Shown here piece after piece: positions 1 through 64,000 of a stretch of DNA of 64,000 bases (the first letter of the stretch is position 1; every line of letters starts with the position of its first letter). Where the stretch lies: positions 32,979 to 96,978 of IMG/VR virus record IMGVR_UViG_2788500332_000006. One strand, 5' to 3'. The notes under the pieces were generated by a model. That model did not search any database. It was not told the origin of the DNA and saw only the letters and a program-made list of their open reading frames with translations. The DNA comes from a virus. Its lineage: Duplodnaviria > Caudoviricetes. The position numbers were made by a program, and so were the translations under genes.

Positions 1-212
1 AGTCGCTGGATGAGCTGCTTGCCGAGGGCCGCGCCGGTCGTGAGGCTGCCGAAAAATTCGCCCCTGGCTACACGGAGGTCATTTCCGTCCGCGCCTACGA
101 CAAGGCTGCCTTTCACGCCGATCCGTTCGGCTGCCCGGCTCTTTTCGAGGCCGCGACCCTGTGACCTTGGGGCTGGCTTCGGCCCGCTGCTGGTGCATCA
201 GAGGGAAACACC

Positions 213-542
213 ATGACCAAGATCAAGATCGTCTGCAGCAAGTGCGGCGGGGATACCATCCTCCGCGATGCCTACGCCTATTGGGACGTTGAGGCGCAAG
301 AGTGGGCGCTGTCCAGCGTCTACGATGCTTTCCTCTGTTCAAGCTGCGGCCACGACGCATGCGACGAGGTACCGGCCGACGATGATAACGAGGCCTTTAG
401 CCCAGAACAGACCGCGCGTGAATATGGCTGGCTGCCTGATCCGTCCAGCACAACGCCTGGCGCGGTCTACAAGCGCGACCATGGCGAGACGTTTACCGCC
501 TCCAGTTGGGCAGAAGCATGCGGCCTCGAATGCATCCGCTGA
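213..542 (+). CDS. Phage hypothetical protein with CxxC pairs (possible Zn ribbon)
   Basis: CSKC and CSSC motifs; GAGGG RBS upstream. Confidence 0.7.
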   Translation: MTKIKIVCSKCGGDTILRDAYAYWDVEAQEWALSSVYDAFLCSSCGHDACDEVPADDDNEAFSPEQTAREYGWLPDPSSTTPGAVYKRDHGETFTASSWAEACGLECIR

Positions 543-548
543 CACGGC

Positions 549-566
549 GGCCGGCTTCGGCCGGCC
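549..566 (+). other. Stable hairpin GGCCGGC-TTCG-GCCGGCC (cUUCGg tetraloop)
   Basis: Perfect 7-bp stem just after the stop at 542; no strong U-tract. Confidence 0.5.
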
Positions 567-592
567 CCCTTCACCGCGCCGGAGAGATTGGG

Positions 593-832
593 ATGCCTAA
601 GAAACAAATCAGCCAAGAAGCTGCGCAGCTGATGCTCTCCACCCTACAGCGCATCCACGCAGTAGCGGTGTCCTTCGCGAACGATCCAAAAATCGAAAAC
701 CGCTCAGTGTGGCAGGCCTGTGCTGCCGAGGCAGCCGACGCCATCCATGCGGCGAGAGCTACTACCACACAGCGCCACCACACCGCGCGCCGGAGAGTCC
801 GACGCGCCGCCAAGGAGAATGATGATGGGTGA
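593..832 (+). CDS. Hypothetical protein
   Basis: ATG 593 after GGAGA; start re-picked within ORF 506..832. Confidence 0.55.
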   Translation: MPKKQISQEAAQLMLSTLQRIHAVAVSFANDPKIENRSVWQACAAEAADAIHAARATTTQRHHTARRRVRRAAKENDDG

Positions 833-1043
833 CGAAAAACGATACCAGATCGCCGTTGGTGATGAAATCTATCGAGATGTGGTTAGGGCGCCGGATCGAG
901 AACCGGGCGATTTTCTAACGCGATCCGAGGCCGCTCAGCGAATTGTTGATGAGATGAACGGGGTGATCGAGATCGCCCGCATCACCCGTCGTCGCGCCAT
1001 GCGGATCCTACGCGCCGAGACCAAAAAGAACAGCATCGCCTGA
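825..1043 (+). CDS. Hypothetical protein
   Basis: AAGGAG RBS; overlaps the upstream stop. Confidence 0.6.
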   Translation: MGDEKRYQIAVGDEIYRDVVRAPDREPGDFLTRSEAAQRIVDEMNGVIEIARITRRRAMRILRAETKKNSIA

Positions 1044-1130
1044 TGCTCCGGCCCGCCGACCGATGAGGCCGGCGACCCCGAGCGCCAATGCTCGATCACC
1101 CCGCAATTATGCACCAAGGAGACCACCCCG

Positions 1131-1484
1131 ATGCGCCTTCCAGCGCTCGCGGCTTCTGCCGCCTTTCTCGCCCTCGCCGCCACCGTGCCGGCCCACGCCG
1201 ACAGCTTCACGCTCGCCACGATCTACGAAGATGCGTTTTTTGAGGGCGCACCGCTGTCGATCGACAACGCGGCGGCGATCGTCGCCACGGGCATGCCGGA
1301 ACGCGCCTGCGTCCAGGCATCCCGCCTCGCCAACACCTATGGCGGGTTCACCGCCTGCATCCCCGTGCCGGACGGCATGACGCCCGAGTGCGCCAGAGCC
1401 CAAGCGGCTCCGACCGACAGCAACCTCGAGTCCTGCTACGGCCCGGCGCTGCTCGCCGGCATGCGCGACGAATCCGAGAGGTGA
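1131..1484 (+). CDS. Putative secreted Cys-containing protein
   Basis: Signal-like N-terminus MRLPALAASAAFLALAATVPAHA; four Cys; leader motif upstream. Confidence 0.7.
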   Translation: MRLPALAASAAFLALAATVPAHADSFTLATIYEDAFFEGAPLSIDNAAAIVATGMPERACVQASRLANTYGGFTACIPVPDGMTPECARAQAAPTDSNLESCYGPALLAGMRDESER

Positions 1485-1744
1485 TCTCCCCTCACGTCTG
1501 GTCGCGCATCAACAAAAAATGGATCGGCCTGTCTGGAAGAAAAGACGCCGCGGTGCGCGACACCCCCGACCCTCGCGGCCTGTTCATCTGGTCCTACGGA
1601 AACATCGCCGGCGCCGAGACAACTATTCAGCGCGCCAAGGATTGGGTGGAAGCCCTCGCGGAGCACGAGGACATCCCGCCCGTCGACCGCTGGATCGACC
1701 CTTCCCGGTATCTCCGAGAGACCTACGGCAACCGGCCGCGCTGA
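1481..1744 (+). CDS. Hypothetical protein
   Basis: GTGA start/stop overlap with the upstream gene. Confidence 0.55.
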   Translation: MISPHVWSRINKKWIGLSGRKDAAVRDTPDPRGLFIWSYGNIAGAETTIQRAKDWVEALAEHEDIPPVDRWIDPSRYLRETYGNRPR

Positions 1745-1853
1745 ACATGGCGACGGCAGCTGTTCCCTGCATACCCGTGCCTTCGCCCCAAGCCCGGCCG
1801 CCCTCCTCCCGGTGGCCGGGCTCCCCGCACTCATGCGAACATGGAGACCTTCA

Positions 1854-2231
1854 ATGACCAACCAGCAGGGCGACACCCCGCGCCTCATCCCCAATGCTGT
1901 TTACATCAGCCTCTTCCACGGCCGCGACACAGTCGAGGAGGAGATGGAGGATTGGGGATACCAAGGGCCGATCATCGGCCCGTTCCGCTATGTGCAGATC
2001 ACCTACATGGGCGACATCAAGTTCGCCATGGAGAAGGACGCGTTCAAGGCCGCCTTCCCCGACATCTACCAGAGCTGGGTGAGCGCCGGCTACTGCAACG
2101 CCGCAGGCGATTACGACATCAGCACCGGCGTGACGTGGATCGAGCACAGCATTCAGCCCACCGACGGCCTGTTCCCTTGGAAAGGCAAGTTTTACGGCGA
2201 CTTCTCCGTCATCTCGTCTCCGGAGCGCTGA
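1854..2231 (+). CDS. Hypothetical protein
   Basis: Leader motif and GGAGA RBS at 1823-1847; globular composition. Confidence 0.75.
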   Translation: MTNQQGDTPRLIPNAVYISLFHGRDTVEEEMEDWGYQGPIIGPFRYVQITYMGDIKFAMEKDAFKAAFPDIYQSWVSAGYCNAAGDYDISTGVTWIEHSIQPTDGLFPWKGKFYGDFSVISSPER

Positions 2232-2233
2232 CC

Positions 2234-2515
2234 ATGACCGCCCAACATAGCAAAGGGCCGTGGAAGCATCGGCCTATCTGCTCATCAGAAGGCGAGCTCA
2301 TCCGCGACGAGATCGTGAACGAAGATGGCGAGATCATCGTCGATGACGTGCGCCGGCCGGAAGACGCGCCGGTGATCGCCACCGCGCCGGAGATGCTGGA
2401 GGCGCTGAGGGCTCTCGTTGATTACGGGATCAACCTCAGAGGGAAGAGTCGGAGCTACGCCATCCTCCTGATGCGTGGCTTCGATGCCATCGCCAAAGCG
2501 GAGGGGCACCAATGA
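2234..2515 (+). CDS. Phage hypothetical protein (H-x-x-GPW ... IATAPEMLEAL type)
   Basis: Motif pair common in small early phage proteins. Confidence 0.7.
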   Translation: MTAQHSKGPWKHRPICSSEGELIRDEIVNEDGEIIVDDVRRPEDAPVIATAPEMLEALRALVDYGINLRGKSRSYAILLMRGFDAIAKAEGHQ

Positions 2516-2709
2516 CCCGAAAGCGCATCACCCTAGCCGTCACCGTCACCATTCCTGAATGGATGACGAAGCGGCTGGCCGGCCGCGAGGTGCGAACCCT
2601 CATAAACGAGCAATGCAACTGGCTGTCGGGCGGCCCCTACGGTGAGCAAGTCGACGAGACAACCGTTCGCGCAGTAGCCGTGAAGCCGATGAAGAAGGAA
2701 GGACGGTGA
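2512..2709 (+). CDS. Hypothetical protein
   Basis: ATGA coupling, GGAGG RBS. Confidence 0.65.
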   Translation: MTRKRITLAVTVTIPEWMTKRLAGREVRTLINEQCNWLSGGPYGEQVDETTVRAVAVKPMKKEGR

Positions 2710-2711
2710 CC

Positions 2712-3119
2712 ATGGACTACACGGCAGCAGCGGCCCGCTACGCGGCATCCCCGCAGTCGGCCTGCCCGATCCCCCAGTATGTGGAAGCCGTCTGGCAGGA
2801 GACATGGGGCCATCTTCAGCCGAAGGTTTGTGAGGTCTATTCGGGCTTCGTATTGTTCGGGTTCGGCATCCATGGCGACCACCTGCTGATCGATTGGGAC
2901 TTCAAGCTGCCTGACGGCACGGAGCTCGACGGCAGCCCATGGCTCTTCGAGGACATGAGCGATCAGGTGTCGGACTGGATCGATCAGAAGGGTCACCGCA
3001 GCGGCGGCATCTGGCAGTTCGACGGCACGTTTGAGCGCTTGAAGAATGGCAAGAGCCGGTGGCGGGGCAAAGTTCGCCCGATGCGTGCTGTCTATCGCTT
3101 CAAGGGGAAGCGGCCATGA
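2712..3119 (+). CDS. Hypothetical protein
   Basis: Coupled ORF, aromatic-rich globular sequence. Confidence 0.7.
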   Translation: MDYTAAAARYAASPQSACPIPQYVEAVWQETWGHLQPKVCEVYSGFVLFGFGIHGDHLLIDWDFKLPDGTELDGSPWLFEDMSDQVSDWIDQKGHRSGGIWQFDGTFERLKNGKSRWRGKVRPMRAVYRFKGKRP

Positions 3120-3269
3120 GCGCAACGAAGAAAGCCCGCTCCAAACGCAAGGTGAAGCGGGCCGGCGCCAAGGCGCTGAGGTCCGCCAATCCCCCGAACA
3201 CTTACCCCCGGCGGGATGGCGCGACGGCGCCGGCCACAGACCCCGCCTTCGAAACCAAGGGAGCCGATC

Positions 3270-3752
3270 ATGCAGATCTTCACCGCCATTCTTGAGAGCT
3301 GGACCGTTCCGGGCCAACACGTCCAGTCCTTCGTCAAGCGCGAGGCCGCCGAAGCGTGGCTACGCGAGCAGTTCGCCGAATATCTACTTTCAGACCTACA
3401 GGAAGAACTGGAAGACGAGGATAGCGGGGTCAATGAAATCGACGAATGGTCTCCTGGTGCGGTGGAGCGCGTACTCAACGGCACCGGCAATATGGTCGAC
3501 TATGAGGAGGTCATCGAGTCCGTCAACCTCACAAAGTCCTGGAGCGGCTCGCTCACTATCCTCGAAAGTGAACTCGACATCTCCGCTGAGATCGCGGCCG
3601 AACGCGAGCGCATTGCCGCCTGCCTCGACGAGGAGGCCGGCCTTATCCCATGCACCGAAGACGCCATGGTCACCCGGAGCGACGCCCGGCTCGTGCGGGC
3701 GGATTTCAGCTACGAGGAAGCCGATCGATTGGCGGAAGCGGAGGAGCATTGA
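3270..3752 (+). CDS. Acidic hypothetical protein
   Basis: GGGAG RBS, ATG 3270. Confidence 0.7.
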   Translation: MQIFTAILESWTVPGQHVQSFVKREAAEAWLREQFAEYLLSDLQEELEDEDSGVNEIDEWSPGAVERVLNGTGNMVDYEEVIESVNLTKSWSGSLTILESELDISAEIAAERERIAACLDEEAGLIPCTEDAMVTRSDARLVRADFSYEEADRLAEAEEH

Positions 3753-3754
3753 CC

Positions 3755-3940
3755 ATGTCCGAGAAAGACCACGTCGACCGCGACGATCTGATGGAGCGCA
3801 CACGGGCGGCCGTTGCCTTCTGCAACACGACAAATGATCCCGGCGCGGACATGGTGGCCTTCATGGCCATCTTCCATCCCGAGGTCTCGGAAGATCGGGT
3901 CAGGCGAATGGCCCAGGCAGCGCGGGAGAACAAGCGATGA
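3755..3940 (+). CDS. Hypothetical protein
   Basis: GGAGGAG RBS, coupled. Confidence 0.65.
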   Translation: MSEKDHVDRDDLMERTRAAVAFCNTTNDPGADMVAFMAIFHPEVSEDRVRRMAQAARENKR

Positions 3941-4224
3941 CCCTCGACGAAAAGCGCCATCTGATCAAGAAGGCCTTCGATTATCGCTCGGGCGTCGATA
4001 GCTGCGGCAGCGTCTACATGGGCAGCATGGCGAAGGCCGAGCTGTTCCGCCGCCTCGGCGGCAGTTTCGTTCGCGACAGCCTCGATGCTCTCCTGACCAA
4101 GGCGGACGATGCTCATTTGAGCAGCGCCCTCGCCTACTGCTCCGAAATTCTCGCCTACGCCGAGAAGCACCCCGTTCAAATCTGCCCCTGCTGTGGGCAG
4201 ATCATTCCGGGGAAGCCCTCATGA
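3937..4224 (+). CDS. Hypothetical protein with C-terminal CPCCG
   Basis: ATGA coupling. Confidence 0.65.
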   Translation: MTLDEKRHLIKKAFDYRSGVDSCGSVYMGSMAKAELFRRLGGSFVRDSLDALLTKADDAHLSSALAYCSEILAYAEKHPVQICPCCGQIIPGKPS

Positions 4225-4436
4225 CCACGTTCACGATCTTCCAGACCGCCGAGACCCGCGAACGCTACACGGTCAACGCGGAGAGCTTCGAGGAAGCACT
4301 TCGCCTGCATTTCGACGGCTGCTCGACGTTCAAGGGAAACGAGACTCTGTCAACCGAAGATATCCAACTCGTCAACCTGGAGACCGGTGAGAGCAAGAGG
4401 GAGACCGACATCACCATCAGCGAAGAGGACGCCTGA
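4221..4436 (+). CDS. Hypothetical protein
   Basis: ATGA coupling. Confidence 0.65.
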   Translation: MTTFTIFQTAETRERYTVNAESFEEALRLHFDGCSTFKGNETLSTEDIQLVNLETGESKRETDITISEEDA

Positions 4437-4438
4437 TC

Positions 4439-4654
4439 ATGCCTAGCTGGATCATCCGCCTGTCCAACTGGTTCGCCGGCTGGCGCTACGATATCGACGG
4501 CTGGCTTGTTCGCGCCCGGCGCAATGCCGATCCGGACTGGGAAACCGTCCTTTCCCACCGCTCTGATCTCGGCTTTGTCGAGGAAGCCTGCATCGCCGTG
4601 CGCACGCCGGAAATCGCCTATGAGATCGACCGCGGGCGCCTGCCCCCGGCCTGA
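4439..4654 (+). CDS. Hypothetical protein
   Basis: GAGGA RBS; last gene of the run. Confidence 0.6.
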   Translation: MPSWIIRLSNWFAGWRYDIDGWLVRARRNADPDWETVLSHRSDLGFVEEACIAVRTPEIAYEIDRGRLPPA

Positions 4655-4938
4655 CGCGACACCCTGCCCGCCCGCTGGACGGGCAGTAGCCGCTTCAGGA
4701 GAGGCGGGCCGCACCCCCCAACATCCATCCCCCACAGAGACTGAGGCGAGCCCATCGGGAGCGCGGCGGCGGCGCACAACGTGTGTCTGCATCGTAGGGC
4801 ACTGCGTGTCTCTGCAACACAGGAGAAAGCCATGGGCCGGGCCTGAAAGCCGGCGCCAATACCATCGGCGGGATTCAGCCGTAACCGCCCGCCCACGCAA
4901 ACGGGGACGGCAACCACCCCTCGACCAAGGACACCAGC

Positions 4939-5325
4939 ATGAACAAGAAATCTCCGGCGCAGGCCGATATCACCATCGGGCAGAACATCCGCCGTACTCG
5001 CCTGCTCAAGGGAATGTCCCAGGAAGCGCTTGGCGAAGCGGTCGGCATCACCTTCCAGCAGATCCAGAAATACGAGAAGGGCACCAACCGGATAGGCGGC
5101 TCGCGCATGGTTCAGATCGCCCAGGCCTTGGGCGTCTCGGTGATCGAGCTTTACGACGGCGCCGAACTCGGCAGTTCCCCGGCGGGCGCCAGCAACGCAT
5201 CGGCCATCACCGCACAGAACCGGCAGGAGGTCGAGTTGCTGTCGGCGTTTCGCCGCCTCAACCCGGCCGTCCGCTCCAAGGTGCTCGGCTTGGCCGCGCA
5301 AGTGGCTGAGACGGCCGCTGCCTGA
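4939..5325 (+). CDS. XRE-family HTH transcriptional regulator
   Basis: IGQNIRRTRLLKGMSQEALGEAVGITFQQIQKYEKGTNRI is a canonical alphaproteobacterial XRE HTH. Confidence 0.92.
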   Translation: MNKKSPAQADITIGQNIRRTRLLKGMSQEALGEAVGITFQQIQKYEKGTNRIGGSRMVQIAQALGVSVIELYDGAELGSSPAGASNASAITAQNRQEVELLSAFRRLNPAVRSKVLGLAAQVAETAAA

Positions 5326-5454
5326 CCACGATCGGACGGCCGCCTGCCCCTCCGCTGGCGGGAGAAAGTCGAGATCGCGGCGCGCATTGCTTGCCTTCTC
5401 TCCACGCAACCCACCGTGTAGGCTAATGGTCCCGCACCTCATCAAAGGATAGAC

Positions 5455-5604
5455 ATGCAGATCCGGCCACTGCTGTTGTTCGTGGCAATCATCGAACTCA
5501 TCGCAGCCCTCATCCTTCACCGCATGGGGCTTGCCTACGTCGAGCTGATCATCGGCGCCGCGATCACATTCATTCTGGCGGAATTGATGCGCCCGACCCG
5601 GTAG
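5455..5604 (+). CDS. 49-aa two-TM membrane protein (below the ORF-track cutoff)
   Basis: Hand translation MQIRPLLLFVAIIELIAALILHRMGLAYVELIIGAAITFILAELMRPTR; AAGGA RBS. Confidence 0.65.
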   Translation: MQIRPLLLFVAIIELIAALILHRMGLAYVELIIGAAITFILAELMRPTR

Positions 5605-5610
5605 TCGAGT

Positions 5611-5628
5611 GGCCCGCTACGGCGGGCC
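5611..5628 (+). terminator. Hairpin GGCCCGC-TACG-GCGGGCC, possible terminator
   Basis: 7-bp stem with cUACGg loop, followed by a pyrimidine tract. Confidence 0.5.
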
Positions 5629-5675
5629 TCTCACTTTCCACCCCCCGCAATTATGCACCCATGGAGAGCAAAATC

Positions 5676-6581
5676 ATGAATGCCCTCACCCCGATTCTGT
5701 CCGCCTCCTCCACCCTCGCCACCCGCGCGATGATCGTCTCCTTGCGCATCTCGCAATGGTCCGGCCGGCGGCTCGACCGCGAGGTCACCAAGGAGGTGAA
5801 CGACCAGCACGGTGCCGCCTCGGACGCCGGCCGCTACAACAAGCTGCTGCTGCCGAAGGAAGCCCTCGAGGATATCGAGCGGATCGTCAGCGAAACCCGC
5901 AACGAATTCCTCAAGCGCACGCTGCCGTGGATGCAGGACGGTAGCCGCATTATGGCCGCCGACGCCTACCTCTCCCATATGGCCTGGCTCCGATCGCAGT
6001 CGGCAAAGTTCGACGCGGCCGTCGACCAGTTCATTGCCCAGTATCCCGGCTATGTCGCTGCCGCCGCTGCTCGCCTCAATGGCATGTTCAAGGCGGCTGA
6101 CTATCCCGAGGCGGAAGAGCTGCGCGCCAAGTTTGCGATGGAGTGCAAGGTTCTCCCGGTCCCGACCTCGGACGACTTCCGTGTCGCCATCTCCGACGCA
6201 CAGGCCGAGCGCATCCGCTCCGATATCGAACAGCAGGTCGGCGAGGCGACGCGCGCCGCCGTGCGCAACATCTTCGAGCGCATCGCCGAACTGGCGGAGC
6301 GCATGGTCAACCGCCTCAACGCCTACAAGCCCGCCACCAAGCCCGGCGAGCGGTCGGAAGGTGTCTTCCGGGACTCGCTGGTCGAGAACGTCCGCGACTT
6401 GATTGCCGTGCTGCCTGCGCTCGACATCACCGGCGATCCGCGCCTCGCCGACCTGGCGGAGCGGATGAAGGTGCTCGCCGAGCACGATGCCAGCGTGCTC
6501 CGCGAAGACGCCGGCAAGCGCCGCGACGTTGCCAACGAGGCGCAGGCCATCCTCGACCAGATCGGCGATTTCCTTGCGTGA
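5676..6581 (+). CDS. DUF3150-like protein
   Basis: IVSLRISQWSGRR ... NKLLLPKEAL ... FIAQYP ... LRAKF pattern; lies upstream of an AAA/VWA pair as is usual for this family; start after the GGAGA leader. Confidence 0.65.
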   Translation: MNALTPILSASSTLATRAMIVSLRISQWSGRRLDREVTKEVNDQHGAASDAGRYNKLLLPKEALEDIERIVSETRNEFLKRTLPWMQDGSRIMAADAYLSHMAWLRSQSAKFDAAVDQFIAQYPGYVAAAAARLNGMFKAADYPEAEELRAKFAMECKVLPVPTSDDFRVAISDAQAERIRSDIEQQVGEATRAAVRNIFERIAELAERMVNRLNAYKPATKPGERSEGVFRDSLVENVRDLIAVLPALDITGDPRLADLAERMKVLAEHDASVLREDAGKRRDVANEAQAILDQIGDFLA

Positions 6582-6594
6582 AGGAGGCGGGCCG

Positions 6595-7005
6595 GTGGCA
6601 ACGCCGCCCCGAACCACCGTGGCAACGTTCCTCCTCATCCCCGTCATCGGGGAGATACAGCCCTACTACGCCCCGCTGCTCGGCGTGGCGTTCAACTCCA
6701 TCTCGCAGGCGATCACCCGGTTCTTCGACGAGCCGTTCGAGCATGTGTTTGTCCTCTATGGCGGGCACCCGCGCGACATGTTCGTCGGCGAGACGTCGTC
6801 CATCAACGGGCGGCATATCCGCAATGTCAGGGCCACCGACATCTACCGCGCCAACTTTGTGCATTCCCAATACCATCACGTCTCTTGGATGCCCGGCGAA
6901 ATTCTGATGCCAGACTTCAGATACACCAGGCGGGAAATCCTTGAATCCGCGCCGGCGATCTGTGGCCCTGCCGTGCTGTTTCCCGATACCATCGTTTGGC
7001 GCTAA
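6595..7005 (+). CDS. Hypothetical protein (DUF3846-like)
   Basis: AAGGAGG RBS and GTG; EHVFVL..DMFVGE..RNVRATDIY..ICGPAVLF pattern. Confidence 0.55.
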   Translation: MATPPRTTVATFLLIPVIGEIQPYYAPLLGVAFNSISQAITRFFDEPFEHVFVLYGGHPRDMFVGETSSINGRHIRNVRATDIYRANFVHSQYHHVSWMPGEILMPDFRYTRREILESAPAICGPAVLFPDTIVWR

Positions 7006-7047
7006 CCCGCCTCACCCCCGCAAGTATGCGAACCATGGAGATCCATC

Positions 7048-8034
7048 ATGAACCTGCAGACCGCAGCGCAGGCGCTCAACGCCTTTCTCGACGCCGACAT
7101 CCCCGTCATGATGTGGGGCCCGCCCGGTGTCGGCAAGTCGTCCATCGGCAGGGACATCGTGGCCGAACGGAACTGGGGTCTGGTCGACTTCCGCGCCTCC
7201 ACCCGCGATCCGGTCGCCCTCATGGGCCTGCCCGACCTCACCGCCGACACCACCAAGTGGAAGGTTCCCGACGAGTTCCCGCAGCCCGACCGCGACGGTG
7301 CCGAAGGCATCCTGTTCCTCGACGAGATCAACGCCGCCGCGCCCTCGATGCAGGCCGCCATGTTCGGGCTGGTGCTCGATCGCCGCGTTGGCGATTACCA
7401 GCTCCCGCCGGGCTGGCGCGTCGTGGCCGCCGGCAACCGCCAGTCCGACCGTGCCGCCGCGCAGCGCATGCCGTCGGCGCTCGCAAACCGGTTCGCGCAC
7501 ATCGATGTCGACCCGGATGTCGACACTACCGTTCACCACTTCAACAAGATCGGAGTCGACCCGATCGTCGTCGCCTTCCTGCGCTGGCGGCCGGCCCTGT
7601 TGCTCGACATGAAGAATGATCAGCTCCGCGCGTTCCCGACGCCGCGGGCGTGGGAGCAGGTCGGCAAGGTCGTCCAGCAGCCGTCTCCGCTGCGGCTGGC
7701 TCTCATTGCCGGCGTCGTCGGCGACGGCGCCGCCGCCGAGCTCGAGGGCTTCATCCGCGTCTACCAAGGACTGCCGTCGCTCGATCTGGTGCTGAGCAAT
7801 CCGAGCGGCGCCAAGGTGCCCGAGGACTCGTCGGCGCGCTTCGCCATAAGCTCGGGCCTCGCCCGCAAGGTGACCGACAAGACCATCGGCAACGCCATGA
7901 TCTACATGCAGCGCCTGCCCCGAGAGTTCGAGATCCTGTTCATGACGGACGCCGTTCGGCGCGACAGCAAGCTCTCGCACACGCAGGCCTTCGTCGACTG
8001 GACGGTTCGGAATCAGGACGTGGTGTTCGGATGA
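7048..8034 (+). CDS. MoxR-type AAA+ ATPase
   Basis: Walker A GPPGVGKS, Walker B LFLDE, sensor VAAGN, ALANRF Arg finger, PTPRAW. Confidence 0.92.
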   Translation: MNLQTAAQALNAFLDADIPVMMWGPPGVGKSSIGRDIVAERNWGLVDFRASTRDPVALMGLPDLTADTTKWKVPDEFPQPDRDGAEGILFLDEINAAAPSMQAAMFGLVLDRRVGDYQLPPGWRVVAAGNRQSDRAAAQRMPSALANRFAHIDVDPDVDTTVHHFNKIGVDPIVVAFLRWRPALLLDMKNDQLRAFPTPRAWEQVGKVVQQPSPLRLALIAGVVGDGAAAELEGFIRVYQGLPSLDLVLSNPSGAKVPEDSSARFAISSGLARKVTDKTIGNAMIYMQRLPREFEILFMTDAVRRDSKLSHTQAFVDWTVRNQDVVFG

Positions 8035-8378
8035 GCGTCGCCATCGTTTGGATCGCCGGCCCGATCGGTTACGCAAAGACGCTTGTCGAGGGCGGCCAGT
8101 CATTCCGCTGGTCCTTCATCGCCGGCGACGGCCTCGGCTGTATCCGGCGGTACACCCTGGCATTCGAGACGAAGACCCGGGAGTTCCGGGTCATCGCGCC
8201 AGATCGCAACGGCTGGGAGCAGGCGCATGCCGACCTGCTAACCAACCTGTATCGGCCGATCTCCATCCTCCGGTCCGACCTGCCGAAAGGGAAGATCCTC
8301 GACGCCCTGCGCGGGATGCTCACCGATCGCGACCTTTCGATAGTGTCCGCGGCCTCCCTCCTGAGAGCAGCATCATGA
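8031..8378 (+). CDS. Array paralogue 1 (unknown family)
   Basis: IAGP, YTLAFETKTREF, LRGMLTDRDLSIVSAASL; ATGA overlap with the ATPase stop. Confidence 0.8.
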   Translation: MSVAIVWIAGPIGYAKTLVEGGQSFRWSFIAGDGLGCIRRYTLAFETKTREFRVIAPDRNGWEQAHADLLTNLYRPISILRSDLPKGKILDALRGMLTDRDLSIVSAASLLRAAS

Positions 8379-8710
8379 GACAAGTCATCGATATCGACCG
8401 GCGCGGATCATACCGAGGCTATTCGGCTCTCAACTTCGTCTTCGTCGTCACTTTCATCAACGGAGATTCCGCTGAATACGCGCTCCTTTACGATGCTGAG
8501 GAGCGAAATTTCCGTGCGGAAAAACAGGGCCACCGTCCCAAAGATCGAATCCGCTTGGCATGGTTGAAACGCCAGGGGAAGCAGCCCTTCACGATCAAGG
8601 TTCGGTTGGCAGACCACCTCAAGACCCTCCTGACTCGAGAGGAGATGGCAGCATGCGCGGCGATGTCTCTGGAGGGGCCAAAAAGGAATTCAAGATGGCC
8701 GAGATTCTGA
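8375..8710 (+). CDS. Array paralogue 2
   Basis: YALLYDAEERNF, LKTLLTREEMAACAAMSL; ATGA overlap. Confidence 0.8.
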   Translation: MRQVIDIDRRGSYRGYSALNFVFVVTFINGDSAEYALLYDAEERNFRAEKQGHRPKDRIRLAWLKRQGKQPFTIKVRLADHLKTLLTREEMAACAAMSLEGPKRNSRWPRF

Positions 8711-9006
8711 AAATCGAAGGGCCGGTCAGCCGCGAGGATGAATGGGGCTCGACCATCTTCGAGTTCCACGTCACCTACGAAAGCGGGCGTGTCCTCCGGT
8801 GGCTGCTGGAGTTCAGCCACAACAATCGGACGTTCTCAACCCGGCCAGCCGGTTCACCCGATCTCCCATCGGTCTTCCCCAAGATGCTGCTCGCCTTGGG
8901 CTATCGACCGATAGATATCCGGTCCGGCGGTCTTCGCAACCACTTGCGCAGCATGCTTTCCCCCGAGGACATCGCCATTTGCGCGCAGGCCTCGCTCAGG
9001 AGGTGA
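8695..9006 (+). CDS. Array paralogue 3
   Basis: IEGP, WLLEFSHNNRTF, LRSMLSPEDIAICAQASL. Confidence 0.8.
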   Translation: MAEILKIEGPVSREDEWGSTIFEFHVTYESGRVLRWLLEFSHNNRTFSTRPAGSPDLPSVFPKMLLALGYRPIDIRSGGLRNHLRSMLSPEDIAICAQASLRR

Positions 9007-9009
9007 ACC

Positions 9010-9351
9010 ATGCCGAGGATCAAAGCCGTCTGGGGGCCGAGAAAAACGGAGGAAGGTCGCGCCCGGATCACTTGGTGGTTCTCCGGCATGAAAGAGGATG
9101 GAGAACTTTGCGAGTGGAAGCTGGTCTACTTCGCCGACACCCGCCGGTTCACCTGTCGCCGCGTCATGTCCATGGTCGCAAAGGAACGGGCTGGAAAACT
9201 TGAGAGAAAGGATCTCTTCCGGATTCCGTCGGCCAACGGCGATGCGATCGAAGAGGGCTTCGTCACCGATATCCTGAAGAAGCGTCTCACCCCGGAGCAT
9301 TTGGCCAAATGCGCCAAACTCTCCCTGACTTATGGGAGGGCACATGGCTGA
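9010..9351 (+). CDS. Array paralogue 4
   Basis: VWGP, WKLVYFADTRRF, LKKRLTPEHLAKCAKLSL; AGGAGG RBS. Confidence 0.85.
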   Translation: MPRIKAVWGPRKTEEGRARITWWFSGMKEDGELCEWKLVYFADTRRFTCRRVMSMVAKERAGKLERKDLFRIPSANGDAIEEGFVTDILKKRLTPEHLAKCAKLSLTYGRAHG

Positions 9352-9709
9352 CTTCCGCAAAGTGCTGGGGCCGTTCGGCCGGGAGGTCGTGAAGGTCGGC
9401 GACGTGCGCATCACGTGGGGCTTCATCGGCATCCTCGCCGACTATGAGACGGCCCACTGGACGCTGACCTATCAGGCGGAGCATCGAAACTTCTATGTCC
9501 GCAGGAGTGAACAAGTGTCTCTACGCGTGCGCGACGAAAGTGGCCTGATCCACTATCGCGCGGCCGGCCTCCCTATCCACCTGGACATGTTCATCAAGAG
9601 CGACAACCGCATTGTCGCGAGCGGGACCATCACCAACGTGCTCCGCTCCCGGCTCTCGCCGGAAGACATCGCGCTCTGCGCCCGACTTTCCATGAAGGGA
9701 ACATCATGA
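9344..9709 (+). CDS. Array paralogue 5
   Basis: VLGP, WTLTYQAEHRNF, LRSRLSPEDIALCARLSM; GGAGG RBS. Confidence 0.85.
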   Translation: MADFRKVLGPFGREVVKVGDVRITWGFIGILADYETAHWTLTYQAEHRNFYVRRSEQVSLRVRDESGLIHYRAAGLPIHLDMFIKSDNRIVASGTITNVLRSRLSPEDIALCARLSMKGTS

Positions 9710-10869
9710 TGATCGCCGAGGACAAGATACTCGCCGCCCGCACGGCTCTCATGTGGGACCACCCGTTCTTCGGGGCACTCGCTGTCCGGCTCACCACCAT
9801 CGACGCGACCGATGACCCGCGCATCGACACGATGGCAACCGACGGCCGTAACCTGTTCTTCGACCGGAAGTTCGTCGACGGGTTGAAGAAGCCGGAGCTG
9901 GTGTTCGTGCTGGCCCACGAGGTCATGCACAACGCGCTCGAGCACCACATCCGCCGGCAGACACGCGATCCACGGCGCTGGAACAAGGCATGCGACTACG
10001 CCATCAATGGCGAGCTCGCCGATACCAAGATCGGGACCATGCCGAAGGGCGGCCTCATCGATCCCGCCTACACCGGCCTCTCGGCGGAAGAAATCTATCG
10101 CCTTCTGCCGGAAGAGAATGGCGGCGGCGCGGATGGTGGGCAAGGCGGACAGGACCCGGGCGGGTGCGGCGCCGTGCTCGACGCGGCGCCGGCGCATGAT
10201 GAGGCCGCCCTCGCAGAGGCCCGCGCGGAGATGCAGACGGCCGTCAGGCAGGCGGCGAACATAGCCAAGGCCGCCAATGCCGGCAGCCTGCCGGCGGGCA
10301 TCCAGCGCCTCGTGGACGAGCTTCTGAAGCCGAAGGTGGACTGGCGGTCGGTGCTGCGCCGCTTCGTCGACGAGTCCACCACACGCGACTTCGCCTGGTC
10401 CCGGCCTAACCGCCGGCTGGTGCCGCATGGGGTGATCACCCCCGGCACAGTCTCCATCGGCGTCTCGCATATCGTGATCGCCGTCGACACCTCCGGCTCG
10501 ATCGACGCCGAGATCCTCCGCGCCTTCGCTGCCGAGATCAACGGCGCCTTCTGCGAGGGCGCGGTGGACCGCATCACCGTGATCTATGCCGACGCCGCGG
10601 TTCAGCATGTCGAGGAGTTCGAGACCGGCGACGAGCTCATGCTCCATCCGGCCGGCGGCGGCGGCACCGCCTTCTCCGATACCTTCCGCAGGATCGAGCG
10701 GGACTATCCCGGCGCCCGCGCCTGCATCTATCTGACCGACCTCTTCGTCAGCGACTTCGGCCGGGAGCCATCCATGCCCGTCTTGTGGGGCGTCTACGGC
10801 GACCCGCGCGCCTTCGACCACCTCGCCGCCACTGTGCCGTTCGGAGAGCCGATCAGCATCGCTCCCTGA
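9706..10869 (+). CDS. DUF2201-type putative Zn-metallopeptidase fused to a VWA domain
   Basis: TMATDG, HEVMH (HExxH), WNKACDYAIN; MIDAS VDTSGS, GGGGT, YLTD. Confidence 0.9.
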   Translation: MMIAEDKILAARTALMWDHPFFGALAVRLTTIDATDDPRIDTMATDGRNLFFDRKFVDGLKKPELVFVLAHEVMHNALEHHIRRQTRDPRRWNKACDYAINGELADTKIGTMPKGGLIDPAYTGLSAEEIYRLLPEENGGGADGGQGGQDPGGCGAVLDAAPAHDEAALAEARAEMQTAVRQAANIAKAANAGSLPAGIQRLVDELLKPKVDWRSVLRRFVDESTTRDFAWSRPNRRLVPHGVITPGTVSIGVSHIVIAVDTSGSIDAEILRAFAAEINGAFCEGAVDRITVIYADAAVQHVEEFETGDELMLHPAGGGGTAFSDTFRRIERDYPGARACIYLTDLFVSDFGREPSMPVLWGVYGDPRAFDHLAATVPFGEPISIAP

Positions 10870-10911
10870 CCACACCACCAATCGCCGCTCATGGCACCAA
10901 GGAGACCTCAC

Positions 10912-11307
10912 ATGTCCGCGATCCTGACCAAGCTGGAATTCGACGCCTTTCTCGAAGAGAACCGGCAGGCACCTTCCCTCGAAATCGCCGAACCGACCTG
11001 GCGCGAGGCCGGCCCCGATCACGCCCCGCGCGCCAAGCTCAAAGGCATCTGGACTATCGGCGGTCTGAGCCTGCACGTGGTGGCTCTTGAATGCCGGCTC
11101 GTGGCCCCGAGCGACTTCGATGAGGAAACCGGCGATGCCAAAACGCTGCCTTGGGACGCCCCGGGCGGCCTGATCGATTTCGCCCTCGGCGTTGAGGGCT
11201 TCGACATCGGAGAGCTCTGGTCCGCCCATGGCATGGAGGGCCACGCCGAGACCGCCATCATCGACGGCCGGCATTACCTGATCTTCGCCTCGCCCTTCTG
11301 CACCTAA
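10912..11307 (+). CDS. Hypothetical protein
   Basis: Leader-motif variant and AAGGAGA RBS. Confidence 0.75.
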   Translation: MSAILTKLEFDAFLEENRQAPSLEIAEPTWREAGPDHAPRAKLKGIWTIGGLSLHVVALECRLVAPSDFDEETGDAKTLPWDAPGGLIDFALGVEGFDIGELWSAHGMEGHAETAIIDGRHYLIFASPFCT

Positions 11308-11371
11308 CGCCATCTTCACGGCCACGACGTTCCGCCCTATCCTCCGGCCGACAACTTGGCTGGAGAGCAAC

Positions 11372-11719
11372 ATGTTCAAGCGTTCACTCTTCCTTGGCAT
11401 AGCGCTGGCGATGACAGTGGGATCGTCGGTCGCAGCTGATGATCCAGTTTTCGAGTTTGACTGGCTGGCGATATTCCGAACCGCCAACAAGTTTTGCGTT
11501 GGACAGAACTTCTCGGCAGAAGGCATCGACTTGCGCATGAAGCAGATTGGTAGGCGCCTCGGCTGGTCCCCGCAAAAACTCGCCGACGAAACTCTGTCTC
11601 GTGAGATCACCACTGAGATTGACTTGCGCGTTAGTCAAACAGCCTTTTGCAACACTGCGAGAATGGGACGTCGGCAATACGGTGACGACTATCTCCGAAG
11701 AGTAGGCGTCATCTACTGA
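11372..11719 (+). CDS. Putative exported protein (moron-like)
   Basis: Signal peptide MFKRSLFLGIALAMTVGSSVAA; two Cys; visibly more AT-rich codons. Confidence 0.7.
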   Translation: MFKRSLFLGIALAMTVGSSVAADDPVFEFDWLAIFRTANKFCVGQNFSAEGIDLRMKQIGRRLGWSPQKLADETLSREITTEIDLRVSQTAFCNTARMGRRQYGDDYLRRVGVIY

Positions 11720-11771
11720 ACCAAGAGCGATCGGCGTGATCTTCCCATTTCCCTAGCAGCACAACATCTCC

Positions 11772-11803
11772 AGGCCGGGCCACGCAGCCCGGCCTTTTCT
11801 TTT
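11772..11803 (+). terminator. Rho-independent terminator
   Basis: AGGCCGGGC-CACGCA-GCCCGGCCT followed by TTTCTTTT. Confidence 0.85.
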
Positions 11804-11832
11804 CCCCCAATCATGGGCTCATGGAGACCGCG

Positions 11833-12030
11833 ATGCACAAGCACATCGTCGAGGTGAGGCTGCGCCTTGCCGTCTATGCCAACTCCATCGGTCAAGCTGT
11901 CGACCAGGCTTCCAGACACATCAAAGTCCGTTCCAGCGCCACCGTCCATCGGGATGGCGATGTGCAGATCGTTGCCTGGGAACCCCAGGGAGGTTCCGGC
12001 ACGCAAACAACCGACAGGGGGCAGGCATGA
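11833..12030 (+). CDS. Hypothetical protein
   Basis: GGAGA RBS; ATGA overlap with the next gene. Confidence 0.55.
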   Translation: MHKHIVEVRLRLAVYANSIGQAVDQASRHIKVRSSATVHRDGDVQIVAWEPQGGSGTQTTDRGQA

Positions 12031-12524
12031 GATTCACGAGGAAGCAGCGCTACGGCCCCTACGAGGACACGTCGCGCAAGCGGGCGGCTCTCGCCAGGAA
12101 GCAAAGGCTCGAGCGCGAAAGGCTGCCGCTGCTGGCCGAGATGATCGCCGAGCAGCAGCCCGATGCGGACACCGTGATGGCGGAGCGGGCGGTGAAGTGG
12201 ACCATTTGGGAGCAGGAGACACGTGACAGAAGGGCCGCGAACTGGCGACGCGCCCGCGCCCAGCTATTCGCCTATGGAGACAACATCCGGCGAACGCTCA
12301 CCCGCCTGTGGAACTCCGCACCGTACCCGGCCACGCCGGAATACCTGCTCGACATGCTCCACCAGTTCGACCGCGGCAACCTCGACCCTGATAACCCGCC
12401 CTGGGTTTACCGAGGCCCCGGCCTGAAGACCGTCGACTTCACCGACATAGTCAACCGAGCGCGCGCCCGCCAAGGGCTGCCGCCTCTCGACGCCCCCGCC
12501 ACTCATGGCACCAATGGAGACTGA
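12027..12524 (+). CDS. Conserved phage protein upstream of the DUF4942 methyltransferase
   Basis: TSRKRAALARKQRLERERLPLLAEMIAEQQP ... WRRARAQL; recalled as a usual neighbour of DUF4942 MTases (unverified). Confidence 0.7.
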   Translation: MRFTRKQRYGPYEDTSRKRAALARKQRLERERLPLLAEMIAEQQPDADTVMAERAVKWTIWEQETRDRRAANWRRARAQLFAYGDNIRRTLTRLWNSAPYPATPEYLLDMLHQFDRGNLDPDNPPWVYRGPGLKTVDFTDIVNRARARQGLPPLDAPATHGTNGD

Positions 12525-12525
12525 C

Positions 12526-14070
12526 GTGAACGCCCTTGTCCCACGCCCTTCCATCGAACAGATCGTCTCCTTCCGAGACCAGGCGATCTCCCGGTACGAG
12601 CAGGCATTCGAGAAGATCGCCGAGGCTGACGCCGCGGTTCGCGAGGCTGGCGCCTTATGGGAAGCCGCATCTCCGGGAAAGTCCGGCGAATGGTCGAGTT
12701 CGACCGACGAGATCAAGAACTTCCTCAACGCAGTCCGGCTGCCCGACCGCGATCAATATCTGCGCACGGCACGACGTCTGATCGACGTGACGGTCTGGGC
12801 GCACGTCATCGACATCGCCGGCATCGAACCGCTGATGGACAGTCAGGCGAAGCAGGAACTGCGTGACCAGATGCGCTATATCCCCGAGCGCGTCGACCGC
12901 CACGGTGAGCTCATCAATCAGGACGAAATCGACAAGACGCTGCCGCCGGTCACCGTTGACAATGTCATGGCGACGCTTGAGCGCTTCCGTGCCGACGCCG
13001 AACTGATCTTCCGCCGCGGCATCGTCAATGCCTTCACCAAGCTGGACCGCCGCTTCAGATCGCACGACGGTTTCAAGATCGGTTCGCGCGTCATCGTGAA
13101 CTACCTCATCCGCGACGGCCACATCTACAGCTCAAGCTCCCGCGCGGACATGCTCACCGATATTGAGCGCACCTTTCTCGTACTCGACGGGAAAACGGAG
13201 CGCGCCAAGTATGGCCGCATCGTCGACGAGCTCGATCGAGCGAACCCGTCGTCCTACTTCAATCGGCAGGCCTTCGAGGTGGAGAGCGACTATTTCAAGA
13301 TCCGGTGCTTCAAAAACGGCAACGCGCACCTCTGGATGACGAGAAAGGATCTGGTGAAGAAGGTGAACTTGATCCTCGCCGACCACTACGGCGAGGTTAT
13401 CGGCGACGGCATGACGAAGGAGGACGATCCTCTTTCCCCTGACAAGGCGAAGACGACGCCGGCCCGCTACTTCGGCTTCTTCCCGACGCCGAAGGCAGCC
13501 GCCGACGAACTGCTGTCGGGCGCTCGGCTCCTTCGCTCGGCCGACCAGCCGCCACTGCGCGTTCTCGAACCGTCGGCCGGCACCGGCAACCTGGCGCGGC
13601 GCTGCTTCTGCCACCTGGAGGACTACCCGGAGTACCATCGCCAGCGCTACGGTAGCGAGTACCGCTACGACAACAAGGTCGACTGCATCGAGATCCAGCC
13701 CCACCTCGCAATGCAGCTCGAAGCCGAGGGCATCTACAACCGGGTCACCTGCGGCGACTTCCTGCAGATGCGCCCCGATCCGGCCAACCTCTATGACGTC
13801 GTGGTGATGAACCCGCCGTTCGACCGGGAGCGCGACATCGACCACGTCGTCCATGCGCTCCAGTTTCTGAAGCCCGACGGCTATCTGACGGCCATCATGT
13901 CGGCCGGCACAGAGTTTCGCGAGACCAGGAAGGCCATTGCCTTCCGCGAGATGATGGAGAAGATGCACGCCAAGTGGTCCGACCTGCCGGCCGGCTCGTT
14001 CGCCGAGGTCGGGACCTATGTCAACACCTGCATCGTCCGCGTCTACAAGGACGGGAGGCGCACCTATTGA
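12526..14070 (+). CDS. DUF4942-domain class I SAM-dependent (amino) DNA methyltransferase
   Basis: FRSHDGFKIGSRVI and YFKIRCFKNGNAHL (DUF4942); FFPTP, VLEPSAGTG, VMNPPF; GTG start after GGAGA. Confidence 0.88.
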   Translation: MNALVPRPSIEQIVSFRDQAISRYEQAFEKIAEADAAVREAGALWEAASPGKSGEWSSSTDEIKNFLNAVRLPDRDQYLRTARRLIDVTVWAHVIDIAGIEPLMDSQAKQELRDQMRYIPERVDRHGELINQDEIDKTLPPVTVDNVMATLERFRADAELIFRRGIVNAFTKLDRRFRSHDGFKIGSRVIVNYLIRDGHIYSSSSRADMLTDIERTFLVLDGKTERAKYGRIVDELDRANPSSYFNRQAFEVESDYFKIRCFKNGNAHLWMTRKDLVKKVNLILADHYGEVIGDGMTKEDDPLSPDKAKTTPARYFGFFPTPKAAADELLSGARLLRSADQPPLRVLEPSAGTGNLARRCFCHLEDYPEYHRQRYGSEYRYDNKVDCIEIQPHLAMQLEAEGIYNRVTCGDFLQMRPDPANLYDVVVMNPPFDRERDIDHVVHALQFLKPDGYLTAIMSAGTEFRETRKAIAFREMMEKMHAKWSDLPAGSFAEVGTYVNTCIVRVYKDGRRTY

Positions 14071-14083
14071 AAGGACAGAGAGC

Positions 14084-14533
14084 ATGGCCACCAAGCCCGC
14101 CTCCCGCCGCATCTGCAAGGCCATCCCGTACAAGGGGAAATACTTGGCCCAGTTCGCGCTCCCTGGGCTCGAACCCGACTATGTTCGGGCTGGCGAAGCG
14201 GCCGTGCGTTTCAACACCGAAAATGGTGCAGAAATAGCGGCGCTTAAGGCGTTCGCGAGGCTCTACGATTCTCGCACCGTCGACACCAGAAAAGCCGGTG
14301 GATACCGCCGCCTCACGGGCGCCAAGCTAGCCGTTCTGCTCAACGACATCGACATCACCCCAACCTATTTTGCCGAGATCGCGGGCGTGCCGCAGAGCCG
14401 CGTCATGAAATGGCTGGATGGTGAGCAGGATATCCCGCACTCAATTCATGTGCTGGCCCGCCTGCTGGCGATGTCGACGATCAACTTTGAGCACGCCGAA
14501 AGGATCACGATGGAATGTCAAAGCGAGACCTGA
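14084..14533 (+). CDS. Protein with C-terminal XRE-like HTH
   Basis: ITPTYFAEIAGVPQSRVMKWLDGEQDIP. Confidence 0.7.
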   Translation: MATKPASRRICKAIPYKGKYLAQFALPGLEPDYVRAGEAAVRFNTENGAEIAALKAFARLYDSRTVDTRKAGGYRRLTGAKLAVLLNDIDITPTYFAEIAGVPQSRVMKWLDGEQDIPHSIHVLARLLAMSTINFEHAERITMECQSET

Positions 14534-14796
14534 CCACCACCGACTTCCGCGCCTGGCTTCAATCTATGGGCCTGTCGCGCAGTGCTACTGGCGTCGGTGC
14601 CGGCCTGATCGGGATTACCGGCCGCACCCGGGCCAGCGAGACGGCCACCGGCAAGCGCGAGCTCACCCTGACGGAGCGCCTTGCCATGTCGGCCGTCCGC
14701 GCCGGCCTCAATCCCTGGCAACCCGAATACGAGACCGAACTGGCGGAGCGCTTTGGCGAGCCTCCCGCCATTTCTCGTGACTCCACCGCTGCATGA
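14515..14796 (+). CDS. Small HTH-like protein
   Basis: DFRAWLQSMGLSR..AGLIGIT..TGKRELTLTERLAMSA. Confidence 0.6.
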   Translation: MSKRDLTTTDFRAWLQSMGLSRSATGVGAGLIGITGRTRASETATGKRELTLTERLAMSAVRAGLNPWQPEYETELAERFGEPPAISRDSTAA

Positions 14797-15331
14797 CCGA
14801 TTCCTCGGGGATGTAGTGGAGCGCCGCGCCGGCGTGGTCAATCGCGCACTGCAGGATCTTGATCCTGTAGTCGAGATCGCCCGGCGCGGCCGGGTGCCAC
14901 GAATCCCAGCATATCGCGTGCTCGAGAACGTCGGCCATATAGGGCTTCGGCATGGCGGCCCGCACCCTGCCGACCATGCGCAAGCAATCGAGCTGGTAGC
15001 CGGTGATGTCGCTCGATGGGGCGCCACCGCCGCCGGCGTCCCCGACGGTCGGCGACTTCATGCCACGGACCTGGGCGCCCTCGAACAGATCCCGCAGCCG
15101 TAGCGCCACGTGGAATCGCGCGCCAGAGGTCCCAATTGGGTCGACGCTGGAGACGATCCGGCCGGTCGCCACCAACTGCTCGATGAGCCCCGCGTCCTTG
15201 CTGACGATGCCGATCTTTACTCCGGACATGACGAACATGCCGCGGCCATCGGCCATCGGCTCCGGTGCCGGCTCGGCCTCGCCCTCCTTCATCTTCTTGA
15301 GCTTGTCCAGGATGTGCTGACCGGTCGCCAT
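14708..15331 (-). CDS. DUF6456-like putative transcription activator
   Basis: LRLRDLFEGAQV..RVRAAM..ADVLEHAICWD..ILQCAID..LHY; last gene of the replication operon. Confidence 0.5.
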   Translation of the reverse strand: MATGQHILDKLKKMKEGEAEPAPEPMADGRGMFVMSGVKIGIVSKDAGLIEQLVATGRIVSSVDPIGTSGARFHVALRLRDLFEGAQVRGMKSPTVGDAGGGGAPSSDITGYQLDCLRMVGRVRAAMPKPYMADVLEHAICWDSWHPAAPGDLDYRIKILQCAIDHAGAALHYIPEESVMQRWSHEKWREARQSAPPVRSRIRVARD

Positions 15332-15636
15332 TACCTTGCTCCCTTCCGCTGCGCGCGGCGCAGTTCGAGGAATTTCCCCTGCACCCGATCCAGGATGCCG
15401 CCGTCGAGTGGCTTGCCGTCCTCGAAGCGAACCGACCAAAGCTCGTCGAGCTTGTCCCTGCGCTCCTTGTCGGACATGGCCGATCGATTCCGGTAGGGCG
15501 ACCTGGAGATGATGCCGGCGACCTGCTTCTTTCCGAGACCGGCAACCAGCCCTACCGCCCGCTCGCTCATGCCGATCAGCCAGAGCACCCAGACGACGTA
15601 GACGGTGGCGTCCTTATGCCTGTCGATCTTGACCAA
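15331..15636 (-). CDS. Hypothetical protein, possible HTH
   Basis: LWLIGMSERAVGLVAGLGKKQVAGIISR; TTG start uncertain. Confidence 0.55.
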   Translation of the reverse strand: MVKIDRHKDATVYVVWVLWLIGMSERAVGLVAGLGKKQVAGIISRSPYRNRSAMSDKERRDKLDELWSVRFEDGKPLDGGILDRVQGKFLELRRAQRKGAR

Positions 15637-15955
15637 CCCGCACCGCCTTTCGCTTCGTGATGACGGTGATCTGCCGGCGCCGCGGCTCGACCGTCTTGAT
15701 CTTGAACGCAGCATTGGCTGCTGCAGCGGTTTCTCCTGCCACTTCACCGGAACGCTCCAGATGTCCGTTGATCCAAGCCGTCAGTCCGTCCGTCGCCGCC
15801 CTGAGAGCTTCCAGCTCGGTCGGGTAGACGTGCGGAGCCCCGCCCTTCCCCGTAATCGGTTTCGCGCTCGCGTCCTTGGCGGTGCGCACCATGGCGTGGT
15901 AGCCGCCATAAACCGGGGCCGCGAATGCCTTGAAGCAGTTGAGCTCGGCCATCAT
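15614..15955 (-). CDS. Phage hypothetical protein
   Basis: ATGA overlap with the dnaB stop. Confidence 0.7.
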   Translation of the reverse strand: MMAELNCFKAFAAPVYGGYHAMVRTAKDASAKPITGKGGAPHVYPTELEALRAATDGLTAWINGHLERSGEVAGETAAAANAAFKIKTVEPRRRQITVITKRKAVRVGQDRQA

Positions 15956-17367
15956 GCAAACTCCCGGCCTTCGTCGAGCAAATCAAATCTATCCTGATGC
16001 GTTATGAGATCGGAGAACCGTGTCGTTTTCCCCTCCCAATGGAATATCCTACGATCGCGCGATGCACCAAACCTGTCCTTGAGCTTGTACACTTCAATTC
16101 TCCCGGCGCTCTGGCTGCACTGACTCTCCCAATCCAGCTTGGCCTTACTTTGGTTCGTCCTCGGAGGATTCCGCATCAGCCAGTCGTGCCGATTGAAGTT
16201 CGCCAGCATGACGTCGGCATGTTCTTCTAGGCTGCCGCCGTAGAAGTCCTCCATCTCCGGCTCAGGAACCTCTTTCTGGCGGGCTGATTTCGTGAACTGG
16301 CAAAGCGCGATGACGACGCAGTCGAGATCCTTGGCGAGGGTCTTGAGATCGCGTGCGTTCTCGTAGGCGCGCTCGACCGGGTCTATCCGCGTCTTGCTCG
16401 GCCGCTCGATGAGCTTCAGGTGGTCAACCACCAGCAGCCGGAGGCCGTGCTTTCGCTTGTGCGCAATGGCCCGGCTCCTGATCTGCTGCATGGTCACCTT
16501 CGCCTGATGGACGATGCGCAGACGGCGCGACGCGAACGATTCCGACGCCTGCGCCATGCGGGCATACTGGTCTTCCGTCATGCCGCGCATGATGTCGCGT
16601 GCCGAAACGCCGGTGTCGCTGGCGATCGAGCGCGCCACGAGGCTGGTATTGTCCATCTCCAGCTCGAACAGCGACGCCGGCTCTTCCTCGCTGGTGAACA
16701 GCAGTTGCTGCATGGCGACCGCCGTCTTCGCAGCGCCGGGTCCGCCGCCCCACAGGACCAGCGAACTCGGCGCGAAGAAGCCGACCATCTCTTCCAGGCC
16801 CGACAGGCATGGGCGCAGCGCGATCCCCTTCTTGGCCGACGGAGAGGACTTCTTCAGGATCTGCTTGATGGTCTCGGAAACCGTCGACTCGTATTCGATA
16901 GCCGCCGACCGGGAGATGTCGGCGATCCGCTCGCCGGCCCGATCGACGATGGCCTGAGCGTCGAGCCTCGGGTCCTTCACGCTCTTGATCATGCCCTCGG
17001 CGAGCGCCAGCACGCGCCGGCGTGTCGCCGCGTCGCGCAGATCGTAGGCATAGTCGGCGAGCGGGATTGAATCCTCCTTGCTGGCATAGTGCAGGAGCCC
17101 GGAGATATAGGCGTCAGGGTCTTGACCGTCCTTCAGGGCGCCGAGCCGGCCGGAGACCAAAGGGACGCGGATTGCGCGACCGTCCGACGCCAGCTCGGTC
17201 ATCACCGCGAAGATCTTCTGGTGATCGTCGGAGCCGAAGCAGTCGATCGACAGGACGTCGCTGACGCTCCAGTAGTTTTCCTCGTTGAGCAGGATGGCGC
17301 CGAGCACCAGCCGCTCGATCGCCACGTTGCCGATCCCCTCAGTCGAGGTAGACGACGCTGCGTCCAT
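15952..17367 (-). CDS. dnaB: DnaB-like replicative helicase
   Basis: N-domain IERLVLGAILL..F..DDHQKIF; GGPGAAKT, FELEM, LVVDHL, LKTLAKDLDCVVIALCQ, SLEEHAD, KDRFG. Confidence 0.9.
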   Translation of the reverse strand: MDAASSTSTEGIGNVAIERLVLGAILLNEENYWSVSDVLSIDCFGSDDHQKIFAVMTELASDGRAIRVPLVSGRLGALKDGQDPDAYISGLLHYASKEDSIPLADYAYDLRDAATRRRVLALAEGMIKSVKDPRLDAQAIVDRAGERIADISRSAAIEYESTVSETIKQILKKSSPSAKKGIALRPCLSGLEEMVGFFAPSSLVLWGGGPGAAKTAVAMQQLLFTSEEEPASLFELEMDNTSLVARSIASDTGVSARDIMRGMTEDQYARMAQASESFASRRLRIVHQAKVTMQQIRSRAIAHKRKHGLRLLVVDHLKLIERPSKTRIDPVERAYENARDLKTLAKDLDCVVIALCQFTKSARQKEVPEPEMEDFYGGSLEEHADVMLANFNRHDWLMRNPPRTNQSKAKLDWESQCSQSAGRIEVYKLKDRFGASRDRRIFHWEGKTTRFSDLITHQDRFDLLDEGREFA

Positions 17368-18451
17368 TTCTCATGTCCTTCTTTCTGGTCTGCCAAACGT
17401 CGAGCCAGTCGTCTGGCTCAGGAGACGGAACGATCACGCACTCGACGCCCTCCTTGAGGGCGCGCTCCTGCAGGAGGTCGGCGGCGCGGATGCCGGGCGG
17501 CAGGTCGGCGCGGTTGGTTAGCTTGTTGAGGCGGTGACGGTCGCCGTCGGCGTAGATCTCGAGGCGGCGCACGCCCTTTGGAATCTGGAAGCCGATCATT
17601 CCGGAGGTCGACAGCGTCGCCCAGACGGGGACGCGGCAGCCGGTCAGCAACAGGACGCCGATCGACGTCTCGACGCCCTCGGCAAGCCGGAGAACTTCGC
17701 CGATCGGCGCAAGGCGCACCGCGCCGCCGGCGGCAGGGCCCAGACCGAGCTTGATCTTCTTCCCGTCCTTGTCGAGCAGGTTCGTCCCGTCCGGCCGAAG
17801 AAAAATCCGCCAGACAGCGATGAGCTTCCGGTCCGGTGCCTGCACACCACAGACCAGGGCGGGATGGAACTCGCCGCGTCGCAGCTCGACGCGTGGATTG
17901 AACCGCAGGCTGGGAGGCCATGGCCGGCCATCCGGAAAGTCGGAAAGCTCGATGTCGCGCCCCTTGAGGTGAACCTCGGCGAGCGTCCCGGCGATCGGCA
18001 CCGACGCATGCCAGACCGCATGTGCCGTCTCCGCCTTCTCGGCGGTCTCGATCTCCGCCTGACGCTGCCGCTCGGCGGCACGGCGCTTCGATGCCTCCTG
18101 CGACTTGGCCCAAGCCCTCTTCTCTTCCGGCGTCAGCTCGCGGCCCCGGAGTTCAAGGTAGCGCTCCTTGGCAATCTGGACGGCCTCGCCATGTGACTTG
18201 CAGCCGAAGGCCAGCTCGATGAGATGGATGAGGTTGCCGCCACCCTTCGTGTTGCCTGCCTGCCCCTGCCAGAAGCCAACCATCCCGACGCGCGGCCCTG
18301 CAATATGGACCGAGCACTTCCCGTGGCAGTCGCCCCGCCAATAGTTCTTGTCCCTGCGGCCATCCGGGATGCAGTCCTCGGCGATCTGGGACGCGTGGTC
18401 GTTCAGCCGCTCGACGATCTCTTCGTAGGGGATCTTCTCGTGGACGGTCAT
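17339..18451 (-). CDS. Phage primase-like protein (DUF7146/Toprim)
   Basis: IAGTLAEVHLKGR, LGPAAGGAVRL, LAEGVET, IYADGD, DWLD. Confidence 0.85.
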   Translation of the reverse strand: MTVHEKIPYEEIVERLNDHASQIAEDCIPDGRRDKNYWRGDCHGKCSVHIAGPRVGMVGFWQGQAGNTKGGGNLIHLIELAFGCKSHGEAVQIAKERYLELRGRELTPEEKRAWAKSQEASKRRAAERQRQAEIETAEKAETAHAVWHASVPIAGTLAEVHLKGRDIELSDFPDGRPWPPSLRFNPRVELRRGEFHPALVCGVQAPDRKLIAVWRIFLRPDGTNLLDKDGKKIKLGLGPAAGGAVRLAPIGEVLRLAEGVETSIGVLLLTGCRVPVWATLSTSGMIGFQIPKGVRRLEIYADGDRHRLNKLTNRADLPPGIRAADLLQERALKEGVECVIVPSPEPDDWLDVWQTRKKDMRNGRSVVYLD

Positions 18452-19335
18452 TATTCCGCCGCCCTCCAGAATATTTCGAGCTGCTCGCGCTCGGCGTCGA
18501 GCGCCCCCCGGCAAGCCTGATTGAGCCATAGAACCTCGGTGCGCGGCCGGGCGCCGTCGGCATAGGTGTCGAGCTCGAGGCGGTGCCAGCCGGCAAGCGT
18601 GTCGTCATAGAGCGGGTGGGAATAGCCGGAGAGCACCACCATCCCCGACAGGCCGCGCAGCACATCGAGCAGCACCGCATGATCCTCGTCGGTCATCTCA
18701 TGGGCATACATCCGCCAGCCGAGATCGTATTTGTTGCCTTGGACGCGCGTGGCAAGGACGTAGGGCGGGTCCACGTAGTGCAGCGTCTCCGGCCTGTCAT
18801 GCTGGCGCATGACCTCAATGGCAGGCCTGCACTCGATCACCACGCCCGCCAGCCGCTCGATCAGCGCATCCATGGCGTCGGGGTAATGCGCCCAATCCAG
18901 CGCCGGCGTAGTGCCCGACCGGGAGCTATTGGCGCGAAAGCCCGTGCTCCGGTGCCCCTTGGCCGCCGAGGCATGGGCATTGCTGCCGAAGCCCATGAAT
19001 GAGCGGATGACGAGGCGGCGGGCGCGCTCGATTGGATCGTCGGTCGGCTCGTAGGCCTCGCGAAACTCCTGCCGCGCGAAGGGTGTCAGCCGTAGGAGGT
19101 CCTGCAAGCGCCGCGCCGACGGTTCGTCGCGCAGCACGCGGAACAAGGTCACGACCTCGCCGTCGAGATCATTGTAAACCTCGCCATAGGCGCGCGGCTT
19201 GCGGATGAGCACCGATGCGGCGCCGCCGAACGGCTCGACATAGGTCCGATGCGCCGGGAAATGGCTGATGATCCAGGGGGCGAGACGCCACTTGCCGCCA
19301 TGCCAGCGGAGAACGGGGCGCGTTGGGCGGTTCAC
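18451..19335 (-). CDS. Dam/D12-family DNA adenine methyltransferase
   Basis: LRWHGGKWRL, YVEPFGGAASV, EVYNDLD, YVDPPY; GTGA-coupled start. Confidence 0.92.
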   Translation of the reverse strand: MNRPTRPVLRWHGGKWRLAPWIISHFPAHRTYVEPFGGAASVLIRKPRAYGEVYNDLDGEVVTLFRVLRDEPSARRLQDLLRLTPFARQEFREAYEPTDDPIERARRLVIRSFMGFGSNAHASAAKGHRSTGFRANSSRSGTTPALDWAHYPDAMDALIERLAGVVIECRPAIEVMRQHDRPETLHYVDPPYVLATRVQGNKYDLGWRMYAHEMTDEDHAVLLDVLRGLSGMVVLSGYSHPLYDDTLAGWHRLELDTYADGARPRTEVLWLNQACRGALDAEREQLEIFWRAAE

Positions 19336-21206
19336 TCTGTCGCCTCGATTCTCTGTGGGGTATCGACCGACAGGGCAACGGTCAGAGGCTGCACCCAGAT
19401 TGGATCGCTCGACAGCATGAAGGTCTCGCCGGCCCAGGCGAGCAGCAACGTGCGCCCCATGACACCGGCCACCGCAGCGGCGGCATCCGGCGGCACGGCG
19501 TTGCCAATCCGCTCGCGCCAGGCACTGTCTGACGTTCCGTCCATCTCGAAGCCGAACCACTCGTCCGGATCGAACAGGCTTTGCAGGGCGGCGAGCTCCA
19601 GCGTCGTGAACGGCCGGTGCCAAGTCCCATCGAGCGCACGGATGACGGCGACGAGCTTGTCATTCTCGGCCGGCAGGCCGGCGCCCGGGCCGCCCTGCAA
19701 AAGCTCGCCGGGCATGTCCCGGGGATCAGCGACGCTCCAGGGGCCGTTGTTGTTCTTGGCGAAGGCCGGCACCGCGCCGCTGTGACGGCCCCAGGGCACG
19801 ACGCCGTAGTGACCCTGCGTCGAATAGCCGTCCCGGTGCTCGCCGTTGAGCGCCTTCGGCCGAGGATCGGCCACCGCGAAGGCGCCCTGGCCGGTCGTGC
19901 TGGCGCCGATGACGCTGCCGGACGGCTCGCCAAAGGCCACCACCTTGTACTTGCCGCTGCCCTCGCGGCCGGCCGGAGCCCTTGGGTCGGCCACGCAAAG
20001 CCCGCCGCCGCTTGGGTGCGTGCCGCCGGTCACCGTCTTCCCGGTATCGCCCCAGTCGTGCACATGCAGGATGTTGTGGTGGGTGGCGGGACCGAAGCCC
20101 GTCCTCGGGTCGGCTACGGCAAAGCCGCCCTGCCCGGGCGACTTGACGTTGATGACGGCACCCATCGTCTCGCCCCAGCCACGAACGCCATACTGCCCGT
20201 ATTCGCCAGCGCCGGCGGGCGCGCGGGGATCGGCGACGCTGAAGGCCCCGTTGGTCGGGCCGTTTCTGCTGGCGATCACGCCGGAGCTGTCTTCCCACCG
20301 GTTCACGCCAAGCACGCCGGCGCGCCATTGCTCGTCCGGAGCGATGCCGAAGTCCGCCAGCACGCCGCCCTCGACCTTGAGCTTGTTGAGCGAGCGCCAG
20401 TCCGAGCCGGCCTCGACGAAGGCGAGACGGACCCACGTCTTCCAGTGCAGCGCCGGCATCCGGTGCATCGGGCCGGCCCGATCGTCGCCAGGCATCGGCA
20501 GCCGATCGAGGATTTCGCCGACACCGCGCAGCCGCCGCTTCGGCGGTTCGTACAGGAACGGCGGCACCTTCTCGCGATGCCGCGCCACCATCAGGAAGCG
20601 CTTGCGGCTCTGGCCCAGCCCACCGAGTTCGCCGCAGTCGTGCGTCGTCTCCGCATAGGCATAGCCGTAGTCTTCAAAGAGAGCCTGGATCGCTCGCAGC
20701 AGCGGTCGGCCACGATTGGCGATGCGCGGCACGTTCTCGAAGAGGAAGAATTCGGCCGGGTCATCCTTGTTGGATTCTAGCGCCAGCCAGACCGCCCGAA
20801 GCGTCAGGCCGTTCAGCGCCTGATACTTCGCCGAGGCCGAGGCCTTTTCGGACAGCAAGCCGGAGAAGCCCTTGCACGGCGCCGACACGAACCAGATGTG
20901 CGGCCGCTCGTAGCCCATGGCGGCCCGGATGTCGTCCGGCGTCGCCTCGCGCCAGCCGGGCGGCGGCTCGTGGCCGTGGAACGCCCGATACTGTTCCAGC
21001 GACATCAGGTCGAGTAGCGTCCCCTTGACGCCGGCGAACCGCTCGAAGTCCCGGACACCGGCTGGGTCGACGTCGACGCCGCCGATGTTGCGGAACTTGG
21101 CGACCAGGTTTCCGACCCGCGCATTGCCCTTGCGGAAGCCCTTGGCACCAAAGCCAGAGCCGCAGCAAAGATGTCCGACGCGGACTTCTTTGACGATATC
21201 GTTCAC
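19332..21206 (-). CDS. C5-cytosine DNA methyltransferase with an internal repeat insert
   Basis: HLCCGSG, SAPCKGFS, FENVPRI, QSRKRF, IGNAVPP. Confidence 0.9.
   Translation of the reverse strand: MNDIVKEVRVGHLCCGSGFGAKGFRKGNARVGNLVAKFRNIGGVDVDPAGVRDFERFAGVKGTLLDLMSLEQYRAFHGHEPPPGWREATPDDIRAAMGYERPHIWFVSAPCKGFSGLLSEKASASAKYQALNGLTLRAVWLALESNKDDPAEFFLFENVPRIANRGRPLLRAIQALFEDYGYAYAETTHDCGELGGLGQSRKRFLMVARHREKVPPFLYEPPKRRLRGVGEILDRLPMPGDDRAGPMHRMPALHWKTWVRLAFVEAGSDWRSLNKLKVEGGVLADFGIAPDEQWRAGVLGVNRWEDSSGVIASRNGPTNGAFSVADPRAPAGAGEYGQYGVRGWGETMGAVINVKSPGQGGFAVADPRTGFGPATHHNILHVHDWGDTGKTVTGGTHPSGGGLCVADPRAPAGREGSGKYKVVAFGEPSGSVIGASTTGQGAFAVADPRPKALNGEHRDGYSTQGHYGVVPWGRHSGAVPAFAKNNNGPWSVADPRDMPGELLQGGPGAGLPAENDKLVAVIRALDGTWHRPFTTLELAALQSLFDPDEWFGFEMDGTSDSAWRERIGNAVPPDAAAAVAGVMGRTLLLAWAGETFMLSSDPIWVQPLTVALSVDTPQRIEATE
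19720..20318 (-). repeat. Five ~40-aa protein repeats ending VADPR within the C5 MTase
   Basis: GV..W.....V......G.F.VADPR unit seen five times. Confidence 0.9.
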
Positions 21207-21784
21207 AGAAATGAGTCCTGCTGGTAGGAGCGCCCCTTGTCGAAAGCGTAGGAGGGCTCGTGCATGATCCGGAGCGCGTCGAGCATGCAGAGCGCTTCGG
21301 CTTCGTCCTCGGTGTTGTAGGACCAGCCGTTTCGGTCGCAGTAGGCTTTGGCCTGCTGCTTCAGCCACTTGGACTTTTCTGGCTGCTTGGTAAGGTCCTT
21401 CGGCGCGCGGGTCTTGCCGTGCGTCTTCGACCTCCAGGTGGAGATGGCGAGCAGTTCCGGCTCCCGGAGCCCCATGACATGGCAGATGGTCTGCGCGTGC
21501 GTCGGCCAGCCGGAAGAGAACATGACCTGCTGCGCGTCGATCGCCGGTTTTCCCGGCTCACCGTGGTCGACGATGGTCATAAGCTCGATTCCGACCAGCG
21601 GGTCAGGCAGGCTGTTGAGCACCCGTCGGAAATAGGAGCTGAACTCGGCATAGGCGGCGCCGGCCGGCTGCTGCGTGAACTTCCACGTGCCATGCCGTAG
21701 GTTGCCGCCGCCGGCGAGGCAGTAGGCGAAGCCCATTGTCCTGCCTGGGTCGAAGACGAAGTAGGAGCCGGGGGCGGAGCTCAT
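21203..21784 (-). CDS. RuvC-like resolvase/nuclease
   Basis: FVFDPGRTMGFA, VGIE, ISTWRSK, EDEAEALCML. Confidence 0.75.
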   Translation of the reverse strand: MSSAPGSYFVFDPGRTMGFAYCLAGGGNLRHGTWKFTQQPAGAAYAEFSSYFRRVLNSLPDPLVGIELMTIVDHGEPGKPAIDAQQVMFSSGWPTHAQTICHVMGLREPELLAISTWRSKTHGKTRAPKDLTKQPEKSKWLKQQAKAYCDRNGWSYNTEDEAEALCMLDALRIMHEPSYAFDKGRSYQQDSFL

Positions 21785-22362
21785 GCTGGCACCCCAGCTT
21801 GAAACTTTTCCAGCTCATTCCCGAAGGAGTGCCAACCGCTGCGCCGCTCCCGCGCAAAGACGTCACATCGGCGCGCTTGCGGCATAACCTTATCGCAGAG
21901 AGCGTAAAACTCGTCTGGCTTGCGGCTATGTTCCCTTGCCAAGCCGTCGAAAATAGTCTGCGGAACATAGGACTGCTTCGGATTGCCAAGCGTGGCGACA
22001 ACAACCGCTTCGCCAGTTGTCCGAACCCGATAGCCGGTTCCCATCCTGACCCTGCCGGTGGCGGTCACCTTCCTCCAGACCAGCACGGACTTATAAGTGA
22101 AGCCCCAAGCTTTCACGCAGCGGATAGCCAAGTCGAGCTGGGGTGCCGTTGCCCAACAATAGAGAAGGCAATTCATTGACGCCAATTGCCCTACTGGAAG
22201 AGCAGTGACCTGGGCATCAGTCATGAGGTCGTACTTGGAAAGAGCTGACTTCTTCGCCCCCTCCGCGCTGTAGAGATCGAATCCCCATGGGGGATCAATT
22301 ACGATCAACTCGTAGAAAAGCGGGATTAGCGGTGCAAAGAACCACTCCGCCATGACGGACAC
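21781..22362 (-). CDS. MT-A70-family adenine methyltransferase
   Basis: IVIDPPW, LYCWAT, AWGFTYKS, MGTGY, REHSRKP, FAR. Confidence 0.92.
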   Translation of the reverse strand: MSVMAEWFFAPLIPLFYELIVIDPPWGFDLYSAEGAKKSALSKYDLMTDAQVTALPVGQLASMNCLLYCWATAPQLDLAIRCVKAWGFTYKSVLVWRKVTATGRVRMGTGYRVRTTGEAVVVATLGNPKQSYVPQTIFDGLAREHSRKPDEFYALCDKVMPQARRCDVFARERRSGWHSFGNELEKFQAGVPA

Positions 22363-22409
22363 CGAACCTTGGAATTGACGATGAGGGAGGCGCCCGCCAG
22401 TGGCGAGCG

Positions 22410-22811
22410 CTAGATCCTGTCGATGCCGAGGGCTTTCGCGAGGCCGCGTTCCATCTTCTGGAGCGCCTTGTTGATCCTGAGATCCATGTTGATGAACCTG
22501 AACAGAAGCGGCTCACCAACCTCCGGAAACCGGACCATCCGCACGAACTGCTTGTAGGACATGGAGCCCTTGGCAACGTTGCACCGCTCACAGGCGGCGA
22601 CGATGTTCTTCCGCTGGTTCGACCCGCCCAGCGCCCGAGGATCGACGTGGTCTCGCGTGACCGTGTGGATGGTCAGTTTGGTCCGGCAGTAGTGGCACCG
22701 GCCGTGCTCCTTGCGGAGCGCATCTTCCCTGTCCGCACGGTCGAACGCTCGATCCAGCTTGCGCTGCTGGTGCGGGGTCAGGCCGAAGCGGTCTCCCCTT
22801 CGGCGCCCCAT
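22410..22811 (-). CDS. HNH endonuclease
   Basis: CHYC..TRDHVDPRALGGSN..NIVAACERCNVAKG. Confidence 0.9.
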   Translation of the reverse strand: MGRRRGDRFGLTPHQQRKLDRAFDRADREDALRKEHGRCHYCRTKLTIHTVTRDHVDPRALGGSNQRKNIVAACERCNVAKGSMSYKQFVRMVRFPEVGEPLLFRFINMDLRINKALQKMERGLAKALGIDRI

Positions 22812-22814
22812 GGA

Positions 22815-23153
22815 TCACGCGGTCGGAAGCGGCGAGGCCTTCGAGAGGATGTCGTTGAGGTCGCCGAGCGTATCGAGGATGACGATGCGCACAGGGCTAC
22901 ACGCCTTCAGCGGCTCACCCACAAACGCCGCCTCGCCGACATAGGCCGCGGCGGCGTCCGACGGTTGCTCTCCAGCGGCCCGGATCGCGCTCTCTCCCCA
23001 CCAGGCCTCGGTCTGCCGGCCGTCACCGGCACGATAGCGCACGAGGTAATTATTCTCCGTGGTGGTGTACTCGGCACGGCCGATGACCTCGCCGGTCTCA
23101 GGACTGTGGGTCAAGGCCACAATGGCGCCGAGCTTGAACTTGAAATTGCTCAT
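22815..23153 (-). CDS. Phage hypothetical protein (SH3-like beta-rich N-terminus)
   Basis: FKFKLGAIV..GEVIGRAEY..YLVRY..EAWWGES; leader motif upstream. Confidence 0.7.
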   Translation of the reverse strand: MSNFKFKLGAIVALTHSPETGEVIGRAEYTTTENNYLVRYRAGDGRQTEAWWGESAIRAAGEQPSDAAAAYVGEAAFVGEPLKACSPVRIVILDTLGDLNDILSKASPLPTA

Positions 23154-23202
23154 GATTGTCTCCGTTGGTCGCATGCTTGCGGGTGTTCGCCGATGTCGGC
23201 GG

Positions 23203-23682
23203 TCAGTTGCCGGCGCCTTCCATGGCGCTCGACAATTCCTTGTTCACGAAGGCCGTGCCCTCGTTGTAGCCCTCCTGCCAGCGCTGGAACTGCGAGGAGC
23301 CCGGCTGGTAGGGGTTCACGTTCTGCTTCCGCAGGCTGCCGGCGGCCTTGCCCTGCTCGAAAGCCTTGTCGTCCTGAGGCGCGCGATCGTCGATAAGCTC
23401 GAGCTGGCGGCCGAGCGCGTGACCGAACAGCTTGGCGATGCGGATCTTCCGCTCGAACTCGGCGATGACCTTGCCGGAGTCCTTGTCCTCAAGCGACAGC
23501 GCGAACTCGACGTCCTTCTTGGTCCAGCCGAGATCCTTGAGACGCTTGTAGGTCGCGCCCATGTCGCCCTTGGTGCCGGCCATGGTCGACGTCAGCTCTT
23601 TGATCTCGGTGAACCCGCGGAGGAACTGCTGGTCCTCGTAGATCTCCTGCTCAGTCTTTTCGTTGTGATCCCTGCCCATCAT
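23203..23682 (-). CDS. GapR-like N-terminus with Rmf-like C-terminus
   Basis: MGRDHN..KGDMGATYKRLKDLGW; AFEQGKAAG..NPY..QRWQEGYNEG. Confidence 0.55.
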   Translation of the reverse strand: MMGRDHNEKTEQEIYEDQQFLRGFTEIKELTSTMAGTKGDMGATYKRLKDLGWTKKDVEFALSLEDKDSGKVIAEFERKIRIAKLFGHALGRQLELIDDRAPQDDKAFEQGKAAGSLRKQNVNPYQPGSSQFQRWQEGYNEGTAFVNKELSSAMEGAGN

Positions 23683-23851
23683 CGCCATCCCTCTTTTCGT
23701 CAGCCGCTTCGGCCATCTGCGCAACGAGGTTCGAAACTGTCTGCCGGCTGACCCCGAATGATCGGGCGATATCGGCGTGGCTCATTCTCTCGTCCAACAT
23801 GGACCGAAGCCGCTTTAGCTGTGACCCAGACCACTCAATCTTCGCCGTCAT
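23651..23851 (-). CDS. HTH protein (GcrA N-terminal-like, CII position)
   Basis: WSGSQLKRLRSMLDERMSHADIARSFGVSRQTV. Confidence 0.65.
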   Translation of the reverse strand: MTAKIEWSGSQLKRLRSMLDERMSHADIARSFGVSRQTVSNLVAQMAEAADEKRDGDDGQGSQRKD

Positions 23852-23941
23852 TCGGTGAAGCCTTACAGTAGAGACGCCGTGAACCGACAGTCTCCAGAAC
23901 GTAACGTGTAGGGAGTTGTCAACATGACCAAAGAAAAACCG

Positions 23942-24202
23942 TTACGAGGCGGTCTCAAGACACGCCTTCGCCAGCCATTCCAGAGAAATGCCTCGAACTC
24001 GCTTCTTGCGCGATGCCGCAACTACAGCAGGCCAATGCTCCATCGGGATACACCCGCGCTCCCGCCATTTCCTGGCGGTTTGGTATTTGACGCCAACCGC
24101 TCGGGCGAATTCGGCCACAGCTCCCCACAAGCCGTCAGGCCCCCAAGCCCACCTGTCGATGAGTTCGGGAATGGAGGTAGGACATGATTGCTTCGCGCTC
24201 AT
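23942..24202 (-). CDS. Cro-like antirepressor-side regulator
   Basis: AEFARAVGVKYQTARKWRERGCIPMEHWPAVV; divergent from cI. Confidence 0.8.
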   Translation of the reverse strand: MSAKQSCPTSIPELIDRWAWGPDGLWGAVAEFARAVGVKYQTARKWRERGCIPMEHWPAVVAASRKKRVRGISLEWLAKACLETAS

Positions 24203-24209
24203 GCGCCAG

Positions 24210-24238
24210 TTTGTACACTGCGTATAAATCCGCCGCAA
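24210..24238 (-). promoter_or_regulatory. PR-like promoter TTGCGG-17-TACAAA with operator O1 (GTACACTGCGTAT, 24213-24225)
   Basis: Same layout as the promoter at 25324; operator covers spacer and -10. Confidence 0.7.
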
Positions 24239-24247
24239 CCCCTCTTC

Positions 24248-24279
24248 CTACGCCGCGTACTAAATATTTGATCCATAAT
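24248..24279 (+). promoter_or_regulatory. Operator O2 (CTACGCCGCGTAC, 24248-24260) and cI -10 CATAAT (24274-24279)
   Basis: Operator consensus match; -10 ends 6 nt before the cI ATG and there is no RBS. Confidence 0.6.
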
Positions 24280-24285
24280 CGGCGT

Positions 24286-24921
24286 ATGAAAAATGTTATC
24301 GACGAGAGAACCCGTCTCGAGCGGGCGCGCCGCCTCAAGGAGGCGCGGATCAAGGCCTATGGCGATAATCTCAGCGAGATGTACCGGCAGGTCCGATTGC
24401 CGGTAACCCAGAGCGCTTATACCCATCACGAGAGCGGTCGGCGCGCCTATGACTACGACCTGGCGCTCGCTTACGCGGATCTCTTTGGAGTGACCGCCGA
24501 GCACCTTTACAACGGGCCTGACGCAACGAACGGACATGGGATTCAGATCCCCGTCGTATCCATGGTCACCGCCGGCATGCTGCAATTCCGCGAAGGCGTC
24601 GAAAAGAAGGACGTCATCCGGACCATAACCCTCAGTGGACTCCCCGACGGGGAATGGATCGGGCTGATCGTCGACGGCGATTCCATGAATCGGATCGCGC
24701 CGCCTAACTCCATCATCGCGGTGAACAGACGCGACAAGACGCTGCTGAATGACAAATTCTACGTCTTCGTCAATAGCTTAAGCGAATCCACGTTCAAAAA
24801 GTTTAGAAAAAGCCCGCCCCGGATGACGCCCTACTCGACGAATCCTGACCATATGTCGATTCCTATGTCGGACGATATGCAGGTCTTCGGGCGAGTCAAA
24901 GTCGTCATCACAGAACTCTAG
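24286..24921 (+). CDS. CI-like repressor (HTH + S24 peptidase)
   Basis: RLKEARIKA..SAYTHHESGRR; VTAG cleavage site; GDSM Ser; TFKK Lys. Confidence 0.9.
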   Translation: MKNVIDERTRLERARRLKEARIKAYGDNLSEMYRQVRLPVTQSAYTHHESGRRAYDYDLALAYADLFGVTAEHLYNGPDATNGHGIQIPVVSMVTAGMLQFREGVEKKDVIRTITLSGLPDGEWIGLIVDGDSMNRIAPPNSIIAVNRRDKTLLNDKFYVFVNSLSESTFKKFRKSPPRMTPYSTNPDHMSIPMSDDMQVFGRVKVVITEL

Positions 24922-25271
24922 GATTCAGAGAGGGAATCCTTCCTCATGCTCGGTGGTGAGCCCTGAGCCCGGACATAGGAGGACTAAGCCCTGTGCCCGA
25001 GAGCATCCAGGGTTAGCCCCTATGCCGGATGACATGCTCGGCGGAGCCGCCCGTCACCCATCCCCGACGTTCGACACCAGCGACGTCAGTTGTCCGCACT
25101 TTTTCGTCGCCTCTGGCAAGGCCACGGCAGGAACCCCTTCGGACTTTCGGAGTGGGGCTTCTATCTTCCTGCGCCCGATGGTATAGAAAAGACCTCTGCA
25201 AAGAGGTGAGAGCGCCACCGTCTCTACCGACCGCTCTCTTCCAAAGCCCCAGGTTCCCGCCTGGGGCTTTT
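24920..25271 (+). ncRNA. Putative structured non-coding RNA
   Basis: Many hand-checked helices, G-U wobbles and a GCAA tetraloop mostly favouring the + strand; no credible ORF. Confidence 0.55.
25243..25271. terminator. Bidirectional rho-independent terminator
   Basis: AAAGCCCCAGG-TTCCCG-CCTGGGGCTTTT. Confidence 0.85.
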
Positions 25272-25302
25272 CGCTTCTACGCCCTCCGTCGATCGCCCGT
25301 CA

Positions 25303-25352
25303 ATACGCAGTGTACGAATCCGCTTGACGCTGATTTGTACACAGCGTACTAA
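25303..25352 (+). promoter_or_regulatory. PL-like promoter TTGACG-17-TACTAA with operators O3 (25303-25315) and O4 (25337-25349)
   Basis: O3 ATACGCAGTGTAC is the exact reverse complement of O1; O4 GTACACAGCGTAC. Confidence 0.8.
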
Positions 25353-25371
25353 TCGCGTCACGGAGGCACCG

Positions 25372-25539
25372 ATGACCGCTTCGACCCGCACCACCAAGCA
25401 GGAAGCGACATCGCAGAACCAAACCCGCGAAGCGCTCGACGCTTGGCGGCGAGGTGACCGCCTCTCTGACGAACAGCAGGACGCCGTGACGTGGGCCTTG
25501 TGCTCATGTCTTGCCCGCGCCCTCGGCTATCAGACCTGA
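25372..25539 (+). CDS. Small hypothetical protein
   Basis: GGAGG RBS; first gene after PL. Confidence 0.6.
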   Translation: MTASTRTTKQEATSQNQTREALDAWRRGDRLSDEQQDAVTWALCSCLARALGYQT

Positions 25540-25572
25540 ACCAACCAGAGGGCGGCCTTTGGCCGTGCAGCC

Positions 25573-26880
25573 ATGCACATCGTCCGGCTCAATGCCGAGA
25601 ACATCAAACGTTTGTCCGCAGTGGAGATCGCCCCCAACGGCAATCTCGTCGAGATCACCGGCAAGAACGGCCAAGGCAAGACCTCCGTGCTCGACGCCAT
25701 TTATTGGGCGCTGGCCGGCACCAAGCCGATCCAGGGCAAGCCCGTGCGCGACGGCGCCGACACCGGCTCAGTGACGCTCGACCTTGGCGAATACGTCGTG
25801 ACCCGCAAATTCCGGGTTCGCGACGACGGCGAGTACACGACGTCGCTCACCGTCGCCAACAAGGACGGCGCCAAGTACAGCGACCCGCAGAAGCTGCTCA
25901 ACGCCCTGGTTGGCGATCTCACTTTCGACCCCCTGGACTTCTCGCGGATGAAGCCGCTCGACCAGGTCATCGCGTTGCGCGCTCTGGTGCCCGACTACGA
26001 TTTCGTGGAAGCCGATCGCCTCAGCTTGAAGGACTTCAATGCCCGAACGGAAGTTAACCGCGATATCCGCGACCTTCAGGCCCGCGTCGAAGCGATCATC
26101 GTTCCGGACGGCACCCCCGACGAGCGCGTCGACCTCGCGGCGCTGATGGAGGAGCTGCAGAAGGATCTCGAGGCCAACGAGGCGGCCCGCCGCCATGCCG
26201 AGAAGGTCAATTCACACACGGCGGCCATCGCCACTCTCGAGGAAGAGATCCAGCGCGGACGATCCGATATCGCCCGCTTGCAGGCGGAAATCGCCAACAT
26301 CGAGAAAAATATCGCCGCACGGGAGCTCGGCATCGAGGAACACCGCGATCTTATCGACGACCTCGGCTTGGCTCCGGCTCAGATCGACACCGCCGACGTG
26401 CGCCAGAGGATCGCCGAATCCGAGACGATCAATCGGAACGTCGAACTGAAGAAGCAGCGGCGGAAGCTGAACGCCGAGCTTCGCGACAAGACCGAGGAAA
26501 GCGCCAACCTGACCGGCAGCATCGCCGTCCGCAAGGCCGCGGCCGCCAAAGCGGTGCGCGACGCGGATCTCCCGGTGGAGGGGCTGGAGCTCACCGAGGA
26601 TGGCGTTCTGCTCAACGGCGTGCCGTTCGATCAGGCCAGCGATGCCGAACAGCTCCGCGTCTCGATCGCCGTCGCCGGCGCCATGAACCCGCGCCTTCGC
26701 GTCATCCGCGTGCGCGACGGCTCGCTTCTGGACGACGACTCCATGGCCGCCCTCGCCAGCTATGCCGAGGCCAACGGGCTCCAGGTGTGGGTCGAGACGG
26801 TCCAGTCCGGCCGGGAGGCCGCCATCGTCATCGAAGACGGGCACGTCGCCAAGCGAGAGGAGGCAGGCTCAGATGCTTGA
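25573..26880 (+). CDS. SMC/RecF-like ABC-type ATPase with coiled coil
   Basis: LNAENIKRL, ITGKNGQGKTSVLDAI, long coiled coil, ASDAEQ signature-like, RDGSLLD. Confidence 0.85.
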   Translation: MHIVRLNAENIKRLSAVEIAPNGNLVEITGKNGQGKTSVLDAIYWALAGTKPIQGKPVRDGADTGSVTLDLGEYVVTRKFRVRDDGEYTTSLTVANKDGAKYSDPQKLLNALVGDLTFDPLDFSRMKPLDQVIALRALVPDYDFVEADRLSLKDFNARTEVNRDIRDLQARVEAIIVPDGTPDERVDLAALMEELQKDLEANEAARRHAEKVNSHTAAIATLEEEIQRGRSDIARLQAEIANIEKNIAARELGIEEHRDLIDDLGLAPAQIDTADVRQRIAESETINRNVELKKQRRKLNAELRDKTEESANLTGSIAVRKAAAAKAVRDADLPVEGLELTEDGVLLNGVPFDQASDAEQLRVSIAVAGAMNPRLRVIRVRDGSLLDDDSMAALASYAEANGLQVWVETVQSGREAAIVIEDGHVAKREEAGSDA

Positions 26881-27787
26881 GGCGTTCATCACCCGCAACT
26901 TCTCCGGCTCGTCCCTCGAAATCATCGATCACGCCAACCGGATCATCGCCGACTACCAGCGCCAGGGCTTCTCGCTCACGCTCCGCCAGCTCTACTACCA
27001 GTTTGTGAGCCGCGACCTTATCGCGAACAAGCTGAGAGAATACAAGCGCCTCGGCTCCATCATCAACGATGGTCGCCTCGCCGGCCTGATCGATTGGGAA
27101 GCGATCGAGGACAGGACGCGGAATGTCCGCAAGCCCAACGTCTGGGAGAACCCCTCCGAGATCATCGACGCGATTGCCGAGCAATACAAAGAGGACCTTT
27201 GGGCGGACCAGCAATATAGGCCGGAGGTCTGGATCGAGAAGGACGCCCTGATCGGCGTCATAGAACCGGTCTGCAAGAGGTTCCGCGTTCCCTACTTCGC
27301 CTGCCGTGGCTACTCGTCTCAGTCTGAACAGTATGCCGCCGGCTGTCGGTTCCGCGATCTCTTGAACAACGGGGCGACGCCTATCGTCCTGCACCTCGGC
27401 GACCACGACCCGAGCGGCATCGACATGACGCGCGATAACGAGGATCGCCTCACTCTGTTTGCTGGCGAGAGCGTCGAGGTCCGCAGGCTGGCCCTGAATT
27501 GGGAGCAGATCCAGGCGCACTCGCCGCCTCCGAACCCGGCCAAGGAAACCGACAGCAGATCCGGCAACTACATCGAGCAGTTTGGTGGCTCGTCTTGGGA
27601 ACTTGATGCGCTCGAGCCGAAGATTATCGACCGGATCATCTCCGAAGAGCTTGAGGGGCTGATCGATCAGGAGGCCTGGGAAGAGGCCAAACGGCGAGAA
27701 TCCGAGGCCAAGGAAGTTCTCGGCGATATCTCGACCAGCTTCGACGACGTTGTTTCTTTCCTGCGCGGACACGAGGAAACCGAATAA
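26873..27787 (+). CDS. Topo VI-A/Spo11-like WH + Toprim protein
   Basis: TLRQLYY, EVWIEKDAL, CRGYSS, LGDHDPSG, ELDAL. Confidence 0.8.
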   Translation: MLEAFITRNFSGSSLEIIDHANRIIADYQRQGFSLTLRQLYYQFVSRDLIANKLREYKRLGSIINDGRLAGLIDWEAIEDRTRNVRKPNVWENPSEIIDAIAEQYKEDLWADQQYRPEVWIEKDALIGVIEPVCKRFRVPYFACRGYSSQSEQYAAGCRFRDLLNNGATPIVLHLGDHDPSGIDMTRDNEDRLTLFAGESVEVRRLALNWEQIQAHSPPPNPAKETDSRSGNYIEQFGGSSWELDALEPKIIDRIISEELEGLIDQEAWEEAKRRESEAKEVLGDISTSFDDVVSFLRGHEETE

Positions 27788-28920
27788 TGGGCGGTCTGTA
27801 CGACACATTCCAACCAGACGAACGCGGCGTCTATCACCTACCGGATGGCATCTACTTCAACCTTCCTGAAGCCATCTATCATGCCGATGACGCGCTCGGC
27901 TCGACCTCGATCATCGAGATCGCCAGCAAGCCTTGCCTCTGGCAATACAATCGCCTTCGCCCGCGCAAGGAGATGGAGGCGGAATACCTGGTCTGGGGGC
28001 GCGCGTGGCATTGCCGCCTCCTCGAGGGGAAGGATGCCTTCAATTCCCGCTATGCCCGCCCGCCGAGGCCGGAGGACTTCCCCGGCTGCCTCGTGACGGC
28101 CGACGACGTGAAGGACTTCCTCCGCCAGAACGGGCAGAGGCTTACTGGCGCGAAAGCCGAACTCGTCGCCCGCGCCAAGGCCTGCGACGATTGCCCGCCG
28201 ATCTTCGATGACCTGCTTGCGGCCTGGAGAGTCGAGCACCCCGACTATGTCGAGCTCACCCCGCGTCAGGTGCAGGAGATCGAGGACGCCGTCTCGAACA
28301 TGCAGCGCGATCCGACGCTGGCAGCCGTCATGCAGGCCGGCGCGCTGATCGACGGCGCGGCCGAGCTTTCGATCTTCTACACGGAGAGCGGCATTCGCCG
28401 GAAGGCACGCTTCGACTACGGGCTCGGTCCCGCCGGCGCCCGCACCAAGAGCCTCGTCATCGACCTCAAGAGCTTCACGACCTTCAAGGGCGGCAGCGAC
28501 GAGGAGGCGGCCATCTCGAAGCTCTACGAGCGCGCCTACGACGTGCAGTCGGCTTGGTATCTTCGGGCGTTCCGCGCCGCCAGACGACTCCTTGCCGAGG
28601 GGCTGGTCTTCGGTGACGTGCCTCGGAGCGGCTATATCGAAAACCTCCTCGGAGCCGAGGCTGTCGACTGGGTCTGGGTCATGATCCGTCGCGACGCCGG
28701 CATGATCCCGGTGGTGGCTTCCGTTGGGGGCGACGACCAGCTTTTCGAGCACGCCGACCGCATCATCGACGACACCCTCGACGTCTACCGGTCCTATGTC
28801 GACCAGTTCGGCCTCGACCAGCTCTGGACGCCACCGCCGAAGGTCCCGCTCCGGCTCAACGCTTCCATGTTCCCCACCTACAACCGAGGCCTTTCCTATG
28901 AGCAGCCCGCAGCCCGCTAA
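27787..28920 (+). CDS. RecE/ExoVIII-like PD-(D/E)xK exonuclease
   Basis: YHADDALGST, WGRAWHCRLLE, AELSI, KARFD, IDLKS, YDVQSAWY. Confidence 0.85.
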   Translation: MGGLYDTFQPDERGVYHLPDGIYFNLPEAIYHADDALGSTSIIEIASKPCLWQYNRLRPRKEMEAEYLVWGRAWHCRLLEGKDAFNSRYARPPRPEDFPGCLVTADDVKDFLRQNGQRLTGAKAELVARAKACDDCPPIFDDLLAAWRVEHPDYVELTPRQVQEIEDAVSNMQRDPTLAAVMQAGALIDGAAELSIFYTESGIRRKARFDYGLGPAGARTKSLVIDLKSFTTFKGGSDEEAAISKLYERAYDVQSAWYLRAFRAARRLLAEGLVFGDVPRSGYIENLLGAEAVDWVWVMIRRDAGMIPVVASVGGDDQLFEHADRIIDDTLDVYRSYVDQFGLDQLWTPPPKVPLRLNASMFPTYNRGLSYEQPAAR

Positions 28921-30133
28921 CGCCGTCGCCATCCTCGACGAGATCCGCGGCGATATCGCCCCTCTTCTCGCCGAGAACGGGCAGTCCTTCGACCGGCTGC
29001 TCTCGACCTTCAAGATCGCGGTTCAGCAGGAACCGAAGATCCTGCAATGCACGCCCGGCAGCCTACGTCGCGAGATCTCCAAGTGCGCCGCCGACGGGCT
29101 CGTCCCCGACGCCAAGGAAGCCGTCATCCTCTACTACTACGACAAGGAGGAGAAGGCTTTCATCGCCAACTACCAGCCGATGGTTTACGGCATCATCAAG
29201 CGGATGCGCGAACTGGGCTCGGTGTTCAACATCATCTGCGAGCTCGTCTGCCAGGGCGATACCTTCTCGTTCAATGCCGCCGACCCCGATAGCCTGTCGC
29301 ACTTCTGGGATGTCTTCTCGGAGTCTCCGCGCGGCGCGACGCGTGCCGCCTACGTCATTTTCCGCGACAACCAGAAGCGGGTGATGCATCGCGAGATCAT
29401 GACGCTTGCCGAGTTGCAATCGGTTCGAGATGCATCGAAGGCGCCCAACAGCCCGGCCTGGAAGAACTTCGAGGGTGAGATGTACCAGAAGGCGGTGTTG
29501 CGCCGCGGATCAAAGTACATCTCCATCAACAATGACAAGATCCGCTCCATGATCGAACGCATGGACGACATGTTCGATTTCCGCCAGCCGGCCCAAGTCG
29601 AGCGCGTCGACCCGTTTGCCGGTGGCGCGGCGCTGGAAGGTCGCAGGGAGCCGGCGCAGGCAATCGAGCACCAGCCGACCCAGCCGATCGAGATGGCCGC
29701 CACGGATCGCCAGGATGACCGGGCGCCGGTCTCCGCCGGCAAGGAGGACCAGCCGGCGTCGAAGGCCGGCCAGGAATCGGTCAAGCGCCCAAAGTACCTG
29801 GAGGAGGCTCCCGCCGTTCCGGACGTGATGACGATCGATGCCGACGAGACGGCCGCCGTCGCCGAATCCTTCGGCAAGGTGCTGGCGATCGCCAATGAGC
29901 CTGGCTGCTCGGTCGAAGAGCGGCGAGGCATCCTTAAGGTGATCACCCCCGAGAAAAAGGCGAACACGCCGGAGCATCTTCACGAGGCCCTGCGCGTCGT
30001 CATCGCCATGGTCGACTGGTGCCTGCAGCGGGAAGCTCGTGAGATGCCGTGGGCATCCGATCACATGGCCTTCGCCCAGAAGCTGGCCGCCAAGCTCGAC
30101 GTCGAGCGCCTCAACGTCGGCAAGTACCAGTGA
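28898..30133 (+). CDS. recT: RecT-family recombinase with C-terminal extension
   Basis: ILQCTPGSL, AADGLVPD, YQPMVYG, SPAWKNFEGEMYQKAVLRR. Confidence 0.85.
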   Translation: MSSPQPANAVAILDEIRGDIAPLLAENGQSFDRLLSTFKIAVQQEPKILQCTPGSLRREISKCAADGLVPDAKEAVILYYYDKEEKAFIANYQPMVYGIIKRMRELGSVFNIICELVCQGDTFSFNAADPDSLSHFWDVFSESPRGATRAAYVIFRDNQKRVMHREIMTLAELQSVRDASKAPNSPAWKNFEGEMYQKAVLRRGSKYISINNDKIRSMIERMDDMFDFRQPAQVERVDPFAGGAALEGRREPAQAIEHQPTQPIEMAATDRQDDRAPVSAGKEDQPASKAGQESVKRPKYLEEAPAVPDVMTIDADETAAVAESFGKVLAIANEPGCSVEERRGILKVITPEKKANTPEHLHEALRVVIAMVDWCLQREAREMPWASDHMAFAQKLAAKLDVERLNVGKYQ

Positions 30134-30141
30134 GGTCCGCC

Positions 30142-30870
30142 ATGAAAATCAGGGTCATCGACTTCGAAACGACCGGGACCGACAAGGATCTGAAGGCCGG
30201 CAAGAAGGTGGAGATCTGCGAGCTCGGCTACACCGAGGTCGACGTGGAGACGCGCTACGTCTCCATGCCCATTTGGCACTACGTCGATCCCGGCATATCG
30301 ATCCCGCCGGAGGCGCGGGCCATTCACCACATCTCCGACGCTGACGTGGCGGGCGCCATGTCGCCGGCGGAGGCTCGCACCCTGCTGATGTCCGGGATGG
30401 ACCCGGGCGACCTGTTCGCCGCCCACCGTGCCTCCTTCGAACAGACGTTCTTCCCCGGCGGGACGCACGAGTGGATCTGCACCTACGTTGCGGCCAAGCA
30501 CCTCTACGACGACCTGCCGGGCTATTCCAACCAGGCGCTCCGCTACATCCTCGGCATCGACCAAGGATTCGAGTGGCCGGTGCTCGCCATGCCGCCGCAT
30601 CGGGCCGGTCCCGACTCCTACGTCACGGCCGGCATCATCCGCCACATGCTGATCGAGAACTCGACGCGCGATCTCACGACGCTGACGAGGCTCCCAATCC
30701 TGCAGAAGCGCGTTCCCTTCGGCAAGTACGAGGGGCAGCTCTGGGCCGACATGGATGCCGGCTACCTCGAATGGATCTTGAAGAAGGACTTCGACGACGA
30801 GGTCATGAATACCGCCCGCCACTATCTCCGGCAGCGGCGCCAGGAAGCCACCCCATATCCCTTCGCTTAG
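30142..30870 (+). CDS. ExoX-like DEDDh 3'-5' exonuclease
   Basis: IDFETTG, AIHHI, AHRASFE, HRAGPDS; C-terminal PFGKYEG. Confidence 0.9.
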   Translation: MKIRVIDFETTGTDKDLKAGKKVEICELGYTEVDVETRYVSMPIWHYVDPGISIPPEARAIHHISDADVAGAMSPAEARTLLMSGMDPGDLFAAHRASFEQTFFPGGTHEWICTYVAAKHLYDDLPGYSNQALRYILGIDQGFEWPVLAMPPHRAGPDSYVTAGIIRHMLIENSTRDLTTLTRLPILQKRVPFGKYEGQLWADMDAGYLEWILKKDFDDEVMNTARHYLRQRRQEATPYPFA

Positions 30871-30879
30871 GAGGACGAC

Positions 30880-31233
30880 ATGCAAATCCTGAAGAGGGGC
30901 GATATCGTCCTGCTGCCGGCGAAAGTCACAGGCTTTTCGACTGATGGCGAGGAGATCAACGTAGAGGTTGTTTCGGATTTGACGCGCATTTATGGCGTCC
31001 CCGTCGATTCTGTGACCGTCGTGACTTTCGACTTCGCTGCTGGCGACCGGATCAGTCTATCCGACATTGAAGTCGATTACGCCACCGTTCTCGGCGCCAC
31101 CGACGAGGAGGTGTGGGTTAAGCAGGACGGCGCCGACAAGTCGACCACCATCAGCCGCAAGGCCGTCAAGGGACGTCTCCCAGATGCCGAGCCGGAACTG
31201 CCGGCCGAATTCGGAGGTGTCTCCAATGGCTGA
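30880..31233 (+). CDS. Hypothetical protein
   Basis: AGGAGG RBS. Confidence 0.7.
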   Translation: MQILKRGDIVLLPAKVTGFSTDGEEINVEVVSDLTRIYGVPVDSVTVVTFDFAAGDRISLSDIEVDYATVLGATDEEVWVKQDGADKSTTISRKAVKGRLPDAEPELPAEFGGVSNG

Positions 31234-31537
31234 CCGCGCCTACCTAGAACGCCTCACCAAGGATCTCGTCGATCAAGGCAAGCTGGTCGAGGCCGGCTGG
31301 AACGGGCTCCGCCTTGCCGCCATCCCGCTCAACACGCCGGCAGCCCAGCTTGAAGAAATGCGGGCGGCATTCTTCGCCGGTGCCCATCATCTGTTCGCGT
31401 CGCTGATGTGCGTGTTCGATGAGGATGAAGAGCCGACCGACGCCGATCTGCGCAAGCTCGACTTGATCGAGCGCGAGTTGGCCGGCTTCATCCGCGACTA
31501 CGAGATGAAGCACGTGAAGACCGAGGGGAGCGCGTGA
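31226..31537 (+). CDS. Phage hypothetical protein
   Basis: GGAGG RBS; QLEEMRAAFFAGA motif. Confidence 0.7.
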   Translation: MADRAYLERLTKDLVDQGKLVEAGWNGLRLAAIPLNTPAAQLEEMRAAFFAGAHHLFASLMCVFDEDEEPTDADLRKLDLIERELAGFIRDYEMKHVKTEGSA

Positions 31538-31540
31538 GCG

Positions 31541-31900
31541 ATGGCCGATCGCATTTCCTGCTGCGTCCCGTTCTGCCAGCATACCCGCGGCTTGCACAAG
31601 GACGAGACCAGCCTTCCGTTGGAGTGGATCTGCGCCAAGCACTGGCGCCCGGTTACCAGAAAACTGCGGCGGCTCAAGTCGCGCACCGAAGCCGCCTATG
31701 TCGCCGCGAAGATCAAATGCGAAGCCATCGAGATCGAGGGGATGGAATGCGCCAAGATGCGTGAGGGAGGCGTCGACCGAGCGATCCTCGATCGCTTCCA
31801 GGAGGCGGCGGATCGGCTCGAACGGAAAGGCGCGCAGGCCACACGGGCATGGGAGCGCTGCAAGCGCGCTGCCATCGAGGCGGCGGGAGGGATCGGATGA
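31541..31900 (+). CDS. Hypothetical protein with Cys/His cluster
   Basis: CCVPFC..WICAKHW. Confidence 0.7.
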   Translation: MADRISCCVPFCQHTRGLHKDETSLPLEWICAKHWRPVTRKLRRLKSRTEAAYVAAKIKCEAIEIEGMECAKMREGGVDRAILDRFQEAADRLERKGAQATRAWERCKRAAIEAAGGIG

Positions 31901-32181
31901 TCTACACCATCGGCCATCGCGAATCCTACAGGCGCGGCCTCGCGGAGATGCAGAGCACCTTCTTCAAGCTCGGGAAAGGCGAGTACAAGGGTGAGCCGTA
32001 TGCCGGTGGCGCGGCATTCTCGTCTTGGGACGATGCCGCGACCTATCTCGTTTCGACCGGCCACCAAGACGACTACAGCGTCTACGGCCTCATGGCCGAC
32101 TGGGAGGCCGACACCGAGCAGCTTGAGGGCGAACCCTTTCGGCGCCTGCTCCGCGACGCACAGATCGTGAGCCTGCCATGA
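31897..32181 (+). CDS. Hypothetical protein
   Basis: ATGA coupling. Confidence 0.7.
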   Translation: MIYTIGHRESYRRGLAEMQSTFFKLGKGEYKGEPYAGGAAFSSWDDAATYLVSTGHQDDYSVYGLMADWEADTEQLEGEPFRRLLRDAQIVSLP

Positions 32182-32531
32182 CCCGTATCATCGTCCGTAG
32201 TGGCCCCAAATACCAGAACGCCGACCGGGTATTCCTCGTGCTCGATCGCGCCGTGAAGAACCTCGGCATGACAGTGCTGATCCACAGTGATGCCAAGGGC
32301 GCCGAAAGCATCGCCGCTGGGTGGGCGGGGCTTCATGGCATTGAGACTGTCCTCTTGCAGGTGGACTCGAAGCTGTACGGCAAGACCTCGGTTCCCATGC
32401 TGAACTCCAAGATGCTGGAGGAAGGAAAGCCCGATTACGTCATTGCCTTCCCCGGCGGCTGGGACGTGGACGACCTGATCCGCAAGGCGCACGAGGCCAG
32501 CGTCAAGGTCTACGAGATCGACCGCCTATGA
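32178..32531 (+). CDS. SLOG/YspA-like (DUF2493) protein, divergent
   Basis: VLIHSDAKGAESIAAGWA..MLEEGKPDYVIAFPGG. Confidence 0.75.
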   Translation: MTRIIVRSGPKYQNADRVFLVLDRAVKNLGMTVLIHSDAKGAESIAAGWAGLHGIETVLLQVDSKLYGKTSVPMLNSKMLEEGKPDYVIAFPGGWDVDDLIRKAHEASVKVYEIDRL

Positions 32532-32962
32532 CCAGGATTGCCCCCTCAAAGCCGGCGCCCGCGCCGCCCAAGGGCTTCCGCCCGCATATGTCGACGAAGG
32601 TGAAGCTCGAGGCTGCCTTGCGCGCCCTCGGCCTGACGCTGGAGACGGTGGATTGGGACCATGACCCTCCAATCCAAATGCGAGTCTGGGTGCCTGAGAA
32701 GGGCGATACCGAACCGCCGGCGAACGACCCGTCCCACATCGTGCCGCGGCGGCGGGAAGACCACCGGCGCAAGACATCCGGCGGCGCCACCAAGGCGAGA
32801 GCCCAGGGGGACGTCACCGAGATCGCCAGGACCAAGCGGCTCGCCGAGAGCCAGGAAGAGTTCCGGCGGCGGCTGCTCGCCAAGGAGCCGGGTGACAAGC
32901 CGGAACGGAAAAGCAAATGGCCGAGCAGATCGCTCGGCAAGAAGACGGAGCGAAGAACCTGA
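32528..32962 (+). CDS. Degenerate HNH-like protein
   Basis: WDHDPP..NDPSHI..HRRKT..DVTEIARTKR. Confidence 0.6.
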   Translation: MTRIAPSKPAPAPPKGFRPHMSTKVKLEAALRALGLTLETVDWDHDPPIQMRVWVPEKGDTEPPANDPSHIVPRRREDHRRKTSGGATKARAQGDVTEIARTKRLAESQEEFRRRLLAKEPGDKPERKSKWPSRSLGKKTERRT

Positions 32963-33219
32963 TGCCCTATCCTCCCCTCATCCAGCGGTCGAACCAGGCG
33001 CGCTCCGCCGGCCGCCGCGACGACATTCCACCCCGGCACGACCGGATTATGCGCCGGATCGACGAGCTCAACGTCACCTGCGAGTCCGTCGTGTCCCGGG
33101 CCGGCTACTCGTTCACGACGCTCGACGATATCCGCGCCGGCCGGGTCAAGCGTGACTGCATCCTGACCGACTTCGAGATCGCACTCGATCTCCCGAAGTG
33201 GGAGGGCCGGCACACATGA
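32962..33219 (+). CDS. Hypothetical protein (possible HTH)
   Basis: TGATG coupling. Confidence 0.55.
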   Translation: MPYPPLIQRSNQARSAGRRDDIPPRHDRIMRRIDELNVTCESVVSRAGYSFTTLDDIRAGRVKRDCILTDFEIALDLPKWEGRHT

Positions 33220-33449
33220 TCTCCGATCGCTCCCAACTGGAAGGGCCGGCCGTTGGCGGCCCGCTGGATGGGCAGCGGCTCGAGTTCGGTCGTGACGAGA
33301 TCTGCGCGCCCGACGGGACGCGCTACCTCTGGACGCCAATCCTCGTCAACGGGAGGACAGCGGCCGGTTTCTGGAAGGTCGAATTCATCGGCGAGGGGAT
33401 CGCCATCGAGACACTGGTTTCGGGCTACCGGAAGAGCCCGGCGGCGTAA
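33216..33449 (+). CDS. Hypothetical protein (GGPLDG type)
   Basis: ATGA coupling. Confidence 0.6.
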   Translation: MISDRSQLEGPAVGGPLDGQRLEFGRDEICAPDGTRYLWTPILVNGRTAAGFWKVEFIGEGIAIETLVSGYRKSPAA

Positions 33450-33495
33450 GCCGTGAATCCTCCGACCCGCAAGTATGCGAACCATGGAGACCATC

Positions 33496-33783
33496 ATGCT
33501 GGACCCGTTGCTACGGGCGTCCCTCCGGCACGACATCGTCGAGGTGCTTGCCGCCTCTGACAACGTCACCGGCCAGGTCGGCGAGCTTGCCGACCGTCTA
33601 ACCGCCGCCGTCGAAAAACTCTGGACCGACGTTTCCTCTGCCAACCTCCGGAAGCTCGACCCGGGGCGCCTGCTTGCCGAGGTCGCCAACCATATCGATG
33701 CGTCCATCACCGCTCGGGCCGCCTGTCGGGCTGCCAAGGAGGCCCCCTTCCTCGCCGCTATCGACACCGAGGGCGGAGCATGA
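33496..33783 (+). CDS. Hypothetical protein
   Basis: Leader motif at 33466-33490. Confidence 0.65.
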   Translation: MLDPLLRASLRHDIVEVLAASDNVTGQVGELADRLTAAVEKLWTDVSSANLRKLDPGRLLAEVANHIDASITARAACRAAKEAPFLAAIDTEGGA

Positions 33784-34898
33784 CCGCCTGGTCTCCGCAG
33801 CAGAACGAGGCGCTGTCGACCGCCGGCGCTTGGATGCGGATGAAGTATTCGCCGACGTTCTACTTGGCGGGCTACGCAGGGACGGGCAAGACCACGCTCG
33901 CGATGCACCTCGCAGAACATGCCCGCGGCGAGGTGGCGTTCGCCGCGTTCACCGGCAAGGCGTCGCGCGTGATGCGCAACAAGGGCTGCGCCGACGCCAA
34001 GACCATCCACAGCCTGATCTACAATGCTGAGACCAACATCGAGACCGGAGAGGTGACGCTCACCCTGAAATCGAGAGCCGAACTCGACAACTACAGCCTC
34101 GTCATCGTCGACGAGGTCAGCATGGTGAACGAGGAACTGGGGAAGGATCTTCTCAGCTTTGGCATCCCGGTCCTCGTGCTCGGCGATCCGGCACAACTGC
34201 CGCCGCCGAACGGTGCCGGCTACTTCACCCGCCGAGATCCCGACTACATGCTGACCGAGGTCCATCGGCAGGCGGCCGACAGCCCGGTCCTGAAGCTGGC
34301 GACGGCCATACGCCAAGGCGAATGGAATCGCGCCGAGGTCGACGGCCCGAACCTTTCGGTCGTGCGGAAGTCAGGCTTCGACCGATCGGTGGCGACCAAT
34401 GCCGACATCGTGCTGGTCGGCCGAAACGACACCCGGCGGTGCTTCAACGACTGGATCAGAAAAAAGGCCGGTATCGCCGCCGGCGCCATGCCCCAGAAAG
34501 GCGAGCCGGTGATTTGCCTGAAGAACGATCGCCAGGTGCGCATCAACAATGGCGACTTGTTCCGCGTCGAGGCGGTCAAGTCGAAGCGCGGCAAGACGAT
34601 CAGGCTCGAGCTTTTCGACGCGGAAACCGGTGCTCAGCGCTCGGTAACGGTTCCCAGGGAGTTCTTCCTCAACGACGCGAAGGCCGCGGAGATGCCCTAC
34701 CGGGACCTCATGAACAAGCAGCAGTTCACCTTCGGCTACGCGATCACCTGCCACAAGTCGCAGGGGTCCCAGTGGCCGCACGTCTGCGTCTTCGACGAGA
34801 GCGAGGCCTTCCGCGAAGACGGTCAGCGCTGGCTCTACACGGCCGTCACCCGCGCGTCCGAAAAGCTCACCCTCGTACTTAGGGAGAAAAGATCATGA
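33780..34898 (+). CDS. RecD/Dda-like SF1B helicase
   Basis: GYAGTGKTT, AFTGKA, VDEVSMV, GDPAQLPP, HRQ, YAITCHKSQGSQW, LYTAVTRA. Confidence 0.92.
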   Translation: MTAWSPQQNEALSTAGAWMRMKYSPTFYLAGYAGTGKTTLAMHLAEHARGEVAFAAFTGKASRVMRNKGCADAKTIHSLIYNAETNIETGEVTLTLKSRAELDNYSLVIVDEVSMVNEELGKDLLSFGIPVLVLGDPAQLPPPNGAGYFTRRDPDYMLTEVHRQAADSPVLKLATAIRQGEWNRAEVDGPNLSVVRKSGFDRSVATNADIVLVGRNDTRRCFNDWIRKKAGIAAGAMPQKGEPVICLKNDRQVRINNGDLFRVEAVKSKRGKTIRLELFDAETGAQRSVTVPREFFLNDAKAAEMPYRDLMNKQQFTFGYAITCHKSQGSQWPHVCVFDESEAFREDGQRWLYTAVTRASEKLTLVLREKRS

Positions 34899-35473
34899 CC
34901 ACCGCCTATCCGCTTTCCTGGCCTGAGGGATTCCCTCGTTCGCAACGGCGCGAGACGGGCAACTTCCGCACCACTCTCGCCGTCGCGCTGAAGAACGTGC
35001 AGGACAGCCTTCGGCTGTTCGGGCGAGACAGCGGCAAGTCGGTCCAGGACGTCATCTTGTCATCGAACGTAACGCTTGGCGTCGGCTCGCCGAGTGACCC
35101 GGGTGTGGCGGCTTGGTTCATGTGGGACGGCGAGCAGCGCTGTATCCCCGTCGATCGCTACAGCACACCAGCCGCCAACTTGCAGGCCATCCACCACGTC
35201 CTGGAGGCGCGACGCGTCGAACTGCGCCACGGCACACTGGCGCTGGTCCGCGCCACGTTCCGGGGTTTCACGGCCGCGCTGCCGGCGCCGGGCCGCAAGC
35301 CCTGGCACCAGGTTCTCGGCGTTCGCCCGTCGGCCACCAAGGTCGAGGTGGACGGGGCCTACAAGCGGTTGGCGCGCGAGCGGCATCCCGATGTTGCCGG
35401 CGGCAGCGATGCTTTGATGGCCGAGCTCAATGCGGCGCGAGACTTAGCCTACAAGGAGAATGGCTTTGCGTGA
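34895..35473 (+). CDS. Phage J-domain (DnaJ-type) protein
   Basis: WHQVLGV..AYKRLARERHPD..MAELNAA. Confidence 0.88.
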   Translation: MTTAYPLSWPEGFPRSQRRETGNFRTTLAVALKNVQDSLRLFGRDSGKSVQDVILSSNVTLGVGSPSDPGVAAWFMWDGEQRCIPVDRYSTPAANLQAIHHVLEARRVELRHGTLALVRATFRGFTAALPAPGRKPWHQVLGVRPSATKVEVDGAYKRLARERHPDVAGGSDALMAELNAARDLAYKENGFA

Positions 35474-35702
35474 TCTCCCTCCTCCTCCGGAAAGTCGAGC
35501 GCCGGATTTCGACAGCGACGATCTGGATGGAGCCCTGTTCCGCTTCTGGATCCGCGGCGCCAGCGACTACCCTTACGAAGTAGCGAAAGCCCTCGCGAAG
35601 GCGACAACCCCAGCCGAGTACCGCAGGGCACTCATCGCTTTGGCTGCCGAGAAACGCGTCAACCTGCCGCTGTTGCGCGAGGAGAAGGAGCCCCAGAAAT
35701 GA
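35460..35702 (+). CDS. Hypothetical protein
   Basis: Overlapping coupled ORF. Confidence 0.5.
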   Translation: MALRDLPPPPESRAPDFDSDDLDGALFRFWIRGASDYPYEVAKALAKATTPAEYRRALIALAAEKRVNLPLLREEKEPQK

Positions 35703-35968
35703 CCCGTGAAGAAATCAAACAGGCCGTCCGCGCGGACATTCTCGCGCGCAAGGAGCCGTTTACATTTGCCGACGTTGTTGATGACGCCGAGGACAAATAT
35801 GGCCGGGGAGTGCCTCCTCCAATGGGACGGTGGCCTTTACGTGCCAGCGGATCGACTGAGCGGATCGTCGACGCGCAACTCCAGTTTCTCCGCAAACAAG
35901 GGCTCATCAAGACCGAGAGGCGCGGCCGTTTGCAGTTCTGGTCGGCGGTGCAGGAACTATTGCCATGA
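35699..35968 (+). CDS. Hypothetical protein (possible winged helix)
   Basis: IVDAQLQFLRKQGLIKTE..W. Confidence 0.6.
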   Translation: MTREEIKQAVRADILARKEPFTFADVVDDAEDKYGRGVPPPMGRWPLRASGSTERIVDAQLQFLRKQGLIKTERRGRLQFWSAVQELLP

Positions 35969-36555
35969 CCATCCCCGACGACATCATGAAGGCGGCCAAA
36001 GCTGCACCTCGCCAAGGGACAACCACCGAAATCATCGCTCGCGCCATCCAGGCCGAGCGCGAGCGTTGCAAGGACATCGCAAACAATGTCCGGCGTCAGT
36101 GCGTCCCTGACGGTGCCGGCGACGCGGCCGCTCGGACCATCGCCTCTCGCATCAGAAGCGGTGACCAGCCTAACATCGCTGTAACGTCGGAAGTGCTGGA
36201 TGAGATCGAGGCAATGGCGAATGCCGGGGTGCCGTGGAACGACATGGCTGGATGGCCCTACAAATTGCTCACCCTTGTCGCCCGCGTTCGCACGCTGGAG
36301 GCGGAGAACGCCGAAACGAATACCGGACTCGAAGCCTTGCAGCGCGTTGCGGCGGCTGCGGCCTCGGCCCGCCTAAAGGCGCTGAAGGAAGTGTCGAAGT
36401 GGCATGACCAGCAAGCGGCGGCCGCAAAGGCAAGGCGGGCGACGATGGAGGGTCTAGAGCGCGATCTCGAACTTCTGGACCAAAAAATCCACGAGCGGTC
36501 TGCCGAGCATGTCAGGTTCCTTGCCAACATCGGGGCGGACACGGAGCGGAAATAA
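35965..36555 (+). CDS. Mosaic phage hypothetical protein
   Basis: IPDDIMKAA..IARAIQAERERC module. Confidence 0.65.
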   Translation: MTIPDDIMKAAKAAPRQGTTTEIIARAIQAERERCKDIANNVRRQCVPDGAGDAAARTIASRIRSGDQPNIAVTSEVLDEIEAMANAGVPWNDMAGWPYKLLTLVARVRTLEAENAETNTGLEALQRVAAAAASARLKALKEVSKWHDQQAAAAKARRATMEGLERDLELLDQKIHERSAEHVRFLANIGADTERK

Positions 36556-36689
36556 TGAGCAAGTTCATCGATTTTTTGAGGAGGCTTTTTTGCCAACACG
36601 ATTGGAAGCGTTCGCCATTCCGGCGTTTAGGCAGTAGAGCCCCATCTTATAAGTGCTCGAAATGCGGATCATGGAGGCATCCCGAATGA
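36555..36689 (+). CDS. 44-aa Zn-finger-like protein (below the ORF-track cutoff)
   Basis: MSKFIDFLRRLFCQHDW..YKCSKCGSWRHPE; TAATG and ATGA coupling on both sides. Confidence 0.7.
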   Translation: MSKFIDFLRRLFCQHDWKRSPFRRLGSRAPSYKCSKCGSWRHPE

Positions 36690-38086
36690 TCACCCTTCCC
36701 AAGGCCGCGATCGAGGCGGCGGCAAGCGCCCTCCAGAATATCGAAGTCCGAGACACGGACACCTTTCACAGAGAGGCGGCCGAAGCGGCCGTCCTCGCCG
36801 CCCTGCCGCATCTCGGCGTGCCTGCAGAGTGGCAGCGCTACGCCGAGAGCATGGGGTGGTGGCAGTTCGTAGCTCCCGAGGACATGGCGCATTACCGCAA
36901 GAAGGACGCGACTATGCGGCCCCTCTATCTCGCGCCGCCCTTGGGCGAGCCGGTGGCCGTCCGCTACGGTTGGGACGGCCATGGGTACAGCTACGCAGAC
37001 GATGCCTCTGGGAGTGACTGGCTGAGGAGATACCCGGATGCCGAACAGCTCTACCTCGCGCCGCCGGCGCCGGCGCCGGCCGCCGCGCCGCATCTTGGGG
37101 AGCCGATAGCCTGGGCCGACACGTATGGACTTGGCGAGCTTCTCAGCCAGAATCCCCGTGACAATCGTCCGCGTAGCGTCGATTTGTGGCGACAGGACGC
37201 GGGCAAGAATGTGGTCCCCCTCTATCGTTCGCCGCCTACGCCGGCGCCGGCGCGCATCGTCCGCCACAAGAAGCGCGGCGACACCTACGAGGTCGTCGGC
37301 CCTGCAGAAGGCCAGATTTCGTTTTCCTACGACCAATTCGGGGTGCGCACTCCGGCCGATCGGCGCATGGTCTTTGAGGGCGATAAGCTGACCATCTACC
37401 GCGCCGCGGAAGACGGCAAGCTCTGGTGGCGCTTCCCCGACGAATTCGAGGATGGCCGGTTCGAAGACATCAAGCCTTTCGATCCCGCGACGTCGCCCGG
37501 CCATACCGATATGATGGTGGATGCGGAAACGCTCGACGCTTTCCTGGAAGCCAATCCGCTGCCCGACGAAGCCCCGAAAATCAGCCTGCGGGATGCCGGC
37601 TGGAACTTGCTTCACGCCCATGATCGCGACCTCCAGGCAGTCGGCTATCGCGCCGATCTTTGGGCTTGCCTCCGGGCGATCCTTGAAGGCGAGGAGGGCG
37701 CAGGCCCGTCACCGGCCGGCGCCGCCGGAAGGCTAGCGAAGGTCCTGGATGAAGCCATCACCAAGGTCGAAAACGACCGCACCCTTTCGGTACCGGAGTG
37801 GCAGACCTGGATGGTCGACGCCTGCGCGGCCTTGGAGGCTTACAAGGCGGGATTGACGCCGCGGCCGGCCCCGGTCCCGGATCCGGTCAAGGAGCAAATG
37901 GCCGAGGCGCTGAGACCGTTTGCCAAATTTGCGGGGGAGCTGAGCATCCCGAAGCATAGGTTTTTCTTGCAATTGCTTGTGTGTCCGGAAGGCGATGATC
38001 ACCCCGAGAACTATGGGCCTCACTTCCAGCGCGCCCGCGCTGCGCTCGCCGCCTACGAGAAGGAAAGCAGCAATGCGCCTGCGTAG
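36686..38086 (+). CDS. Mosaic early phage protein (repeated GEP(V/I)A..LY..PP modules, DUF1653-like segment)
   Basis: Three LYxxPP units; RHKKRGDTYEVVG..IYR..DGKLWWRFPDEFEDGRF. Confidence 0.7.
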   Translation: MITLPKAAIEAAASALQNIEVRDTDTFHREAAEAAVLAALPHLGVPAEWQRYAESMGWWQFVAPEDMAHYRKKDATMRPLYLAPPLGEPVAVRYGWDGHGYSYADDASGSDWLRRYPDAEQLYLAPPAPAPAAAPHLGEPIAWADTYGLGELLSQNPRDNRPRSVDLWRQDAGKNVVPLYRSPPTPAPARIVRHKKRGDTYEVVGPAEGQISFSYDQFGVRTPADRRMVFEGDKLTIYRAAEDGKLWWRFPDEFEDGRFEDIKPFDPATSPGHTDMMVDAETLDAFLEANPLPDEAPKISLRDAGWNLLHAHDRDLQAVGYRADLWACLRAILEGEEGAGPSPAGAAGRLAKVLDEAITKVENDRTLSVPEWQTWMVDACAALEAYKAGLTPRPAPVPDPVKEQMAEALRPFAKFAGELSIPKHRFFLQLLVCPEGDDHPENYGPHFQRARAALAAYEKESSNAPA

Positions 38087-38513
38087 CCTTGCTCTCGCCA
38101 TCCTGCTCGCGACACCGGCCGACGCCGGCATCCAGTCGCCGGAGCCGGTCCACGGCCCTATCCGCGTCATCGACGGCGATACGGTGCGCTTCGCCTCGGG
38201 CGAGATCGTCCGGATCTACAACATCGACGCGCCGGAGACCCGTCGGTCGCGCTGCCCGGCAGAAAAGCGCTTGGGGGAAACCGCAACAGCCTTCCTCAAG
38301 GCGCTCCTGAAGAACGGGAGCGTGGAAATCTCACGTTGCGAGCCCGCCACCGGCAGGTGCCAGGACCGCTATCGCCGGACACTGGCCTCACTGTCGACGG
38401 CCCAGCATGGGGACGTCGGCGAAGCGCTTATCGCCTCCGGGCTCGCGCTGCCCTGGCAGGCGGGCAAGGCGGCCCACGACGCCCGGGCGCACCACTGGTG
38501 CGCGACAAAATGA
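38073..38513 (+). CDS. Secreted thermonuclease (SNase family)
   Basis: Signal peptide; VIDGDTV, IDAPET, DRYRRTLA. Confidence 0.88.
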   Translation: MRLRSLALAILLATPADAGIQSPEPVHGPIRVIDGDTVRFASGEIVRIYNIDAPETRRSRCPAEKRLGETATAFLKALLKNGSVEISRCEPATGRCQDRYRRTLASLSTAQHGDVGEALIASGLALPWQAGKAAHDARAHHWCATK

Positions 38514-38625
38514 CGAAAGGAGGGTGAAGGCTCCACCGAGCAATCTCCCGACACGACCTGAGCCAGTCGGTTTTCTGGCGGCCGCAAGGCCACACCCCGC
38601 GATTATGCGACTCATGGAGACCTAG

Positions 38626-39021
38626 ATGAACGCCGCGATCGGGCCGAACACCCCGTTACGCCTCAAAGATGCGCTGGAGGTCGCCTTCCCAGCCGGCGGC
38701 ATGACGCTGAGCGGCCTCCGCCGAGAAATCAAGAAGGGGCGGCTGAACTGTGAGATGATCGCCGGGAAGGCTTTTGTGACCCTTCAGGACATAGAGGAGA
38801 TGCGAGAGAAATGCCGCGTCCACGCAAAGGAGCTCGCCTCTGGCTCAGGCCGGAGCGGAAGTTCCGGAACGGAACAGTCGCTAAACCCGTCTGGCTCATC
38901 CGAGACGGACAACATGAGGAGTCCACAGGATGCGCTGCGGACGAAGTTGGAAAAGCTGAGCGGAAACTCAAGGAGTACATCGACTCGAAATACTCCCCGT
39001 CTCGTAAAGAGCGCGACATAG
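38626..39021 (+). CDS. Excisionase-like protein
   Basis: PLRLKDALEVAFPAGGMTLSGLRREIKKGRL..IEEMREKCR; overlaps the int 5' end. Confidence 0.75.
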   Translation: MNAAIGPNTPLRLKDALEVAFPAGGMTLSGLRREIKKGRLNCEMIAGKAFVTLQDIEEMREKCRVHAKELASGSGRSGSSGTEQSLNPSGSSETDNMRSPQDALRTKLEKLSGNSRSTSTRNTPRLVKSAT

Positions 39022-40169
39022 AGAAGATTCCCGTCGCCGATGTTCTATCCATTTACGTAGACTTCGCCGTGCCATCAGAGGAAGAAGACCCGCCAGGGTT
39101 CAAAAAATTCATGGGCCGGATCAAACGCCTCAATGAACACTTTGGGGAGCTGATGCTGTCGGAGATCAATGGCGAGTCTTGCCGCGGCTATGCGACGAAG
39201 CGCCGCCTGGCGGCTTTGTCGGCGCGGCGGAAAAAGCGTAAACCTGGACAGGCAATCGAAGACGACCAGTTGCCCGCCCCAGAAGAGGCTGAAGAGGCGC
39301 CTGCTGGCGGTCGCAAAAAAAAGAAACTGAAGCTTCGCCCACGTACCGGGGGAGCGCGGCGAGACCTCGAGGATCTGCGTGCGGCCATCAACCACCATCA
39401 GGAGGAAGGGCTGCACCGGGGCATCGTGAAGGTGGTCCTGCCGCCGAAGGGACTCCCTCGGACGAGATGGCTGACTCGAGACGAGGCGGCCAAACTCCTA
39501 TGGACCTGCTGGCGGACCAGAGAGGCGCAGAAGCGGAACCACAAGGGAAAGCCTGGGCCCGCTGTGGCGACCAAGAAATACCCGCTGCGCCACCTCGCGC
39601 GGTTCATCCTGATCGGCCTCTACATGGGGAACCGTGCCGGTGCGATTGCCGCCGCCGCCATGGAGCCCGGACTGGGCCAGTCGTTCGTCGATCTGGAGTA
39701 TGGGCTCTACTACCGGCTCGCCGGCGGCAAGAGAGAGACCAACAAGCGCCAGCCGACGGCGCCGATCCCCGACCGGTTGCTGGCGCACATGAGGCGCTGG
39801 GCTGAGATGGCGAAGAAATCAGGCGCTACGCATTTCGTGGAGTTCAACGGTAAACCAGTTGCCTCGGTGAAGACCGCTTTCGCCACCGCCGCCAAGAAGG
39901 CTGGACTCGGGAACGACGTCACGCCTCACACGCTGCGCCACACCGCCACAACCTGGCTTTTGCAGGCAGGAGTTTCGATTTGGGAGACCGCTGGCTACGT
40001 CGGCATGTCGCCGGAAATGGTGGAAAAGGTCTACGGGCACCATTGCCCAGACCATCTTCGCGAGGCGGCCAACTCGCCCCGCAAGCCCAAAAAGAGAACC
40101 AATCAGGTCCACGAAAAAGTGGTAGTTTCAATGGAGCAGGAAAGAAGAAAACGGATGTCCGCCTCGTAA
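38811..40169 (+). CDS. int: Tyrosine recombinase/integrase
   Basis: YMGNRAGAI (R), HTLRHT (HxxR), VYGH (Y); adjacent to a tRNA 3' end. Confidence 0.93.
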   Translation: MPRPRKGARLWLRPERKFRNGTVAKPVWLIRDGQHEESTGCAADEVGKAERKLKEYIDSKYSPSRKERDIEKIPVADVLSIYVDFAVPSEEEDPPGFKKFMGRIKRLNEHFGELMLSEINGESCRGYATKRRLAALSARRKKRKPGQAIEDDQLPAPEEAEEAPAGGRKKKKLKLRPRTGGARRDLEDLRAAINHHQEEGLHRGIVKVVLPPKGLPRTRWLTRDEAAKLLWTCWRTREAQKRNHKGKPGPAVATKKYPLRHLARFILIGLYMGNRAGAIAAAAMEPGLGQSFVDLEYGLYYRLAGGKRETNKRQPTAPIPDRLLAHMRRWAEMAKKSGATHFVEFNGKPVASVKTAFATAAKKAGLGNDVTPHTLRHTATTWLLQAGVSIWETAGYVGMSPEMVEKVYGHHCPDHLREAANSPRKPKKRTNQVHEKVVVSMEQERRKRMSAS

Positions 40170-40183
40170 GGCATTGATAGAAT

Positions 40184-40259
40184 TGGTGGGCCCGCCTGGA
40201 CTCGAACCAGGAACCAGACCGTTATGAGCGGCCGGCTCTAACCATTGAGCTACAGGCCC
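40184..40259 (-). tRNA. tRNA-Ile2 (CAU, lysidine-modified)
   Basis: 76-nt cloverleaf GGGCCTGTAGCTCAATGGTTAGAGCCGGCCGCTCATAACGGTCTGGTTCCTGGTTCGAGTCCAGGCGGGCCCACCA; G1-C72 pair (not fMet); C4-G69 and C5-G68 as in Ile2. Confidence 0.9.
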
Positions 40260-40324
40260 TTCCGGAACCGGCCGCAGACCGGCACCTTGCGGCCGCTCGG
40301 CTCCGCCCCGTTCCAGGGCGCCTG

Positions 40325-40353
40325 TTTCTGCCATCCCCGACAGATGGAATCAA
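40325..40353 (-). promoter_or_regulatory. Probable tRNA promoter TTGATT-17-CAGAAA
   Basis: CTTGA -35 with correct spacing upstream of the tRNA. Confidence 0.45.
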
Positions 40354-40359
40354 GGCGCT

Positions 40360-40713
40360 TCATCGGCTGGAGGGTGGAGGCGGTGCGGCCGTGGACAGTC
40401 CGGCCTTCACATCGTCATAGAAGGCGGCGCAATCGGCCGTCCTGCGGTCCACGCCGTCGGCGACGATCTGCCACCGCCCCTGCACGGCACGCCACTTCTC
40501 GCCGGCCTTGGGCGTGACGCGTGGCATGTTGTCGCGGCAGCGGGCCGGCAGGGCCGGCAGGCTCACCCCGGCGTTCTGGCGGCCGATCTCAGTTGACGCT
40601 GCCGCCAGGCGTTGGTCGAGACTTCCGCAGCCACTCAAGATCGTCAGCAGAGACGCGACAACCATCGTCGCCAGTGTCGGCGGCGACGGCCGCCTCGTAT
40701 TTTGCCCACGCAT
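40360..40713 (-). CDS. o-spanin (Rz1-like lipoprotein)
   Basis: Lipobox LSGC; Pro-rich; overlaps Rz in another frame. Confidence 0.75.
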   Translation of the reverse strand: MRGQNTRRPSPPTLATMVVASLLTILSGCGSLDQRLAAASTEIGRQNAGVSLPALPARCRDNMPRVTPKAGEKWRAVQGRWQIVADGVDRRTADCAAFYDDVKAGLSTAAPPPPSSR

Positions 40714-40987
40714 CGTCCGCTTCCTTATTCGCCGCTTCCGCACGCGCCCTATCACTGGCGGCCGCCGCCTCGGCAATCTTGAACTGGCGCTTCATCTCGT
40801 CCACCTGGCCTTGCAGCGCCGTCTTTTCGGACGCCACCACGAAGCCTTCGCGCGCCGCCTTGGCTACCGCCGGATCGTCGATCCAGCTATCGTAGAGGCT
40901 GAGTACCGCGAAGGTGACGGCGGCGCCGATGACGAGGCCGGCGATGGCGGCGGCCGTGGTGCCGATCTTGTCGAGCAGGCCGAACAT
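40589..40987 (-). CDS. i-spanin (Rz-like)
   Basis: N-terminal TM, coiled coil, C-terminal Cys. Confidence 0.75.
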   Translation of the reverse strand: MFGLLDKIGTTAAAIAGLVIGAAVTFAVLSLYDSWIDDPAVAKAAREGFVVASEKTALQGQVDEMKRQFKIAEAAAASDRARAEAANKEADDAWAKYEAAVAADTGDDGCRVSADDLEWLRKSRPTPGGSVN

Positions 40988-41577
40988 CACGGCACCCCCG
41001 AGGCGCAAAGTTCGCCCTCGCCGATGCGCGCGGCGTCGCCCATGCCGCGCCGCCGGGCGAGACCGACCACCATGCGGCCGCCGGCCCGATTGAAGGCGGT
41101 GGCGGCCACGCAGCTCTCCAGCCAGCGGCCGGCCCGGCCGAGCCGCGCCGCCGTCGAGCCACAGGCGGCGCCGGCGCCGATGTTCCAGGCGAGCGAAGTC
41201 ATCATGGCGCGCCAGGACAGGGGCGCCTTGCTCCAGTTCGGGATGCAGACGACGAGCTTGCCGCGGTAGTCACCCACGATTTTTGTGGCGAGGCGCTTGT
41301 CGCAGCCGGCGGGCGTCTCGGCCATGCCCGGCTTCACGTTGGTCGTGTCGCCGTCGCAAATCGTCCAGACCGGCGGCCTGGCGATGGTGTCGAGATAGGC
41401 TTTGAGAGACCGCCCCTCCCAGGGCTTCACCAGCACCTCCACCGCCAGCGCCACGTCGTCCGGCACCGGCTTTGCGCCGGGCATCAACGCCACCGTGCCG
41501 CCGGCGCCGGCCGCCAGCACCACGGCGGCAATCGCCGCGCGGGCGCGCTTGCTGGGCGCGAGCTTAACGGTCGCCAT
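40987..41577 (-). CDS. GH24 lysozyme, probable SAR endolysin
   Basis: Ala/Gly-rich N-terminal helix; WEGRSLKAYLDT..WTICDGDT; SLAWNIG..CGST. Confidence 0.9.
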   Translation of the reverse strand: MATVKLAPSKRARAAIAAVVLAAGAGGTVALMPGAKPVPDDVALAVEVLVKPWEGRSLKAYLDTIARPPVWTICDGDTTNVKPGMAETPAGCDKRLATKIVGDYRGKLVVCIPNWSKAPLSWRAMMTSLAWNIGAGAACGSTAARLGRAGRWLESCVAATAFNRAGGRMVVGLARRRGMGDAARIGEGELCASGVP

Positions 41578-41797
41578 CGTGCAAGGCCTCCTGCACCAGA
41601 TAGCGGGCGACGAAGGCGGCGAACACCACGCCGAAGGCTACGAAGGGAAAGACGGCCGGCGCGATCAGCTCGGCGCCGGCAAGATAGGGCAGCGCCGCCT
41701 CGGCGGCGGTGGTGAGGCCGCCGGCGATCAGGATGTGGGACGTCCAGGAATGCCTGAGCACCCGGCGGGCGTTGGGCACGAGCTTCGGCCGCTTCAT
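41564..41797 (-). CDS. Putative holin
   Basis: 77 aa, two hydrophobic segments, LVPNARRVLRHSW..VARYLVQ; immediately upstream of the lysozyme. Confidence 0.7.
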   Translation of the reverse strand: MKRPKLVPNARRVLRHSWTSHILIAGGLTTAAEAALPYLAGAELIAPAVFPFVAFGVVFAAFVARYLVQEALHDGDR

Positions 41798-41870
41798 CGT
41801 TCTACTCCAGCGATTGAGCCTGGAGCTTAGGCGGGAAGGGTTTCCGGGCTGGCGCGGCTTCGGGACGGAG

Positions 41871-41893
41871 GCGCGAAGGCGCAGGACCTCGGG
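41871..41893 (+). repeat. REP-like palindrome copy GCGCGAAGGCGCAGGACCTCGGG
   Basis: Matches the copies at 58201-58231 (inverted) and 58286-58309/59365-59377. Confidence 0.75.
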
Positions 41894-41940
41894 CCGAAAA
41901 GGGCACAGGGCAGATATCGGCCGCCAGAATAAAAAGCCTC

Positions 41941-42342
41941 TCAGCCGATCCGCAGCCAGTGGCGCAACAGCGACACCGCCTGGTCGGAGAACCAGGCCAT
42001 GGTGGCGCCGAGACTGATGCCGCCGATCGCCAATACGCCGACGATGCGCAGGCCGGTGGTCTTCATGTCGCGCCATTCACCGACCGCCGGCAGGACAGTT
42101 TCGCTCTGGGTCTTGGCAAGGCCCTCGACCACCTGCCGGCTCAGCGTCAGCTCCGTCTTGAGGGCCGAGAGCTCCCGCGCCTGCTCGTCGAGCCGGCGAT
42201 GCATGGCGGCACGGTTGTCGCGGGCGGCGATCTTCTCGTCACCGAAGTCGCGCAGTAAATGCTCGACGCTGGCGCCGAGTTCGCCAAGCTTGACGAGAAT
42301 CTCGGTCGTGGGATCGGCGTCCTGGAAGAGCGGCTTGCTCAT
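41941..42342 (-). CDS. DUF1515-like coiled-coil protein with C-terminal TM (lysis region)
   Basis: LGELGASV..RAAMHRRLDE..PAVGEW..G..G. Confidence 0.65.
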   Translation of the reverse strand: MSKPLFQDADPTTEILVKLGELGASVEHLLRDFGDEKIAARDNRAAMHRRLDEQARELSALKTELTLSRQVVEGLAKTQSETVLPAVGEWRDMKTTGLRIVGVLAIGGISLGATMAWFSDQAVSLLRHWLRIG

Positions 42343-42917
42343 GTCCCGCCGATCGATGCTGCCGGCCAGCCGGCGGTGATGTCGATGGCGTCGAGAGCGG
42401 CGGCATCCTCGGCCGCCAGAGCCGCATCCTTCAGATCGCGCCGGTGCTGGACGATGGCGGCGTAGTACTGGCCCACCGAAGCCGCCAGCGCTAGGCCGAC
42501 GGCGGCCGTGGCGAGCGGGATGCGAACGTTCTCGATGGCGATCCAGCCGCGCGCATAGCTCTCTGGCCAGGAGACGGCACCGGCCGAGGCCGCCGTCGCG
42601 GTCGCCGCCATGGCGGTGAGATCGGCCCGGCTGCCGTCATCGAGGGCGACATGCAGGCCGGAGTCGACGGGGGCGCCGGCGGAGAGCAGCGCATCGGCAG
42701 CGGCCGTGATGACGGCGATCTTGGCGGCGCGGAGATCGTCGAGGGTGGCGTCAGGCTCGACCGGCAGCGCCCATTCCATCCCGTTGAAGGTCCAGCCGAT
42801 ACCGACGCCGACACCCTCAGGCCCAAGCAGAGCACCGAAGGCAATCGGATTGGCGTCGTCGGCAATGACAATCGAGTTGACCACGACGCCCGCATCAACG
42901 ATGTACGCTGTTTTCAT
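42339..42917 (-). CDS. Tail fibre assembly-like protein (DUF4376-like)
   Basis: VVNSIV..VGIGWTFNG; TLDDLRAAKIA; WIAIEN; LKDAALAAED..LDAI..W. Confidence 0.7.
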   Translation of the reverse strand: MKTAYIVDAGVVVNSIVIADDANPIAFGALLGPEGVGVGIGWTFNGMEWALPVEPDATLDDLRAAKIAVITAAADALLSAGAPVDSGLHVALDDGSRADLTAMAATATAASAGAVSWPESYARGWIAIENVRIPLATAAVGLALAASVGQYYAAIVQHRRDLKDAALAAEDAAALDAIDITAGWPAASIGGT

Positions 42918-42919
42918 GG

Positions 42920-44536
42920 TCAGAACTCCAAAATGATGATGATGCCCGGCGAACCGTTACCGCCAAAGGTGCCGTTCGCCGTGACCACGCAGGCTCCGCC
43001 GCCGCCCGCGCCGTAACCAGTCGCCGCACCTCCGCCATAGGCTCCAGTGCCACCGCCACCACCAAGGCCGCCGAATCCGAGGCCAAGCGGGCCATCTCCG
43101 CCGCTGCCGCCGTGTGACTGTTCAGAGCCGGCCACGTAATAGGAATAATCCCGTGGTCCGCCCGGCAGGTTGACCAAACCGCCACTGCCAACAACCGGAG
43201 CAATGGTGGCGCTGCCCGGCCCGCCGGAGCCGATATATGTATTGCCGCCGATTACGAGCGAGGATGCACCACCATTGTTACCGTGAGTGTTGGACACGCC
43301 GGTGCCACCAGCGCCAACCGTGGCGGCATAAGCCATACTGTCGTCAACGTCCGCCACGGCTATCGTGGCGCCGCCACCAAAACCACCATTTCCAATACCG
43401 ACGGAACTCCGGCCCTGTCCTGCACCGCCGCCGCCGCAGACGATGGCGAGCCACTTGGTGACGCCAGCGGACGGAGTGACGTTGCCGGAAGCGGTCACGA
43501 CTCGGACGTTCTTCAGGCCTCCACCAGCAAGAGCATTCTTCACGAAGGCTGTGGTGGCCAGCTTGGTGGAGACGTCTCCGGAGGCGGGGGTTGGGGCTGA
43601 GGGGGACACTGAGAAGGCCATGCTGCGGCCTGCCCGCGAAACCGAGTAGACAGTTCCCAGGGAGTCCCCTGCGTCATCAAAAGCATCGAACTGGAAGTTT
43701 GACCCGGTGTTGCCCCCATCCTCCGGCGTCGCGTTTGCACGCATAGACCACCGAGCCAGGCCATTGGTCATCCACATAACCCAGCGGTTGAGGCCCGGCG
43801 CGTCATTGACGTAGATGTCCTTGCCAGTCAGTTGGCCTGCTGCGCCATACTTCGCAGGGGCGCTCGCTGTCCCGTCGTCCTTGAACGCGGTCTTCAGGTA
43901 GTAGGAGGTCGGATCGAACAAGGCGGCCGCAGCGGCACTCGCCGCCGCCTCCGCTGCCTTGCCGGTCGCCACGCCAGCCGCCGTCGCCGCGGTATTGGCG
44001 TGCCCCTCGGCCGCGACGACCGCGCCGGCGATGCCGGCCACCGTCTCGATGTCCTCGGCGATCGGCACGAGGGCCAGCATCTGCGGCTGGATGTCCGACA
44101 GCGCCAGCACCGCGCCGGTCAACCTGTCCACCGACACCGACGAGGTCACCGGCAGCACCACGGCGCGCGCCACCTGCTCCTTGAGTTGCAGCGACATCTG
44201 CGTCTGCAGATCGATCGCCCGTTCGATGGTTTCGGCGAAATAGGCGCCCTGGTTCTCGAGGTCGATGTCCTGCATAAACGGCACGTTGAGGATCAGCGTC
44301 ACAAGGTAGCCGGCCTCATAGGCCAAGGCCGTCTTCACCGCCCCGCCGCCGCTGTCGCCGACACCGGACACCGTATAGTCGGTGCCGAGCGCCAGCGCCG
44401 TCTCGGTGCCGTCCGGCGCCGTCAGGATGACGCGGATGTGCGCCGCGTCGTAGATCCTGAATTCGTAAGGAAAACTGGTCGTCGCCCCGTTGCAGGCATA
44501 GGGGCCGGAGCGGTTCGCTTCGCTCGCAATGGTCAT
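42920..44536 (-). CDS. Tail fibre protein with Gly-rich C-terminus
   Basis: N-terminal YACNGATTSFPYEFRI..GTDYTVSG attachment domain; STKLATTAFV; GGGGAG repeats. Confidence 0.88.
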   Translation of the reverse strand: MTIASEANRSGPYACNGATTSFPYEFRIYDAAHIRVILTAPDGTETALALGTDYTVSGVGDSGGGAVKTALAYEAGYLVTLILNVPFMQDIDLENQGAYFAETIERAIDLQTQMSLQLKEQVARAVVLPVTSSVSVDRLTGAVLALSDIQPQMLALVPIAEDIETVAGIAGAVVAAEGHANTAATAAGVATGKAAEAAASAAAAALFDPTSYYLKTAFKDDGTASAPAKYGAAGQLTGKDIYVNDAPGLNRWVMWMTNGLARWSMRANATPEDGGNTGSNFQFDAFDDAGDSLGTVYSVSRAGRSMAFSVSPSAPTPASGDVSTKLATTAFVKNALAGGGLKNVRVVTASGNVTPSAGVTKWLAIVCGGGGAGQGRSSVGIGNGGFGGGATIAVADVDDSMAYAATVGAGGTGVSNTHGNNGGASSLVIGGNTYIGSGGPGSATIAPVVGSGGLVNLPGGPRDYSYYVAGSEQSHGGSGGDGPLGLGFGGLGGGGGTGAYGGGAATGYGAGGGGACVVTANGTFGGNGSPGIIIILEF

Positions 44537-44584
44537 CGGCAGGCCTCGCTGGTTTTGCGAGACCCTACCTCGCCAGGGTTTATT

Positions 44585-47500
44585 TCACCGCGCCCCGAAC
44601 ACATGGCCGATCGCCACGGCTGGCGGGGCGTCCGTCAGGAGTGCGGCGGCCATCATGGTCGATCGGACGGCCTTCGCATCGCCCCTATCGCCTGCGGATG
44701 TGGCCAGCCCGGCCCACATCGCCGCCCGCGCCGCGCTGTCCGGCGAGGCCGGCGCGGGGGCGCCGATCGGGCCGAAGCCGGCATCGCCGCCGCTTCCGGG
44801 CGCCCGCAGCACCGCCGTCTCGCGGGCGAACAGCAGGGCCGCGGCGAGGGCGCGCGACAGGTTTGCCGGGTTCGATGCGGCGGGAGAGGCCATCAGCGCC
44901 GCGACCAGGGTCCGGACGGACGCCGCCGCCTTGCCGCCCGGCGCGCGCCCCGCATCCGCCCGCCGCGCCGCGTCGTCGCCCGCCGCCACGGCCCGCGCCT
45001 CGTCGCCGGACCGGTCGAGCTGCCGGCGATAGCCGGAAAGCCACGCCGGCATGTCGGCGAGCTGCCAGCGCGCGCGCCCGATCAGCCAGCCGGCCAGGGC
45101 ATCCGCCCCGCCGTCGCCGCGTTTGGCCGCCGCCGCCCGCCGCCCGGCCATCAGGCCCGACCGGCCGGCGATCCGGTCACTGACGCCGGGGGCGAACGTG
45201 TCCCCGAGGCCGGCCGCGAAATCCGCCCCCGCCGCCGCCATCGCGCCGGCCAGCCCCGCCGCGTCGACCAGCGCGGCGGCGAGATCGCGGGCCAGCCGCT
45301 CGGCCGCCGGATCGTCCATCTCGGCCGCCGCCATCCGCTCCAGAAAATCCCCGGCGCGCAGGTCGCCGGCCGCCGCGTCGTCGATGAAGGCGGCGAGCGT
45401 TTCGAGGTCGCCGGCCCGGCCGCCCCCGGCGAAGGCGTCGCGCAGCGCCGGCTGCCCGATCAGCCGCCCGGCGTTGGCCAGCGGCTCGGACAGTTCGAGG
45501 TCGGAGAGCAGCCGGTCGACGTAGGCGTGGAAGGCGGCGAGGTCGAGACTGAGGCCGCCGCCCGCCCCGCCACCGCCTCCGGTCATGGCCGTGGCCTTGG
45601 CGAACCGGCCGGCCCGCACCGCCGCGGCGAGGTCGCCCGCGCCGGCCAGCGGATAGAAGCCGCCCTTCAGCGCGACGCCGCCGACGGTCACCGGCCGCGC
45701 CCCGACCCACGCCGGCGTCCCGCCGGTTGCCCGCCGCTCGCGCGCGGCGATCTCGCCCCGGAAGCCCTCGAGATAGTCCCACACCGCCGCGATGAAGCGG
45801 GCGTCGCGGCCGTCGAGCGCCGCCAGGATCGGCGGCACCGCCTCCGGCGCCAGCCCCGCCTCGCCGCCGGCCAGGCGCGCATGGCCGGCCTCGTTGCCGG
45901 CGTTGAGCGCGATGGCGATCATCTCCCAGCGCGACAGCGACCGCCCCAGCCCCGGCAGGAAGCGGCGCACGCCCATCGCCCGCCGCTCGTCCGCCGCGTA
46001 GGGCGCGTAGAGCGCCGCGATGTCCGCCGCCGCCCGCTGCCGGCGGCGACCGAGCGCCTGCCTCGCCGCATTGATCGACGCGACCAGCCGGCGGACCGAC
46101 GGCGCCCCGTCGCCGGCGATCTCGCGCAGCAGCTCGGCGGCGGCGCGGCCGGGATCGACGGGGCGAGCCCCCGTCCCACCCTCCGCGCCGCCCGGCGCCC
46201 GCGCCACGGCGGCCACCGCTTCGGCCACCGCCGCGCTCAGGCTTTGCCGCCCGCGCGCGTCCACCAGCGCGTCGTTGCGCCCCATGGCGTGTTCGATGTT
46301 CTCGAGGCTGGCGACCACCGCGCGGAGCTCGCCGGCCGGCAATTCGCGATAGGGCCGCCCCTCGCCGCCGGCCAGCACGGCGTCGGCAAGCGCCAGCTCG
46401 TTCTCCCGGCCGGCTGCCGTCATCGCCTTCGCGAAGGCGGCCACGGCGCCGCGCGGCGCCGGGTCGCCGGGCTTGCGGAACTCGAACCGGTCGAGGATGG
46501 CGTCGATGGCCGACCATCCGTCGATGCCCTGCGTCACCTCCGGCCGGTCCGGCCGGTCGAGACGGCGCACCGTCCGTTCCGCCGCCTGGAGATCGTCGGC
46601 GATCCGCCGCGCCTCGGCGTAGAGCGCCAGGTTGAGAAGCTGCCGGCGCCGGGCGTCGTAGAGCTTCTTGCTCCTTTCCCCCTCCTCGCCGGAGGCGGAG
46701 AGCTTCGCCGCTTCCTCGCCGGCCCGCCGCTCGGCGGCCAGGTGGCGCCGGGCGTCGACGGCGTCGCGCACCGGCGTTCCGGCCAGCGCCGCGCGGGCGA
46801 AATCCTGCGCCGCCGCCGCCGTCAGTGGCCTGTCCTCGCCGGCCGGGCCGGCCAGCGCCCGGAGCTCGGCGGCCAGCCAGTCGGCCATCCGGCCGCCATG
46901 GATGGCGGCGAGCGCCTTTTCCGGCAACGTGCCGTCGACGAGCGGGTCGCCATGGCGCTCGATCATCAGGCGGCGGGCCTCGGCGGCGATCGTCGCGCCG
47001 CGCCTCGGCGCCAGCGCCATCGCCTGGATCATCTCGTCGCCGCTCGAAAAGCCGAACAGGCCGGCCGCCTCGTCGGGGTCGACGCCGCCCTCGGCGGCAT
47101 AGGCGGTGGAGCGCCCGCGCGGCAGCGCCGCCAGCACCGCCTCGCCATAGCGCTCGACCAGGATCGGCCGCGACAGCCTGAGCACGGGCAGCGGGCGGGG
47201 CGCATCGCCCAGCCGGCGGCGGTTGGTCAGCCACTCGGTCGCCCGATAGACCGGCAGCGCGTCGATCCGCCCCTCGGCCTCGCGCGTCGCCGCCGCCAGC
47301 CCGTCGCGATACCATTTTTGGCGCGCCGCCCGCACCGGCCGCATGATCGCCTGGGTCAACCGCTCCTCGGCCTCGGCTTCCGCCGCCGCCCGCAACGCCC
47401 CGAGATCGGCCGACACCGGACCGAGATCGCCGGCCGCCCGGCGCGCTGCGGCGATTTCGGCGTCGGTGGCCAGCAGCCGGTCGAACACATCGCCCACCTC

Positions 47501-47899
47501 GGGCGCGACCGCCACACCGAGCCCGCGCATCGTCAGGTAGGCCTCGATCAGCCAGGCCCGGAAACGGCGGAACGCCAAGCGCGGCCCGGCCGGCAACGCC
47601 TTGCCGTCCAGAAGATAGGCGGCGAAGGCGCGGGCGAACCGGTCCTCGTGGTCATCGGCCTCGCCCCACCAGCGGGACAGCGCCTCGCCATCGGCTCTTG
47701 CAGCCGCATCGCCGTGATCGCCCGTAGTCGTGAGAAGTGTCAGGAACAAGCGAGCGCCATCGCGCAGGAGTCCCGGAAGATCGCCAGCAGCGAACAACCG
47801 CTTCAGCGCCCCGGCCCCTCCGGGTGCTTTGTCATCGTCAGGGCCGGGGTAAAGGCGGGGGGCCTCCTCGCCTGTCGTCCGAGGGGAACTGATCGTCAT
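44585..47899 (-). CDS. C-terminal portion of a large ejection/internal virion protein, degenerate
   Basis: HEDRFARAFAAYLLDGK..FRRFRAWL..VFDRLLATD; IAIALNAGNE; LKGGFYPL; start re-picked at ATG 47899 (GGAGA RBS). Confidence 0.7.
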   Translation of the reverse strand: MTISSPRTTGEEAPRLYPGPDDDKAPGGAGALKRLFAAGDLPGLLRDGARLFLTLLTTTGDHGDAAARADGEALSRWWGEADDHEDRFARAFAAYLLDGKALPAGPRLAFRRFRAWLIEAYLTMRGLGVAVAPEVGDVFDRLLATDAEIAAARRAAGDLGPVSADLGALRAAAEAEAEERLTQAIMRPVRAARQKWYRDGLAAATREAEGRIDALPVYRATEWLTNRRRLGDAPRPLPVLRLSRPILVERYGEAVLAALPRGRSTAYAAEGGVDPDEAAGLFGFSSGDEMIQAMALAPRRGATIAAEARRLMIERHGDPLVDGTLPEKALAAIHGGRMADWLAAELRALAGPAGEDRPLTAAAAQDFARAALAGTPVRDAVDARRHLAAERRAGEEAAKLSASGEEGERSKKLYDARRRQLLNLALYAEARRIADDLQAAERTVRRLDRPDRPEVTQGIDGWSAIDAILDRFEFRKPGDPAPRGAVAAFAKAMTAAGRENELALADAVLAGGEGRPYRELPAGELRAVVASLENIEHAMGRNDALVDARGRQSLSAAVAEAVAAVARAPGGAEGGTGARPVDPGRAAAELLREIAGDGAPSVRRLVASINAARQALGRRRQRAAADIAALYAPYAADERRAMGVRRFLPGLGRSLSRWEMIAIALNAGNEAGHARLAGGEAGLAPEAVPPILAALDGRDARFIAAVWDYLEGFRGEIAARERRATGGTPAWVGARPVTVGGVALKGGFYPLAGAGDLAAAVRAGRFAKATAMTGGGGGAGGGLSLDLAAFHAYVDRLLSDLELSEPLANAGRLIGQPALRDAFAGGGRAGDLETLAAFIDDAAAGDLRAGDFLERMAAAEMDDPAAERLARDLAAALVDAAGLAGAMAAAGADFAAGLGDTFAPGVSDRIAGRSGLMAGRRAAAAKRGDGGADALAGWLIGRARWQLADMPAWLSGYRRQLDRSGDEARAVAAGDDAARRADAGRAPGGKAAASVRTLVAALMASPAASNPANLSRALAAALLFARETAVLRAPGSGGDAGFGPIGAPAPASPDSAARAAMWAGLATSAGDRGDAKAVRSTMMAAALLTDAPPAVAIGHVFGAR

Positions 47900-48250
47900 T
47901 CTATTCTCCGACAATAGGGCGGGCAGGACCGACCAGCTTCCCGCGCATTGTGCGAGGGAAATGAAGTCGAACCTCCGAGCTTTTCGCGGGCCGTAGAGAA
48001 GGCAGGCGTCCGCCCGCTCTCTTGAGCCGATGTGGGCCGGTGCAAACGAGCTTGAGATTGGCTTTGGTCGACAGGGCGGCATTCCCCAACGGCAGGAGTG
48101 CCGTATGCTAGAGGCCGGAGGGTTTCCGCCATGGCTGGCGATGCCATCACCACCTAGCGGACCTGCGCTCGTTCGCTGGCCCTTTACGTATTCATCGCGA
48201 GTTCCGAGAAGGTTGTCCGCCATTGTCTCCTCACATCCTGAGAGAGCATA

Positions 48251-48727
48251 GTGGAAATCAACAGAGAGCAATCAGCCGCTCCATCAACGAAATTGGGCGA
48301 GCACGCCCGTTTGCCACAGGCTCAGATGAAAATGAATCAGGACGATCAAGAAAGAGAGAGAGAAGCCAAATCAATTAAGGGCAAAAACCGGAATAAATGC
48401 CTTCTGATTTTGTTTCTCACCTCTCTTGTTTTGGCTAGCATAAGTGTAGAGATCGCCGATATCGCAAGCCCAGGAACTTATTCCTCCTCAACAGCGTATT
48501 ACTGGGGAGGAATAACCGGGGCCACGATCACGACATACATCTTTTCCTTGTTCTTTTTTGCAATAGTCAGGTTGATCCGCGGCGGCTCCACGCCGTTAGC
48601 AGGGCTCGGCACAGGCATCGCTGCTGCACTCCTGCTGTTCGGCATTACGACTCACAAGGACGCAAACCTCATAGACAAGAGTTATGAAGCGACCCATGCT
48701 GAAGACGCTGGATCATCGCAGCGTTGA
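48251..48727 (+). CDS. Three-TM membrane protein, paralogue A
   Basis: NKCLLILFL..SLFFFAIVRL..AGLGTGI; true start probably 48326/48332. Confidence 0.8.
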   Translation: MEINREQSAAPSTKLGEHARLPQAQMKMNQDDQEREREAKSIKGKNRNKCLLILFLTSLVLASISVEIADIASPGTYSSSTAYYWGGITGATITTYIFSLFFFAIVRLIRGGSTPLAGLGTGIAAALLLFGITTHKDANLIDKSYEATHAEDAGSSQR

Positions 48728-48795
48728 AACAAATGCGTTAGGCCTCACAGCCAGACAGCTCTCGGTCTTGCGTCCGGATTGGCCTAGAAGGGACT

Positions 48796-51708
48796 TCAAG
48801 GAGAAATCGAGCGCATGAGCGTATCTTTGTCTGTAGAAGGCGCCGGCCCCTCGGAAAGCTCCTTTTGAGTTTTCCAGAAGGCGCGCTTCCTTTCTTCCTT
48901 TGCAACCTTGTGTTGTCTTGAGGCCTCTCTCTTTTTATCGGCGTTATTCTGCCGGATCTTCGCACCATCCGCCTGCTGTTGAGCTTCTGCTTCCCTGCGC
49001 GCTTCGTTCCTTTTCTGCTGTTGTGTTTTTCCTTTCTCGTGTGTTTGGCGAGAGGAGTCGGAGGGCGGATTAGTGCTTCTAGTGTCAAGCGAAGGACCAT
49101 TGGCGGACGTCGGCGAAGGTTTGTCAGTAGGGACACCAGTGGAGGCTGCGACTGGTTCGGTGCCAGTATCGAGTTTGGCCCTCCATTGGGGAGCCTCCTT
49201 TGTTATCTCCTCAAGCGCTTTGCGAACTTCTTCGTTGTATTTCTCGGCCACTGCCCATGGCATATCGGACGGATCGAGGCGAAGATGCCTCAGCATGGCC
49301 TCCCCCTCCTTCATTCCAGCGAAATCCACGAGATAACTGGCGGTGGGAATACGCAGATCGCCACCAGTCGATACGGCTGTGTCGAAATCCGATATGGGAG
49401 CTCCCTTTATTTTTCGGAAAACCTCGCGCGGCTCTGCACCGATCTCCTTCATGCCAACGAAGAATTCATCCGGAGATATATAAAGATATTCGGCCGGCTC
49501 CCCCTTTAACTTCTCTCCAACGAAATCGCGAAGCACTTCAAGATCTTGTCCGCTTGCCCTCCATGAACTAGATTCGCTCGAAATACTCTTCAGAGCAGTA
49601 TAATTTCGACCACTTGCATGTACTTGTCCGATAACATTACCAAAATAGGAAGAAATAGCTCCACCTAGAAAGGCCCCCCCTGTCCCCTCCAGCCATTCTT
49701 GATTTTTATCAAACTTCCACCACGAAATTAAATTTTCCCCGGTCTTCTGAGTTGCCTGCTGCACCCCTTCCATGCCAGCGGTCAACAGTGTGCCCGCCGT
49801 TCGACCAAGAGCGTTTTTGACGAATGGGATTTTCGCCACCTTTTCCGCGAAGGGAAGCGAGGAAAGCGCACCCCATCCCGCATTCCACCAACCGGCTTCA
49901 GTTTGAACGACCTCGCTGGCTCCGGCCTCGCGCGCCTTGGAGACTCCAGCCCCTCCCGAGCGCAAAGCCCCGTAAAGAGCCAATCCAATCGCGCCTGCAA
50001 TTCGTGGAATGCTCAAAGCCGCCAGGATATCAGGAGTGGCCTCTCCGGCCAGGCTAGCTAAGCTATTTTCCTGACCGGGCGTGGCAGCCCATTCCGTTCG
50101 AGCGTAATTTTGCCAATACTCTCCGGACGCTTGATGCCTTCGAGCGGAGCTTTGAGTGTCAAGCCTCACTCCATTCAAATATTCAAGTACTTTTTTCGGA
50201 TCTTTATGCTCGAAAACAACTGAATCTAGCTCTCTATACAAATCTTTGTAATAGTAGAAATACTGCTGACTCGCCATTACACGAAGTTTATCATAATCTT
50301 GAATTTTTGCATAAGCGATTGCATTAGCAATATCCTCTATTTCTCTAATTTTTTCAGGAGACGGCTCGGAAAGCTGTCCAATAAATTCTTCGGCTTGCCC
50401 ATACGAAGTTATAGCCCATCTAATTAATCCCTTCGCGTATTCGGGAGAAATGAGTTCGGAATTGGCCGCCACCGTCCAACTTCCAATCGGAATGGGCCCG
50501 TTTGGCGCAGTGGGCTTCGGCGCTTCAAAAACGGCACCATCGTAGGGAGCCGGTGGGCGAAACATGTTCAAGGGATCTGTGAGCGACGGCAGGGGATAGG
50601 CGTCATACCGCCCCCGTTCCCAGGCCGTCGCGTCGGGACCGGTATAGGCTTCATTACCGGCTGGAGCGCCAGACGGTTGCCCCGCCGAAGCGAACAGGGC
50701 TCGCAACTCCCTCTCCGCAGCCTTTCGTCCGACAAGACCGTAGGCCATCTGGTCAACCAGGCGATGAGCCTCATGCCGTCGAATGCCCGGATGCTGATCG
50801 ATGCTGAGGTGAAGATAGTACAGAGAGCCTTGGTTGCCGCCGGCAACCGCACTGATGAGCTTGTCCTGCTCTGGAGAAATAGCGACGGGAGAACCCCGCT
50901 CCGGAGCTTTTGCCTCAGTCCCCCCTACCACTGGCGCCGTGGCACCCGGCTTCACCCCTTCAGATGAAGTCGAAGGAGGCACATTGATCTGTTCCGTTCC
51001 TGCTGGAGCGGCACCCGGCACGGCAGCGGTGGGTACGCCCGCATTGTTCTGCGGTGCCGAAGGAGAGGCGACCGGCCCCGATACCGCCGGAGCACCGGCG
51101 TTAGGCACGTCCGCGTTTTCCGGTGTCTCGGCGGGAATGCTGTCTGTCACGCCTGCACCAACGGGCGGATTGGCGGCGGCGGTTGGCGCCTCCATCGGGC
51201 GCGGAAGTGGAACGGGAACAGGCTTTCCCGAATTCGCCGCAAGAATGGGCGGAGAAACCTCCGCGTCCCCGATCGGCGCCGAGACCGCCGGGATGGAGGC
51301 TGAAGCCAACTGCAATCCCGGCCAGAACGCTCCGCCTATCGGGCGACGTGACGCATCGATGGCCTTGTTTGCCGCCTGCTCGATAGCCACGAGCGAGGGG
51401 TAGTGTTCCCTGGCGACGGGCGGGTTTTTGGGGTTGCTCAGATAGTCGAACAGCTTGGGCGCGCTGGTTCGAAGCGCGTCCATCTCCGCATCGTCGACGA
51501 CCTTGCAGAACGCCTCGCGGTTGTCTCTGACCACCTCCTCCGGCGCCGGCTTGTTTCCCGTCAGGTCGGCCACTTGCTCGGAGAGCAGGGCGTCCGTGCG
51601 GGGCGTGCCGTCGTCTTCCAGCTGGGCCACGGTCTGGAACTGCTTGCGCGCGTCGTCGTCCCGCCGCTGCCTACCCTTGTAGGCGTCGTAATTGTCAGGG
51701 GTGAGCAA
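48796..51708 (-). CDS. N-terminal portion of a large ejection/internal virion protein with mosaic centre
   Basis: TGGDLRIPTASY..HLRLDPSDM; TTG 51708 after GGAGA (supported by the duplicate at 53189); Pro/Ala linker; AT-rich centre. Confidence 0.7.
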   Translation of the reverse strand: MLTPDNYDAYKGRQRRDDDARKQFQTVAQLEDDGTPRTDALLSEQVADLTGNKPAPEEVVRDNREAFCKVVDDAEMDALRTSAPKLFDYLSNPKNPPVAREHYPSLVAIEQAANKAIDASRRPIGGAFWPGLQLASASIPAVSAPIGDAEVSPPILAANSGKPVPVPLPRPMEAPTAAANPPVGAGVTDSIPAETPENADVPNAGAPAVSGPVASPSAPQNNAGVPTAAVPGAAPAGTEQINVPPSTSSEGVKPGATAPVVGGTEAKAPERGSPVAISPEQDKLISAVAGGNQGSLYYLHLSIDQHPGIRRHEAHRLVDQMAYGLVGRKAAERELRALFASAGQPSGAPAGNEAYTGPDATAWERGRYDAYPLPSLTDPLNMFRPPAPYDGAVFEAPKPTAPNGPIPIGSWTVAANSELISPEYAKGLIRWAITSYGQAEEFIGQLSEPSPEKIREIEDIANAIAYAKIQDYDKLRVMASQQYFYYYKDLYRELDSVVFEHKDPKKVLEYLNGVRLDTQSSARRHQASGEYWQNYARTEWAATPGQENSLASLAGEATPDILAALSIPRIAGAIGLALYGALRSGGAGVSKAREAGASEVVQTEAGWWNAGWGALSSLPFAEKVAKIPFVKNALGRTAGTLLTAGMEGVQQATQKTGENLISWWKFDKNQEWLEGTGGAFLGGAISSYFGNVIGQVHASGRNYTALKSISSESSSWRASGQDLEVLRDFVGEKLKGEPAEYLYISPDEFFVGMKEIGAEPREVFRKIKGAPISDFDTAVSTGGDLRIPTASYLVDFAGMKEGEAMLRHLRLDPSDMPWAVAEKYNEEVRKALEEITKEAPQWRAKLDTGTEPVAASTGVPTDKPSPTSANGPSLDTRSTNPPSDSSRQTHEKGKTQQQKRNEARREAEAQQQADGAKIRQNNADKKREASRQHKVAKEERKRAFWKTQKELSEGPAPSTDKDTLMRSISP

Positions 51709-51956
51709 AGGCCTGTCTCCCAAAAGGATCAGGCCAGACGCTAAGTCGTGGTGGGTTTCCGTACTGATCGGCAACGCCGATCGATACGATCGGCCGATGG
51801 GAATGCCATGGGCATTGGGGTGCAGGTCCCCGTAGTCGCCCTAATTCTAAAAAGAGTTGCAGACCGCTGCCGACTCGCCCACCAAATTGGCGCATTCGCA
51901 ATGACCGACAATGAACCTGCGATGTCTGTTTAAAGGCTTGAGCGAAAGGTAAGAAA

Positions 51957-52280
51957 ATGCTGCGAGACTATAGTCCTCAAGAGAAAAGGAGCGGCTTTTG
52001 GAAGAGCATCGCTATCCTGTTTCTTCTTTCGGTCGTCGGCAGCCTTGCGCTCAAGCTGCACAGAGGCGATGAAGTTGGCCACTTCCGCGGCGCCCAGGGA
52101 CGATGGGTCGGAGAACTTCTGGGTGAGGCCGGCATCCCTTTCTTCGCCGGGCTGCTTGTCTTCGGTATCGTCAGGCTGATGCGTTGGGCCGACGCTCCCA
52201 AGGCCGGACTGATATCGGGCATCATCACCACACTGATCTTTTGCGGCTTGCTCTATCGCGCCGATATGTTGTTCCCTTAA
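51957..52280 (+). CDS. Three-TM membrane protein, paralogue B
   Basis: ILFLLSVV..WVGELLG..FGIVRL..PKAGLISGI. Confidence 0.75.
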   Translation: MLRDYSPQEKRSGFWKSIAILFLLSVVGSLALKLHRGDEVGHFRGAQGRWVGELLGEAGIPFFAGLLVFGIVRLMRWADAPKAGLISGIITTLIFCGLLYRADMLFP

Positions 52281-52507
52281 GAGTTTGCTCGAAACTCGCT
52301 GGTATCAGGCCAAAAAGTTGCAGTGGGCCGGCGGCGTCCGTCCTGTTCCTGACATCAACAATGGAACTCAGCCGGCACGCCTTCGTCTTGTCGTCCCGCG
52401 TCATGCCTTTCCTGCAGGATCAGGACCTGCTGGCCGCCTGCCGCAAAGAGCTTCTGGAATGGGCGAAGACCAATATCAAGGTTGAGTGACAGCGCGGGAG
52501 GTAAGAT

Positions 52508-52849
52508 ATGCAGCAGGATGGAACGCAAGAGGCGATTGAACAGGTCGCGGCGTCAAAAAGCAACGGCAGGAACAAATGCATGCTCATCCTGCTCGGCTTG
52601 TCTCTGGTCATAACGGTGGTCATGGCCATAGCGACCGGCCAGAGCATTCCGGACCGTCCTTTTGGAATATCCGGGTTCATCGGCGAGCAACTCGGGTTTG
52701 CGCTGGGCCTGTTTCTTCTTTCGCTGCTCTTTTTCGCTTTGGTGCGACGCAAGCGCAAAGACAATGTGCCGACGGCAGGGCTCGGCACCGGCATCGTTTG
52801 CATGCTCATCTGGAGCTATTTCATCTACGTTGGCGCCACGAGCCCATAA
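52508..52849 (+). CDS. Three-TM membrane protein, paralogue C
   Basis: NKCMLILL..FIGEQLG..SLLFFALVRR..PTAGLGTGI. Confidence 0.8.
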   Translation: MQQDGTQEAIEQVAASKSNGRNKCMLILLGLSLVITVVMAIATGQSIPDRPFGISGFIGEQLGFALGLFLLSLLFFALVRRKRKDNVPTAGLGTGIVCMLIWSYFIYVGATSP

Positions 52850-53189
52850 AGTGCGTCTCCCTCACACTGTCACCAACCCAGAAGTCGTCCCTGGGGATGG
52901 CCGCGCCATCAGGATCACCCAGATACGCAAATAGCTTGGGCGCGCTGGCTCGAATTGCGTCCATTCGCGCGTCGTCGGCGATCCGGTCGAACAACTCCCG
53001 ATTGTATTTGACCAGTTCAATCGGCGCCGGCCTATTCTGGGTCACGGCGGCAACTTCGTCGGAAATCTGTGCATCGCTGGCGATCGAACCGATCTTTTCC
53101 AGCCGGGCCACAGCCAGGAATTGCTTGCGGGAGTCGTCGTTCCGCCGCTGCCTACCCTTGTAGGCGCCGTATTCGTCAGGGGTGAGCAA
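52821..53189 (-). pseudogene. Truncated diverged duplicate of the 5' end of 48796..51708
   Basis: LTPDEYGAYKGRQRRNDDSRKQF..DDARMDAIRASAPKLFAYL vs LTPDNYDAYKGRQRRDDDARKQF..DDAEMDALRTSAPKLFDYL; ~75 bp of upstream DNA also duplicated. Confidence 0.85.
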
Positions 53190-53477
53190 AGACCTGTCTC
53201 CCGAAAAGGATCAGGCCAGACGCTAAGTCATGGTGGGTTTCCGTGCTGATCGGCAACGCCGATCCGTCCGGCGGCCGATGACATGGGGATACCGAGGCTC
53301 CGTCTTCCGGCTTTCTATCCTCTGTATTCACCACGACTCTAGATCTGGTTGCAGTCCATTGTCGACTCGCCTGCGGGAGAGGCATAGTCGACGAGAAACT
53401 GAGATCCGCGCGCCCGATCCTCTTGCTGTCCGTTTGATTCTACTGGTCAGCTAGACGGTTTTGGATATGAGGTTAAA

Positions 53478-53870
53478 ATGCAGAAAGACACTCCACAAGC
53501 GATTGAAAACGCCAAAACGGCCAATAGAATCGCAAGGGATAAATGTATCCGCAAGCTATTCCTGCTTTCCTTGGCAGTCACGATTGTCGTTACAATCCTA
53601 CTGGGTTTTAAAGTACCCAATCAGGATTTCGGCTCTGCAAGGTATATCGGAAGTATGATTGGAAGCTTTATCGTTATATTCCTCTCTTCGTCCCTTTCCT
53701 TTGCAGTGGTCCGGTTAGCCCGGGACGCGTCCGTGCTGACGGCAGGGCTGGGAACCGGCGTTGTTATCGCGCTCTTGATGTCCGTCAACATGTACTATTC
53801 TGCTCTACATGACTTGGAAGAGCATTTTAGCGCGGCTCCAGTCGAAGATATCGAGTCGATGCAGCGTTGA
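53478..53870 (+). CDS. Three-TM membrane protein, paralogue D
   Basis: DKCIRKLFLLSL..YIGSMIG..FAVVRL..TAGLGTGV; ends EDxxSxQR like paralogue A. Confidence 0.8.
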   Translation: MQKDTPQAIENAKTANRIARDKCIRKLFLLSLAVTIVVTILLGFKVPNQDFGSARYIGSMIGSFIVIFLSSSLSFAVVRLARDASVLTAGLGTGVVIALLMSVNMYYSALHDLEEHFSAAPVEDIESMQR

Positions 53871-54236
53871 AGCCGGCTCGAAGATTGGGCATCCCGTCCA
53901 TCGGGAAGGATCAACGGGCGGCGCACACCAACCATCGGCATCGCCCGCCCGGCTAACGATCCGGTCGCTGACAATGCGTTTCGTTTAGCCCTTACGACCG
54001 CGTCCGTTACGGTCGCGTTGAACATGTCTGCGGACACTTCCGCTCGCTTCCTAACTAAGCCTTTTGAATATTTGGGTGAATTTCGTTTCTCACGCACCGT
54101 CGTCCGGAGGGGACCTCCGATGACTTTTTGTTTTGGCGTTCAATGCCTTCATCCGCCCATTTCGGCATGGCGGAGATAAATCAACGTAGCGCGTCTGAGA
54201 CATCACGCCCTGAGCCTTCATCGAGAAGCCCCGCCC

Positions 54237-54360
54237 TCACGCCCCCTGCGCCTGCCGGAACGCCTGATACTCCCGCGCCACCTCGCCGTCTGTCGGCTTG
54301 CGGTCAGGTCACGGTTAGGAATTGCCTGCGCGTGTCGTCTTCCCGCCGCTGCCTACCCTT
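54237..54360 (-). pseudogene. Fused relics: third copy of the ejection-gene 5' segment (KGRQRREDDTRRQFLTV) and second copy of the 55165-gene 3' end (RKPTDGEVAREYQAFRQAQGA*)
   Basis: Direct DNA similarity to ~51630-51680 and ~55165-55230. Confidence 0.85.
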
Positions 54361-54395
54361 ATCTTGCGTGACATCGAGCGATGATCGATTGCCAC

Positions 54396-54959
54396 CTACC
54401 CATTGCCAACGATTACCACCACCCCACGCTGTAGAAACTCCATCTGCAGTTTGACCGTTCCTATGAGCAGGATGCCAATGACGATCAGCAGGGTGTTTCC
54501 GGCCAGTCTCTGAAAGTCTAGTCCCTTTGGCTCCTGCGGTCGCTTGATAAGCAATGCCAAGTTGGCAATCGGAATGAACCCCAAAAACCAATAGGTGCGA
54601 TGGCCATAAGCATCCATGGCCCGGGCGGCGGATGCTAGTCCGAGCAAAATGCCCATCGCGACAAGGCAGCCATAGGTAGCCAGCACCCATAGCGGGAAAA
54701 AATTACTCTTCGGAAGAAAGAGTAAGGATACAAATATCAGTTTCAGGCTTACTAAGGCGAGCAGAAAGAATAATGATATTGCGAAAAAATAGCCGGCTCG
54801 ACCGAGCTTGAACTCTGGCTTTGCAAAATGCAGGACAGCCGCTGCGGAAATAAAAGGCACTCCGAAGATTGGGATAAGGAAGGAGCGGGAGAGAAAAAAT
54901 AAGGCCTTTGCGGCCAGCCAATATATAGGAGAGAGGATCGATTCCACCAGCAGGTCCAT
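54396..54959 (-). CDS. DUF805-like membrane protein, probably truncated
   Basis: LGRAGYF..SAARAMDAYG..WFLGFIPIANL; AT-rich. Confidence 0.65.
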   Translation of the reverse strand: MDLLVESILSPIYWLAAKALFFLSRSFLIPIFGVPFISAAAVLHFAKPEFKLGRAGYFFAISLFFLLALVSLKLIFVSLLFLPKSNFFPLWVLATYGCLVAMGILLGLASAARAMDAYGHRTYWFLGFIPIANLALLIKRPQEPKGLDFQRLAGNTLLIVIGILLIGTVKLQMEFLQRGVVVIVGNG

Positions 54960-55164
54960 AGCGGGATTCTACCATTAGCTGTATAAAGGCAACTTATACG
55001 AAAACAGCCTCCTTGCCCGCAATGGTCTTTTCTTTGAATGCACCGAATTCGCGCGTCCGCGTGCGCAACTGCCTGTTATCCTTGGCGACGAAGACCACGA
55101 CGAATGTCGCGGTGACCTCGCATTCCAAACCGCCAGCTTGCCGCCTTCGAAAGAGCGCCCGTCC

Positions 55165-57231
55165 TCACGCCCCCTGCGCCAGCCGGAATGCCTGATACTC
55201 TCGCGCCACCTCGCCATCGGTCGGCTGGCGGCCGAGTTCCTGTTGCAGTTGGCGGGCGATGCTGTCGCGAAGGTTGGGCGAGATGTCGCCAAATCGCACA
55301 GGCTTGCCGGCGCCGCTCTCCGCTGCCGGGCGCGGCGTGATGTAATAGCCAAGGATGTGCGGGTTGATCATCTTCTGGAAGTCGGCCGTCGTCGGCCTGG
55401 TCGAAGGGTTGGCCTTGCGGAAGGCGGCAAGGTCGTCGTAAAGCGCGTTCTGCACCTGGGCCAGCAGTTGGCGCTGTTCGGCGCTTTCCCCGCCGCCGGA
55501 ACCTATCGCGCCCGCCTCTTCCAGCCGTGTCTTCGCCAAGTCGAAGGCGCTGGCGAGCTCGGCGCCCTGGTCGCGCGCCTTGCGGCTGTCCTGGCCGATC
55601 GCCGATTGCGCCGCGGCGAGCGCCTTGAGATCGGATCCCTCGAGGCGGTCGCGATAGTCGTTGAGATCGAGCCGCGCGAAGTCCTCCGGCCGGCTGGCGG
55701 CGTAAAGATATATGTCGCGCAAGAGCACCTCGTCGGTGGCGAGCGGGCCGGCCAGCGTTTTCGCGGCATAGCTGCGCGCCGAGGCCACGGCATCGCTGCC
55801 CGCCCCCTGCCGGACACTGAACGGCACCTGGTCCGGCGCCACCCCGTCGCCGACCTGCCGCCACAGCTCGGCCTTGGCCGCCATCTGCTGCTGCAACTCC
55901 TGCTGGCTCTGCTGTTCAAGCGTGCCGAGGATCGCCTGCCGGGCAATGTCGCGGCGGCGCGGATCGGCAATCGCCGCGAGATGCTTGTCGATCTGCCCGG
56001 ACGACGGCGCCAGCGCCCGCGCGGTGACGCCGTCGGCGGCGGCCACCACCGAACCGCCCGCCCCGCCGACCGGCATGCGCAGGCCATAGCGTTCGGCATT
56101 GCGCCGCGCCCAGTCCTGCAACTGCAACGGAGCGACGGAAAGGCTTTCGCCTTTGTAAGTGAGATCGACCGTTCGCCCCGTGCCGTCCGCTTCGCTTTCC
56201 GGAAAGCGGATGCCAATGTCGTCGCGCAACTTCGGGGGGGCGTCGTCCATAAGGGCGGAAAGGTTGGTAGCGAAGTTGGAATCGAGGCGGAGCACCTTCC
56301 CTGCGTCGTCGCCCGTGATGCGGCCAAGCAGGAGAGCTCGCTCCGGCGTCGGCCCGGCACGCCCCGTGGCGTCGGCGCCTGCCTCCGCGAAAAGTGGTTT
56401 CCCGGCGTCGGCCGGCTTTCGCTTTCTCTCTGCGAAGGCGACGCCATCCTGCCATGTTGTTTTGTCGAGCGCCGCCTCGCCGACGGTGGCCTTCAGCCTG
56501 TTCTGGGCGTCGGTCAGCAGGAAGCCCTTCTGGCTTTCGATATCGGCGGCCGCGCCGATCGGATCGGTTTCGGCCTTTCTGACGATGCGGTCCTCGTACA
56601 CGCCGGAAATCAGCTCTGCCGACTGGTCGGCGAGATCATCGGCATGCAATCCTAGAAGACCGCCGATATTCTGAAGCTCCGTGAAACCGGCGATCACATC
56701 CAGCTTCTCGTCGTTGGTATCCCAGCTCGCCGCCGCATTTTCGCGGAAGGTATCGACGCGCGCTTTGCTGGTCTGCACCGTCCACACGCCGCGCTGCGTC
56801 ATGGCATGCCTGGAGGCTTCGTCCATCAGGTTGTTGATCGTGACGTTGCTGGCGTCCCAGTATTTTCTCTGCGCCAATGGCGACAGGCCGGCGGCCCCGT
56901 CTTTCGCCAGTTGCAACAGGCTCGCTTTGTATCCCTCCAGCCCCTCCACCGCTGCCCGGCCACTGGTGCCCATATAGCCGCTTTTGCCGTAGCTGAGTTC
57001 GCGCGCACCACCCATGAAGGTGTTGTTGCTGTCCTTGGCCTCGTTGGTGGCGTCGAGATCCTTCACCTCGGCCACCGCCTGCCCGATATCGATCAGCCCC
57101 CGCCCCACGCTGCCCAGCGCCTCGCCGATGCCGGAGCCGAACATCTCGCCGGTGGCGCGGGTGGTGTCGCGGAAATTGAGGCCGGGGTCGAGGCGAATGC
57201 CACGGTCTTCATAGGTCGGCACAACGGGCAT
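55165..57231 (-). CDS. Internal virion/ejection protein (T7 gp15 position)
   Basis: MPVVPTYE N-terminus, helical Ala/Gln-rich body, synteny; GAGGA RBS. Confidence 0.75.
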   Translation of the reverse strand: MPVVPTYEDRGIRLDPGLNFRDTTRATGEMFGSGIGEALGSVGRGLIDIGQAVAEVKDLDATNEAKDSNNTFMGGARELSYGKSGYMGTSGRAAVEGLEGYKASLLQLAKDGAAGLSPLAQRKYWDASNVTINNLMDEASRHAMTQRGVWTVQTSKARVDTFRENAAASWDTNDEKLDVIAGFTELQNIGGLLGLHADDLADQSAELISGVYEDRIVRKAETDPIGAAADIESQKGFLLTDAQNRLKATVGEAALDKTTWQDGVAFAERKRKPADAGKPLFAEAGADATGRAGPTPERALLLGRITGDDAGKVLRLDSNFATNLSALMDDAPPKLRDDIGIRFPESEADGTGRTVDLTYKGESLSVAPLQLQDWARRNAERYGLRMPVGGAGGSVVAAADGVTARALAPSSGQIDKHLAAIADPRRRDIARQAILGTLEQQSQQELQQQMAAKAELWRQVGDGVAPDQVPFSVRQGAGSDAVASARSYAAKTLAGPLATDEVLLRDIYLYAASRPEDFARLDLNDYRDRLEGSDLKALAAAQSAIGQDSRKARDQGAELASAFDLAKTRLEEAGAIGSGGGESAEQRQLLAQVQNALYDDLAAFRKANPSTRPTTADFQKMINPHILGYYITPRPAAESGAGKPVRFGDISPNLRDSIARQLQQELGRQPTDGEVAREYQAFRLAQGA

Positions 57232-57416
57232 CTTGTCCTCGCATCGCTTGCGCGCCAGGACGCCTTGGCGGTCCGGCGCTGTCGGCCCGACGCTAAGGAC
57301 TTGAGGTTTCCGTGGTGGTCTGGCCTCCCGATATCGAGCCGGCCGCGAAGATCCCGCTTTGCCGACTCCGCGAAATCGGCGATCATCGTCCGGACATCGG
57401 AAGCTTTGCACCGTTC

Positions 57417-58001
57417 ATGGAGCCTGCCTTGAGCACCGTCTTCTTCATCACCCATCCGGACGTGGTGGTCGATCCCGGCCGCCCGGTGCCGCGCTGGCAT
57501 CTGTCCGACAAGGGCATCGCGCGGATGAGGATTTTCGCCGGCACGCCGGACGCGCGGGCCGTGAGGTCGGTCTGGGCGAGCGACGAAACCAAGGCGATCG
57601 AGGCGGCCGGCATTCTGGCGGCGGCCCATGGCCTGCCGGTCGGCGTGCACCCCGGCCTGCACGAGAACGACCGCAGCGCCACCGGATTCCTGCCGCCCCC
57701 GGAGTTCGAGGAGGTCGCCAACCGGTTTTTCGAGAGGCCGGAAGAGTCCGTGAGGGGCTGGGAGCGCGCCGTCGACGCCCAGAACAGGGTGCGGGCCGCG
57801 TTCGACGCCATCATCGCCGAAAAGACCGCGGGAGACATCGCCATCGTCGGCCACGGCGGGGTCGGAACGTTGCTGCTCTGCCACCTGACCGGCGTTCCGA
57901 TCAGCCGCGACCACGACCAGCCGTTCCAGGGGCACTATTGGGCCTACGCGCCGGAAACGGCCACGCTTCTCCACCCCTGGCGCCCGATCGCGCCGAGGTA
58001 G
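57417..58001 (+). CDS. Histidine phosphatase (phosphoglycerate mutase) family protein
   Basis: FITHP..WHLSDKG..WASDETKA..LHENDR..IVGHGGVG; start 57417 or 57429. Confidence 0.85.
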   Translation: MEPALSTVFFITHPDVVVDPGRPVPRWHLSDKGIARMRIFAGTPDARAVRSVWASDETKAIEAAGILAAAHGLPVGVHPGLHENDRSATGFLPPPEFEEVANRFFERPEESVRGWERAVDAQNRVRAAFDAIIAEKTAGDIAIVGHGGVGTLLLCHLTGVPISRDHDQPFQGHYWAYAPETATLLHPWRPIAPR

Positions 58002-58200
58002 ACGGGCGGCTTGCCCTTCCATGACTTATCGGAATTGCCGCATAGCCATGGCTTATGCGCCATTCCCGATAACGCGGAATTATCGGCTTCCCAAGCCCCG
58101 CATCCGAGCGGGCGGCGGTCCCACCAGCGCCGGCAGTTTCACCGCCGGGCGCTCATCGTCGTTTCCCGGGCAGCCTTATGCCACCCGCTCGCCCTCTCGT

Positions 58201-58309
58201 CCCGAGGTCCTGCGCCTTCGCGCAGGATGACAACCTATAAGAGCAGCCGCGAGCGGCTACGCAATTGTTTCATATGTATATTTCTGTCATCCTGCGCGAA
58301 GGCGCAGGA
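58201..58309. repeat. Inverted pair of REP-like palindromes (GTCATCCTGCGCGAAGGCGCAGGA)
   Basis: 58208-58231 is the exact reverse complement of 58286-58309. Confidence 0.85.
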
Positions 58310-59365
58310 TGGATTCACGTTTGAAGCGCAACAGTGAGGAAGTCTTCGAATACCTCGGCTGGGGTCCTGTAGCCAAGGATCTTTCGTGGACAGTGGTTGT
58401 ATTGGTGCATGATGGCATCGACTTGGTCGGTGGGAATGGCTTGGAGATCTGTGGTGCTGGGCAGGCGGCGACGCATGCGGCCGATGGCGTTTTCGATGCC
58501 GCCCTTCTGCCAGGGCTTGTGAGGATCGCAGAAGTAGGTGAGCAAGCCGAGCTGTTCTGCGAGGCGATGATGGCGGGCGAATTCGCCACCATTGTCGAAG
58601 GTGACGGAGGCCCGCAGTGGCTTGGGCAGGGCTTTGAAGAAGGTGACGAGCTTCTGTGCGACGCCATCGGCGGTCTTGTCGGCGATCCTCTTGATGACGG
58701 TGTATCGGGACCGGCGCTCATGGACGATGAGCAGGGCCCGGTTGCGCTTGCCAAACAGCATGAGGTCAGCCTCCCAGTGTCCCGCGGCCTGCCGTGTGGC
58801 TACCTCGGCTGGACGCTCGCTGATGGAAATACGCTTTTTGATCAATTTGCTAAGGCTGCCGCCCGATCCCGTGAAGTGGCCCCGGCGATGTTTGCTGCGC
58901 GGCAAGAGGCGATACCAGGAGGGGTCGGGCTGGCGCGCCCGGTGATAGATGAAACGATAGATGGACTCGTGGCTGACGATCGTGCGACCTTGCTCGCGCG
59001 CCAGCCGGCCGGCGATCTGCTCGGGAGACTGTCCCATCGCAAGGCGTTCCTCGACGTAGGCTGCAAGGTCCGGTTGGCGTGCCAGCTTGAAGCGGGCATC
59101 CCATCGTCGTCGTCGCGCTGCCAGAGCGTGTGCCCGCTCACCATCGTAGAGCCCGGACCACGGCTTGGTCGTCTTGGCATTGCGTTTGAGCTCACGGCTG
59201 ATCGTCGATGCTGATCGATCAAGCCGCCTCGCTATGCTTCGCACCGATAGCCCTTCCCGGTGGAGAAGGTCGACCGTCATCCGCTCTCGCAACGAGAGCT
59301 GAGAGTAATGTTGTCCCATCGCAGCAACACCTTAGCAGGTGTTGCACTTCACACGTGAGTCTAGG
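58308..59365 (-). mobile_element. IS30-family insertion sequence
   Basis: IRs TGGATTCACGTTTGAAGCGCAACA (58310-58333) and rc TAGACTCACGTGTGAAGTGCAACA (59340-59363); ends uncertain by 1-2 bp. Confidence 0.9.
58315..59319 (-). CDS. IS30-family DDE transposase
   Basis: SIARRLDRSASTISRELKRN; SPEQIAGR; GHWEAD; TFDNGGEF; PWQKGGIEN; PRKILGYRTP. Confidence 0.95.
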   Translation of the reverse strand: MGQHYSQLSLRERMTVDLLHREGLSVRSIARRLDRSASTISRELKRNAKTTKPWSGLYDGERAHALAARRRRWDARFKLARQPDLAAYVEERLAMGQSPEQIAGRLAREQGRTIVSHESIYRFIYHRARQPDPSWYRLLPRSKHRRGHFTGSGGSLSKLIKKRISISERPAEVATRQAAGHWEADLMLFGKRNRALLIVHERRSRYTVIKRIADKTADGVAQKLVTFFKALPKPLRASVTFDNGGEFARHHRLAEQLGLLTYFCDPHKPWQKGGIENAIGRMRRRLPSTTDLQAIPTDQVDAIMHQYNHCPRKILGYRTPAEVFEDFLTVALQT

Positions 59366-59512
59366 CAGGACCTCGGGCAGAACGGAGCGAACGGCCGATA
59401 TAGGGTCTCGCCAGCAAACTCCACGAGCGAGCAACGCCGTATTCACCCCTATACCAAATAGGGTTGCATCAACGGGCGACTAAAGGATGATTGTTGAGCG
59501 TAGCGGCGAGAT

Positions 59513-59959
59513 TCAGTTCGGCGCTCTTCTCACGCACTTCACTTCGTCTGGTGACTTATACGGGATATCTGGGGTCTTTTGATCTGCCGTGCAAATTGGC
59601 TTTTCGACAAATGAATACCCTTTTGCCTGTAGACACCTCCTCACGAAGCGGAATCTTAATCCTTGATTGACGTCATAATTGTATGCTGAAGCCGGGATGT
59701 TGACGCCGCCGAAGGTGTTGCATGCAACAAAGCCCCCAACATTATTGCACTGGACGGTGGGTGGGCTAGAATATCCTGGATTGATTTGCGTGGCGATGTT
59801 CTGTGGGATTTCCTTAAACGAAGCGATCTCACACATATCAACATCTCTCTGTCTTTCAGCCCCCAACGTGCCTGGCTTAAAGATAATGGTAGCAGGCCCG
59901 GTTTGGCAGGACACAAGGAAAAGACCAGCCAAAGCCGGGATAAAAAACACCGCACGCAT
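59513..59959 (-). CDS. Cys-rich lipoprotein (moron-like)
   Basis: Lipobox LVSC; several further Cys; AT-rich. Confidence 0.75.
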   Translation of the reverse strand: MRAVFFIPALAGLFLVSCQTGPATIIFKPGTLGAERQRDVDMCEIASFKEIPQNIATQINPGYSSPPTVQCNNVGGFVACNTFGGVNIPASAYNYDVNQGLRFRFVRRCLQAKGYSFVEKPICTADQKTPDIPYKSPDEVKCVRRAPN

Positions 59960-60054
59960 GATTGCCCCTTGAAGCCTATCAACCCCGCGCAACCATAGCG
60001 CAGCGCCGGGGCGTGGTCACTAGCACTTCGCCCCTCTGACGCTGCGCGGCATTT

Positions 60055-60258
60055 CAAACTGCCCGCCCATATCCCAAGCCATCCGGCCCGTGCCTTGGCC
60101 TGCTCAGCCGCATAACGTCACGTGCTGTACTTAGGCCAGTCGATCGCGGAGCCGTTGGCGACCAGCCACATGTCACCGGTTGCGCGGGTGTTGTCGCGGA
60201 AGTTCAGGCCGGGGTCGAGCCGGACGCCTCGTTGATCATAGGTCGGAACGACGGGCAT
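60055..60258 (-). pseudogene. Chimeric relic: 30 codons of the gp15-like 5' end fused to a thermonuclease C-terminal fragment with an in-frame stop
   Basis: MPVVPTYDQRGVRLDPGLNFRDNTRATGDM|WLVANGSAIDWPKYST*RYAAEQAKARAGWLGIWAG. Confidence 0.8.
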
Positions 60259-60267
60259 TCAGATCCT

Positions 60268-60843
60268 TTACTGGTACCAAGCTTCACCGTAAATATTGCC
60301 GATGCCGTAGTTCTTACTAGTGCCTGAGCCGGTCAGGATCGATCCCATCTTCACCGCGTTCGAATACGCCCCGCCAAACCCACTGGCCATCGAGCCGAAT
60401 GCGCCGAGTATCCCCGCCGTGCGGCTGTTCTTCGCCTGCATGTCGTAGAGGGCGCTCTGATTGTGGTAGCTGACGGCCTGGTTGCGCACGTCGTCGTAAT
60501 TCCGATAGGCGTTGGTGCGGATGGTCAGGGCATCGATGGCGCCTTGCTTGGCCGTATCCACCATCAGGTCGAGCGGCGTGCCGAACGTCGTGTCGACGCC
60601 GTTGGCGGCCATGGCGGCCTGCTGCTTGGCCATCAGTTGGCTCGTCATCGCCTTCTGCTTCTGCTCCTCGCGCGTGCCGGCGTCGAGCACGTTCTTCGCC
60701 TGCCGGTCGGCGAGCTGGGCGTTCTGCCGCTGCACTTCGGCGTTGTATTTGGCGGCCTGAGACTGAGCATTGGCGCTGGCGATCTGGCCGGCTCCGCTCA
60801 GGAGCGTGCCGCCGATCATCAGCGCGGTTCCCAATTCACACAT
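60268..60843 (-). CDS. Small internal virion/ejection protein (T7 gp14-like)
   Basis: MCELGTALM hydrophobic N-terminus, QQAAMAANGV..GTPLD, synteny. Confidence 0.8.
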   Translation of the reverse strand: MCELGTALMIGGTLLSGAGQIASANAQSQAAKYNAEVQRQNAQLADRQAKNVLDAGTREEQKQKAMTSQLMAKQQAAMAANGVDTTFGTPLDLMVDTAKQGAIDALTIRTNAYRNYDDVRNQAVSYHNQSALYDMQAKNSRTAGILGAFGSMASGFGGAYSNAVKMGSILTGSGTSKNYGIGNIYGEAWYQ

Positions 60844-61303
60844 CGCGGCGCCTCCTCAATTCGAACAGAACAAACGGGTGACCATGGATATCGATGTCGC
60901 CGAGAAACGCGGCGCCCAGCCAGCCGAGCCAGCGGATCGACGCGGCGTTGTCCCGGTCCACCACGTTGCGCAGCACCTCGTGGCGGGTGAACAGGCCGGG
61001 GAGCCCCTCGGCCGTCGCCCTCAGGAACCAGCGCCAGTTTCGGGTGATGGCGTCCGTGCCCAGGAGCCAAACGCCGCCGATGCCGGCGAGAACGTTGAGG
61101 TCGCCGACGCCGTACATGATCTCCGGCCGCCCATCGATCAGCACGGTGAAGGCGGTCGAGTTGTCCATCGACCGGCGCAGCGCTGCCACCGGCCCGAGCC
61201 GGCCCGACCGCCACACCTCCGCCACGTCGGCCGCCCGCATCCGCCTCGCGATCGATCGGCAGTGCTTGCCGCGCGCCGGCACGATTTCCACCTCAACGGC
61301 CAA
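60836..61303 (-). CDS. T7 gp13-like GNAT-fold protein
   Basis: MRAADVAEV..VWLLGT..LRNVVDRDNAASIRWLGWLG. Confidence 0.8.
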   Translation of the reverse strand: MAVEVEIVPARGKHCRSIARRMRAADVAEVWRSGRLGPVAALRRSMDNSTAFTVLIDGRPEIMYGVGDLNVLAGIGGVWLLGTDAITRNWRWFLRATAEGLPGLFTRHEVLRNVVDRDNAASIRWLGWLGAAFLGDIDIHGHPFVLFELRRRRDV

Positions 61304-63389
61304 GCGTCACCTCCGGCATGATGGCGAGGATGGACATCGGCAGCGGGTCGAACTGCTTGACGTGGAGGCCGCCCGAGCGGTTCCAGTCGGCCGGCGGCGT
61401 CATGTCGATGTCGCCGGTGTAAAGGCCGATCGCCTCGTTCCACGCCTCGGTGGAGCGCTGCTTGAATTCCACCATCTTGTCGCTGTCGCGGCCCTCGTCC
61501 TTCGGGCCGACGAAGATGCCGCGCGTCTTCTCCACCCTGAGCACCACCTTCGACACCGACTTGAAGCGCCCCTGCACCGTGCCGAGCTCGTTCAGCATGC
61601 CGAGATCGAGGTCGAGCGTCTGCAATGCGGCAGCATAGGGCAGGCCGACGTGGATCTTGCCGGCGGCCACCGGCAGCGCCACCGCGCCGCCTTCCACCCT
61701 GAGGCCGCGCACCACGTTGCCGTCGGCGAGCGCCACCACCTCGCACCCCTCGAGGTGCGACAGGCCGGAAAGATGGCTCACCGGCGCGCCGGCATAGGTC
61801 AGGCCGCAATCGACGAAGAAGGCGTCCTCGACATGGTCGAAGGCCCGGCTGTGCAGCCGCTCGACATAGCGCCTCGCCACGCCGTCGATCGTCCGGTTGA
61901 CCACGAAATAGGGCACGTCCTCGCCGTTCTCGGCGATGCAGGTCACGTCCTCGAAAGAAGCGTCCGCGCCGCTCTCGTGCCGCGTCCAGGCCCACACCTC
62001 GTGCTCCTTCATGTAGGTGAGCGACACCAGCGAGCCGTCGTCGAGCACCACCCAGACGATGGAGCTCGGCGCCTGCGCGTAGGCCCAGGCCTTGATCGAC
62101 CGGTTCTCGAACAGGTGGCGGCTCATGATGGTCAGGTCCTTGCCCACCCAAGCGTCGTCGCCGTAGCTGTAGGAGAAGTCGCGGATCACCCCGCCCGAGC
62201 GCTGGGCGAACAGCACCGTCTCGCCGACGGCGATCGGCTGCACCGCCGCCGCGCCGCGATAGCCCTGGTTGGCGATGACGATGGCGCTGGGCGTGATGGC
62301 GTCCGACGCCGAGCCGCCGGTCACCACCCATTCGGCCGACGAGGTGAGCAGCAACAGGCCGTAGCGGGCGGCCAGCATCGAGCGGACGATGTTGACCTGC
62401 CGCGCCCGCATGCGGAAGGTGATGGCATCGCTGTCCTTGGCCGGCGAGGCGTAGCCGAAATTCTCGTAGTTGGCGGTCTGCGAGAGATAGACCGCCTGCG
62501 GCTCGCTGTCGGTGGAGGCGAGCGCCAGCCGCTGCTGGATGAAGGTGACGGCGCGCGGATAGTTGCCGGCGCCGGAGAACGGGTTGCGGCCGATCTGCGG
62601 CCCGTCCGAGGTGTCGGCGGTGATGTTCTCGTCGTCGAGGTAGAGATCGGTGGTCGAGCCGATATAGCCGAACGAGCCGTTGGAGAATTTGTAGACCACG
62701 TATTTCGACGCGCCGGTCACCGCCGTCCACGACACGCGGTTGATGCCGCCGTCGACGGAAAGATCGTTGACGCAGGAGGCCTCGCCGGACGGCAGGCTTT
62801 CCTCGCCGGTGGCCTCGCTGACCGCCGCCACCTTGTAGCGATAGGTGTGCGCCTTGTAGCCGGTCTGGCCGGAGGTGCTGCTCTGCACCGCCGCCGTGAT
62901 CGTGGCGGGCGCCGTCATGGCCGGCGCGAATGTCGGTTCGGTCAGCGTCCAGTTGTTGTCGGCGTAGCGGGAAAGCTTCTTCACCGGATGGTCGGGATGG
63001 ACGATGTACATCACGTCCGCTTCCTGGGCGAACACCAGTTCGTCGAGATCGCCGGAGGCATAGGGCGAGGCGAGCTCGTAGACGTCGCCGCCGGCGGCCA
63101 GGATCAGCCCGCCGTTGCGCCAGAAGCGCAGCGAGCCCTCGCCGAACTCGATCACATAGGCCTGCGCCTCGTTGAACTGGAAGGGGATCAGCCGCGTCCT
63201 GTCGGCGCTGTTCTTCACCTCGCCGACGAACTCCAGGCCGGCGCGGTTCGATGCCCCGCCGTGGGCGTGGATGAACAGGTTGAGCGCCGTCTTGAGGCCG
63301 ACCGAATAGTTCTTGGTGTCGACGCGCGCCCAGAGGGCCGGCGACAGCTCGCCGCCGACGAAGGCCGGCTGATAGGCCCGGAGCGTCAT
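61293..63389 (-). CDS. Tail tubular protein B/nozzle (T7 gp12-like)
   Basis: QPAFVGGELSP..RLIPFQF..AQEADVM..YPRAVTFIQQRL..PLPMSILAI. Confidence 0.9.
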   Translation of the reverse strand: MTLRAYQPAFVGGELSPALWARVDTKNYSVGLKTALNLFIHAHGGASNRAGLEFVGEVKNSADRTRLIPFQFNEAQAYVIEFGEGSLRFWRNGGLILAAGGDVYELASPYASGDLDELVFAQEADVMYIVHPDHPVKKLSRYADNNWTLTEPTFAPAMTAPATITAAVQSSTSGQTGYKAHTYRYKVAAVSEATGEESLPSGEASCVNDLSVDGGINRVSWTAVTGASKYVVYKFSNGSFGYIGSTTDLYLDDENITADTSDGPQIGRNPFSGAGNYPRAVTFIQQRLALASTDSEPQAVYLSQTANYENFGYASPAKDSDAITFRMRARQVNIVRSMLAARYGLLLLTSSAEWVVTGGSASDAITPSAIVIANQGYRGAAAVQPIAVGETVLFAQRSGGVIRDFSYSYGDDAWVGKDLTIMSRHLFENRSIKAWAYAQAPSSIVWVVLDDGSLVSLTYMKEHEVWAWTRHESGADASFEDVTCIAENGEDVPYFVVNRTIDGVARRYVERLHSRAFDHVEDAFFVDCGLTYAGAPVSHLSGLSHLEGCEVVALADGNVVRGLRVEGGAVALPVAAGKIHVGLPYAAALQTLDLDLGMLNELGTVQGRFKSVSKVVLRVEKTRGIFVGPKDEGRDSDKMVEFKQRSTEAWNEAIGLYTGDIDMTPPADWNRSGGLHVKQFDPLPMSILAIMPEVTLGR

Positions 63390-64000
63390 TGCCGCACCCG
63401 CTCGTAGTCGGAGAGAAAGCCGCTGCCGGCCCGCTCGTCGTTGGCGTCGGCCGCGCTGGCCGCCGCCTGCGTCTGCAGGGCCATCTGGAAGGCCGCCTGC
63501 CGCTGGCCGGCGTCGCGCGTCAGCGGCATGGCCAGCCGCGCCGCGAGGTGCCAGGACAGCGCCTCGACGAACAGCGGCGGAAACTTCGAGGGATCGTCGA
63601 CCCGGCGGATGTAGCGGAGCGCGGCCGGCGACAGGTCGGTGAGGAGGCGATCGCCGAAAAGCTCATACGGATAGCCGTCCTCGGCCCCTCGTAGATCGCC
63701 GGGCAGCAGCACGCCGGCCAGCGCGCCGTCGGCCGGCCGCACCGCCCGCACGCGCAGCAGATCGACCGGCAGCGCGTAGGCATGCGCCCAGCGGCCGGCA
63801 GCCACCCCCGACACCTCGGCCAGCACCGCCTCTTGGCGGGCGAACCGCCAGGGCGGCCCGGCGGCCAGCAGCGCGTCGAGCGTCTGCCCGTAGAAGCGAT
63901 TGCAGGCCCGCGCCTCGGTGCTCGCCTCGCTGAGCGCGTCGATCTTGTCGGCGCCGAGATGGCCAAGGGCCAGATTGCAAATGGAAACCGTCGATGCCAT
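63386..64000 (-). CDS. Tail tubular protein A/adaptor (T7 gp11-like)
   Basis: SICNLALGHLG..EARACNRFY..WRFA..YALPVD..FVEALSWHLA. Confidence 0.88.
   Translation of the reverse strand: MASTVSICNLALGHLGADKIDALSEASTEARACNRFYGQTLDALLAAGPPWRFARQEAVLAEVSGVAAGRWAHAYALPVDLLRVRAVRPADGALAGVLLPGDLRGAEDGYPYELFGDRLLTDLSPAALRYIRRVDDPSKFPPLFVEALSWHLAARLAMPLTRDAGQRQAAFQMALQTQAAASAADANDERAGSGFLSDYERVRQ

Follow-up and report, generated by a model that had tools for sequence, protein, structure and literature searches.

The five small ORFs encoded between a MoxR-like ATPase and a zincin-VWA protein belong to an undescribed family, a candidate lineage-specific third component of the MoxR AAA+/zincin-VWA module in temperate Rhizobiales phages. 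In the window, the 64,000-nucleotide stretch of DNA that was analysed, the array is in a Rhizobiales prophage, with a remodelling ATPase on one side and, on the other, the protease-adaptor protein that partners it. The best explanation, which we advance tentatively and which could well prove wrong, is that the five copies have become subfunctionalised subunits that partner the ATPase/VWA machine, and that all this lies in an early island with orphan methyltransferases.

The genes are all on the plus strand. A DUF3150-like protein of 306 aa (5661..6581; weak Pfam DUF3150 match, E 0.0048, below the cut-off) is a conserved companion upstream of the module, and a conserved 136-aa gene (6595..7005, start uncertain) lies directly upstream of the ATPase and is not a member of the small-protein family. 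The MoxR-like AAA+ ATPase, of the N4 gp24 type (7048..8034; 328 aa; phrog_1297, 4e-86), is followed by O1 (8031..8378; 115 aa, clade A; family HMM E 3e-26), joined to the ATPase stop by an ATGA overlap; by O2 (8375..8710; 111 aa; E 1e-16), joined to O1 in the same way; by O3 (8695..9006; 103 aa; E 3e-22), which overlaps O2 by 16 nt; by O4 (9010..9351; 113 aa, clade D; E 1e-34), with an AGGAGG Shine-Dalgarno site upstream; and by O5 (9344..9709; 121 aa, clade E; E 4.5e-32), with GGGAGG upstream and an 8-nt overlap with O4. An ATGA overlap also links O5 to the gene for the zincin-VWA protein of the N4 gp25 type (9706..10869; 387 aa; phrog_1314, 4e-96), and the junctions from ATPase/O1 to O5/VWA are, in order, -4 (ATGA), -4, -16, +3, -8 and -4 nt. 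The five consecutive, overlapping or abutting ORFs of 103-121 aa listed in the first-pass annotation are all present at 8031-9709, and three of them are indeed hidden in longer mis-started frames, O1-O3 sitting within the ORFs 7650-8378, 8048-8710 and 8560-9006. Judged by codon-position GC (GC3 0.63-0.82 versus GC2 0.44-0.50) and by a dN/dS of 0.16-0.36 against three orthologous prophages, O1-O5 look like real genes. The chaining found in the window is also present in loci L006, L007, L010, L028 and L031.

In pairwise BLASTP comparisons of O1-O5, all ten alignments were collinear and near full length, with E values between 2.9e-18 (O4/O5) and 0.011 (O1/O4), and a family HMM recovers each copy at E 1e-16 to 1e-34. 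On these comparisons, the likeness is above chance and the five are true, diverged paralogues. The motifs quoted from the sequence alone were all found: the N-terminal GP in four of the five copies (O2 being the only one without this turn), [YW]xLx[YF]x4RxF in all five, and the C-terminal L[RK]xxL[ST]...AxxS[LM]. Family members are about 110 aa long; strand 2 bears WxF and strand 3 [WY]xLx[YF], and the parts held in common by the copies are the GP turn, an invariant Arg after strand 3 and a pair of C-terminal helices that bear a basic residue at position 94 and an acidic one at 100/101. Conservation in the family is highest at the two termini, and no other part is kept as widely as the C-terminal motif, which recurs in more divergent, otherwise unrecognisable ORFs of the slot between the ATPase and VWA genes. 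Two further features had been claimed for the C-terminus. Cys is present in O2-O5 but in only 24% of members, and so is no feature of the family, while the acidic patch holds insofar as D/E occupies position 100 or 101 in 94% of the 116 sequences of the family alignment, although no single position is invariant. This residue belongs to a [ST]-P-E-[DE] motif with which the last helix begins and which in the predicted models also reads as an ordinary helix cap.

The family is strongly basic (median pI 10, with 96% of the 116 members above 8), and the idea of a DNA mimic was rejected because of this charge. A helix-turn-helix reading of the C-terminal motif was also dropped, since the protein ends straight after the second helix and has no recognition helix. 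That the family was not recognised at first is borne out by the databases, as no Pfam, NCBIfam, PHROG or PADLOC model matches it. A search for hidden members among the genes at 6595-7005, 10891-11307 and 11372-11719 found none (hhalign probability <=2%); the gene at 6595-7005 reaches 1.1% against the family profile and has no Pfam, NCBIfam or PADLOC match.

Phylogenetic support and gene order divide the copies among old clades that are each tied to a position. Clade A (13 rows; support 98/93) provides the first gene after the ATPase in 13 of the 13 loci having it, clades D (O4) and E (O5) comprise 9 and 15 rows, and the O2 clade (support 100/99) is sister to the O3 clade (98/97), both seen only in the five-copy lineage. 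Orthologues in clades A, D and E retain their own conserved signatures and positions, suggesting distinct and lasting roles. Freely swappable cassettes, as first proposed, are contradicted by these clades, of which clade A always comes first. What survives of the proposed swappable adaptor is a fast-evolving array of variable copy number; the age of the clades, the unconserved Cys and an acidic patch that fits a helix cap speak against it. The array forms a divergence valley, with a nucleotide identity of 58-79% versus 83-95% in the flanks and an amino-acid identity of 51-86% versus 85-95% for the ATPase/VWA machine, and its dN is about 2 to 12 times that of the machine genes. The picture of variable copies evolving much faster than the conserved machine beside them is accordingly upheld. 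In addition, dS is raised in the array, which suggests recombination of cassettes.

The identities of the two flanking genes, called a MoxR ATPase and a VWA-metallopeptidase at the outset, proved right. The ATPase carries conserved GPPGVGKS and DE motifs, with G27, G29, K30, D92 and E93 invariant among 18 homologues, and matches Pfam AAA_5 and AAA above the cut-off. The VWA protein matches DUF2201_N (8e-48) and the DUF2201 VWA domain (7e-20), has an N-terminal zincin domain and a VWA domain that ends the protein, and contains no other domain. Both its HExxH zincin residues (H71, E72, H75 and H80) and its MIDAS residues of the DxSxS...T...D type (D261, S263, S265, T321 and D345) are invariant among 17 homologues, suggesting that a working client-binding site exists. 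In the collection searched, the ATPase matches 844 phage records by tblastn and the VWA protein 552. Both are clear members of the N4 gp24/gp25 type, with the same domain order and intact Walker, HExxH and MIDAS motifs. However, the two N4 genes directly adjoin with nothing between, and in phiFa the slot holds unrelated genes; compared with these loci, the paralogue array is an extra found in a single Rhizobiales-phage lineage. The gp24/gp25-type pair also occurs in jumbo phages, and a virion-assembly chaperone role has been proposed for it (Iyer et al. 2021, PMC7824862); our literature search for the MoxR/zincin-VWA pair found this proposal only and no experimentally established function.

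A profile search of 1.84 billion proteins, with no restriction on length, yielded about 120 clusters of family members. Loci were gathered with the ATPase as bait, while the contexts of distant members came from identity look-ups and are unbiased in this respect. In each of the 17 distinct loci on sufficiently long contigs, the strong members are flanked by the genes for a MoxR-like AAA+ ATPase and a DUF2201 zincin-VWA protein; four of these loci (L027, L028, L030 and L031) were reached solely via distant members. The number of copies per locus ranges from 1 to about 6, L030 being a single-copy locus. Strong matches confined to AAA/VWA loci with variable copy number are what the first-pass annotation had predicted of an HMM search. 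There are also weak members immediately outside the slot. Every family match in four whole host genomes falls within one prophage locus, and none was found in 400 other sampled genomes of the order. The length-unrestricted search gave no fused forms; eleven long profile matches were rejected as artefacts, the five that were scanned being HYR_4C adhesins or other repeat proteins that also match many unrelated Pfam models. Because relatives occur only in the slot, the small proteins are candidate partners of a common phage machine.

The family is not required for the core machine, since more distant ATPase/VWA pairs do without it, as in N4, Thermus phiFa, L017, L026 and a conjugative plasmid. 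At maximum sensitivity, the family HMM found nothing better than E 0.8 in N4, phiFa, one T5-like locus, one Vequintavirus locus, a Simplicispira plasmid, L017 and L026, and the N4 and phiFa pair loci gave no member even at E 10. Other occupants of the slot are an RNase H in phiFa, an Imm5_like gene in L010 and a 270-aa gene in L028; given such unrelated genes, the slot may simply tolerate insertions. The member-bearing loci all come from a single lineage of syntenic phages, whose ATPases are 51-95% identical, so the linkage counts few independent events, and it may in part reflect inherited gene order.

Predicted models of O1 (pLDDT 82.5) and O4 (pLDDT 83.8), two of the five copies, have the same topology, a beta-meander of four strands and then three or four helices, in agreement with the single fold that had been anticipated. 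With these models, Foldseek gave no match at E <= 0.001, searches of the PDB (Foldseek, VIA wide), BFVD and the ESM Atlas gave nothing above noise, and an ESM Atlas feature search returned no result; a profile search of PDB sequences found nothing below E 0.3. The top structural neighbours of both models are SpoVG (2i9z: Z 5.3, rmsd 3.9-4.0, 72-74 residues aligned) and Pur-alpha (3k44: Z 4.3-4.9, 45 residues aligned), whose overall range of Z 4.3-5.3 lies below the value of 8 under which, according to the structure-comparison tool, a match may mean a common arrangement only. The family resembles SpoVG and PUR-repeat folds in its four-strand antiparallel sheet followed by a helix, its small size and its basic charge. 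However, neither fold has an equivalent of its C-terminal helix pair, the sequences are not similar, and the Pur-alpha alignments span the sheet alone (45-50 residues). Domains of this four-strand-plus-helix kind, PUR repeats and SpoVG among them, function as dimers. The high pI and the faint likeness to SpoVG and Pur-alpha would fit nucleic-acid binding that needs no machine.

Parallels in organisation are offered by the MoxR-vWA ternary conflict systems, in which the third component is variable and is either VMAP or iSTAND (Kaur et al. 2020, PMC7159879). As in those systems, a conserved ATPase and vWA core is joined here to a fast-diversifying component. Unlike VMAP, whose C-terminal domain has about 7 strands and 6-7 helices, and iSTAND, an inactive STAND NTPase (PMC7159879), the component found here is not large and multidomain but has 103-121 aa, 4 strands and 3-4 helices, and the small proteins match no NTPase or other Pfam family. 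The VWA domain ends its protein and carries no variable C-terminal effector, and the setting is a phage rather than a cellular defence locus. Another small domain is DUF397, with four strands and a terminal helix, several tandem copies of which lie beside some MoxR-vWA genes (PMC7159879). The family shares this small four-strand-plus-helix form and the tandem copies beside MoxR-vWA genes, but is set apart by the Pfam model and by motifs: DUF397 (PF04149) matches none of the five copies at E 0.1 and none of the 116 members at E 1, and the family lacks both the CxE of strand 2 and the RDS that closes strand 3.

A second parallel bears on whether the small proteins work with the machine or are worked upon by it. 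VWA partners of MoxR ATPases bind clients through the MIDAS, and in CbbQ/CbbO-Rubisco, NorQ/NorD and Rea1-Rsa4 a MoxR-class motor is combined with a VWA MIDAS that grips an acidic residue of the client (PMC4660213). The intact MIDAS of the VWA protein and the near-universal acidic patch of the small proteins would allow such a grip, although the CbbO, NorD and Rea1 systems act on large enzymes or ribosome factors whose genes lie elsewhere, and not on small paralogues from the same operon. It is conceivable, if rather unlikely, that the small proteins are basic effectors to be folded, loaded or activated by the machine, or cut by its zincin domain, and recognised by a tag in the C-terminal helix pair or at the N-terminus. 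Slot linkage and chaining would be the same as for partner subunits, the conservation of both termini is as recognition tags would have it, D/E at 100 or 101 is a possible MIDAS ligand as in Rubisco/CbbO, and zincin peptidases beside MoxR-vWA systems process small, rapidly diverging proteins (Kaur et al., PMC7159879). Set against this are an acidic position that is not invariant and fits a helix cap, the lack of any conserved motif resembling a cleavage site besides the GP turn, and the presence of several conserved clades per locus, which are easier to understand as different specificities than as several substrates.

It is somewhat improbable, too, that the family consists of independent accessory proteins, for example nucleic-acid-binding or host-directed ones, that expanded in a recombination-tolerant slot of a single phage lineage, their linkage to the machine being inherited gene order. 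The synteny of all member-bearing loci, the unrelated genes that occupy the slot in other phages, the members sometimes found outside it and the raised dS of the array would all be expected of such proteins, as would their basic charge and the fact that their best, though weak, structural neighbours are nucleic-acid binders. Yet ATGA-type chaining to both flanks is kept where the ATPases are only 53-67% identical, the family holds its place while other neighbours vary between loci, and neither the four whole genomes nor the 400 sampled ones contain a member away from the module. A single hetero-oligomeric assembly with a fixed position for each clade, which might sit on the ATPase hexamer as a ring or cap or serve as a scaffold in building the virion or replisome, is very unlikely: position-specific clades with their own signatures, chained translation favoring balanced amounts, the dimerisation of PUR repeats and SpoVG and the virion-assembly chaperone proposal are compatible with it, but a copy number of 1 to about 6 among related phages is awkward for a fixed assembly, the array evolves fast, and the module is early or accessory and far from the structural genes.

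Under the favored reading, in which the copies are partner subunits, we infer that the small proteins would bind the machine physically, as adaptors rather than clients. The shared parts (the GP turn, the C-terminal helix pair and the Arg that follows strand 3) would form the surface that docks on the common machine, and the individual partner or target of a copy would be set by its clade-specific middle (residues about 55-85). Whatever is bound in this way would be remodelled by the ATPase and perhaps cut by the zincin domain. The island around the module is early and co-oriented and also bears orphan DNA methyltransferases, with DUF4942 and C5 methyltransferases close by, and for this reason host take-over or counter-defence is the most likely arena. 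Among the companions of the module, the DUF3150-like gene has orthologues in 23 loci (duplicates included); in L026 it lies between the ATPase and VWA genes, and on the conjugative plasmid, where the same gene set is present, it adjoins the VWA-like gene. The gene at 6595-7005 has orthologues in 16 loci. A distantly related phage MoxR ATPase (Bas54) is reported to be needed to overcome a defence system (preprint 10.1101/2025.11.20.689424). The Bas54 relatives are 30% identical to the ATPase of the window over 70% of its length, and Bas59, a Vequintavirus, has an orthologous MoxR ATPase without an adjacent DUF2201 gene; the anti-defence ATPase is a lead, not support. A bolder version, which we consider clearly unlikely, is that the array is a cassette of specificity subunits aiming one motor at several host proteins, such as defence systems, with docking through the C-terminal helix pair and with phages re-arming when the cassettes inside the conserved flanks are swapped or duplicated.

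The MoxR-like ATPase/zincin-VWA pair is widespread, being present in hundreds of phage genomes, those of N4-like and jumbo phages included. The operon-confined family provides the first concrete candidate partners for the pair, in one lineage. Its chaining to both genes, its position-specific paralogues and a pace of evolution above that of the pair make the question of the machine's substrate directly testable. If the small proteins are independent nucleic-acid binders, the finding shrinks to a new family of small phage proteins. If they are partners that target host defences, they would represent a new type of ATP-driven counter-defence, and if the array is a specificity cassette, the encoding of lineage-specific small partners in the slot would be a general logic for the gp24/gp25-type pair.

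The window comes from a 96,978-bp IMG/VR provirus record with a CheckV completeness of 96%, and its relatives are found in Ensifer, Rhizobium, Ancylobacter, Peteryoungia and Hoeflea genomes. A MoxR-like AAA+ ATPase gene (7048-8034) and a gene for a zincin-VWA protein (9706-10869) flank five small plus-strand genes: O1 (8031-8378, 115 aa), O2 (8375-8710, 111 aa), O3 (8695-9006, 103 aa), O4 (9010-9351, 113 aa) and O5 (9344-9709, 121 aa). The seven genes are chained, with successive junctions of -4, -4, -16, +3, -8 and -4 nt and an ATGA overlap at each end of the array. O1-O5 are true paralogues and real genes: all ten pairs give collinear, almost full-length BLASTP alignments (E 2.9e-18 to 0.011), in-frame GC3 is 0.63-0.82 versus a GC2 of 0.44-0.50, and dN/dS against orthologues from three related prophages is 0.16-0.36. 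The first-pass annotation held that three ORFs of the array were hidden inside longer mis-started ORFs, which is borne out for O1-O3, and the motifs it quoted are present.

Neither Pfam, PHROG, NCBIfam nor PADLOC models matched O1-O5, no Pfam family was matched by more than two of 116 family members, and a profile search of PDB sequences with the family found nothing. A word-indexed search of 5.8 billion proteins gave only 22 relatives on a few contigs, and a HMMER profile search of 1.84 billion representatives gave 132 clusters (E <= 0.001), about 120 of them full-length proteins of 90-150 aa. Eleven long profile matches were rejected as repeat artefacts, all five scanned being HYR_4C repeat adhesins or other repeat proteins. 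The flanking ATPase/VWA pair is already known; to judge from these libraries and a paper search, no description exists of the small-protein family or of its confinement to the inside of this operon.

Based on the 116 members (O1 numbering), the conserved positions are G10, P11, W/F27, F29, W/Y41, L43, Y/F45, R50, F52, G87, L93, R/K94, L97, D/E101 (76%) and A103. The Cys reported for four of the five paralogues is present there but does not characterize the family, as only 24% of the 116 members have it. AlphaFold2 models of O1 (pLDDT 82.5, 23-sequence alignment) and O4 (pLDDT 83.8, 116-sequence alignment) have an identical order of elements: four long antiparallel strands, an ill-defined helical middle, and a short helix ahead of the long C-terminal one. 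Fold searches with the two models gave no convincing match; the best structural neighbour of both was SpoVG (Z 5.3) followed by Pur-alpha (Z 4.3-4.9), levels rated uninformative by the tool itself.

Related loci were collected by ATPase similarity and, to control for bias, through exact matches to distant family members, and all were scanned with the family HMM and the window ATPase and VWA proteins. Strong members lie in the slot between the two genes in all 17 distinct loci with enough DNA, in agreement with the earlier expectation of a family confined to AAA-VWA loci in variable copy number. Strong copies number one in L030, two in L011 and L015, three in L013, L014 and L028, and five in the window, L006, L007 and L010. 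With more divergent slot ORFs that retain only the C-terminal motif L[RK]xxLxP[EA][DE][IL]A..[CT]..[SA][ILM] included, several loci reach about five or six copies. A few weak members lie outside the slot, immediately upstream of the ATPase gene or downstream of the VWA gene. In each of four whole host genomes, every family match falls within a single prophage locus, and a sample of 400 further genomes of that order had none. More distant ATPase/VWA pairs have no member, namely those of L017 (38% ATPase identity), L026 (31%), N4 (gp24/gp25), Thermus phage phiFa and a Simplicispira plasmid.

Some slot ORFs carry the C-terminal L..L.P.D[IL]A..[CT].A[AS][ILM] and are not recognizable as full members (L012:9076-9429; L013:8990-9463 and 9286-9771; L019:9264-9575; L024:8632-8916; L031:6024-6401). 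Some have extra tails after the motif, which may be a portable module. Two arrays contain genes unrelated to the family: an Imm5_like (immunity-protein-like) gene that follows the last paralogue and precedes the VWA gene (L010:3174-3680) and a 270-aa gene without a family that interrupts the array (L028:4175-4987).

In a maximum-likelihood tree of 64 members, clades match gene position. The O1-like clade A (13 rows, support 98/93) is first after the ATPase in every locus carrying it; the O5-like clade E (15 rows) and O4-like clade D (9 rows) are both widespread, and O2 and O3 belong to sister clades restricted to the five-copy lineage. Each clade also retains its own signature, such as YRP..(V/I)LR.DLPKG in clade A, which indicates ancient duplications, with each copy keeping a role of its own over time. 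The paralogues are not cassettes that are freely shuffled; the swappable-adaptor idea of the first-pass annotation is only partly supported. Compared with L006 and L007, nucleotide identity is 58-79% over 8000-9750 (up to 85% in two L007 windows) versus 83-95% for the ATPase and VWA genes, and amino-acid identity is 51-86% versus 85-95%. Array dN is about 2 to 12 times that of the flanks and dS is also elevated, suggesting recombination, or a much faster clock, within conserved flanks. Given this higher dS and a GC3 below that of the ATPase and VWA genes (0.88-0.89), the array hints at a history different from its flanks, via recombination or acquisition.

Among PHROG models, the ATPase hits phrog_1297 and the VWA protein phrog_1314. 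By tblastn the first occurs in 844 phage records and the second in 552, N4-like and jumbo phages among them. Eighteen ATPase homologues all keep the Walker residues, and 17 VWA homologues all keep HExxH, H80 and the MIDAS residues. Near the C-terminus (10680-10869), the VWA proteins of member-bearing loci have in common an insertion of about eight residues, GD.R.FD.L.A, and a DL.V.DFG.EP stretch, both absent from the VWA proteins of N4 (gp25), phiFa, L017, L026 and the plasmid; these features may be a docking site or a trace of lineage history. A Vequintavirus MoxR ATPase is required against a defence system according to a preprint (10.1101/2025.11.20.689424). Its relatives are only 30% identical to the window ATPase, and in the related Vequintavirus Bas59 the gene lacks an adjacent DUF2201 partner.

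A DUF3150-like protein of about 300 aa (5661-6581) is encoded upstream of the pair, as in 23 fetched phage loci (duplicates counted). Its gene sits between the ATPase and VWA genes in L026 (7994-9385) and adjoins the VWA-like gene of the conjugative Simplicispira plasmid (NZ_CP027670.1, 7001-7861). It may be the module's true conserved third component. The island also encodes a DUF4942 plus N6-type DNA methyltransferase (12505-14070) and, further on, a C5 cytosine methyltransferase (19332-21368, minus strand), DnaB, primase and RecT. Both methyltransferases lie in the same early region, look orphan and fit an establishment or anti-restriction island. The plasmid set, as in the prophage island, comprises the DUF4942 methyltransferase, ATPase, DUF3150-like, VWA-like and C5 methyltransferase genes. 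Elsewhere, 43832-48271 is 75% G+C versus a window average of about 63%, with more than 1200 codons open on both strands (43832-47917, plus; 44585-48271, minus); neither frame has a Pfam match, and a Gly_rich_2 gene (42920-44536, minus) adjoins the stretch.

The reading that fits these data best, though only tentatively, is that O1-O5 and their relatives serve the ATPase/VWA machine as dedicated partners. Each copy would dock on that machine through the elements that all of them share, chiefly the C-terminal helix pair, and the clade-specific middle would provide a separate partner for each copy. It is possible that an acidic patch of the small proteins docks, as first proposed, on the MIDAS site of the VWA protein; in the CbbQO model this site holds the client by an acidic residue (PMC4660213). 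An acidic residue at position 100 or 101 is near-universal (D/E in 94% of members), yet the patch lies within a helix-start motif, [ST]-P-E-[DE], and also fits an ordinary helix cap. The main weakness of the partner reading is that all member-bearing loci belong to one syntenic phage lineage. Two other readings are less likely, both to the same degree: that the proteins are clients or cargo of the machine, and that the family, basic with a median pI of 10, consists of independent small proteins, possibly nucleic-acid binders, kept in the slot by inherited gene order. A single hetero-oligomeric assembly of the paralogues is very improbable. In jumbo phages the pair has been proposed to be a virion-assembly chaperone with peptidolytic processing (PMC7824862). 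MoxR-vWA ternary conflict systems have a diversifying third component, and some are linked to multi-copy DUF397 genes encoding four strands and a helix (PMC7159879). This operon can be classed as a phage MoxR-vWA system whose third component is of a new kind.

Follow-up and report, generated by a model that had tools for sequence, protein, structure and literature searches.

A conserved, pseudoknotted RNA in the immunity region of Hyphomicrobiales phages, probably read against the repressor operon

The window analysed here is a stretch of 64,000 nucleotides of tailed-phage DNA (Caudoviricetes; IMG/VR record IMGVR_UViG_2788500332_000006, positions 32,979 to 96,978). Its immunity region has the order cI, accessory slot, terminator, OL/PL and early-left recombination genes, which is the order found in lambda, and the element we describe lies between cI and OL/PL, in the slot where lambda carries rexAB, as had been predicted. 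That original prediction, made from the letters of this DNA, described a dense structured non-coding stretch at 24920-25271. The stretch itself, its non-coding character and its position after an S24/cI-like gene have held up; several of the stems drawn within it have not. The main features of the locus are as follows.

24184..24921, plus strand: cI-like repressor gene (Peptidase_S24, Pfam E 2.6e-08), convergent with the RNA gene
24920..24939, no strand assigned: hairpin overlapping the cI stop codon, with two GANTC sites inside
24944-25271, most likely minus strand: conserved RNA gene, ~330 nt
24944..24961, minus strand: direct repeat DR1, where clear conservation of the RNA ends; the tail beyond it is A/G-rich and poorly conserved
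25246..25271, no strand assigned: symmetrical hairpin flanked by an A-tract and, opposite, a T-tract, with compensatory changes in its stem

The original prediction had proposed homologues and covariation as a check on the region, and both are there. We found 49 full-length homologues of the RNA in prophages and viral contigs, 43 of them at <97% identity. Their named hosts are Hyphomicrobiales, and the RNA-carrying prophages include those of Nitratireductor indicus C115, Aquamicrobium defluvii DSM 11603, Ensifer sp. MPMI2T and Ancylobacter sp. 3268. Every homologue is placed between the end of the cI (immunity) operon and the early-left operator/promoter, and the RNA gene is kept at this spot in phages that differ in repressor and operator. 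In 17 of 34 loci a homologue of the S24-type repressor has the same relative orientation; in all 17 loci that have the S24 type, the repressor is opposite to the RNA strand. In several loci the repressor is separated from the RNA by one to three small genes, which means that the antisense overlap concerns the tail of the operon and not cI itself. No partner gene is conserved within ±6 kb of the RNA, where the repressor cluster alone recurs. Downstream on the RNA strand there is likewise no conserved gene, since no ORF is consistent among loci and the candidates have no Pfam matches. Pattern matches in GTDB contigs (L029, L030, L033) and in IMG/VR (L003, L004, L007-L009) were set aside as chance. 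A BLAST search of the element against isolated phages and plasmids returned nothing beyond 35-nt matches to the terminator hairpin; these are in Brevundimonas jumbo phages.

Two alternatives that had been named beforehand, a repeat element and a conserved small ORF, were not borne out. A repeat or mobile element was rejected because the RNA element is single copy in its own 97-kb record and, among 401 sampled genomes of the host order, occurs only in the query's own. Small ORFs (54-107 codons) do occur on both strands of the element; they were rejected because on either strand they are no longer than in shuffled sequences and have no Pfam match. Open frames are at the shuffled expectation and there is no 3-nt periodicity; indel lengths modulo 3 leave remainder 1 in 424 cases, 2 in 125 and 0 in 74.

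As judged by profile searches, the RNA belongs to a family outside Rfam and without a match to described families, in agreement with the earlier failure to assign it to one. Rfam 15 (4227 models) was searched with cmscan at gathering scores and at E <=10. Over the window, the gathering-score search gave just a tRNA, elsewhere in the window, and nothing in 12 homologues rose above a gathering threshold. ARAGORN reported no tRNA or tmRNA in 24000-26000, and no tmRNA model matched. The best match in the region at E <=10 was sar, rejected at 19.7 bits against a gathering score of 43 and covering the hairpin part only. A weak match to the Pseudomonas rnk leader, rnk_pseudo (RF01772), recurred on the cI-sense strand in 6 of the 12 homologues (23-31 bits against a gathering score of 55), with a 12-nt stretch and the terminator in common. 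The rnk_pseudo stem joins segments that covariation gives to P7 and to the P10 loop and is not a covarying helix, and we treat the match as chance plus terminator. Models of FuFi-1, GOLLD, ROOL, raiA and OLE were not listed by cmscan even at E <=10.

Using the 43 non-redundant homologues (<97% identity), with shuffles and slid partners as controls, we obtained a conserved fold of twelve helices: eight nested and four long-range, the latter comprising three pseudoknots and one kissing-loop pair. Its elements, in minus-strand order and together with the second direct repeat, are these.

25208-14 with 25232-38, minus strand: helix P10, 7/7 pairs doubly changed; its loop holds the pseudoknot strand 25215-20
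25176-81 with 25215-20, minus strand: pseudoknot pk3, found by mutual information; cells paired 99.6% on the minus strand and 89.1% on the plus strand
25192..25207, minus strand: hairpin P9, 4/4 pairs doubly changed
25159-64 with 25183-88, minus strand: pseudoknot pk2, containing the top mutual-information pair (TA 19, CG 11, AT 10)
25127-33 with 25166-72, minus strand: helix P6, enclosing P7, 5/6 pairs doubly changed
25134-57, minus strand: hairpin P7, invariant
25092-95 with P7 loop 25141-44, minus strand: pseudoknot pk1, 3/4 pairs covary; 100% of cells paired on the minus strand
25105..25126, minus strand: hairpin P5, whose loop 25113-16 kisses the P3 loop 25077-80
25066..25087, minus strand: hairpin P3, 7/8 pairs doubly changed
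25030-32 with 25054-56, minus strand: short helix P2, closing a conserved 21-nt loop that holds DR2
25033-49, minus strand: direct repeat DR2, inside the P2 loop
24969..25028, minus strand: long bulged rod P1, its lower two thirds nearly invariant

Double (compensatory) changes occur in 44 of the 78 pairs. Doubly changed cells number 424-460 against 121-129 in shuffles of the 43 homologues (460 against 129±10 for the minus-strand alignment), and the covariation score is 0.33-0.41, reaching 0.411 on the minus strand, compared with at most 0.075 when partners are slid. P7 is invariant and hence uninformative on covariation. The long-range pairs surfaced blind, by mutual information, and in the 12 sequences with a variant P3 loop that loop is complementary on average to 5.5 nt of its own P5 loop versus 3.2 nt of consensus P5 loops. 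On this comparative proof the RNA structure is real, far beyond chance.

Of the stems drawn originally, the long bulged rod (24974-25024), the stem 25127-33 with 25166-72, the stem 25208-14 with 25232-38 and the terminal hairpin 25246-71 are all borne out by covariation. The stem of the hairpin at 25192-25207 also covaries, but its GNRA loop is not conserved. The two closing helices proposed for the rod found no support, the real closing helix being 25030-32 with 25054-56. A supposed pairing of 25103-08 with 25176-81 gives way to pk3, in which the latter segment pairs with 25215-20, and a TGGC/GCCA stem is replaced by a 4-bp stem whose loop forms a kissing contact with that of the hairpin next to it.

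The 9-mer noticed to occur twice is indeed a direct repeat throughout the family, and its two copies change together, as identical letters. Mutual information over the family alignment gave no covarying partner for the repeats, and no alternative pairing in the family is backed by covariation. We rejected a model in which the repeats replace pk1 or pk3 strands because, by eye, repeat variants do not track partner variants. A pair proposed by RNAalifold (25047-50 with 25178-81) was also rejected, as it is invariant and clashes with the covarying pk3. When the repeats alone were compared, no complement of their core recurred within the loci.

Several lines of comparative evidence bear on which strand carries the RNA. 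When the helices are read on the cI strand, A·C cells total 183, spread over 35 pairs, and G·U cells 71, over 15 pairs; since a single invariant pair supplies 43 of these 71, the count without that pair is 183 against 28. The A·C mismatches of the plus strand become G·U pairs on the minus strand. The plus-strand mismatches fall mid-way in short pseudoknots, with two of them adjacent in a 6-bp helix in about one third of the sequences, and one pair of rod P1 that is C·A on the plus strand in 26 of 43 sequences is U·G on the minus strand. This wobble-pair asymmetry points to selection on a single strand. Measures of the whole structure agree: 92.8% of cells are paired on the minus strand and 89.4% on the plus strand; further pair types number 128 on the minus strand, a value reached by none of 500 shuffles, versus 100 on the plus strand, reached by 226 of 500; and the RNAalifold energy is -158.5 on the minus strand and -129.7 on the plus strand. 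In addition, 7 of the 43 loci have a cI-sense terminator ahead of the RNA gene and no visible plus-strand promoter after it, so a cI read-through RNA could not form there.

There are counter-signals. The invariant U·G of P7 on the plus strand turns into C·A on the minus strand, and the window sequence taken alone has a better fold z-score on the plus strand (-3.07) than on the minus strand (-2.16). On the plus strand, moreover, a textbook terminator would close the element, as is usual for ncRNA genes that stand alone, while an RNA-sense intrinsic terminator is found within 200 nt in only 2 of the 43 loci. Nevertheless, the G·U/A·C asymmetry, the better pairing, covariation and energy on the minus strand, a positionally conserved candidate promoter on that strand and the cI-sense terminators together argue for an independent gene on the opposite strand. 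We consider it very probable that the RNA is read from the minus strand of the window, convergent with cI and from a predicted sigma-70-type promoter of its own; its original assignment to the cI transcript is probably wrong.

The predicted promoters and operators around the RNA 5' end are listed below.

25298..25303, minus strand: -35 hexamer TTGACG of the predicted RNA promoter, P_RNA, as read from the sequence
25274..25279, minus strand: -10 hexamer TAGAAG of P_RNA, with a predicted start at ~25267-25271
25304..25315, no strand assigned: putative repressor operator copy between two back-to-back -35 hexamers, its centre at about -42 from the predicted RNA start
25324..25352, plus strand: predicted early-left promoter PL (TTGACG, 17 nt, TACTAA), whose spacer and -10 are covered by a putative operator copy at 25337-48

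At the -35 position of P_RNA, 27 of 38 loci have a TTG-type hexamer at the same aligned position, and 29 of 38 have a spacer of 17 nt; both counts are flattered by a scan that could choose the best among a few neighbouring positions. The promoter keeps a fixed position beside the terminal hairpin across loci. Its -10 overlaps the complement of the terminator T-tract, so its conservation may be partly a by-product. The shared hairpin (25246..25271) most likely terminates the immunity operon on the plus strand and forms the 5' end of the RNA on the minus strand. Exact copies of one 12-mer, the putative repressor operator, lie at 24213, 25304 and 25337 and flank the module. In other loci, too, -35 hexamers stand back-to-back at a distance of 20-30 bp and enclose immunity-specific repeats; read by eye, the promoter layout is that of the window and the operators are different. 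The window operator (25304-15) adjoins the P_RNA -35 (25298-303) and does not cover it. Among loci the gap between operator and -35 ranges from 0 to ~8 nt, and activation by the repressor therefore cannot be taken for granted. The P_RNA promoter also contains GANTC sites.

Overall, the best explanation of these data, and probably the right one, is a ~330-nt non-coding RNA gene on the minus strand, its promoter back-to-back with PL; our best guess is that the RNA belongs to a repressor-coupled lysis-lysogeny module and is antisense to the tail of the immunity transcript. The RNA would start at the sigma-70-type promoter with its -35 at 25298-303 and -10 at 25274-279, standing back-to-back with PL and with one operator between the -35 hexamers, as in the lambda PRM/PR geometry of two back-to-back promoters sharing a repressor operator. 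Lambda OR2 is centred ~42 nt from the PRM start, matching the spacing between the window operator and the predicted RNA start. Since P_RNA lies next to the operator and is not covered by it, expression in lysogens is plausible; the RNA would be made there under the influence of the repressor and form part of the lysis-lysogeny control module. At most loci the immunity transcript would cross the entire RNA gene in antisense, and the RNA-sense transcript would meet no intrinsic terminator ahead of the convergent gene, so that the transcripts could interfere through collision or duplex formation. The conserved fold would make the RNA stable and probably serves to bind a host or phage factor that is itself conserved, and processing beside the very stable rod probably defines the mature 3' end. 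Taken together, these steps (lysogen expression under repressor influence, module membership, transcript interference, a fold for stability and for binding a factor, and 3' processing) make up a tentative proposal, somewhat less likely than not. A more ambitious version, rather unlikely in our estimation, makes the RNA a compact, repressor-coupled effector or sensor arm of immunity (riboswitch-, ribozyme- or RNP-like), a cassette common to heteroimmune temperate phages that would, on a cellular signal, decide what becomes of the immunity transcript or whether lysogeny is left. The GANTC sites of the promoter make the cell-cycle methylation state a candidate for that signal. Searches yielded no RNA target or partner.

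Known phage RNAs share parts of this design. In lambda the slot holds the rexAB protein genes on the cI strand, whereas here it would hold an RNA gene running back towards cI, and at the OL of lambda no promoter is known to fire in the direction opposite to PL. Lambda OOP (against cII) and P22 sar (against ant) are convergent with a regulatory gene, overlap the end of the other transcript and belong to the lysis-lysogeny circuitry, as we propose for the window RNA. They are, however, simple hairpin RNAs of 70-80 nt with terminators, whereas the window RNA has ~330 nt and four tertiary pairings, and what is conserved of it is independent of the gene that it faces. P4 CI RNA and P1/P7 c4 RNA, which are phage-encoded, made in the lysogen and active in immunity, would be comparable. 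Those RNAs are immunity-specific and act through short complements in the same operon; the window RNA has no nearby complement of its variable repeat motifs and is conserved across heteroimmune phages. In kind and context it also resembles FuFi-1 (RF02986), GOLLD and ROOL, which are large, conserved orphan bacterial RNAs with complex folds, the latter two often in prophages (Weinberg et al. 2017, PMC5737381). There is no match to them in sequence or structure. FuFi-1 occurs in Fusobacteria and Firmicutes, as opposed to Hyphomicrobiales, and ends in a terminator, whereas the window RNA in its likely sense begins with a hairpin and has no terminator.

A possible though improbable alternative is a trans-acting 'moron' RNA apart from the switch, that is, a decoy, sponge or scaffold made in lysogens against other phages, or one that alters host physiology, as rexAB do in lambda. 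The slot is one used for accessory and exclusion genes, and the module stays constant across heteroimmune phages while repressors and operators differ, which implies that the RNA does not read an immunity-specific sequence. The many conserved nucleotides outside the assigned helices are what a binding surface would be expected to show, and in rod P1 an invariant CCUCC-type stretch pairs with a G-rich strand. Against such a cargo gene stand the lack of a conserved partner protein gene nearby, repeat motifs without complementarity to nearby transcripts, and the fixed position relative to OL/PL and the missing terminator, which look more like the wiring of a switch.

It is quite unlikely that the element is instead the 3' untranslated tail of the cI transcript, ending at the intrinsic terminator and perhaps freed in lysogens as a 3'UTR-derived RNA. 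The cI stop codon is only ~25 nt ahead of the conserved part, with no plus-strand promoter between them in the window; a canonical terminator with a long T-tract follows; and orphan RNAs of the FuFi-1 kind end in terminators (PMC5737381). The window z-score favours this strand and the structure is still 89.4% paired on it. The 183 to 28 imbalance of A·C over G·U, the whole-structure measures (all better on the minus strand), the conserved candidate promoter on the minus strand and the seven loci with an earlier plus-strand terminator weigh against it.

Still less probable is a riboswitch-like sensing leader, in which a ligand or signal would control how much minus-strand transcription continues, in antisense, through the immunity operon. 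By its complexity and its several pseudoknots the RNA falls in the class of large aptamers, RNA-sense transcription is not stopped ahead of the convergent gene, and Listeria and Enterococcus have antisense RNAs under riboswitch control. Within the RNA, a terminator-like hairpin (minus strand, 25207-25192) is followed by a U-rich run that is also a pk2 strand, so a switch would be possible. However, that run is not kept U-rich in the family, neither the fold nor the direct repeats offer a covarying alternative pairing, and the RNA strand has no conserved downstream gene. That the element is no RNA at all, being a small protein gene (ORFs of the lengths given above lie on both strands) or a DNA-level site (the two repeats co-vary as identical letters, like sites of one DNA-binding protein), is scarcely credible in the face of absent coding signal and Pfam matches, compensatory changes in 44 pairs, crossing pairs included, that neither coding nor duplex DNA sites explain, and a wobble asymmetry that signifies single-strand selection.

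Returning to the minus-strand RNA gene, large RNAs that combine several pseudoknots with many conserved nucleotides outside helices are rare, and those known have usually proved to be ribozymes, ligand sensors or the cores of RNA-protein machines. The present RNA lends itself unusually well to study: its place is fixed within the genetic switch that biology understands best, flanked by the repressor operon and the early-left promoter, with a putative repressor operator beside it. A part in the choice between lysis and lysogeny, if it has one, would give lambda-type immunity in Alphaproteobacteria an additional layer made of RNA and offer a handle on the function of FuFi-1, GOLLD, ROOL and similar orphan phage RNAs. 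If it proves no more than a stable antisense RNA, the RNA would still be a new family, and a caution on assigning strand from a terminator alone. The four strain-named carriers may be culturable, in which case ordinary genetics would suffice.

Finally, the AGGATTC/GAATCCT hairpin over the cI stop codon (24920-39), part of the structured region as first drawn, is absent from the other homologues; it is present in the window and in its closest relative, L002, where the stem carries compensatory changes.

The structured stretch at 24944-25271 belongs to a provirus record of 96,978 bp from IMG/VR, of which the window is a part, and the immunity genes on its left are as follows:

24184-24921, + strand, repressor-like gene with a Peptidase_S24 domain
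23942-24187, − strand, small Cro/YdaS-like gene (weak Pfam match, E 0.0024), divergent from the repressor gene and on its left

To the right of the stretch comes a promoter-like region followed by + strand early genes, the first large one encoding an AAA_23/SMC-type ATPase. Mismatch-free copies of the 12-mer TACGCWGTGTAC occur at 24213, 25304 and 25337, on both sides of the repressor unit as operators would be. Because the repressor, the 12-mer copies, the promoter region and the early genes lie in this arrangement, the gene order is of lambda type, with OR, cI, an accessory slot, a terminator, OL/PL and early-left genes in the same succession, and this order bears out the original prediction that the stretch fills the slot held by rexAB in lambda. 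Between the Cro/YdaS-like gene and the repressor gene (24200-24260), on the OR side of the switch, the operator 12-mer is present twice, once without mismatch and once with 2 mismatches. Within the same provirus record, a tRNA gene (63.6 bits, 40187-40259, − strand) may be a phage tRNA or the mark of an integration site.

In a close relative, locus L002, whose repressor is 94% identical to that of the window, the non-coding stretch is kept better than the end of the repressor gene and compensatory changes are already visible, while a second locus, L013, carries the same element next to a quite different 141-aa HTH repressor. Pattern scans on conserved segments in IMG/VR, GTDB genomes and metagenomes yielded further copies and, with chance matches and duplicates removed, we retained 49 full-length copies, 43 of them at less than 97% identity. 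The named host genomes (Tianweitania, Nitratireductor indicus, Aquamicrobium defluvii, Ancylobacter, Ensifer and Hoeflea) are all Hyphomicrobiales. Homologues in two short MAG contigs labeled Pseudobdellovibrionaceae (L026) and Nitrospira (L028), phyla distant from the remaining hosts, probably reflect mis-binned prophage contigs instead of true host range. The element is uncommon: its own record has one copy, only the query's own genome carried it among 401 sampled genomes of the host order, and it was absent from the isolated phages and plasmids searched. The region's sole similarity to isolated phages is a 35-nt match (91-92%) of the terminator hairpin (25246-25280) to sequence that lacks annotation in five Brevundimonas jumbo phages (ON529851-ON529860). 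One end of a metagenome contig (L078, about 1-60, reverse strand) resembles a Nextera transposase adapter in place of the RNA gene's hairpin and promoter, which makes this end of the public record an assembly artefact.

Taken alone, the sequence gives modest evidence for structure (z = −3.07 for +, −2.16 for −), and it is the comparative evidence that is decisive. RNAalifold predicted 61 pairs from 18 sequences, with compensatory changes in 25, and a mutual-information scan of 43 sequences revealed crossing pairs (pseudoknots pk1-pk3) that are invisible to a nested predictor. Together with a fourth long-range contact these are:

25159-64 with 25183-88, crossing pair pk2
25092-95 with loop 25141-44, crossing pair pk1
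25176-81 with loop 25215-20, crossing pair pk3
25077-80 with 25113-16, contact between two hairpin loops

In the loop-loop contact the first loop is changed in 12 sequences, and in 10 of the 12 the second loop carries the matching change. Over the whole structure, 44 pairs are changed on both sides in the tool's alignment, doubly changed cells number 424-460 versus 121-129 in shuffles, and the covariation score is four to six times as high as in any slid control. Among the stems originally proposed, the rod, 25127/25166, 25192-25207, 25208/25232 and the terminal hairpin are upheld by covariation and three others are not. As had been claimed, the region appears non-coding, with no coding signal on either strand of the element. 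Two direct repeats of about 16 nt (24944-24961 and 25033-25049) co-vary as identical letters family-wide, a joint change seen in no fewer than three or four distinct variant types, and the search in cis and nearby turned up no complementary partner for them. A third look-alike repeat (25089-25099) is one strand of pk1, and the direct repeats do not track changes in its partner.

A cmscan search found no Rfam family matching the element or 12 of its homologues at gathering scores, in keeping with the earlier failure to assign a known family. Identity with the rnk leader was rejected, the recurrent weak match being far below threshold, on the less likely strand and with the wrong segments paired. 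Nearest by kind are the orphan large RNAs FuFi-1, GOLLD and ROOL (PMC5737381). OOP and sar, both four times smaller and structurally simple, are nearest by convergent overlap, and the lambda PRM/PR pair is nearest by position and wiring, here moved to OL and driving an RNA. The RNA belongs to none of the FuFi-1, GOLLD, ROOL, OOP or sar families. It represents a real, new family of complex structured RNA that occupies a constant position within the immunity region of temperate phages of Hyphomicrobiales, and its function is directly testable.

The original prediction placed this RNA in the cI transcript; its structure stands, but the alignment strongly suggests that it is encoded on the − strand, opposite to the strand first assumed. 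Read on the cI (+) strand, the helices contain A·C or C·A in 183 cells (35 pairs) and G·U in only 71, of which 43 come from a single invariant pair. Both mismatches arise equally and only selection on the RNA strand tolerates G·U, so the A·C excess points to the opposite strand. The mismatches also fall where a + strand RNA could least afford them: in about a third of the sequences a 6-bp pseudoknot has two side by side, and 26 of 43 have one mid-rod. Turning to the reverse complement of the alignment raises the share of paired cells from 89.4% to 92.8% overall and from 89.1% to 99.6% in pk3, with the covariation score going from 0.332 to 0.411. Additional pair types number 100 on + (no better than shuffles) versus 128 on − (0 of 500 shuffles), and the RNAalifold energy is −158.5 in the minus sense versus −129.7 in the plus sense. 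The predicted right-flank promoter and the cI-sense terminators before the element lend independent support. Three points count against the minus strand: an invariant pair that fits + better, a −10 overlapping what is, on the other strand, the T-tract of the terminator, and RNA-sense terminators found at only 2 of 43 loci.

The predicted RNA-sense promoter pairs a TTG-type −35 with a TA-rich −10 across a spacer that is mostly 17 nt long. Both hexamers have a fixed position directly ahead of the A-run and hairpin, and neither the spacer nor the sequence outside the hexamers is conserved. Across loci the right side is constant, consisting of the hairpin, the RNA promoter, 20-30 bp with one operator repeat and then the −35 of PL, the predicted early-left promoter. 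This repeat is each phage's own, with a second copy over the PL core. Since the operators vary among phages and the RNA does not, the RNA is a cassette common to heteroimmune phages that does not read immunity-specific sequence. In the window the predicted operator adjoins the RNA promoter without covering it, centered at about −42, and from this placement we infer that the RNA is expressed in the lysogen. In lambda, repressor at OR2 stimulates PRM from about the −42 position. By analogy the repressor possibly stimulates the RNA promoter, which is not assured because operator spacing differs by up to about 8 nt in other loci.

Transcription would start at about 25267-25271 and run leftwards. 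Its opening 26 nt would fold into the hairpin that terminates the immunity operon on the other strand, followed on the − strand by helices P10 and P9, the P6/P7 domain, P5, P3, the P2 loop, the rod P1 and the last conserved repeat, to about 24944. Sequence beyond this point is A/G-rich, little conserved and overlaps the last codons of the convergent gene. The 3′ end is probably made by processing, since a very stable rod near the 3′ side naturally stops 3′ exonucleases. A simple scan called P9 and the following U-rich run (25207-25192, − strand) a terminator, about 70 nt into the predicted RNA; that run is also a pk2 strand, and its U-richness is not conserved in the family.

An S24-type repressor gene lies opposite the RNA strand in 17 of the 17 loci carrying that type, and elsewhere the repressor is of another HTH type or one to three small genes intervene. 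In 7 of 43 loci a cI-sense terminator precedes the element and would cut off read-through from the repressor operon. Such extra terminators separate the RNA gene from the last gene of the immunity operon in L014 (about 7290-7310), L025, L031 and L045, among others, and an identical hairpin sequence recurs in three unrelated loci. At about 35 of 43 loci no terminator in the cI sense was detected ahead of the RNA gene, and the immunity transcript should therefore traverse the whole gene and stop at the shared hairpin. The RNA-sense transcript has no terminator before the facing gene.

The fold is compact and conserved, its position is fixed and the overlap is convergent. We tentatively propose that the RNA is a module of the lysis-lysogeny switch, a possible role in which the immunity and RNA-sense transcripts would interfere, by polymerase collision or through an RNase III-accessible duplex of about 330 bp, so that the immunity operon would receive feedback from the RNA level. 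The fold goes far beyond the need of an antisense RNA and may bind a conserved factor or sense a signal. Neither a conserved partner gene within ±6 kb of the RNA nor, among complements of the direct repeats, a target of the RNA was found. An accessory RNA acting independently of the switch is a less probable reading, which we consider unlikely. A riboswitch-like leader is very improbable, as no alternative fold with covariation was found among the homologues.

GANTC, the CcrM methylation site of Alphaproteobacteria, occurs within the −35/−10 spacer of the predicted RNA promoter in 12 of 39 loci (L017, L018, L019, L025, L028, L031, L042, L043, L061, L063, L070 and L073), a count uncorrected for relatedness of the loci, against an expectation of about 0.04 sites per 25-nt window. 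Around the RNA gene, the window contains five GANTC sites in a span of 570 nt (24858, 24893, 24922, 24934 and 25316); one of them lies on the edge of the central operator and two fall in a hairpin over the cI stop codon. These sites hint at cell-cycle or methylation control.

Follow-up and report, generated by a model that had tools for sequence, protein, structure and literature searches.

T4 Imm, HK97 gp15, T5 Llp, phi80 Cor and TP-J34 Ltp are membrane proteins or lipoproteins that block DNA entry, and such entry blockers are often morons within structural gene clusters. None of them is known to form an array of several types amid internal core genes. In phage P22, the gene of the exclusion protein SieA encodes a three-helix inner-membrane protein and is found on the opposite strand, 23 nt past ejection gene 16. 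SieA blocks DNA entry, and escape mutations map to ejection proteins; the protein occurs as three sequence types that are at most 30% identical, with a conserved motif predicted to lie on the cytoplasmic side (PMC10883804). Here we describe a locus in a 64,000-nt stretch of the virus record IMGVR_UViG_2788500332_000006 (hereafter the window, whose coordinates are used throughout) in which several small membrane protein genes occupy a comparable position.

The window derives from a T7-like temperate podovirus prophage of Pleomorphomonas, and the region of interest is its internal-core (DNA-ejection) gene block. As the late operon around the array is T7-like, the label ‘ejection gene’ used in the first-pass annotation was a fair one. 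The genes follow the order nozzle, gp13-like, gp14, gp15-like, a two-part gp16-like polyvalent protein bearing a candidate LPD22 domain, and fibre. The nozzle gene serves as a frame of reference for the late operon. Its product (T7 gp12-like, 698 aa; 61293..63389, minus strand) matches phrog_376 (E 3.5e-209), the PDB entry 8ck1 ‘Tail Nozzle’ (E 7e-137) and Pfam Phage_nozzle (33.8 bits, cut-off 27). The internal virion protein gp14-like gene (191 aa; 60268..60843, minus strand) also scores above the Pfam cut-off (T7_gp14, 56.2 bits, cut-off 27), and upstream of it is a weakly Gp13-like 155-aa ORF (60836-61303; Phage_T7_Gp13, E 0.004). The gp15 and gp16 genes were identified solely by where they lie and how large they are; neither product has a sequence match to the solved T7 proteins. 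The gp15-like internal core protein (688 aa; 55165..57231, minus strand; phrog_10475) is encoded after gp14 and ahead of the giant protein, the place it has in T7. Its ORF is open from 57411, the conserved start being MPVVPTY, and the protein aligns with those of loci L001 and L002 at 47-65% identity. The operon closes with a tail fibre gene (538 aa; 42920..44536, minus strand; phrog_1640 and related tail-fibre families, Pfam Gly_rich_2), past which lies a lysis block (40360-42076) coding for a DUF7940/holin-like protein, a lysozyme and a spanin-like lipoprotein.

As for the giant protein, polyvalent proteins are inferred to be co-injected with DNA (Iyer et al. 2017, PMC5512222), and LPD22 and PBECR3 domains typical of them occur in the giant proteins of this phage group. 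The first half, gp16a (970 aa; 48796..51708, minus strand; phrog_9880 positions 274-589), carries the candidate LPD22 domain at its N-terminus, starts at TTG 51708 with the ribosome-binding site GGGAGA ahead, and has a body of approximately 53% G+C. Matches to LPD22 (PF18834) in the window are below the gathering score of 28.6, at 17.8 bits for gp16a and 21.9 bits for a truncated copy described below, and precomputed PF18834 matches exist for the gp16a homologues of L001 and L024. The protein is highly variable, with 20-41% identity between loci. The second half, gp16b (1104 aa; 44585..47899, minus strand), matches phrog_9880 positions 1025-2018 (E 1.4e-116), and its ORF is open from 48271. 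The block thus resembles that of T7 in its nozzle, gp13, gp14, gene of about 690 aa, giant protein and fibre, as well as in its T7_gp14 and nozzle domains, but unlike in T7 gp16 is split into two genes, and accessory slots break up the operon. In a distant phage (locus L026), the equivalent of the split gp16 is a single 2225-aa gene for a PBECR3 polyvalent protein; around the family member there, the gene order is the same, with the gp15-like gene after the T7_gp14 gene.

The first-pass annotation recognised four intact plus-strand paralogues in this block, and they are real, with 28-42% mutual identity. A family profile run against the 97-kb record finds exactly these four genes (A to D), with E values of 1e-36 to 3e-46 and no internal stop. 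Gene A (131 aa, 48332..48727; 133 aa from 48326) is convergent with the gp16a stop, 69 nt apart. Its start had been placed at GTG 48251, but the paralogue alignment and the called protein P0003 indicate that ATG 48326 or 48332 is likely. Gene B (107 aa, 51957..52280) belongs to a clade with genes of P. oryzae and P. diazotrophica, and gene C (113 aa, 52508..52849) to the C-type clade, its product being 76% identical to protein P0004 of Pleomorphomonas sp. PLEO. Gene D (130 aa) spans 53478-53870. Good ribosome-binding sites precede C (GGGAGG, strong) and D (GAGG). Among the motifs initially listed, F..VR and AGL(G/I)(T/S)G are present in all four proteins, and [ND]KC in three, B having WKS instead; the glycine motif exists, in the corrected form aromatic-x-G-x-x-x-G. 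Three hydrophobic helices are predicted in every family member, and the positive-inside rule predicts a cytoplasmic N-terminus and loop 2. An AF2 model shows three long helices (residues 5-45, 54-81 and 91-118) at a moderate pLDDT of 69.8; a structure search with it yielded no significant match. Similarity of the family to PADLOC defence families was not found.

The family is tiny, comprising 21 clusters with 23 representatives among 1.84 billion proteins. It is tied to ejection genes, since each of the 12 distinct loci, that of the distant phage included, has a member convergent with the gp15-like gene, and the linkage is exclusive in four whole Pleomorphomonas genomes, where all seven matches fall in the ejection-gene locus. 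The slot between the gp15-like and gp16-like genes harbours at least one opposite-strand three-helix gene in each relative, convergent with gp15. In the window, this slot carries B, C and D, and A is located in a second slot between the gp16 halves, a position also occupied by an A-type gene in L023. In a tree, A to D fall in four separate supported clades; they represent four anciently diverged types, each with orthologues in other prophages. As the first-pass annotation had anticipated, copy number varies between strains, from one to four. Gene D itself is a presence/absence indel between near-identical prophages: P. carboxyditropha SVCO-16 has 4 nt in place of a 639-nt cassette (53474..54112) that comprises the gene and its 3' region, between flanks that are 99.8% and 95.5% identical.

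The array also contains duplicated gene ends. Three copies of the ejection-gene 5' region, full, truncated and relic, had been proposed, and all three hold up. Segments 51439-51799 and 52920-53280 match at 79%. The truncated second LPD22 gene start (52821..53280, minus strand) comprises a leader (53190-53280) and a 122-aa ORF (52821-53189), its leader being 90% and the first 270 nt of its coding sequence 75% identical to the full copy. The relic corresponds to nt 31-84 of the 5' coding region of the LPD22 gene (54307..54360, minus strand; 87% identical to 51625-51678). It runs directly into the terminal 74 nt of a gp15-like gene, with the stop codon (54230..54303, minus strand; 90.5% identical to 55158-55231). 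D is therefore convergent with a relic of the 3' end of that 688-aa gene, and not with an ejection-start relic as first described. The fused gp16a 5' and gp15 3' pair is, as we read the sequence, an unequal-crossover junction. An independent scar of the same kind is present in L005, and larger staggered duplications are found in L013 and L014. Another relic, of the first 91 nt of the gp15-like gene (60168..60258, minus strand; 83.5% identity with the start of this gene in L007 and L014), is a scar at a second cargo slot, which carries genes for a lipoprotein and a histidine phosphatase as well as an IS30-type transposase. As noted from the start, decay affects the duplicated gene ends, and the membrane genes are intact.

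The array was built up through staggered (unequal, illegitimate) crossovers among the genomes of related phages, leaving fused gene-end scars. Because the scars hold gp16a 5' and gp15 3' ends, the unit that was stacked and joined by unequal crossover is the entire inter-gene slot plus flanks, and the duplicated gene starts are by-products of this process. The earlier idea that each membrane gene was captured as a cassette with its ejection allele does not fit these scars. Such a pairing is likewise not supported by the orientation of the family genes, which are divergent from the LPD22 copies and not their cargo, and by the LPD22 proteins adjoining A-type genes, which are only 33-41% identical.

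Strand, base composition and sequence signals are signs that the array genes may be expressed separately and have a separate origin. The genes are on the opposite strand and have 53-58% G+C, compared with 65-78% in the flanks. A promoter-like site, TTGTCG-N18-CATAGT (53359..53388, plus strand), lies 90 nt upstream of D and is conserved ahead of D-type genes in L002, L005, L006 and L023, and another is found ahead of A (48223-48252). The motif TTGNNN-N16-18-CATAGT, 80-90 nt upstream of A and D and conserved in orthologous loci, occurs three times in the window against 0.19 expected, having been defined post hoc, after inspection of the sequences. A terminator scan identified a terminator-like hairpin after D, at 54105-54119. 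On the minus strand, the conserved leader of the LPD22 gene with the promoter-like site TCGGCA-N18-TAGAAT (51844-51873) spans 51709..51873. Its last 60 nt or so are 85-90% conserved across loci, and an exact 25-mer from this interval has only two occurrences in the window.

The analogy with P22 SieA drawn in the first-pass annotation is apt with respect to size, helix number, strand and position. In both cases, a temperate podovirus encodes a small predicted three-helix inner-membrane protein opposite to the late operon, from a gene that is convergent with, and directly after, an ejection-protein gene, and several divergent sequence types exist. In contrast, the proteins here are 107-133 residues long versus 162-164 for SieA, the neighbours are T7-like core genes instead of P22 genes 7/20/16, and a prophage can carry up to four types, accompanied by recombination scars, against a single sieA in P22-like phages. 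Homology was not found when the family profile was compared with P22 SieA using hhalign (probability 1.6%, 21 aligned columns), and the SieA motif FxRYPxEAxxFNK is missing from the family alignment. In their candidate role, the proteins also resemble T4 Imm, HK97 gp15, T5 Llp, phi80 Cor and TP-J34 Ltp, as small phage-encoded envelope proteins acting against DNA entry of related phages, but those belong to unrelated families, with other topologies and in other phage types.

The best reading, to which we give about even chances, is that the array provides prophage-expressed superinfection exclusion analogous to that of SieA. A to D would be produced in the lysogen from their own sigma-70-type promoters, as inner-membrane proteins with a cytoplasmic N-terminus and a periplasmic C-terminus. 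In the manner of P22 SieA, they might prevent the gp14/gp15/gp16 conduit of related podoviruses from being completed, keeping incoming DNA out, and several types in one prophage might confer a wider or harder exclusion range. It is tempting to go further and to view the locus as a polymorphic exclusion archive, in which each of at least four old types would block different gp15/gp16 conduit alleles and co-resident T7-like prophages would stack types by staggered recombination, driving the extreme divergence of gp16a in a SieA-like arms race that involves a new protein family and has left legible recombination scars. We regard this extension as doubtful. Several types need not mean several specificities, since two very different SieA types in P22 shared the same specificity.

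The presence of the genes in all 12 relatives could equally indicate a core phage function instead of an accessory exclusion gene. They might act in the phage's own lytic cycle, as a holin/antiholin-like lysis timer or as a membrane factor for its own ejection proteins or virion assembly, and the best structural neighbours, weak and not significant, are indeed three-helix holins (E 0.18-0.9, TM at most 0.47). However, the phage has a separate lysis block past the fibre, the genes are antisense to the late operon, and a copy number of one to four, four old types and the clean loss of D fit an accessory gene better than a core one, which makes a lytic role quite improbable. Assignment to holin classes I or III was rejected, as the genes are antisense within the core-protein block, away from the lysis genes, and the fold matches are not significant. 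Alternatively, they might be prophage-expressed envelope proteins with another role in lysogenic conversion, such as masking or changing receptors or the envelope, or host fitness, and not block the conduit. The company of other putative envelope proteins in the slot (m187 and proteins of 141 and 142 aa, with a lipoprotein in the adjoining slot) is in keeping with such a role, and the opposite strand and low G+C would suit any moron. Yet a general conversion gene needs no fixed site in the ejection block, and here the site is the same in all loci, even in the distant phage; enzyme-like or transporter-like similarity of the family was not found either. We consider a conversion role unlikely.

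The first-pass annotation also raised the possibility of immunity proteins against a toxic domain of the injected polyvalent protein. Like polymorphic toxin-immunity loci (Rhs, CdiA), the locus is a recombination-built array of diverged small genes beside partial copies of a large gene, and both the variability of gp16a and the presence of several small genes that are intact beside decayed gene copies might be read in this way, with orphan immunity genes accumulating. Nevertheless, no toxin domain was found in gp16a using Pfam and PHROGs, and the duplicated pieces are 5' ends with leaders and not C-terminal toxin tips. Moreover, the scars include the upstream gene's 3' end (gp15), which is not a product of toxin-tip exchange, the small genes are antisense and not immediately downstream, and A-type genes are better conserved than the adjoining gp16a alleles. 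Lacking the defining features of a polymorphic toxin-immunity locus, the array was rejected as such, and we deem this explanation highly improbable.

If the proteins do exclude phages, they would represent a second solution, unrelated to P22 SieA, in the same genomic place in a different podovirus lineage. This would point to a general strategy of obstructing the ejection conduit at the inner membrane, and genes of this sort could then be sought by their position beside ejection genes. In its stacked types, its fused scars and gene D, cleanly present or absent, the locus offers a concrete record of accessory-gene collection by prophages through unequal crossover. The system is also simple, consisting of four small genes and a single phage family in a host that is cultivable and non-pathogenic.

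Other cargo accompanies the array. The lipoprotein noted nearby is present (148 aa, 59513..59959, minus strand), as predicted by a regex scan from its lipobox LVSC; Pfam and PADLOC matches were not found for it. The neighbour described as DUF805-like, m187 (54396..54959, minus strand), has sub-threshold similarity only: in three of the five members of its family, PF05656 scores 8-15 bits (E 0.028-5) against a gathering score of 25.7, the match spanning most of the profile. On the plus strand, 52314..52489 is a remnant (3' half) of a gene whose intact form in L001 encodes a 141-aa secreted protein (blastn, 52314-52848 versus L001 9809-10338, 76%), and the slot of L001 also encodes a 142-aa protein that has a signal peptide and membrane helices. 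Finally, m187 itself is a 187-aa membrane protein with four to five helices and homologues in L002, L005 and L007. It represents a second family recurring in the slot, here encoded on the late-gene strand.

In the window, the region flagged by the first-pass annotation lies within the internal-core gene block of a T7-like podovirus. In minus-strand order, this block comprises the nozzle gene (63389-61293; phrog_376; PDB 8ck1 'Tail Nozzle', E 7e-137; Pfam Phage_nozzle), a weakly Gp13-like ORF, gp14 (60843-60268; Pfam T7_gp14, 56 bits), a stretch of cargo genes, a conserved gene of gp15 size (57231-55165; 688 aa), the flagged region, gp16a (51708-48796; TTG start behind GGGAGA; sub-threshold LPD22; phrog_9880 positions 274-589), gene A of the membrane protein family discussed below, gp16b (47899-44585; phrog_9880 positions 1025-2018) and the fibre gene (44536-42920), with the lysis genes next. 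The same gene order is found in a distant relative, L026, which harbours T7_gp14 and in which the PBECR3 polyvalent protein is unsplit, at 2225 aa (491-7168, versus 44585-51708 in the window). As polyvalent proteins are thought to enter the host along with phage DNA (PMC5512222), the earlier denomination 'ejection genes' is reasonable in this T7-like order. For gp15 and gp16 it is based on position and size, since no solved relative was found: sequence searches of solved structures with the gp15-like protein and gp16b returned nothing useful. A tblastn search of isolated phages with the former yielded only two cyanophage 'lysozyme' matches, over residues 31-227. Identity between loci is 47-68% for gp15 and only 20-41% for gp16a. 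Of note, the gp16-like polyvalent protein is encoded by two genes in the window and in most relatives and by one in L026, and gene A sits exactly at the gp16 split in both the window and the related locus L023.

The annotation had also described four plus-strand paralogues with three transmembrane segments, and this description is borne out by ORF listing, alignment and a family profile. Gene A spans 48332-48727, within a reading frame open from 48251. The others are B (51957-52280), C (52508-52849) and D (53478-53870), and C and D have good ribosome sites. Their products are 28-42% identical in pairs, and the profile matched these four and nothing else in the 97-kb record (E 1e-36 to 3e-46). 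The aromatic-x-G-x-x-x-G, F..VR..R and AGL(G/I)(T/S)G motifs are common to all four; the motif given earlier as [ND]KC..LF..SL is also shared, in the slightly corrected form K-C/S..L(F/L)..S(L/V). Each paralogue has three predicted hydrophobic helices, and an AlphaFold2 model built with 32 relatives has helices at 5-45, 54-81 and 91-118 (mean pLDDT 69.8). An N-in, C-out topology is suggested by the basic residues that precede helix 1 and those that fall between helices 2 and 3. Conservation is highest in helix 2, loop 2 and helix 3, with a mean pairwise identity of 0.37-0.41 versus 0.24-0.28 elsewhere. The four proteins had no match in Pfam, PHROGs or PADLOC, an ESM Atlas search returned only unnamed clusters with scores <0.9, and a Foldseek search of BFVD with the family model gave a lowest E of 0.18.

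The family is very small: clustering at 90% identity gives 21 clusters in a set of 5.8 billion proteins, and at 50% there are 23 representatives in one of 1.84 billion. As proposed, it is tied to the ejection genes. Related loci were collected with an alignment of the gp15-like protein, and at least one family member is found on the opposite strand directly after the gp15-like gene in all 12 distinct loci that have this gene in full (the window, L001, L002, L003, L004, L005, L006, L007/L013, L014, L023, L026 and L028). This locus accounts for all seven family matches in four whole Pleomorphomonas genomes, and the family is missing from relatives in which only the N-terminal domain of gp15 is shared. 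A-type genes have a site of their own between gp16a and gp16b, in L023 likewise, and P. oryzae harbours one C-type gene in the slot upstream of gp15. In what follows, 'the slot' by itself means the accessory stretch between the gp15-like gene and gp16a. The expected variation in copy number is also found, with one to four copies per prophage and the highest number in the window. It extends to near-identical prophages, as P. carboxyditropha SVCO-16 has 4 nt in place of D and its 3' region (639 nt, 53474-54112), between flanks that match the window at 99.8% and 95.5% identity. A maximum-likelihood tree puts the four genes of the window in four separate, well-supported clades, each with orthologues from other prophages or metagenomes. 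The array is thus a collection rather than the product of recent duplication.

How this collection was assembled can be read from the sequences between its members. A relic of the gp16a start, 54 nt long (54360-54307), is fused to a copy of the final 74 nt of a gp15-like gene, stop codon included (54303-54230), which is the junction expected of an unequal crossover: one genome broken early in gp16a and another late in gp15 would yield two slots in tandem. An independent junction of the same type with other breakpoints is present in L005/L027, where the first 63 nt of gp16a run into the final ~330 nt of gp15. L002 contains a gp15 3' relic, and L013 has another, joined to the first 263 codons of gp16b. 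L014 carries a larger staggered duplication (4584-8256), and it is possible that this and the larger duplication in L013/L007 are assembly artefacts. In the window, the truncated second gp16a start (53280-52821), which includes a promoter-like site and the conserved leader, marks another junction, and between B and C there is what remains of a gene for a secreted protein, of which strain PLEO has an intact copy. The low G+C content of the slot and of the gp16a body (53-58%, versus 65-78% in gp15 and gp16b) points to foreign donors. As side observations, the L014 duplication places an extra whole unit (family gene, gp16a and 5' part of gp16b) upstream of gp15, and in SVCO-16 (L013/L007, 18884-21701) the gp15 3' relic is followed by a gene for a 399-aa protein of the m187 type, a second slot family described below, and then by another gp16a start.

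The duplicated gp16a starts are real, but they are scars of slot stacking. Pairing each membrane gene with a captured ejection allele, as first envisaged, does not hold: the family genes diverge from the gp16a copies, and they converge with gp15 or its relics, not with 5' copies of an ejection gene.

Several features look like signs that the family is expressed separately: its opposite strand, the ribosome sites of C and D, a terminator-like hairpin after D, and a TTGNNN-N16-18-CATAGT site 80-90 nt upstream of A and D that is also conserved in front of orthologous genes at four other loci. This motif, picked after sequence inspection, occurs three times in the window versus 0.19 expected. As for gp16a, a conserved sigma-70-like promoter (TCGGCA/TCGACA-N18-TAGAAT/TAGAGT) and a ~130-nt leader precede it (51709-51873, 53190-53365). 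The last ~60 nt of the leader are 85-90% identical across loci, versus ~70% in coding regions, and GGCCTG...CAGGCC pairing could form around the RBS GGGAGA; the leader had no match in Rfam. A phage-RNAP promoter was considered and rejected, as the exact 25-mer has only two occurrences in the window, each of them upstream of an LPD22 copy.

We give about an even chance to the proposal that A-D mediate exclusion, being expressed from the prophage and acting on the incoming gp14/gp15/gp16 conduit. Beyond the signs of separate expression, this reading is favoured by the resemblance to SieA of P22. That protein resides in the inner membrane, has 162-164 aa and three predicted helices, and stops DNA injection; its escape mutations map to the ejection proteins gp16 and gp20, and it exists as three types ~25% identical with a conserved motif predicted to be cytoplasmic (PMC10883804). 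In the P22 sequence retrieved for comparison, sieA follows ejection gene 16 at a distance of 23 nt and is encoded on the opposite strand. SieA and the family agree in strand, position, size class, number of helices and the presence of several diverged types, but no homology between them is detectable. Another role in envelope conversion seems unlikely, though it comes next in our ranking. A part in the phage's own lysis or entry is rather more doubtful still, even if the occurrence of a family gene in all relatives could reflect a core function. The earlier alternative of immunity to an injected toxic domain appears very improbable, as neither a toxin domain, nor 3'-tip exchange, nor a same-strand immunity layout was found.

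The T7-like prophage is seen only up to the window end (64000). The gp15-like gene was discarded as its end, since the nozzle gene and gp14 lie further upstream and the stretch between is cargo. A myovirus structural module occupies the far left of the record (L020, L021). Its assignment to the same phage was likewise rejected: the terminase is absent from four related genomes with the T7-like element, and a tRNA-Met gene and an integrase gene lie in between. The left part is a different, myovirus-type prophage. The integrase gene (38811-40169, plus strand), which abuts tRNA-Met (40184-40259, minus strand), probably marks the boundary between the T7-like element and a neighbouring element that encodes RecT, a helicase and DnaB. 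Close by, a 117-aa predicted lipoprotein (40360-40713; lipobox LSGC) adjoins the lysozyme gene (40987-41577) and may be a spanin component.

The m187 family, named after a 187-aa membrane protein, is recurrent in the slot (54396-54959 in the window; 3495-4730 and 5036-6235 in L005; 19927-21126 in L007). Its members have 4-5 membrane helices and the motif AMDAYGHRTYWFLGFIP, and some have an additional C-terminal domain of ~220 aa with no match in Pfam. Of the DUF805-like protein and lipoprotein reported nearby, the former, which is the m187 protein of the window, has sub-threshold DUF805 similarity only, and the latter is encoded at 59513-59959 in a second cargo slot, between gp14 and gp15 (57312-60258). 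Its other contents are a plus-strand gene for a histidine phosphatase (57312-58001), a transposase of the IS30 type (58315-59319) and a relic of the gp15 start that is 91 nt long (60168-60258). The same slot harbours an aas-like gene for a protein of 1130-1170 aa, TetR and HipA in L002 and L003, and in L007 it encodes a 1220-aa protein with a gp15-like N-terminus.
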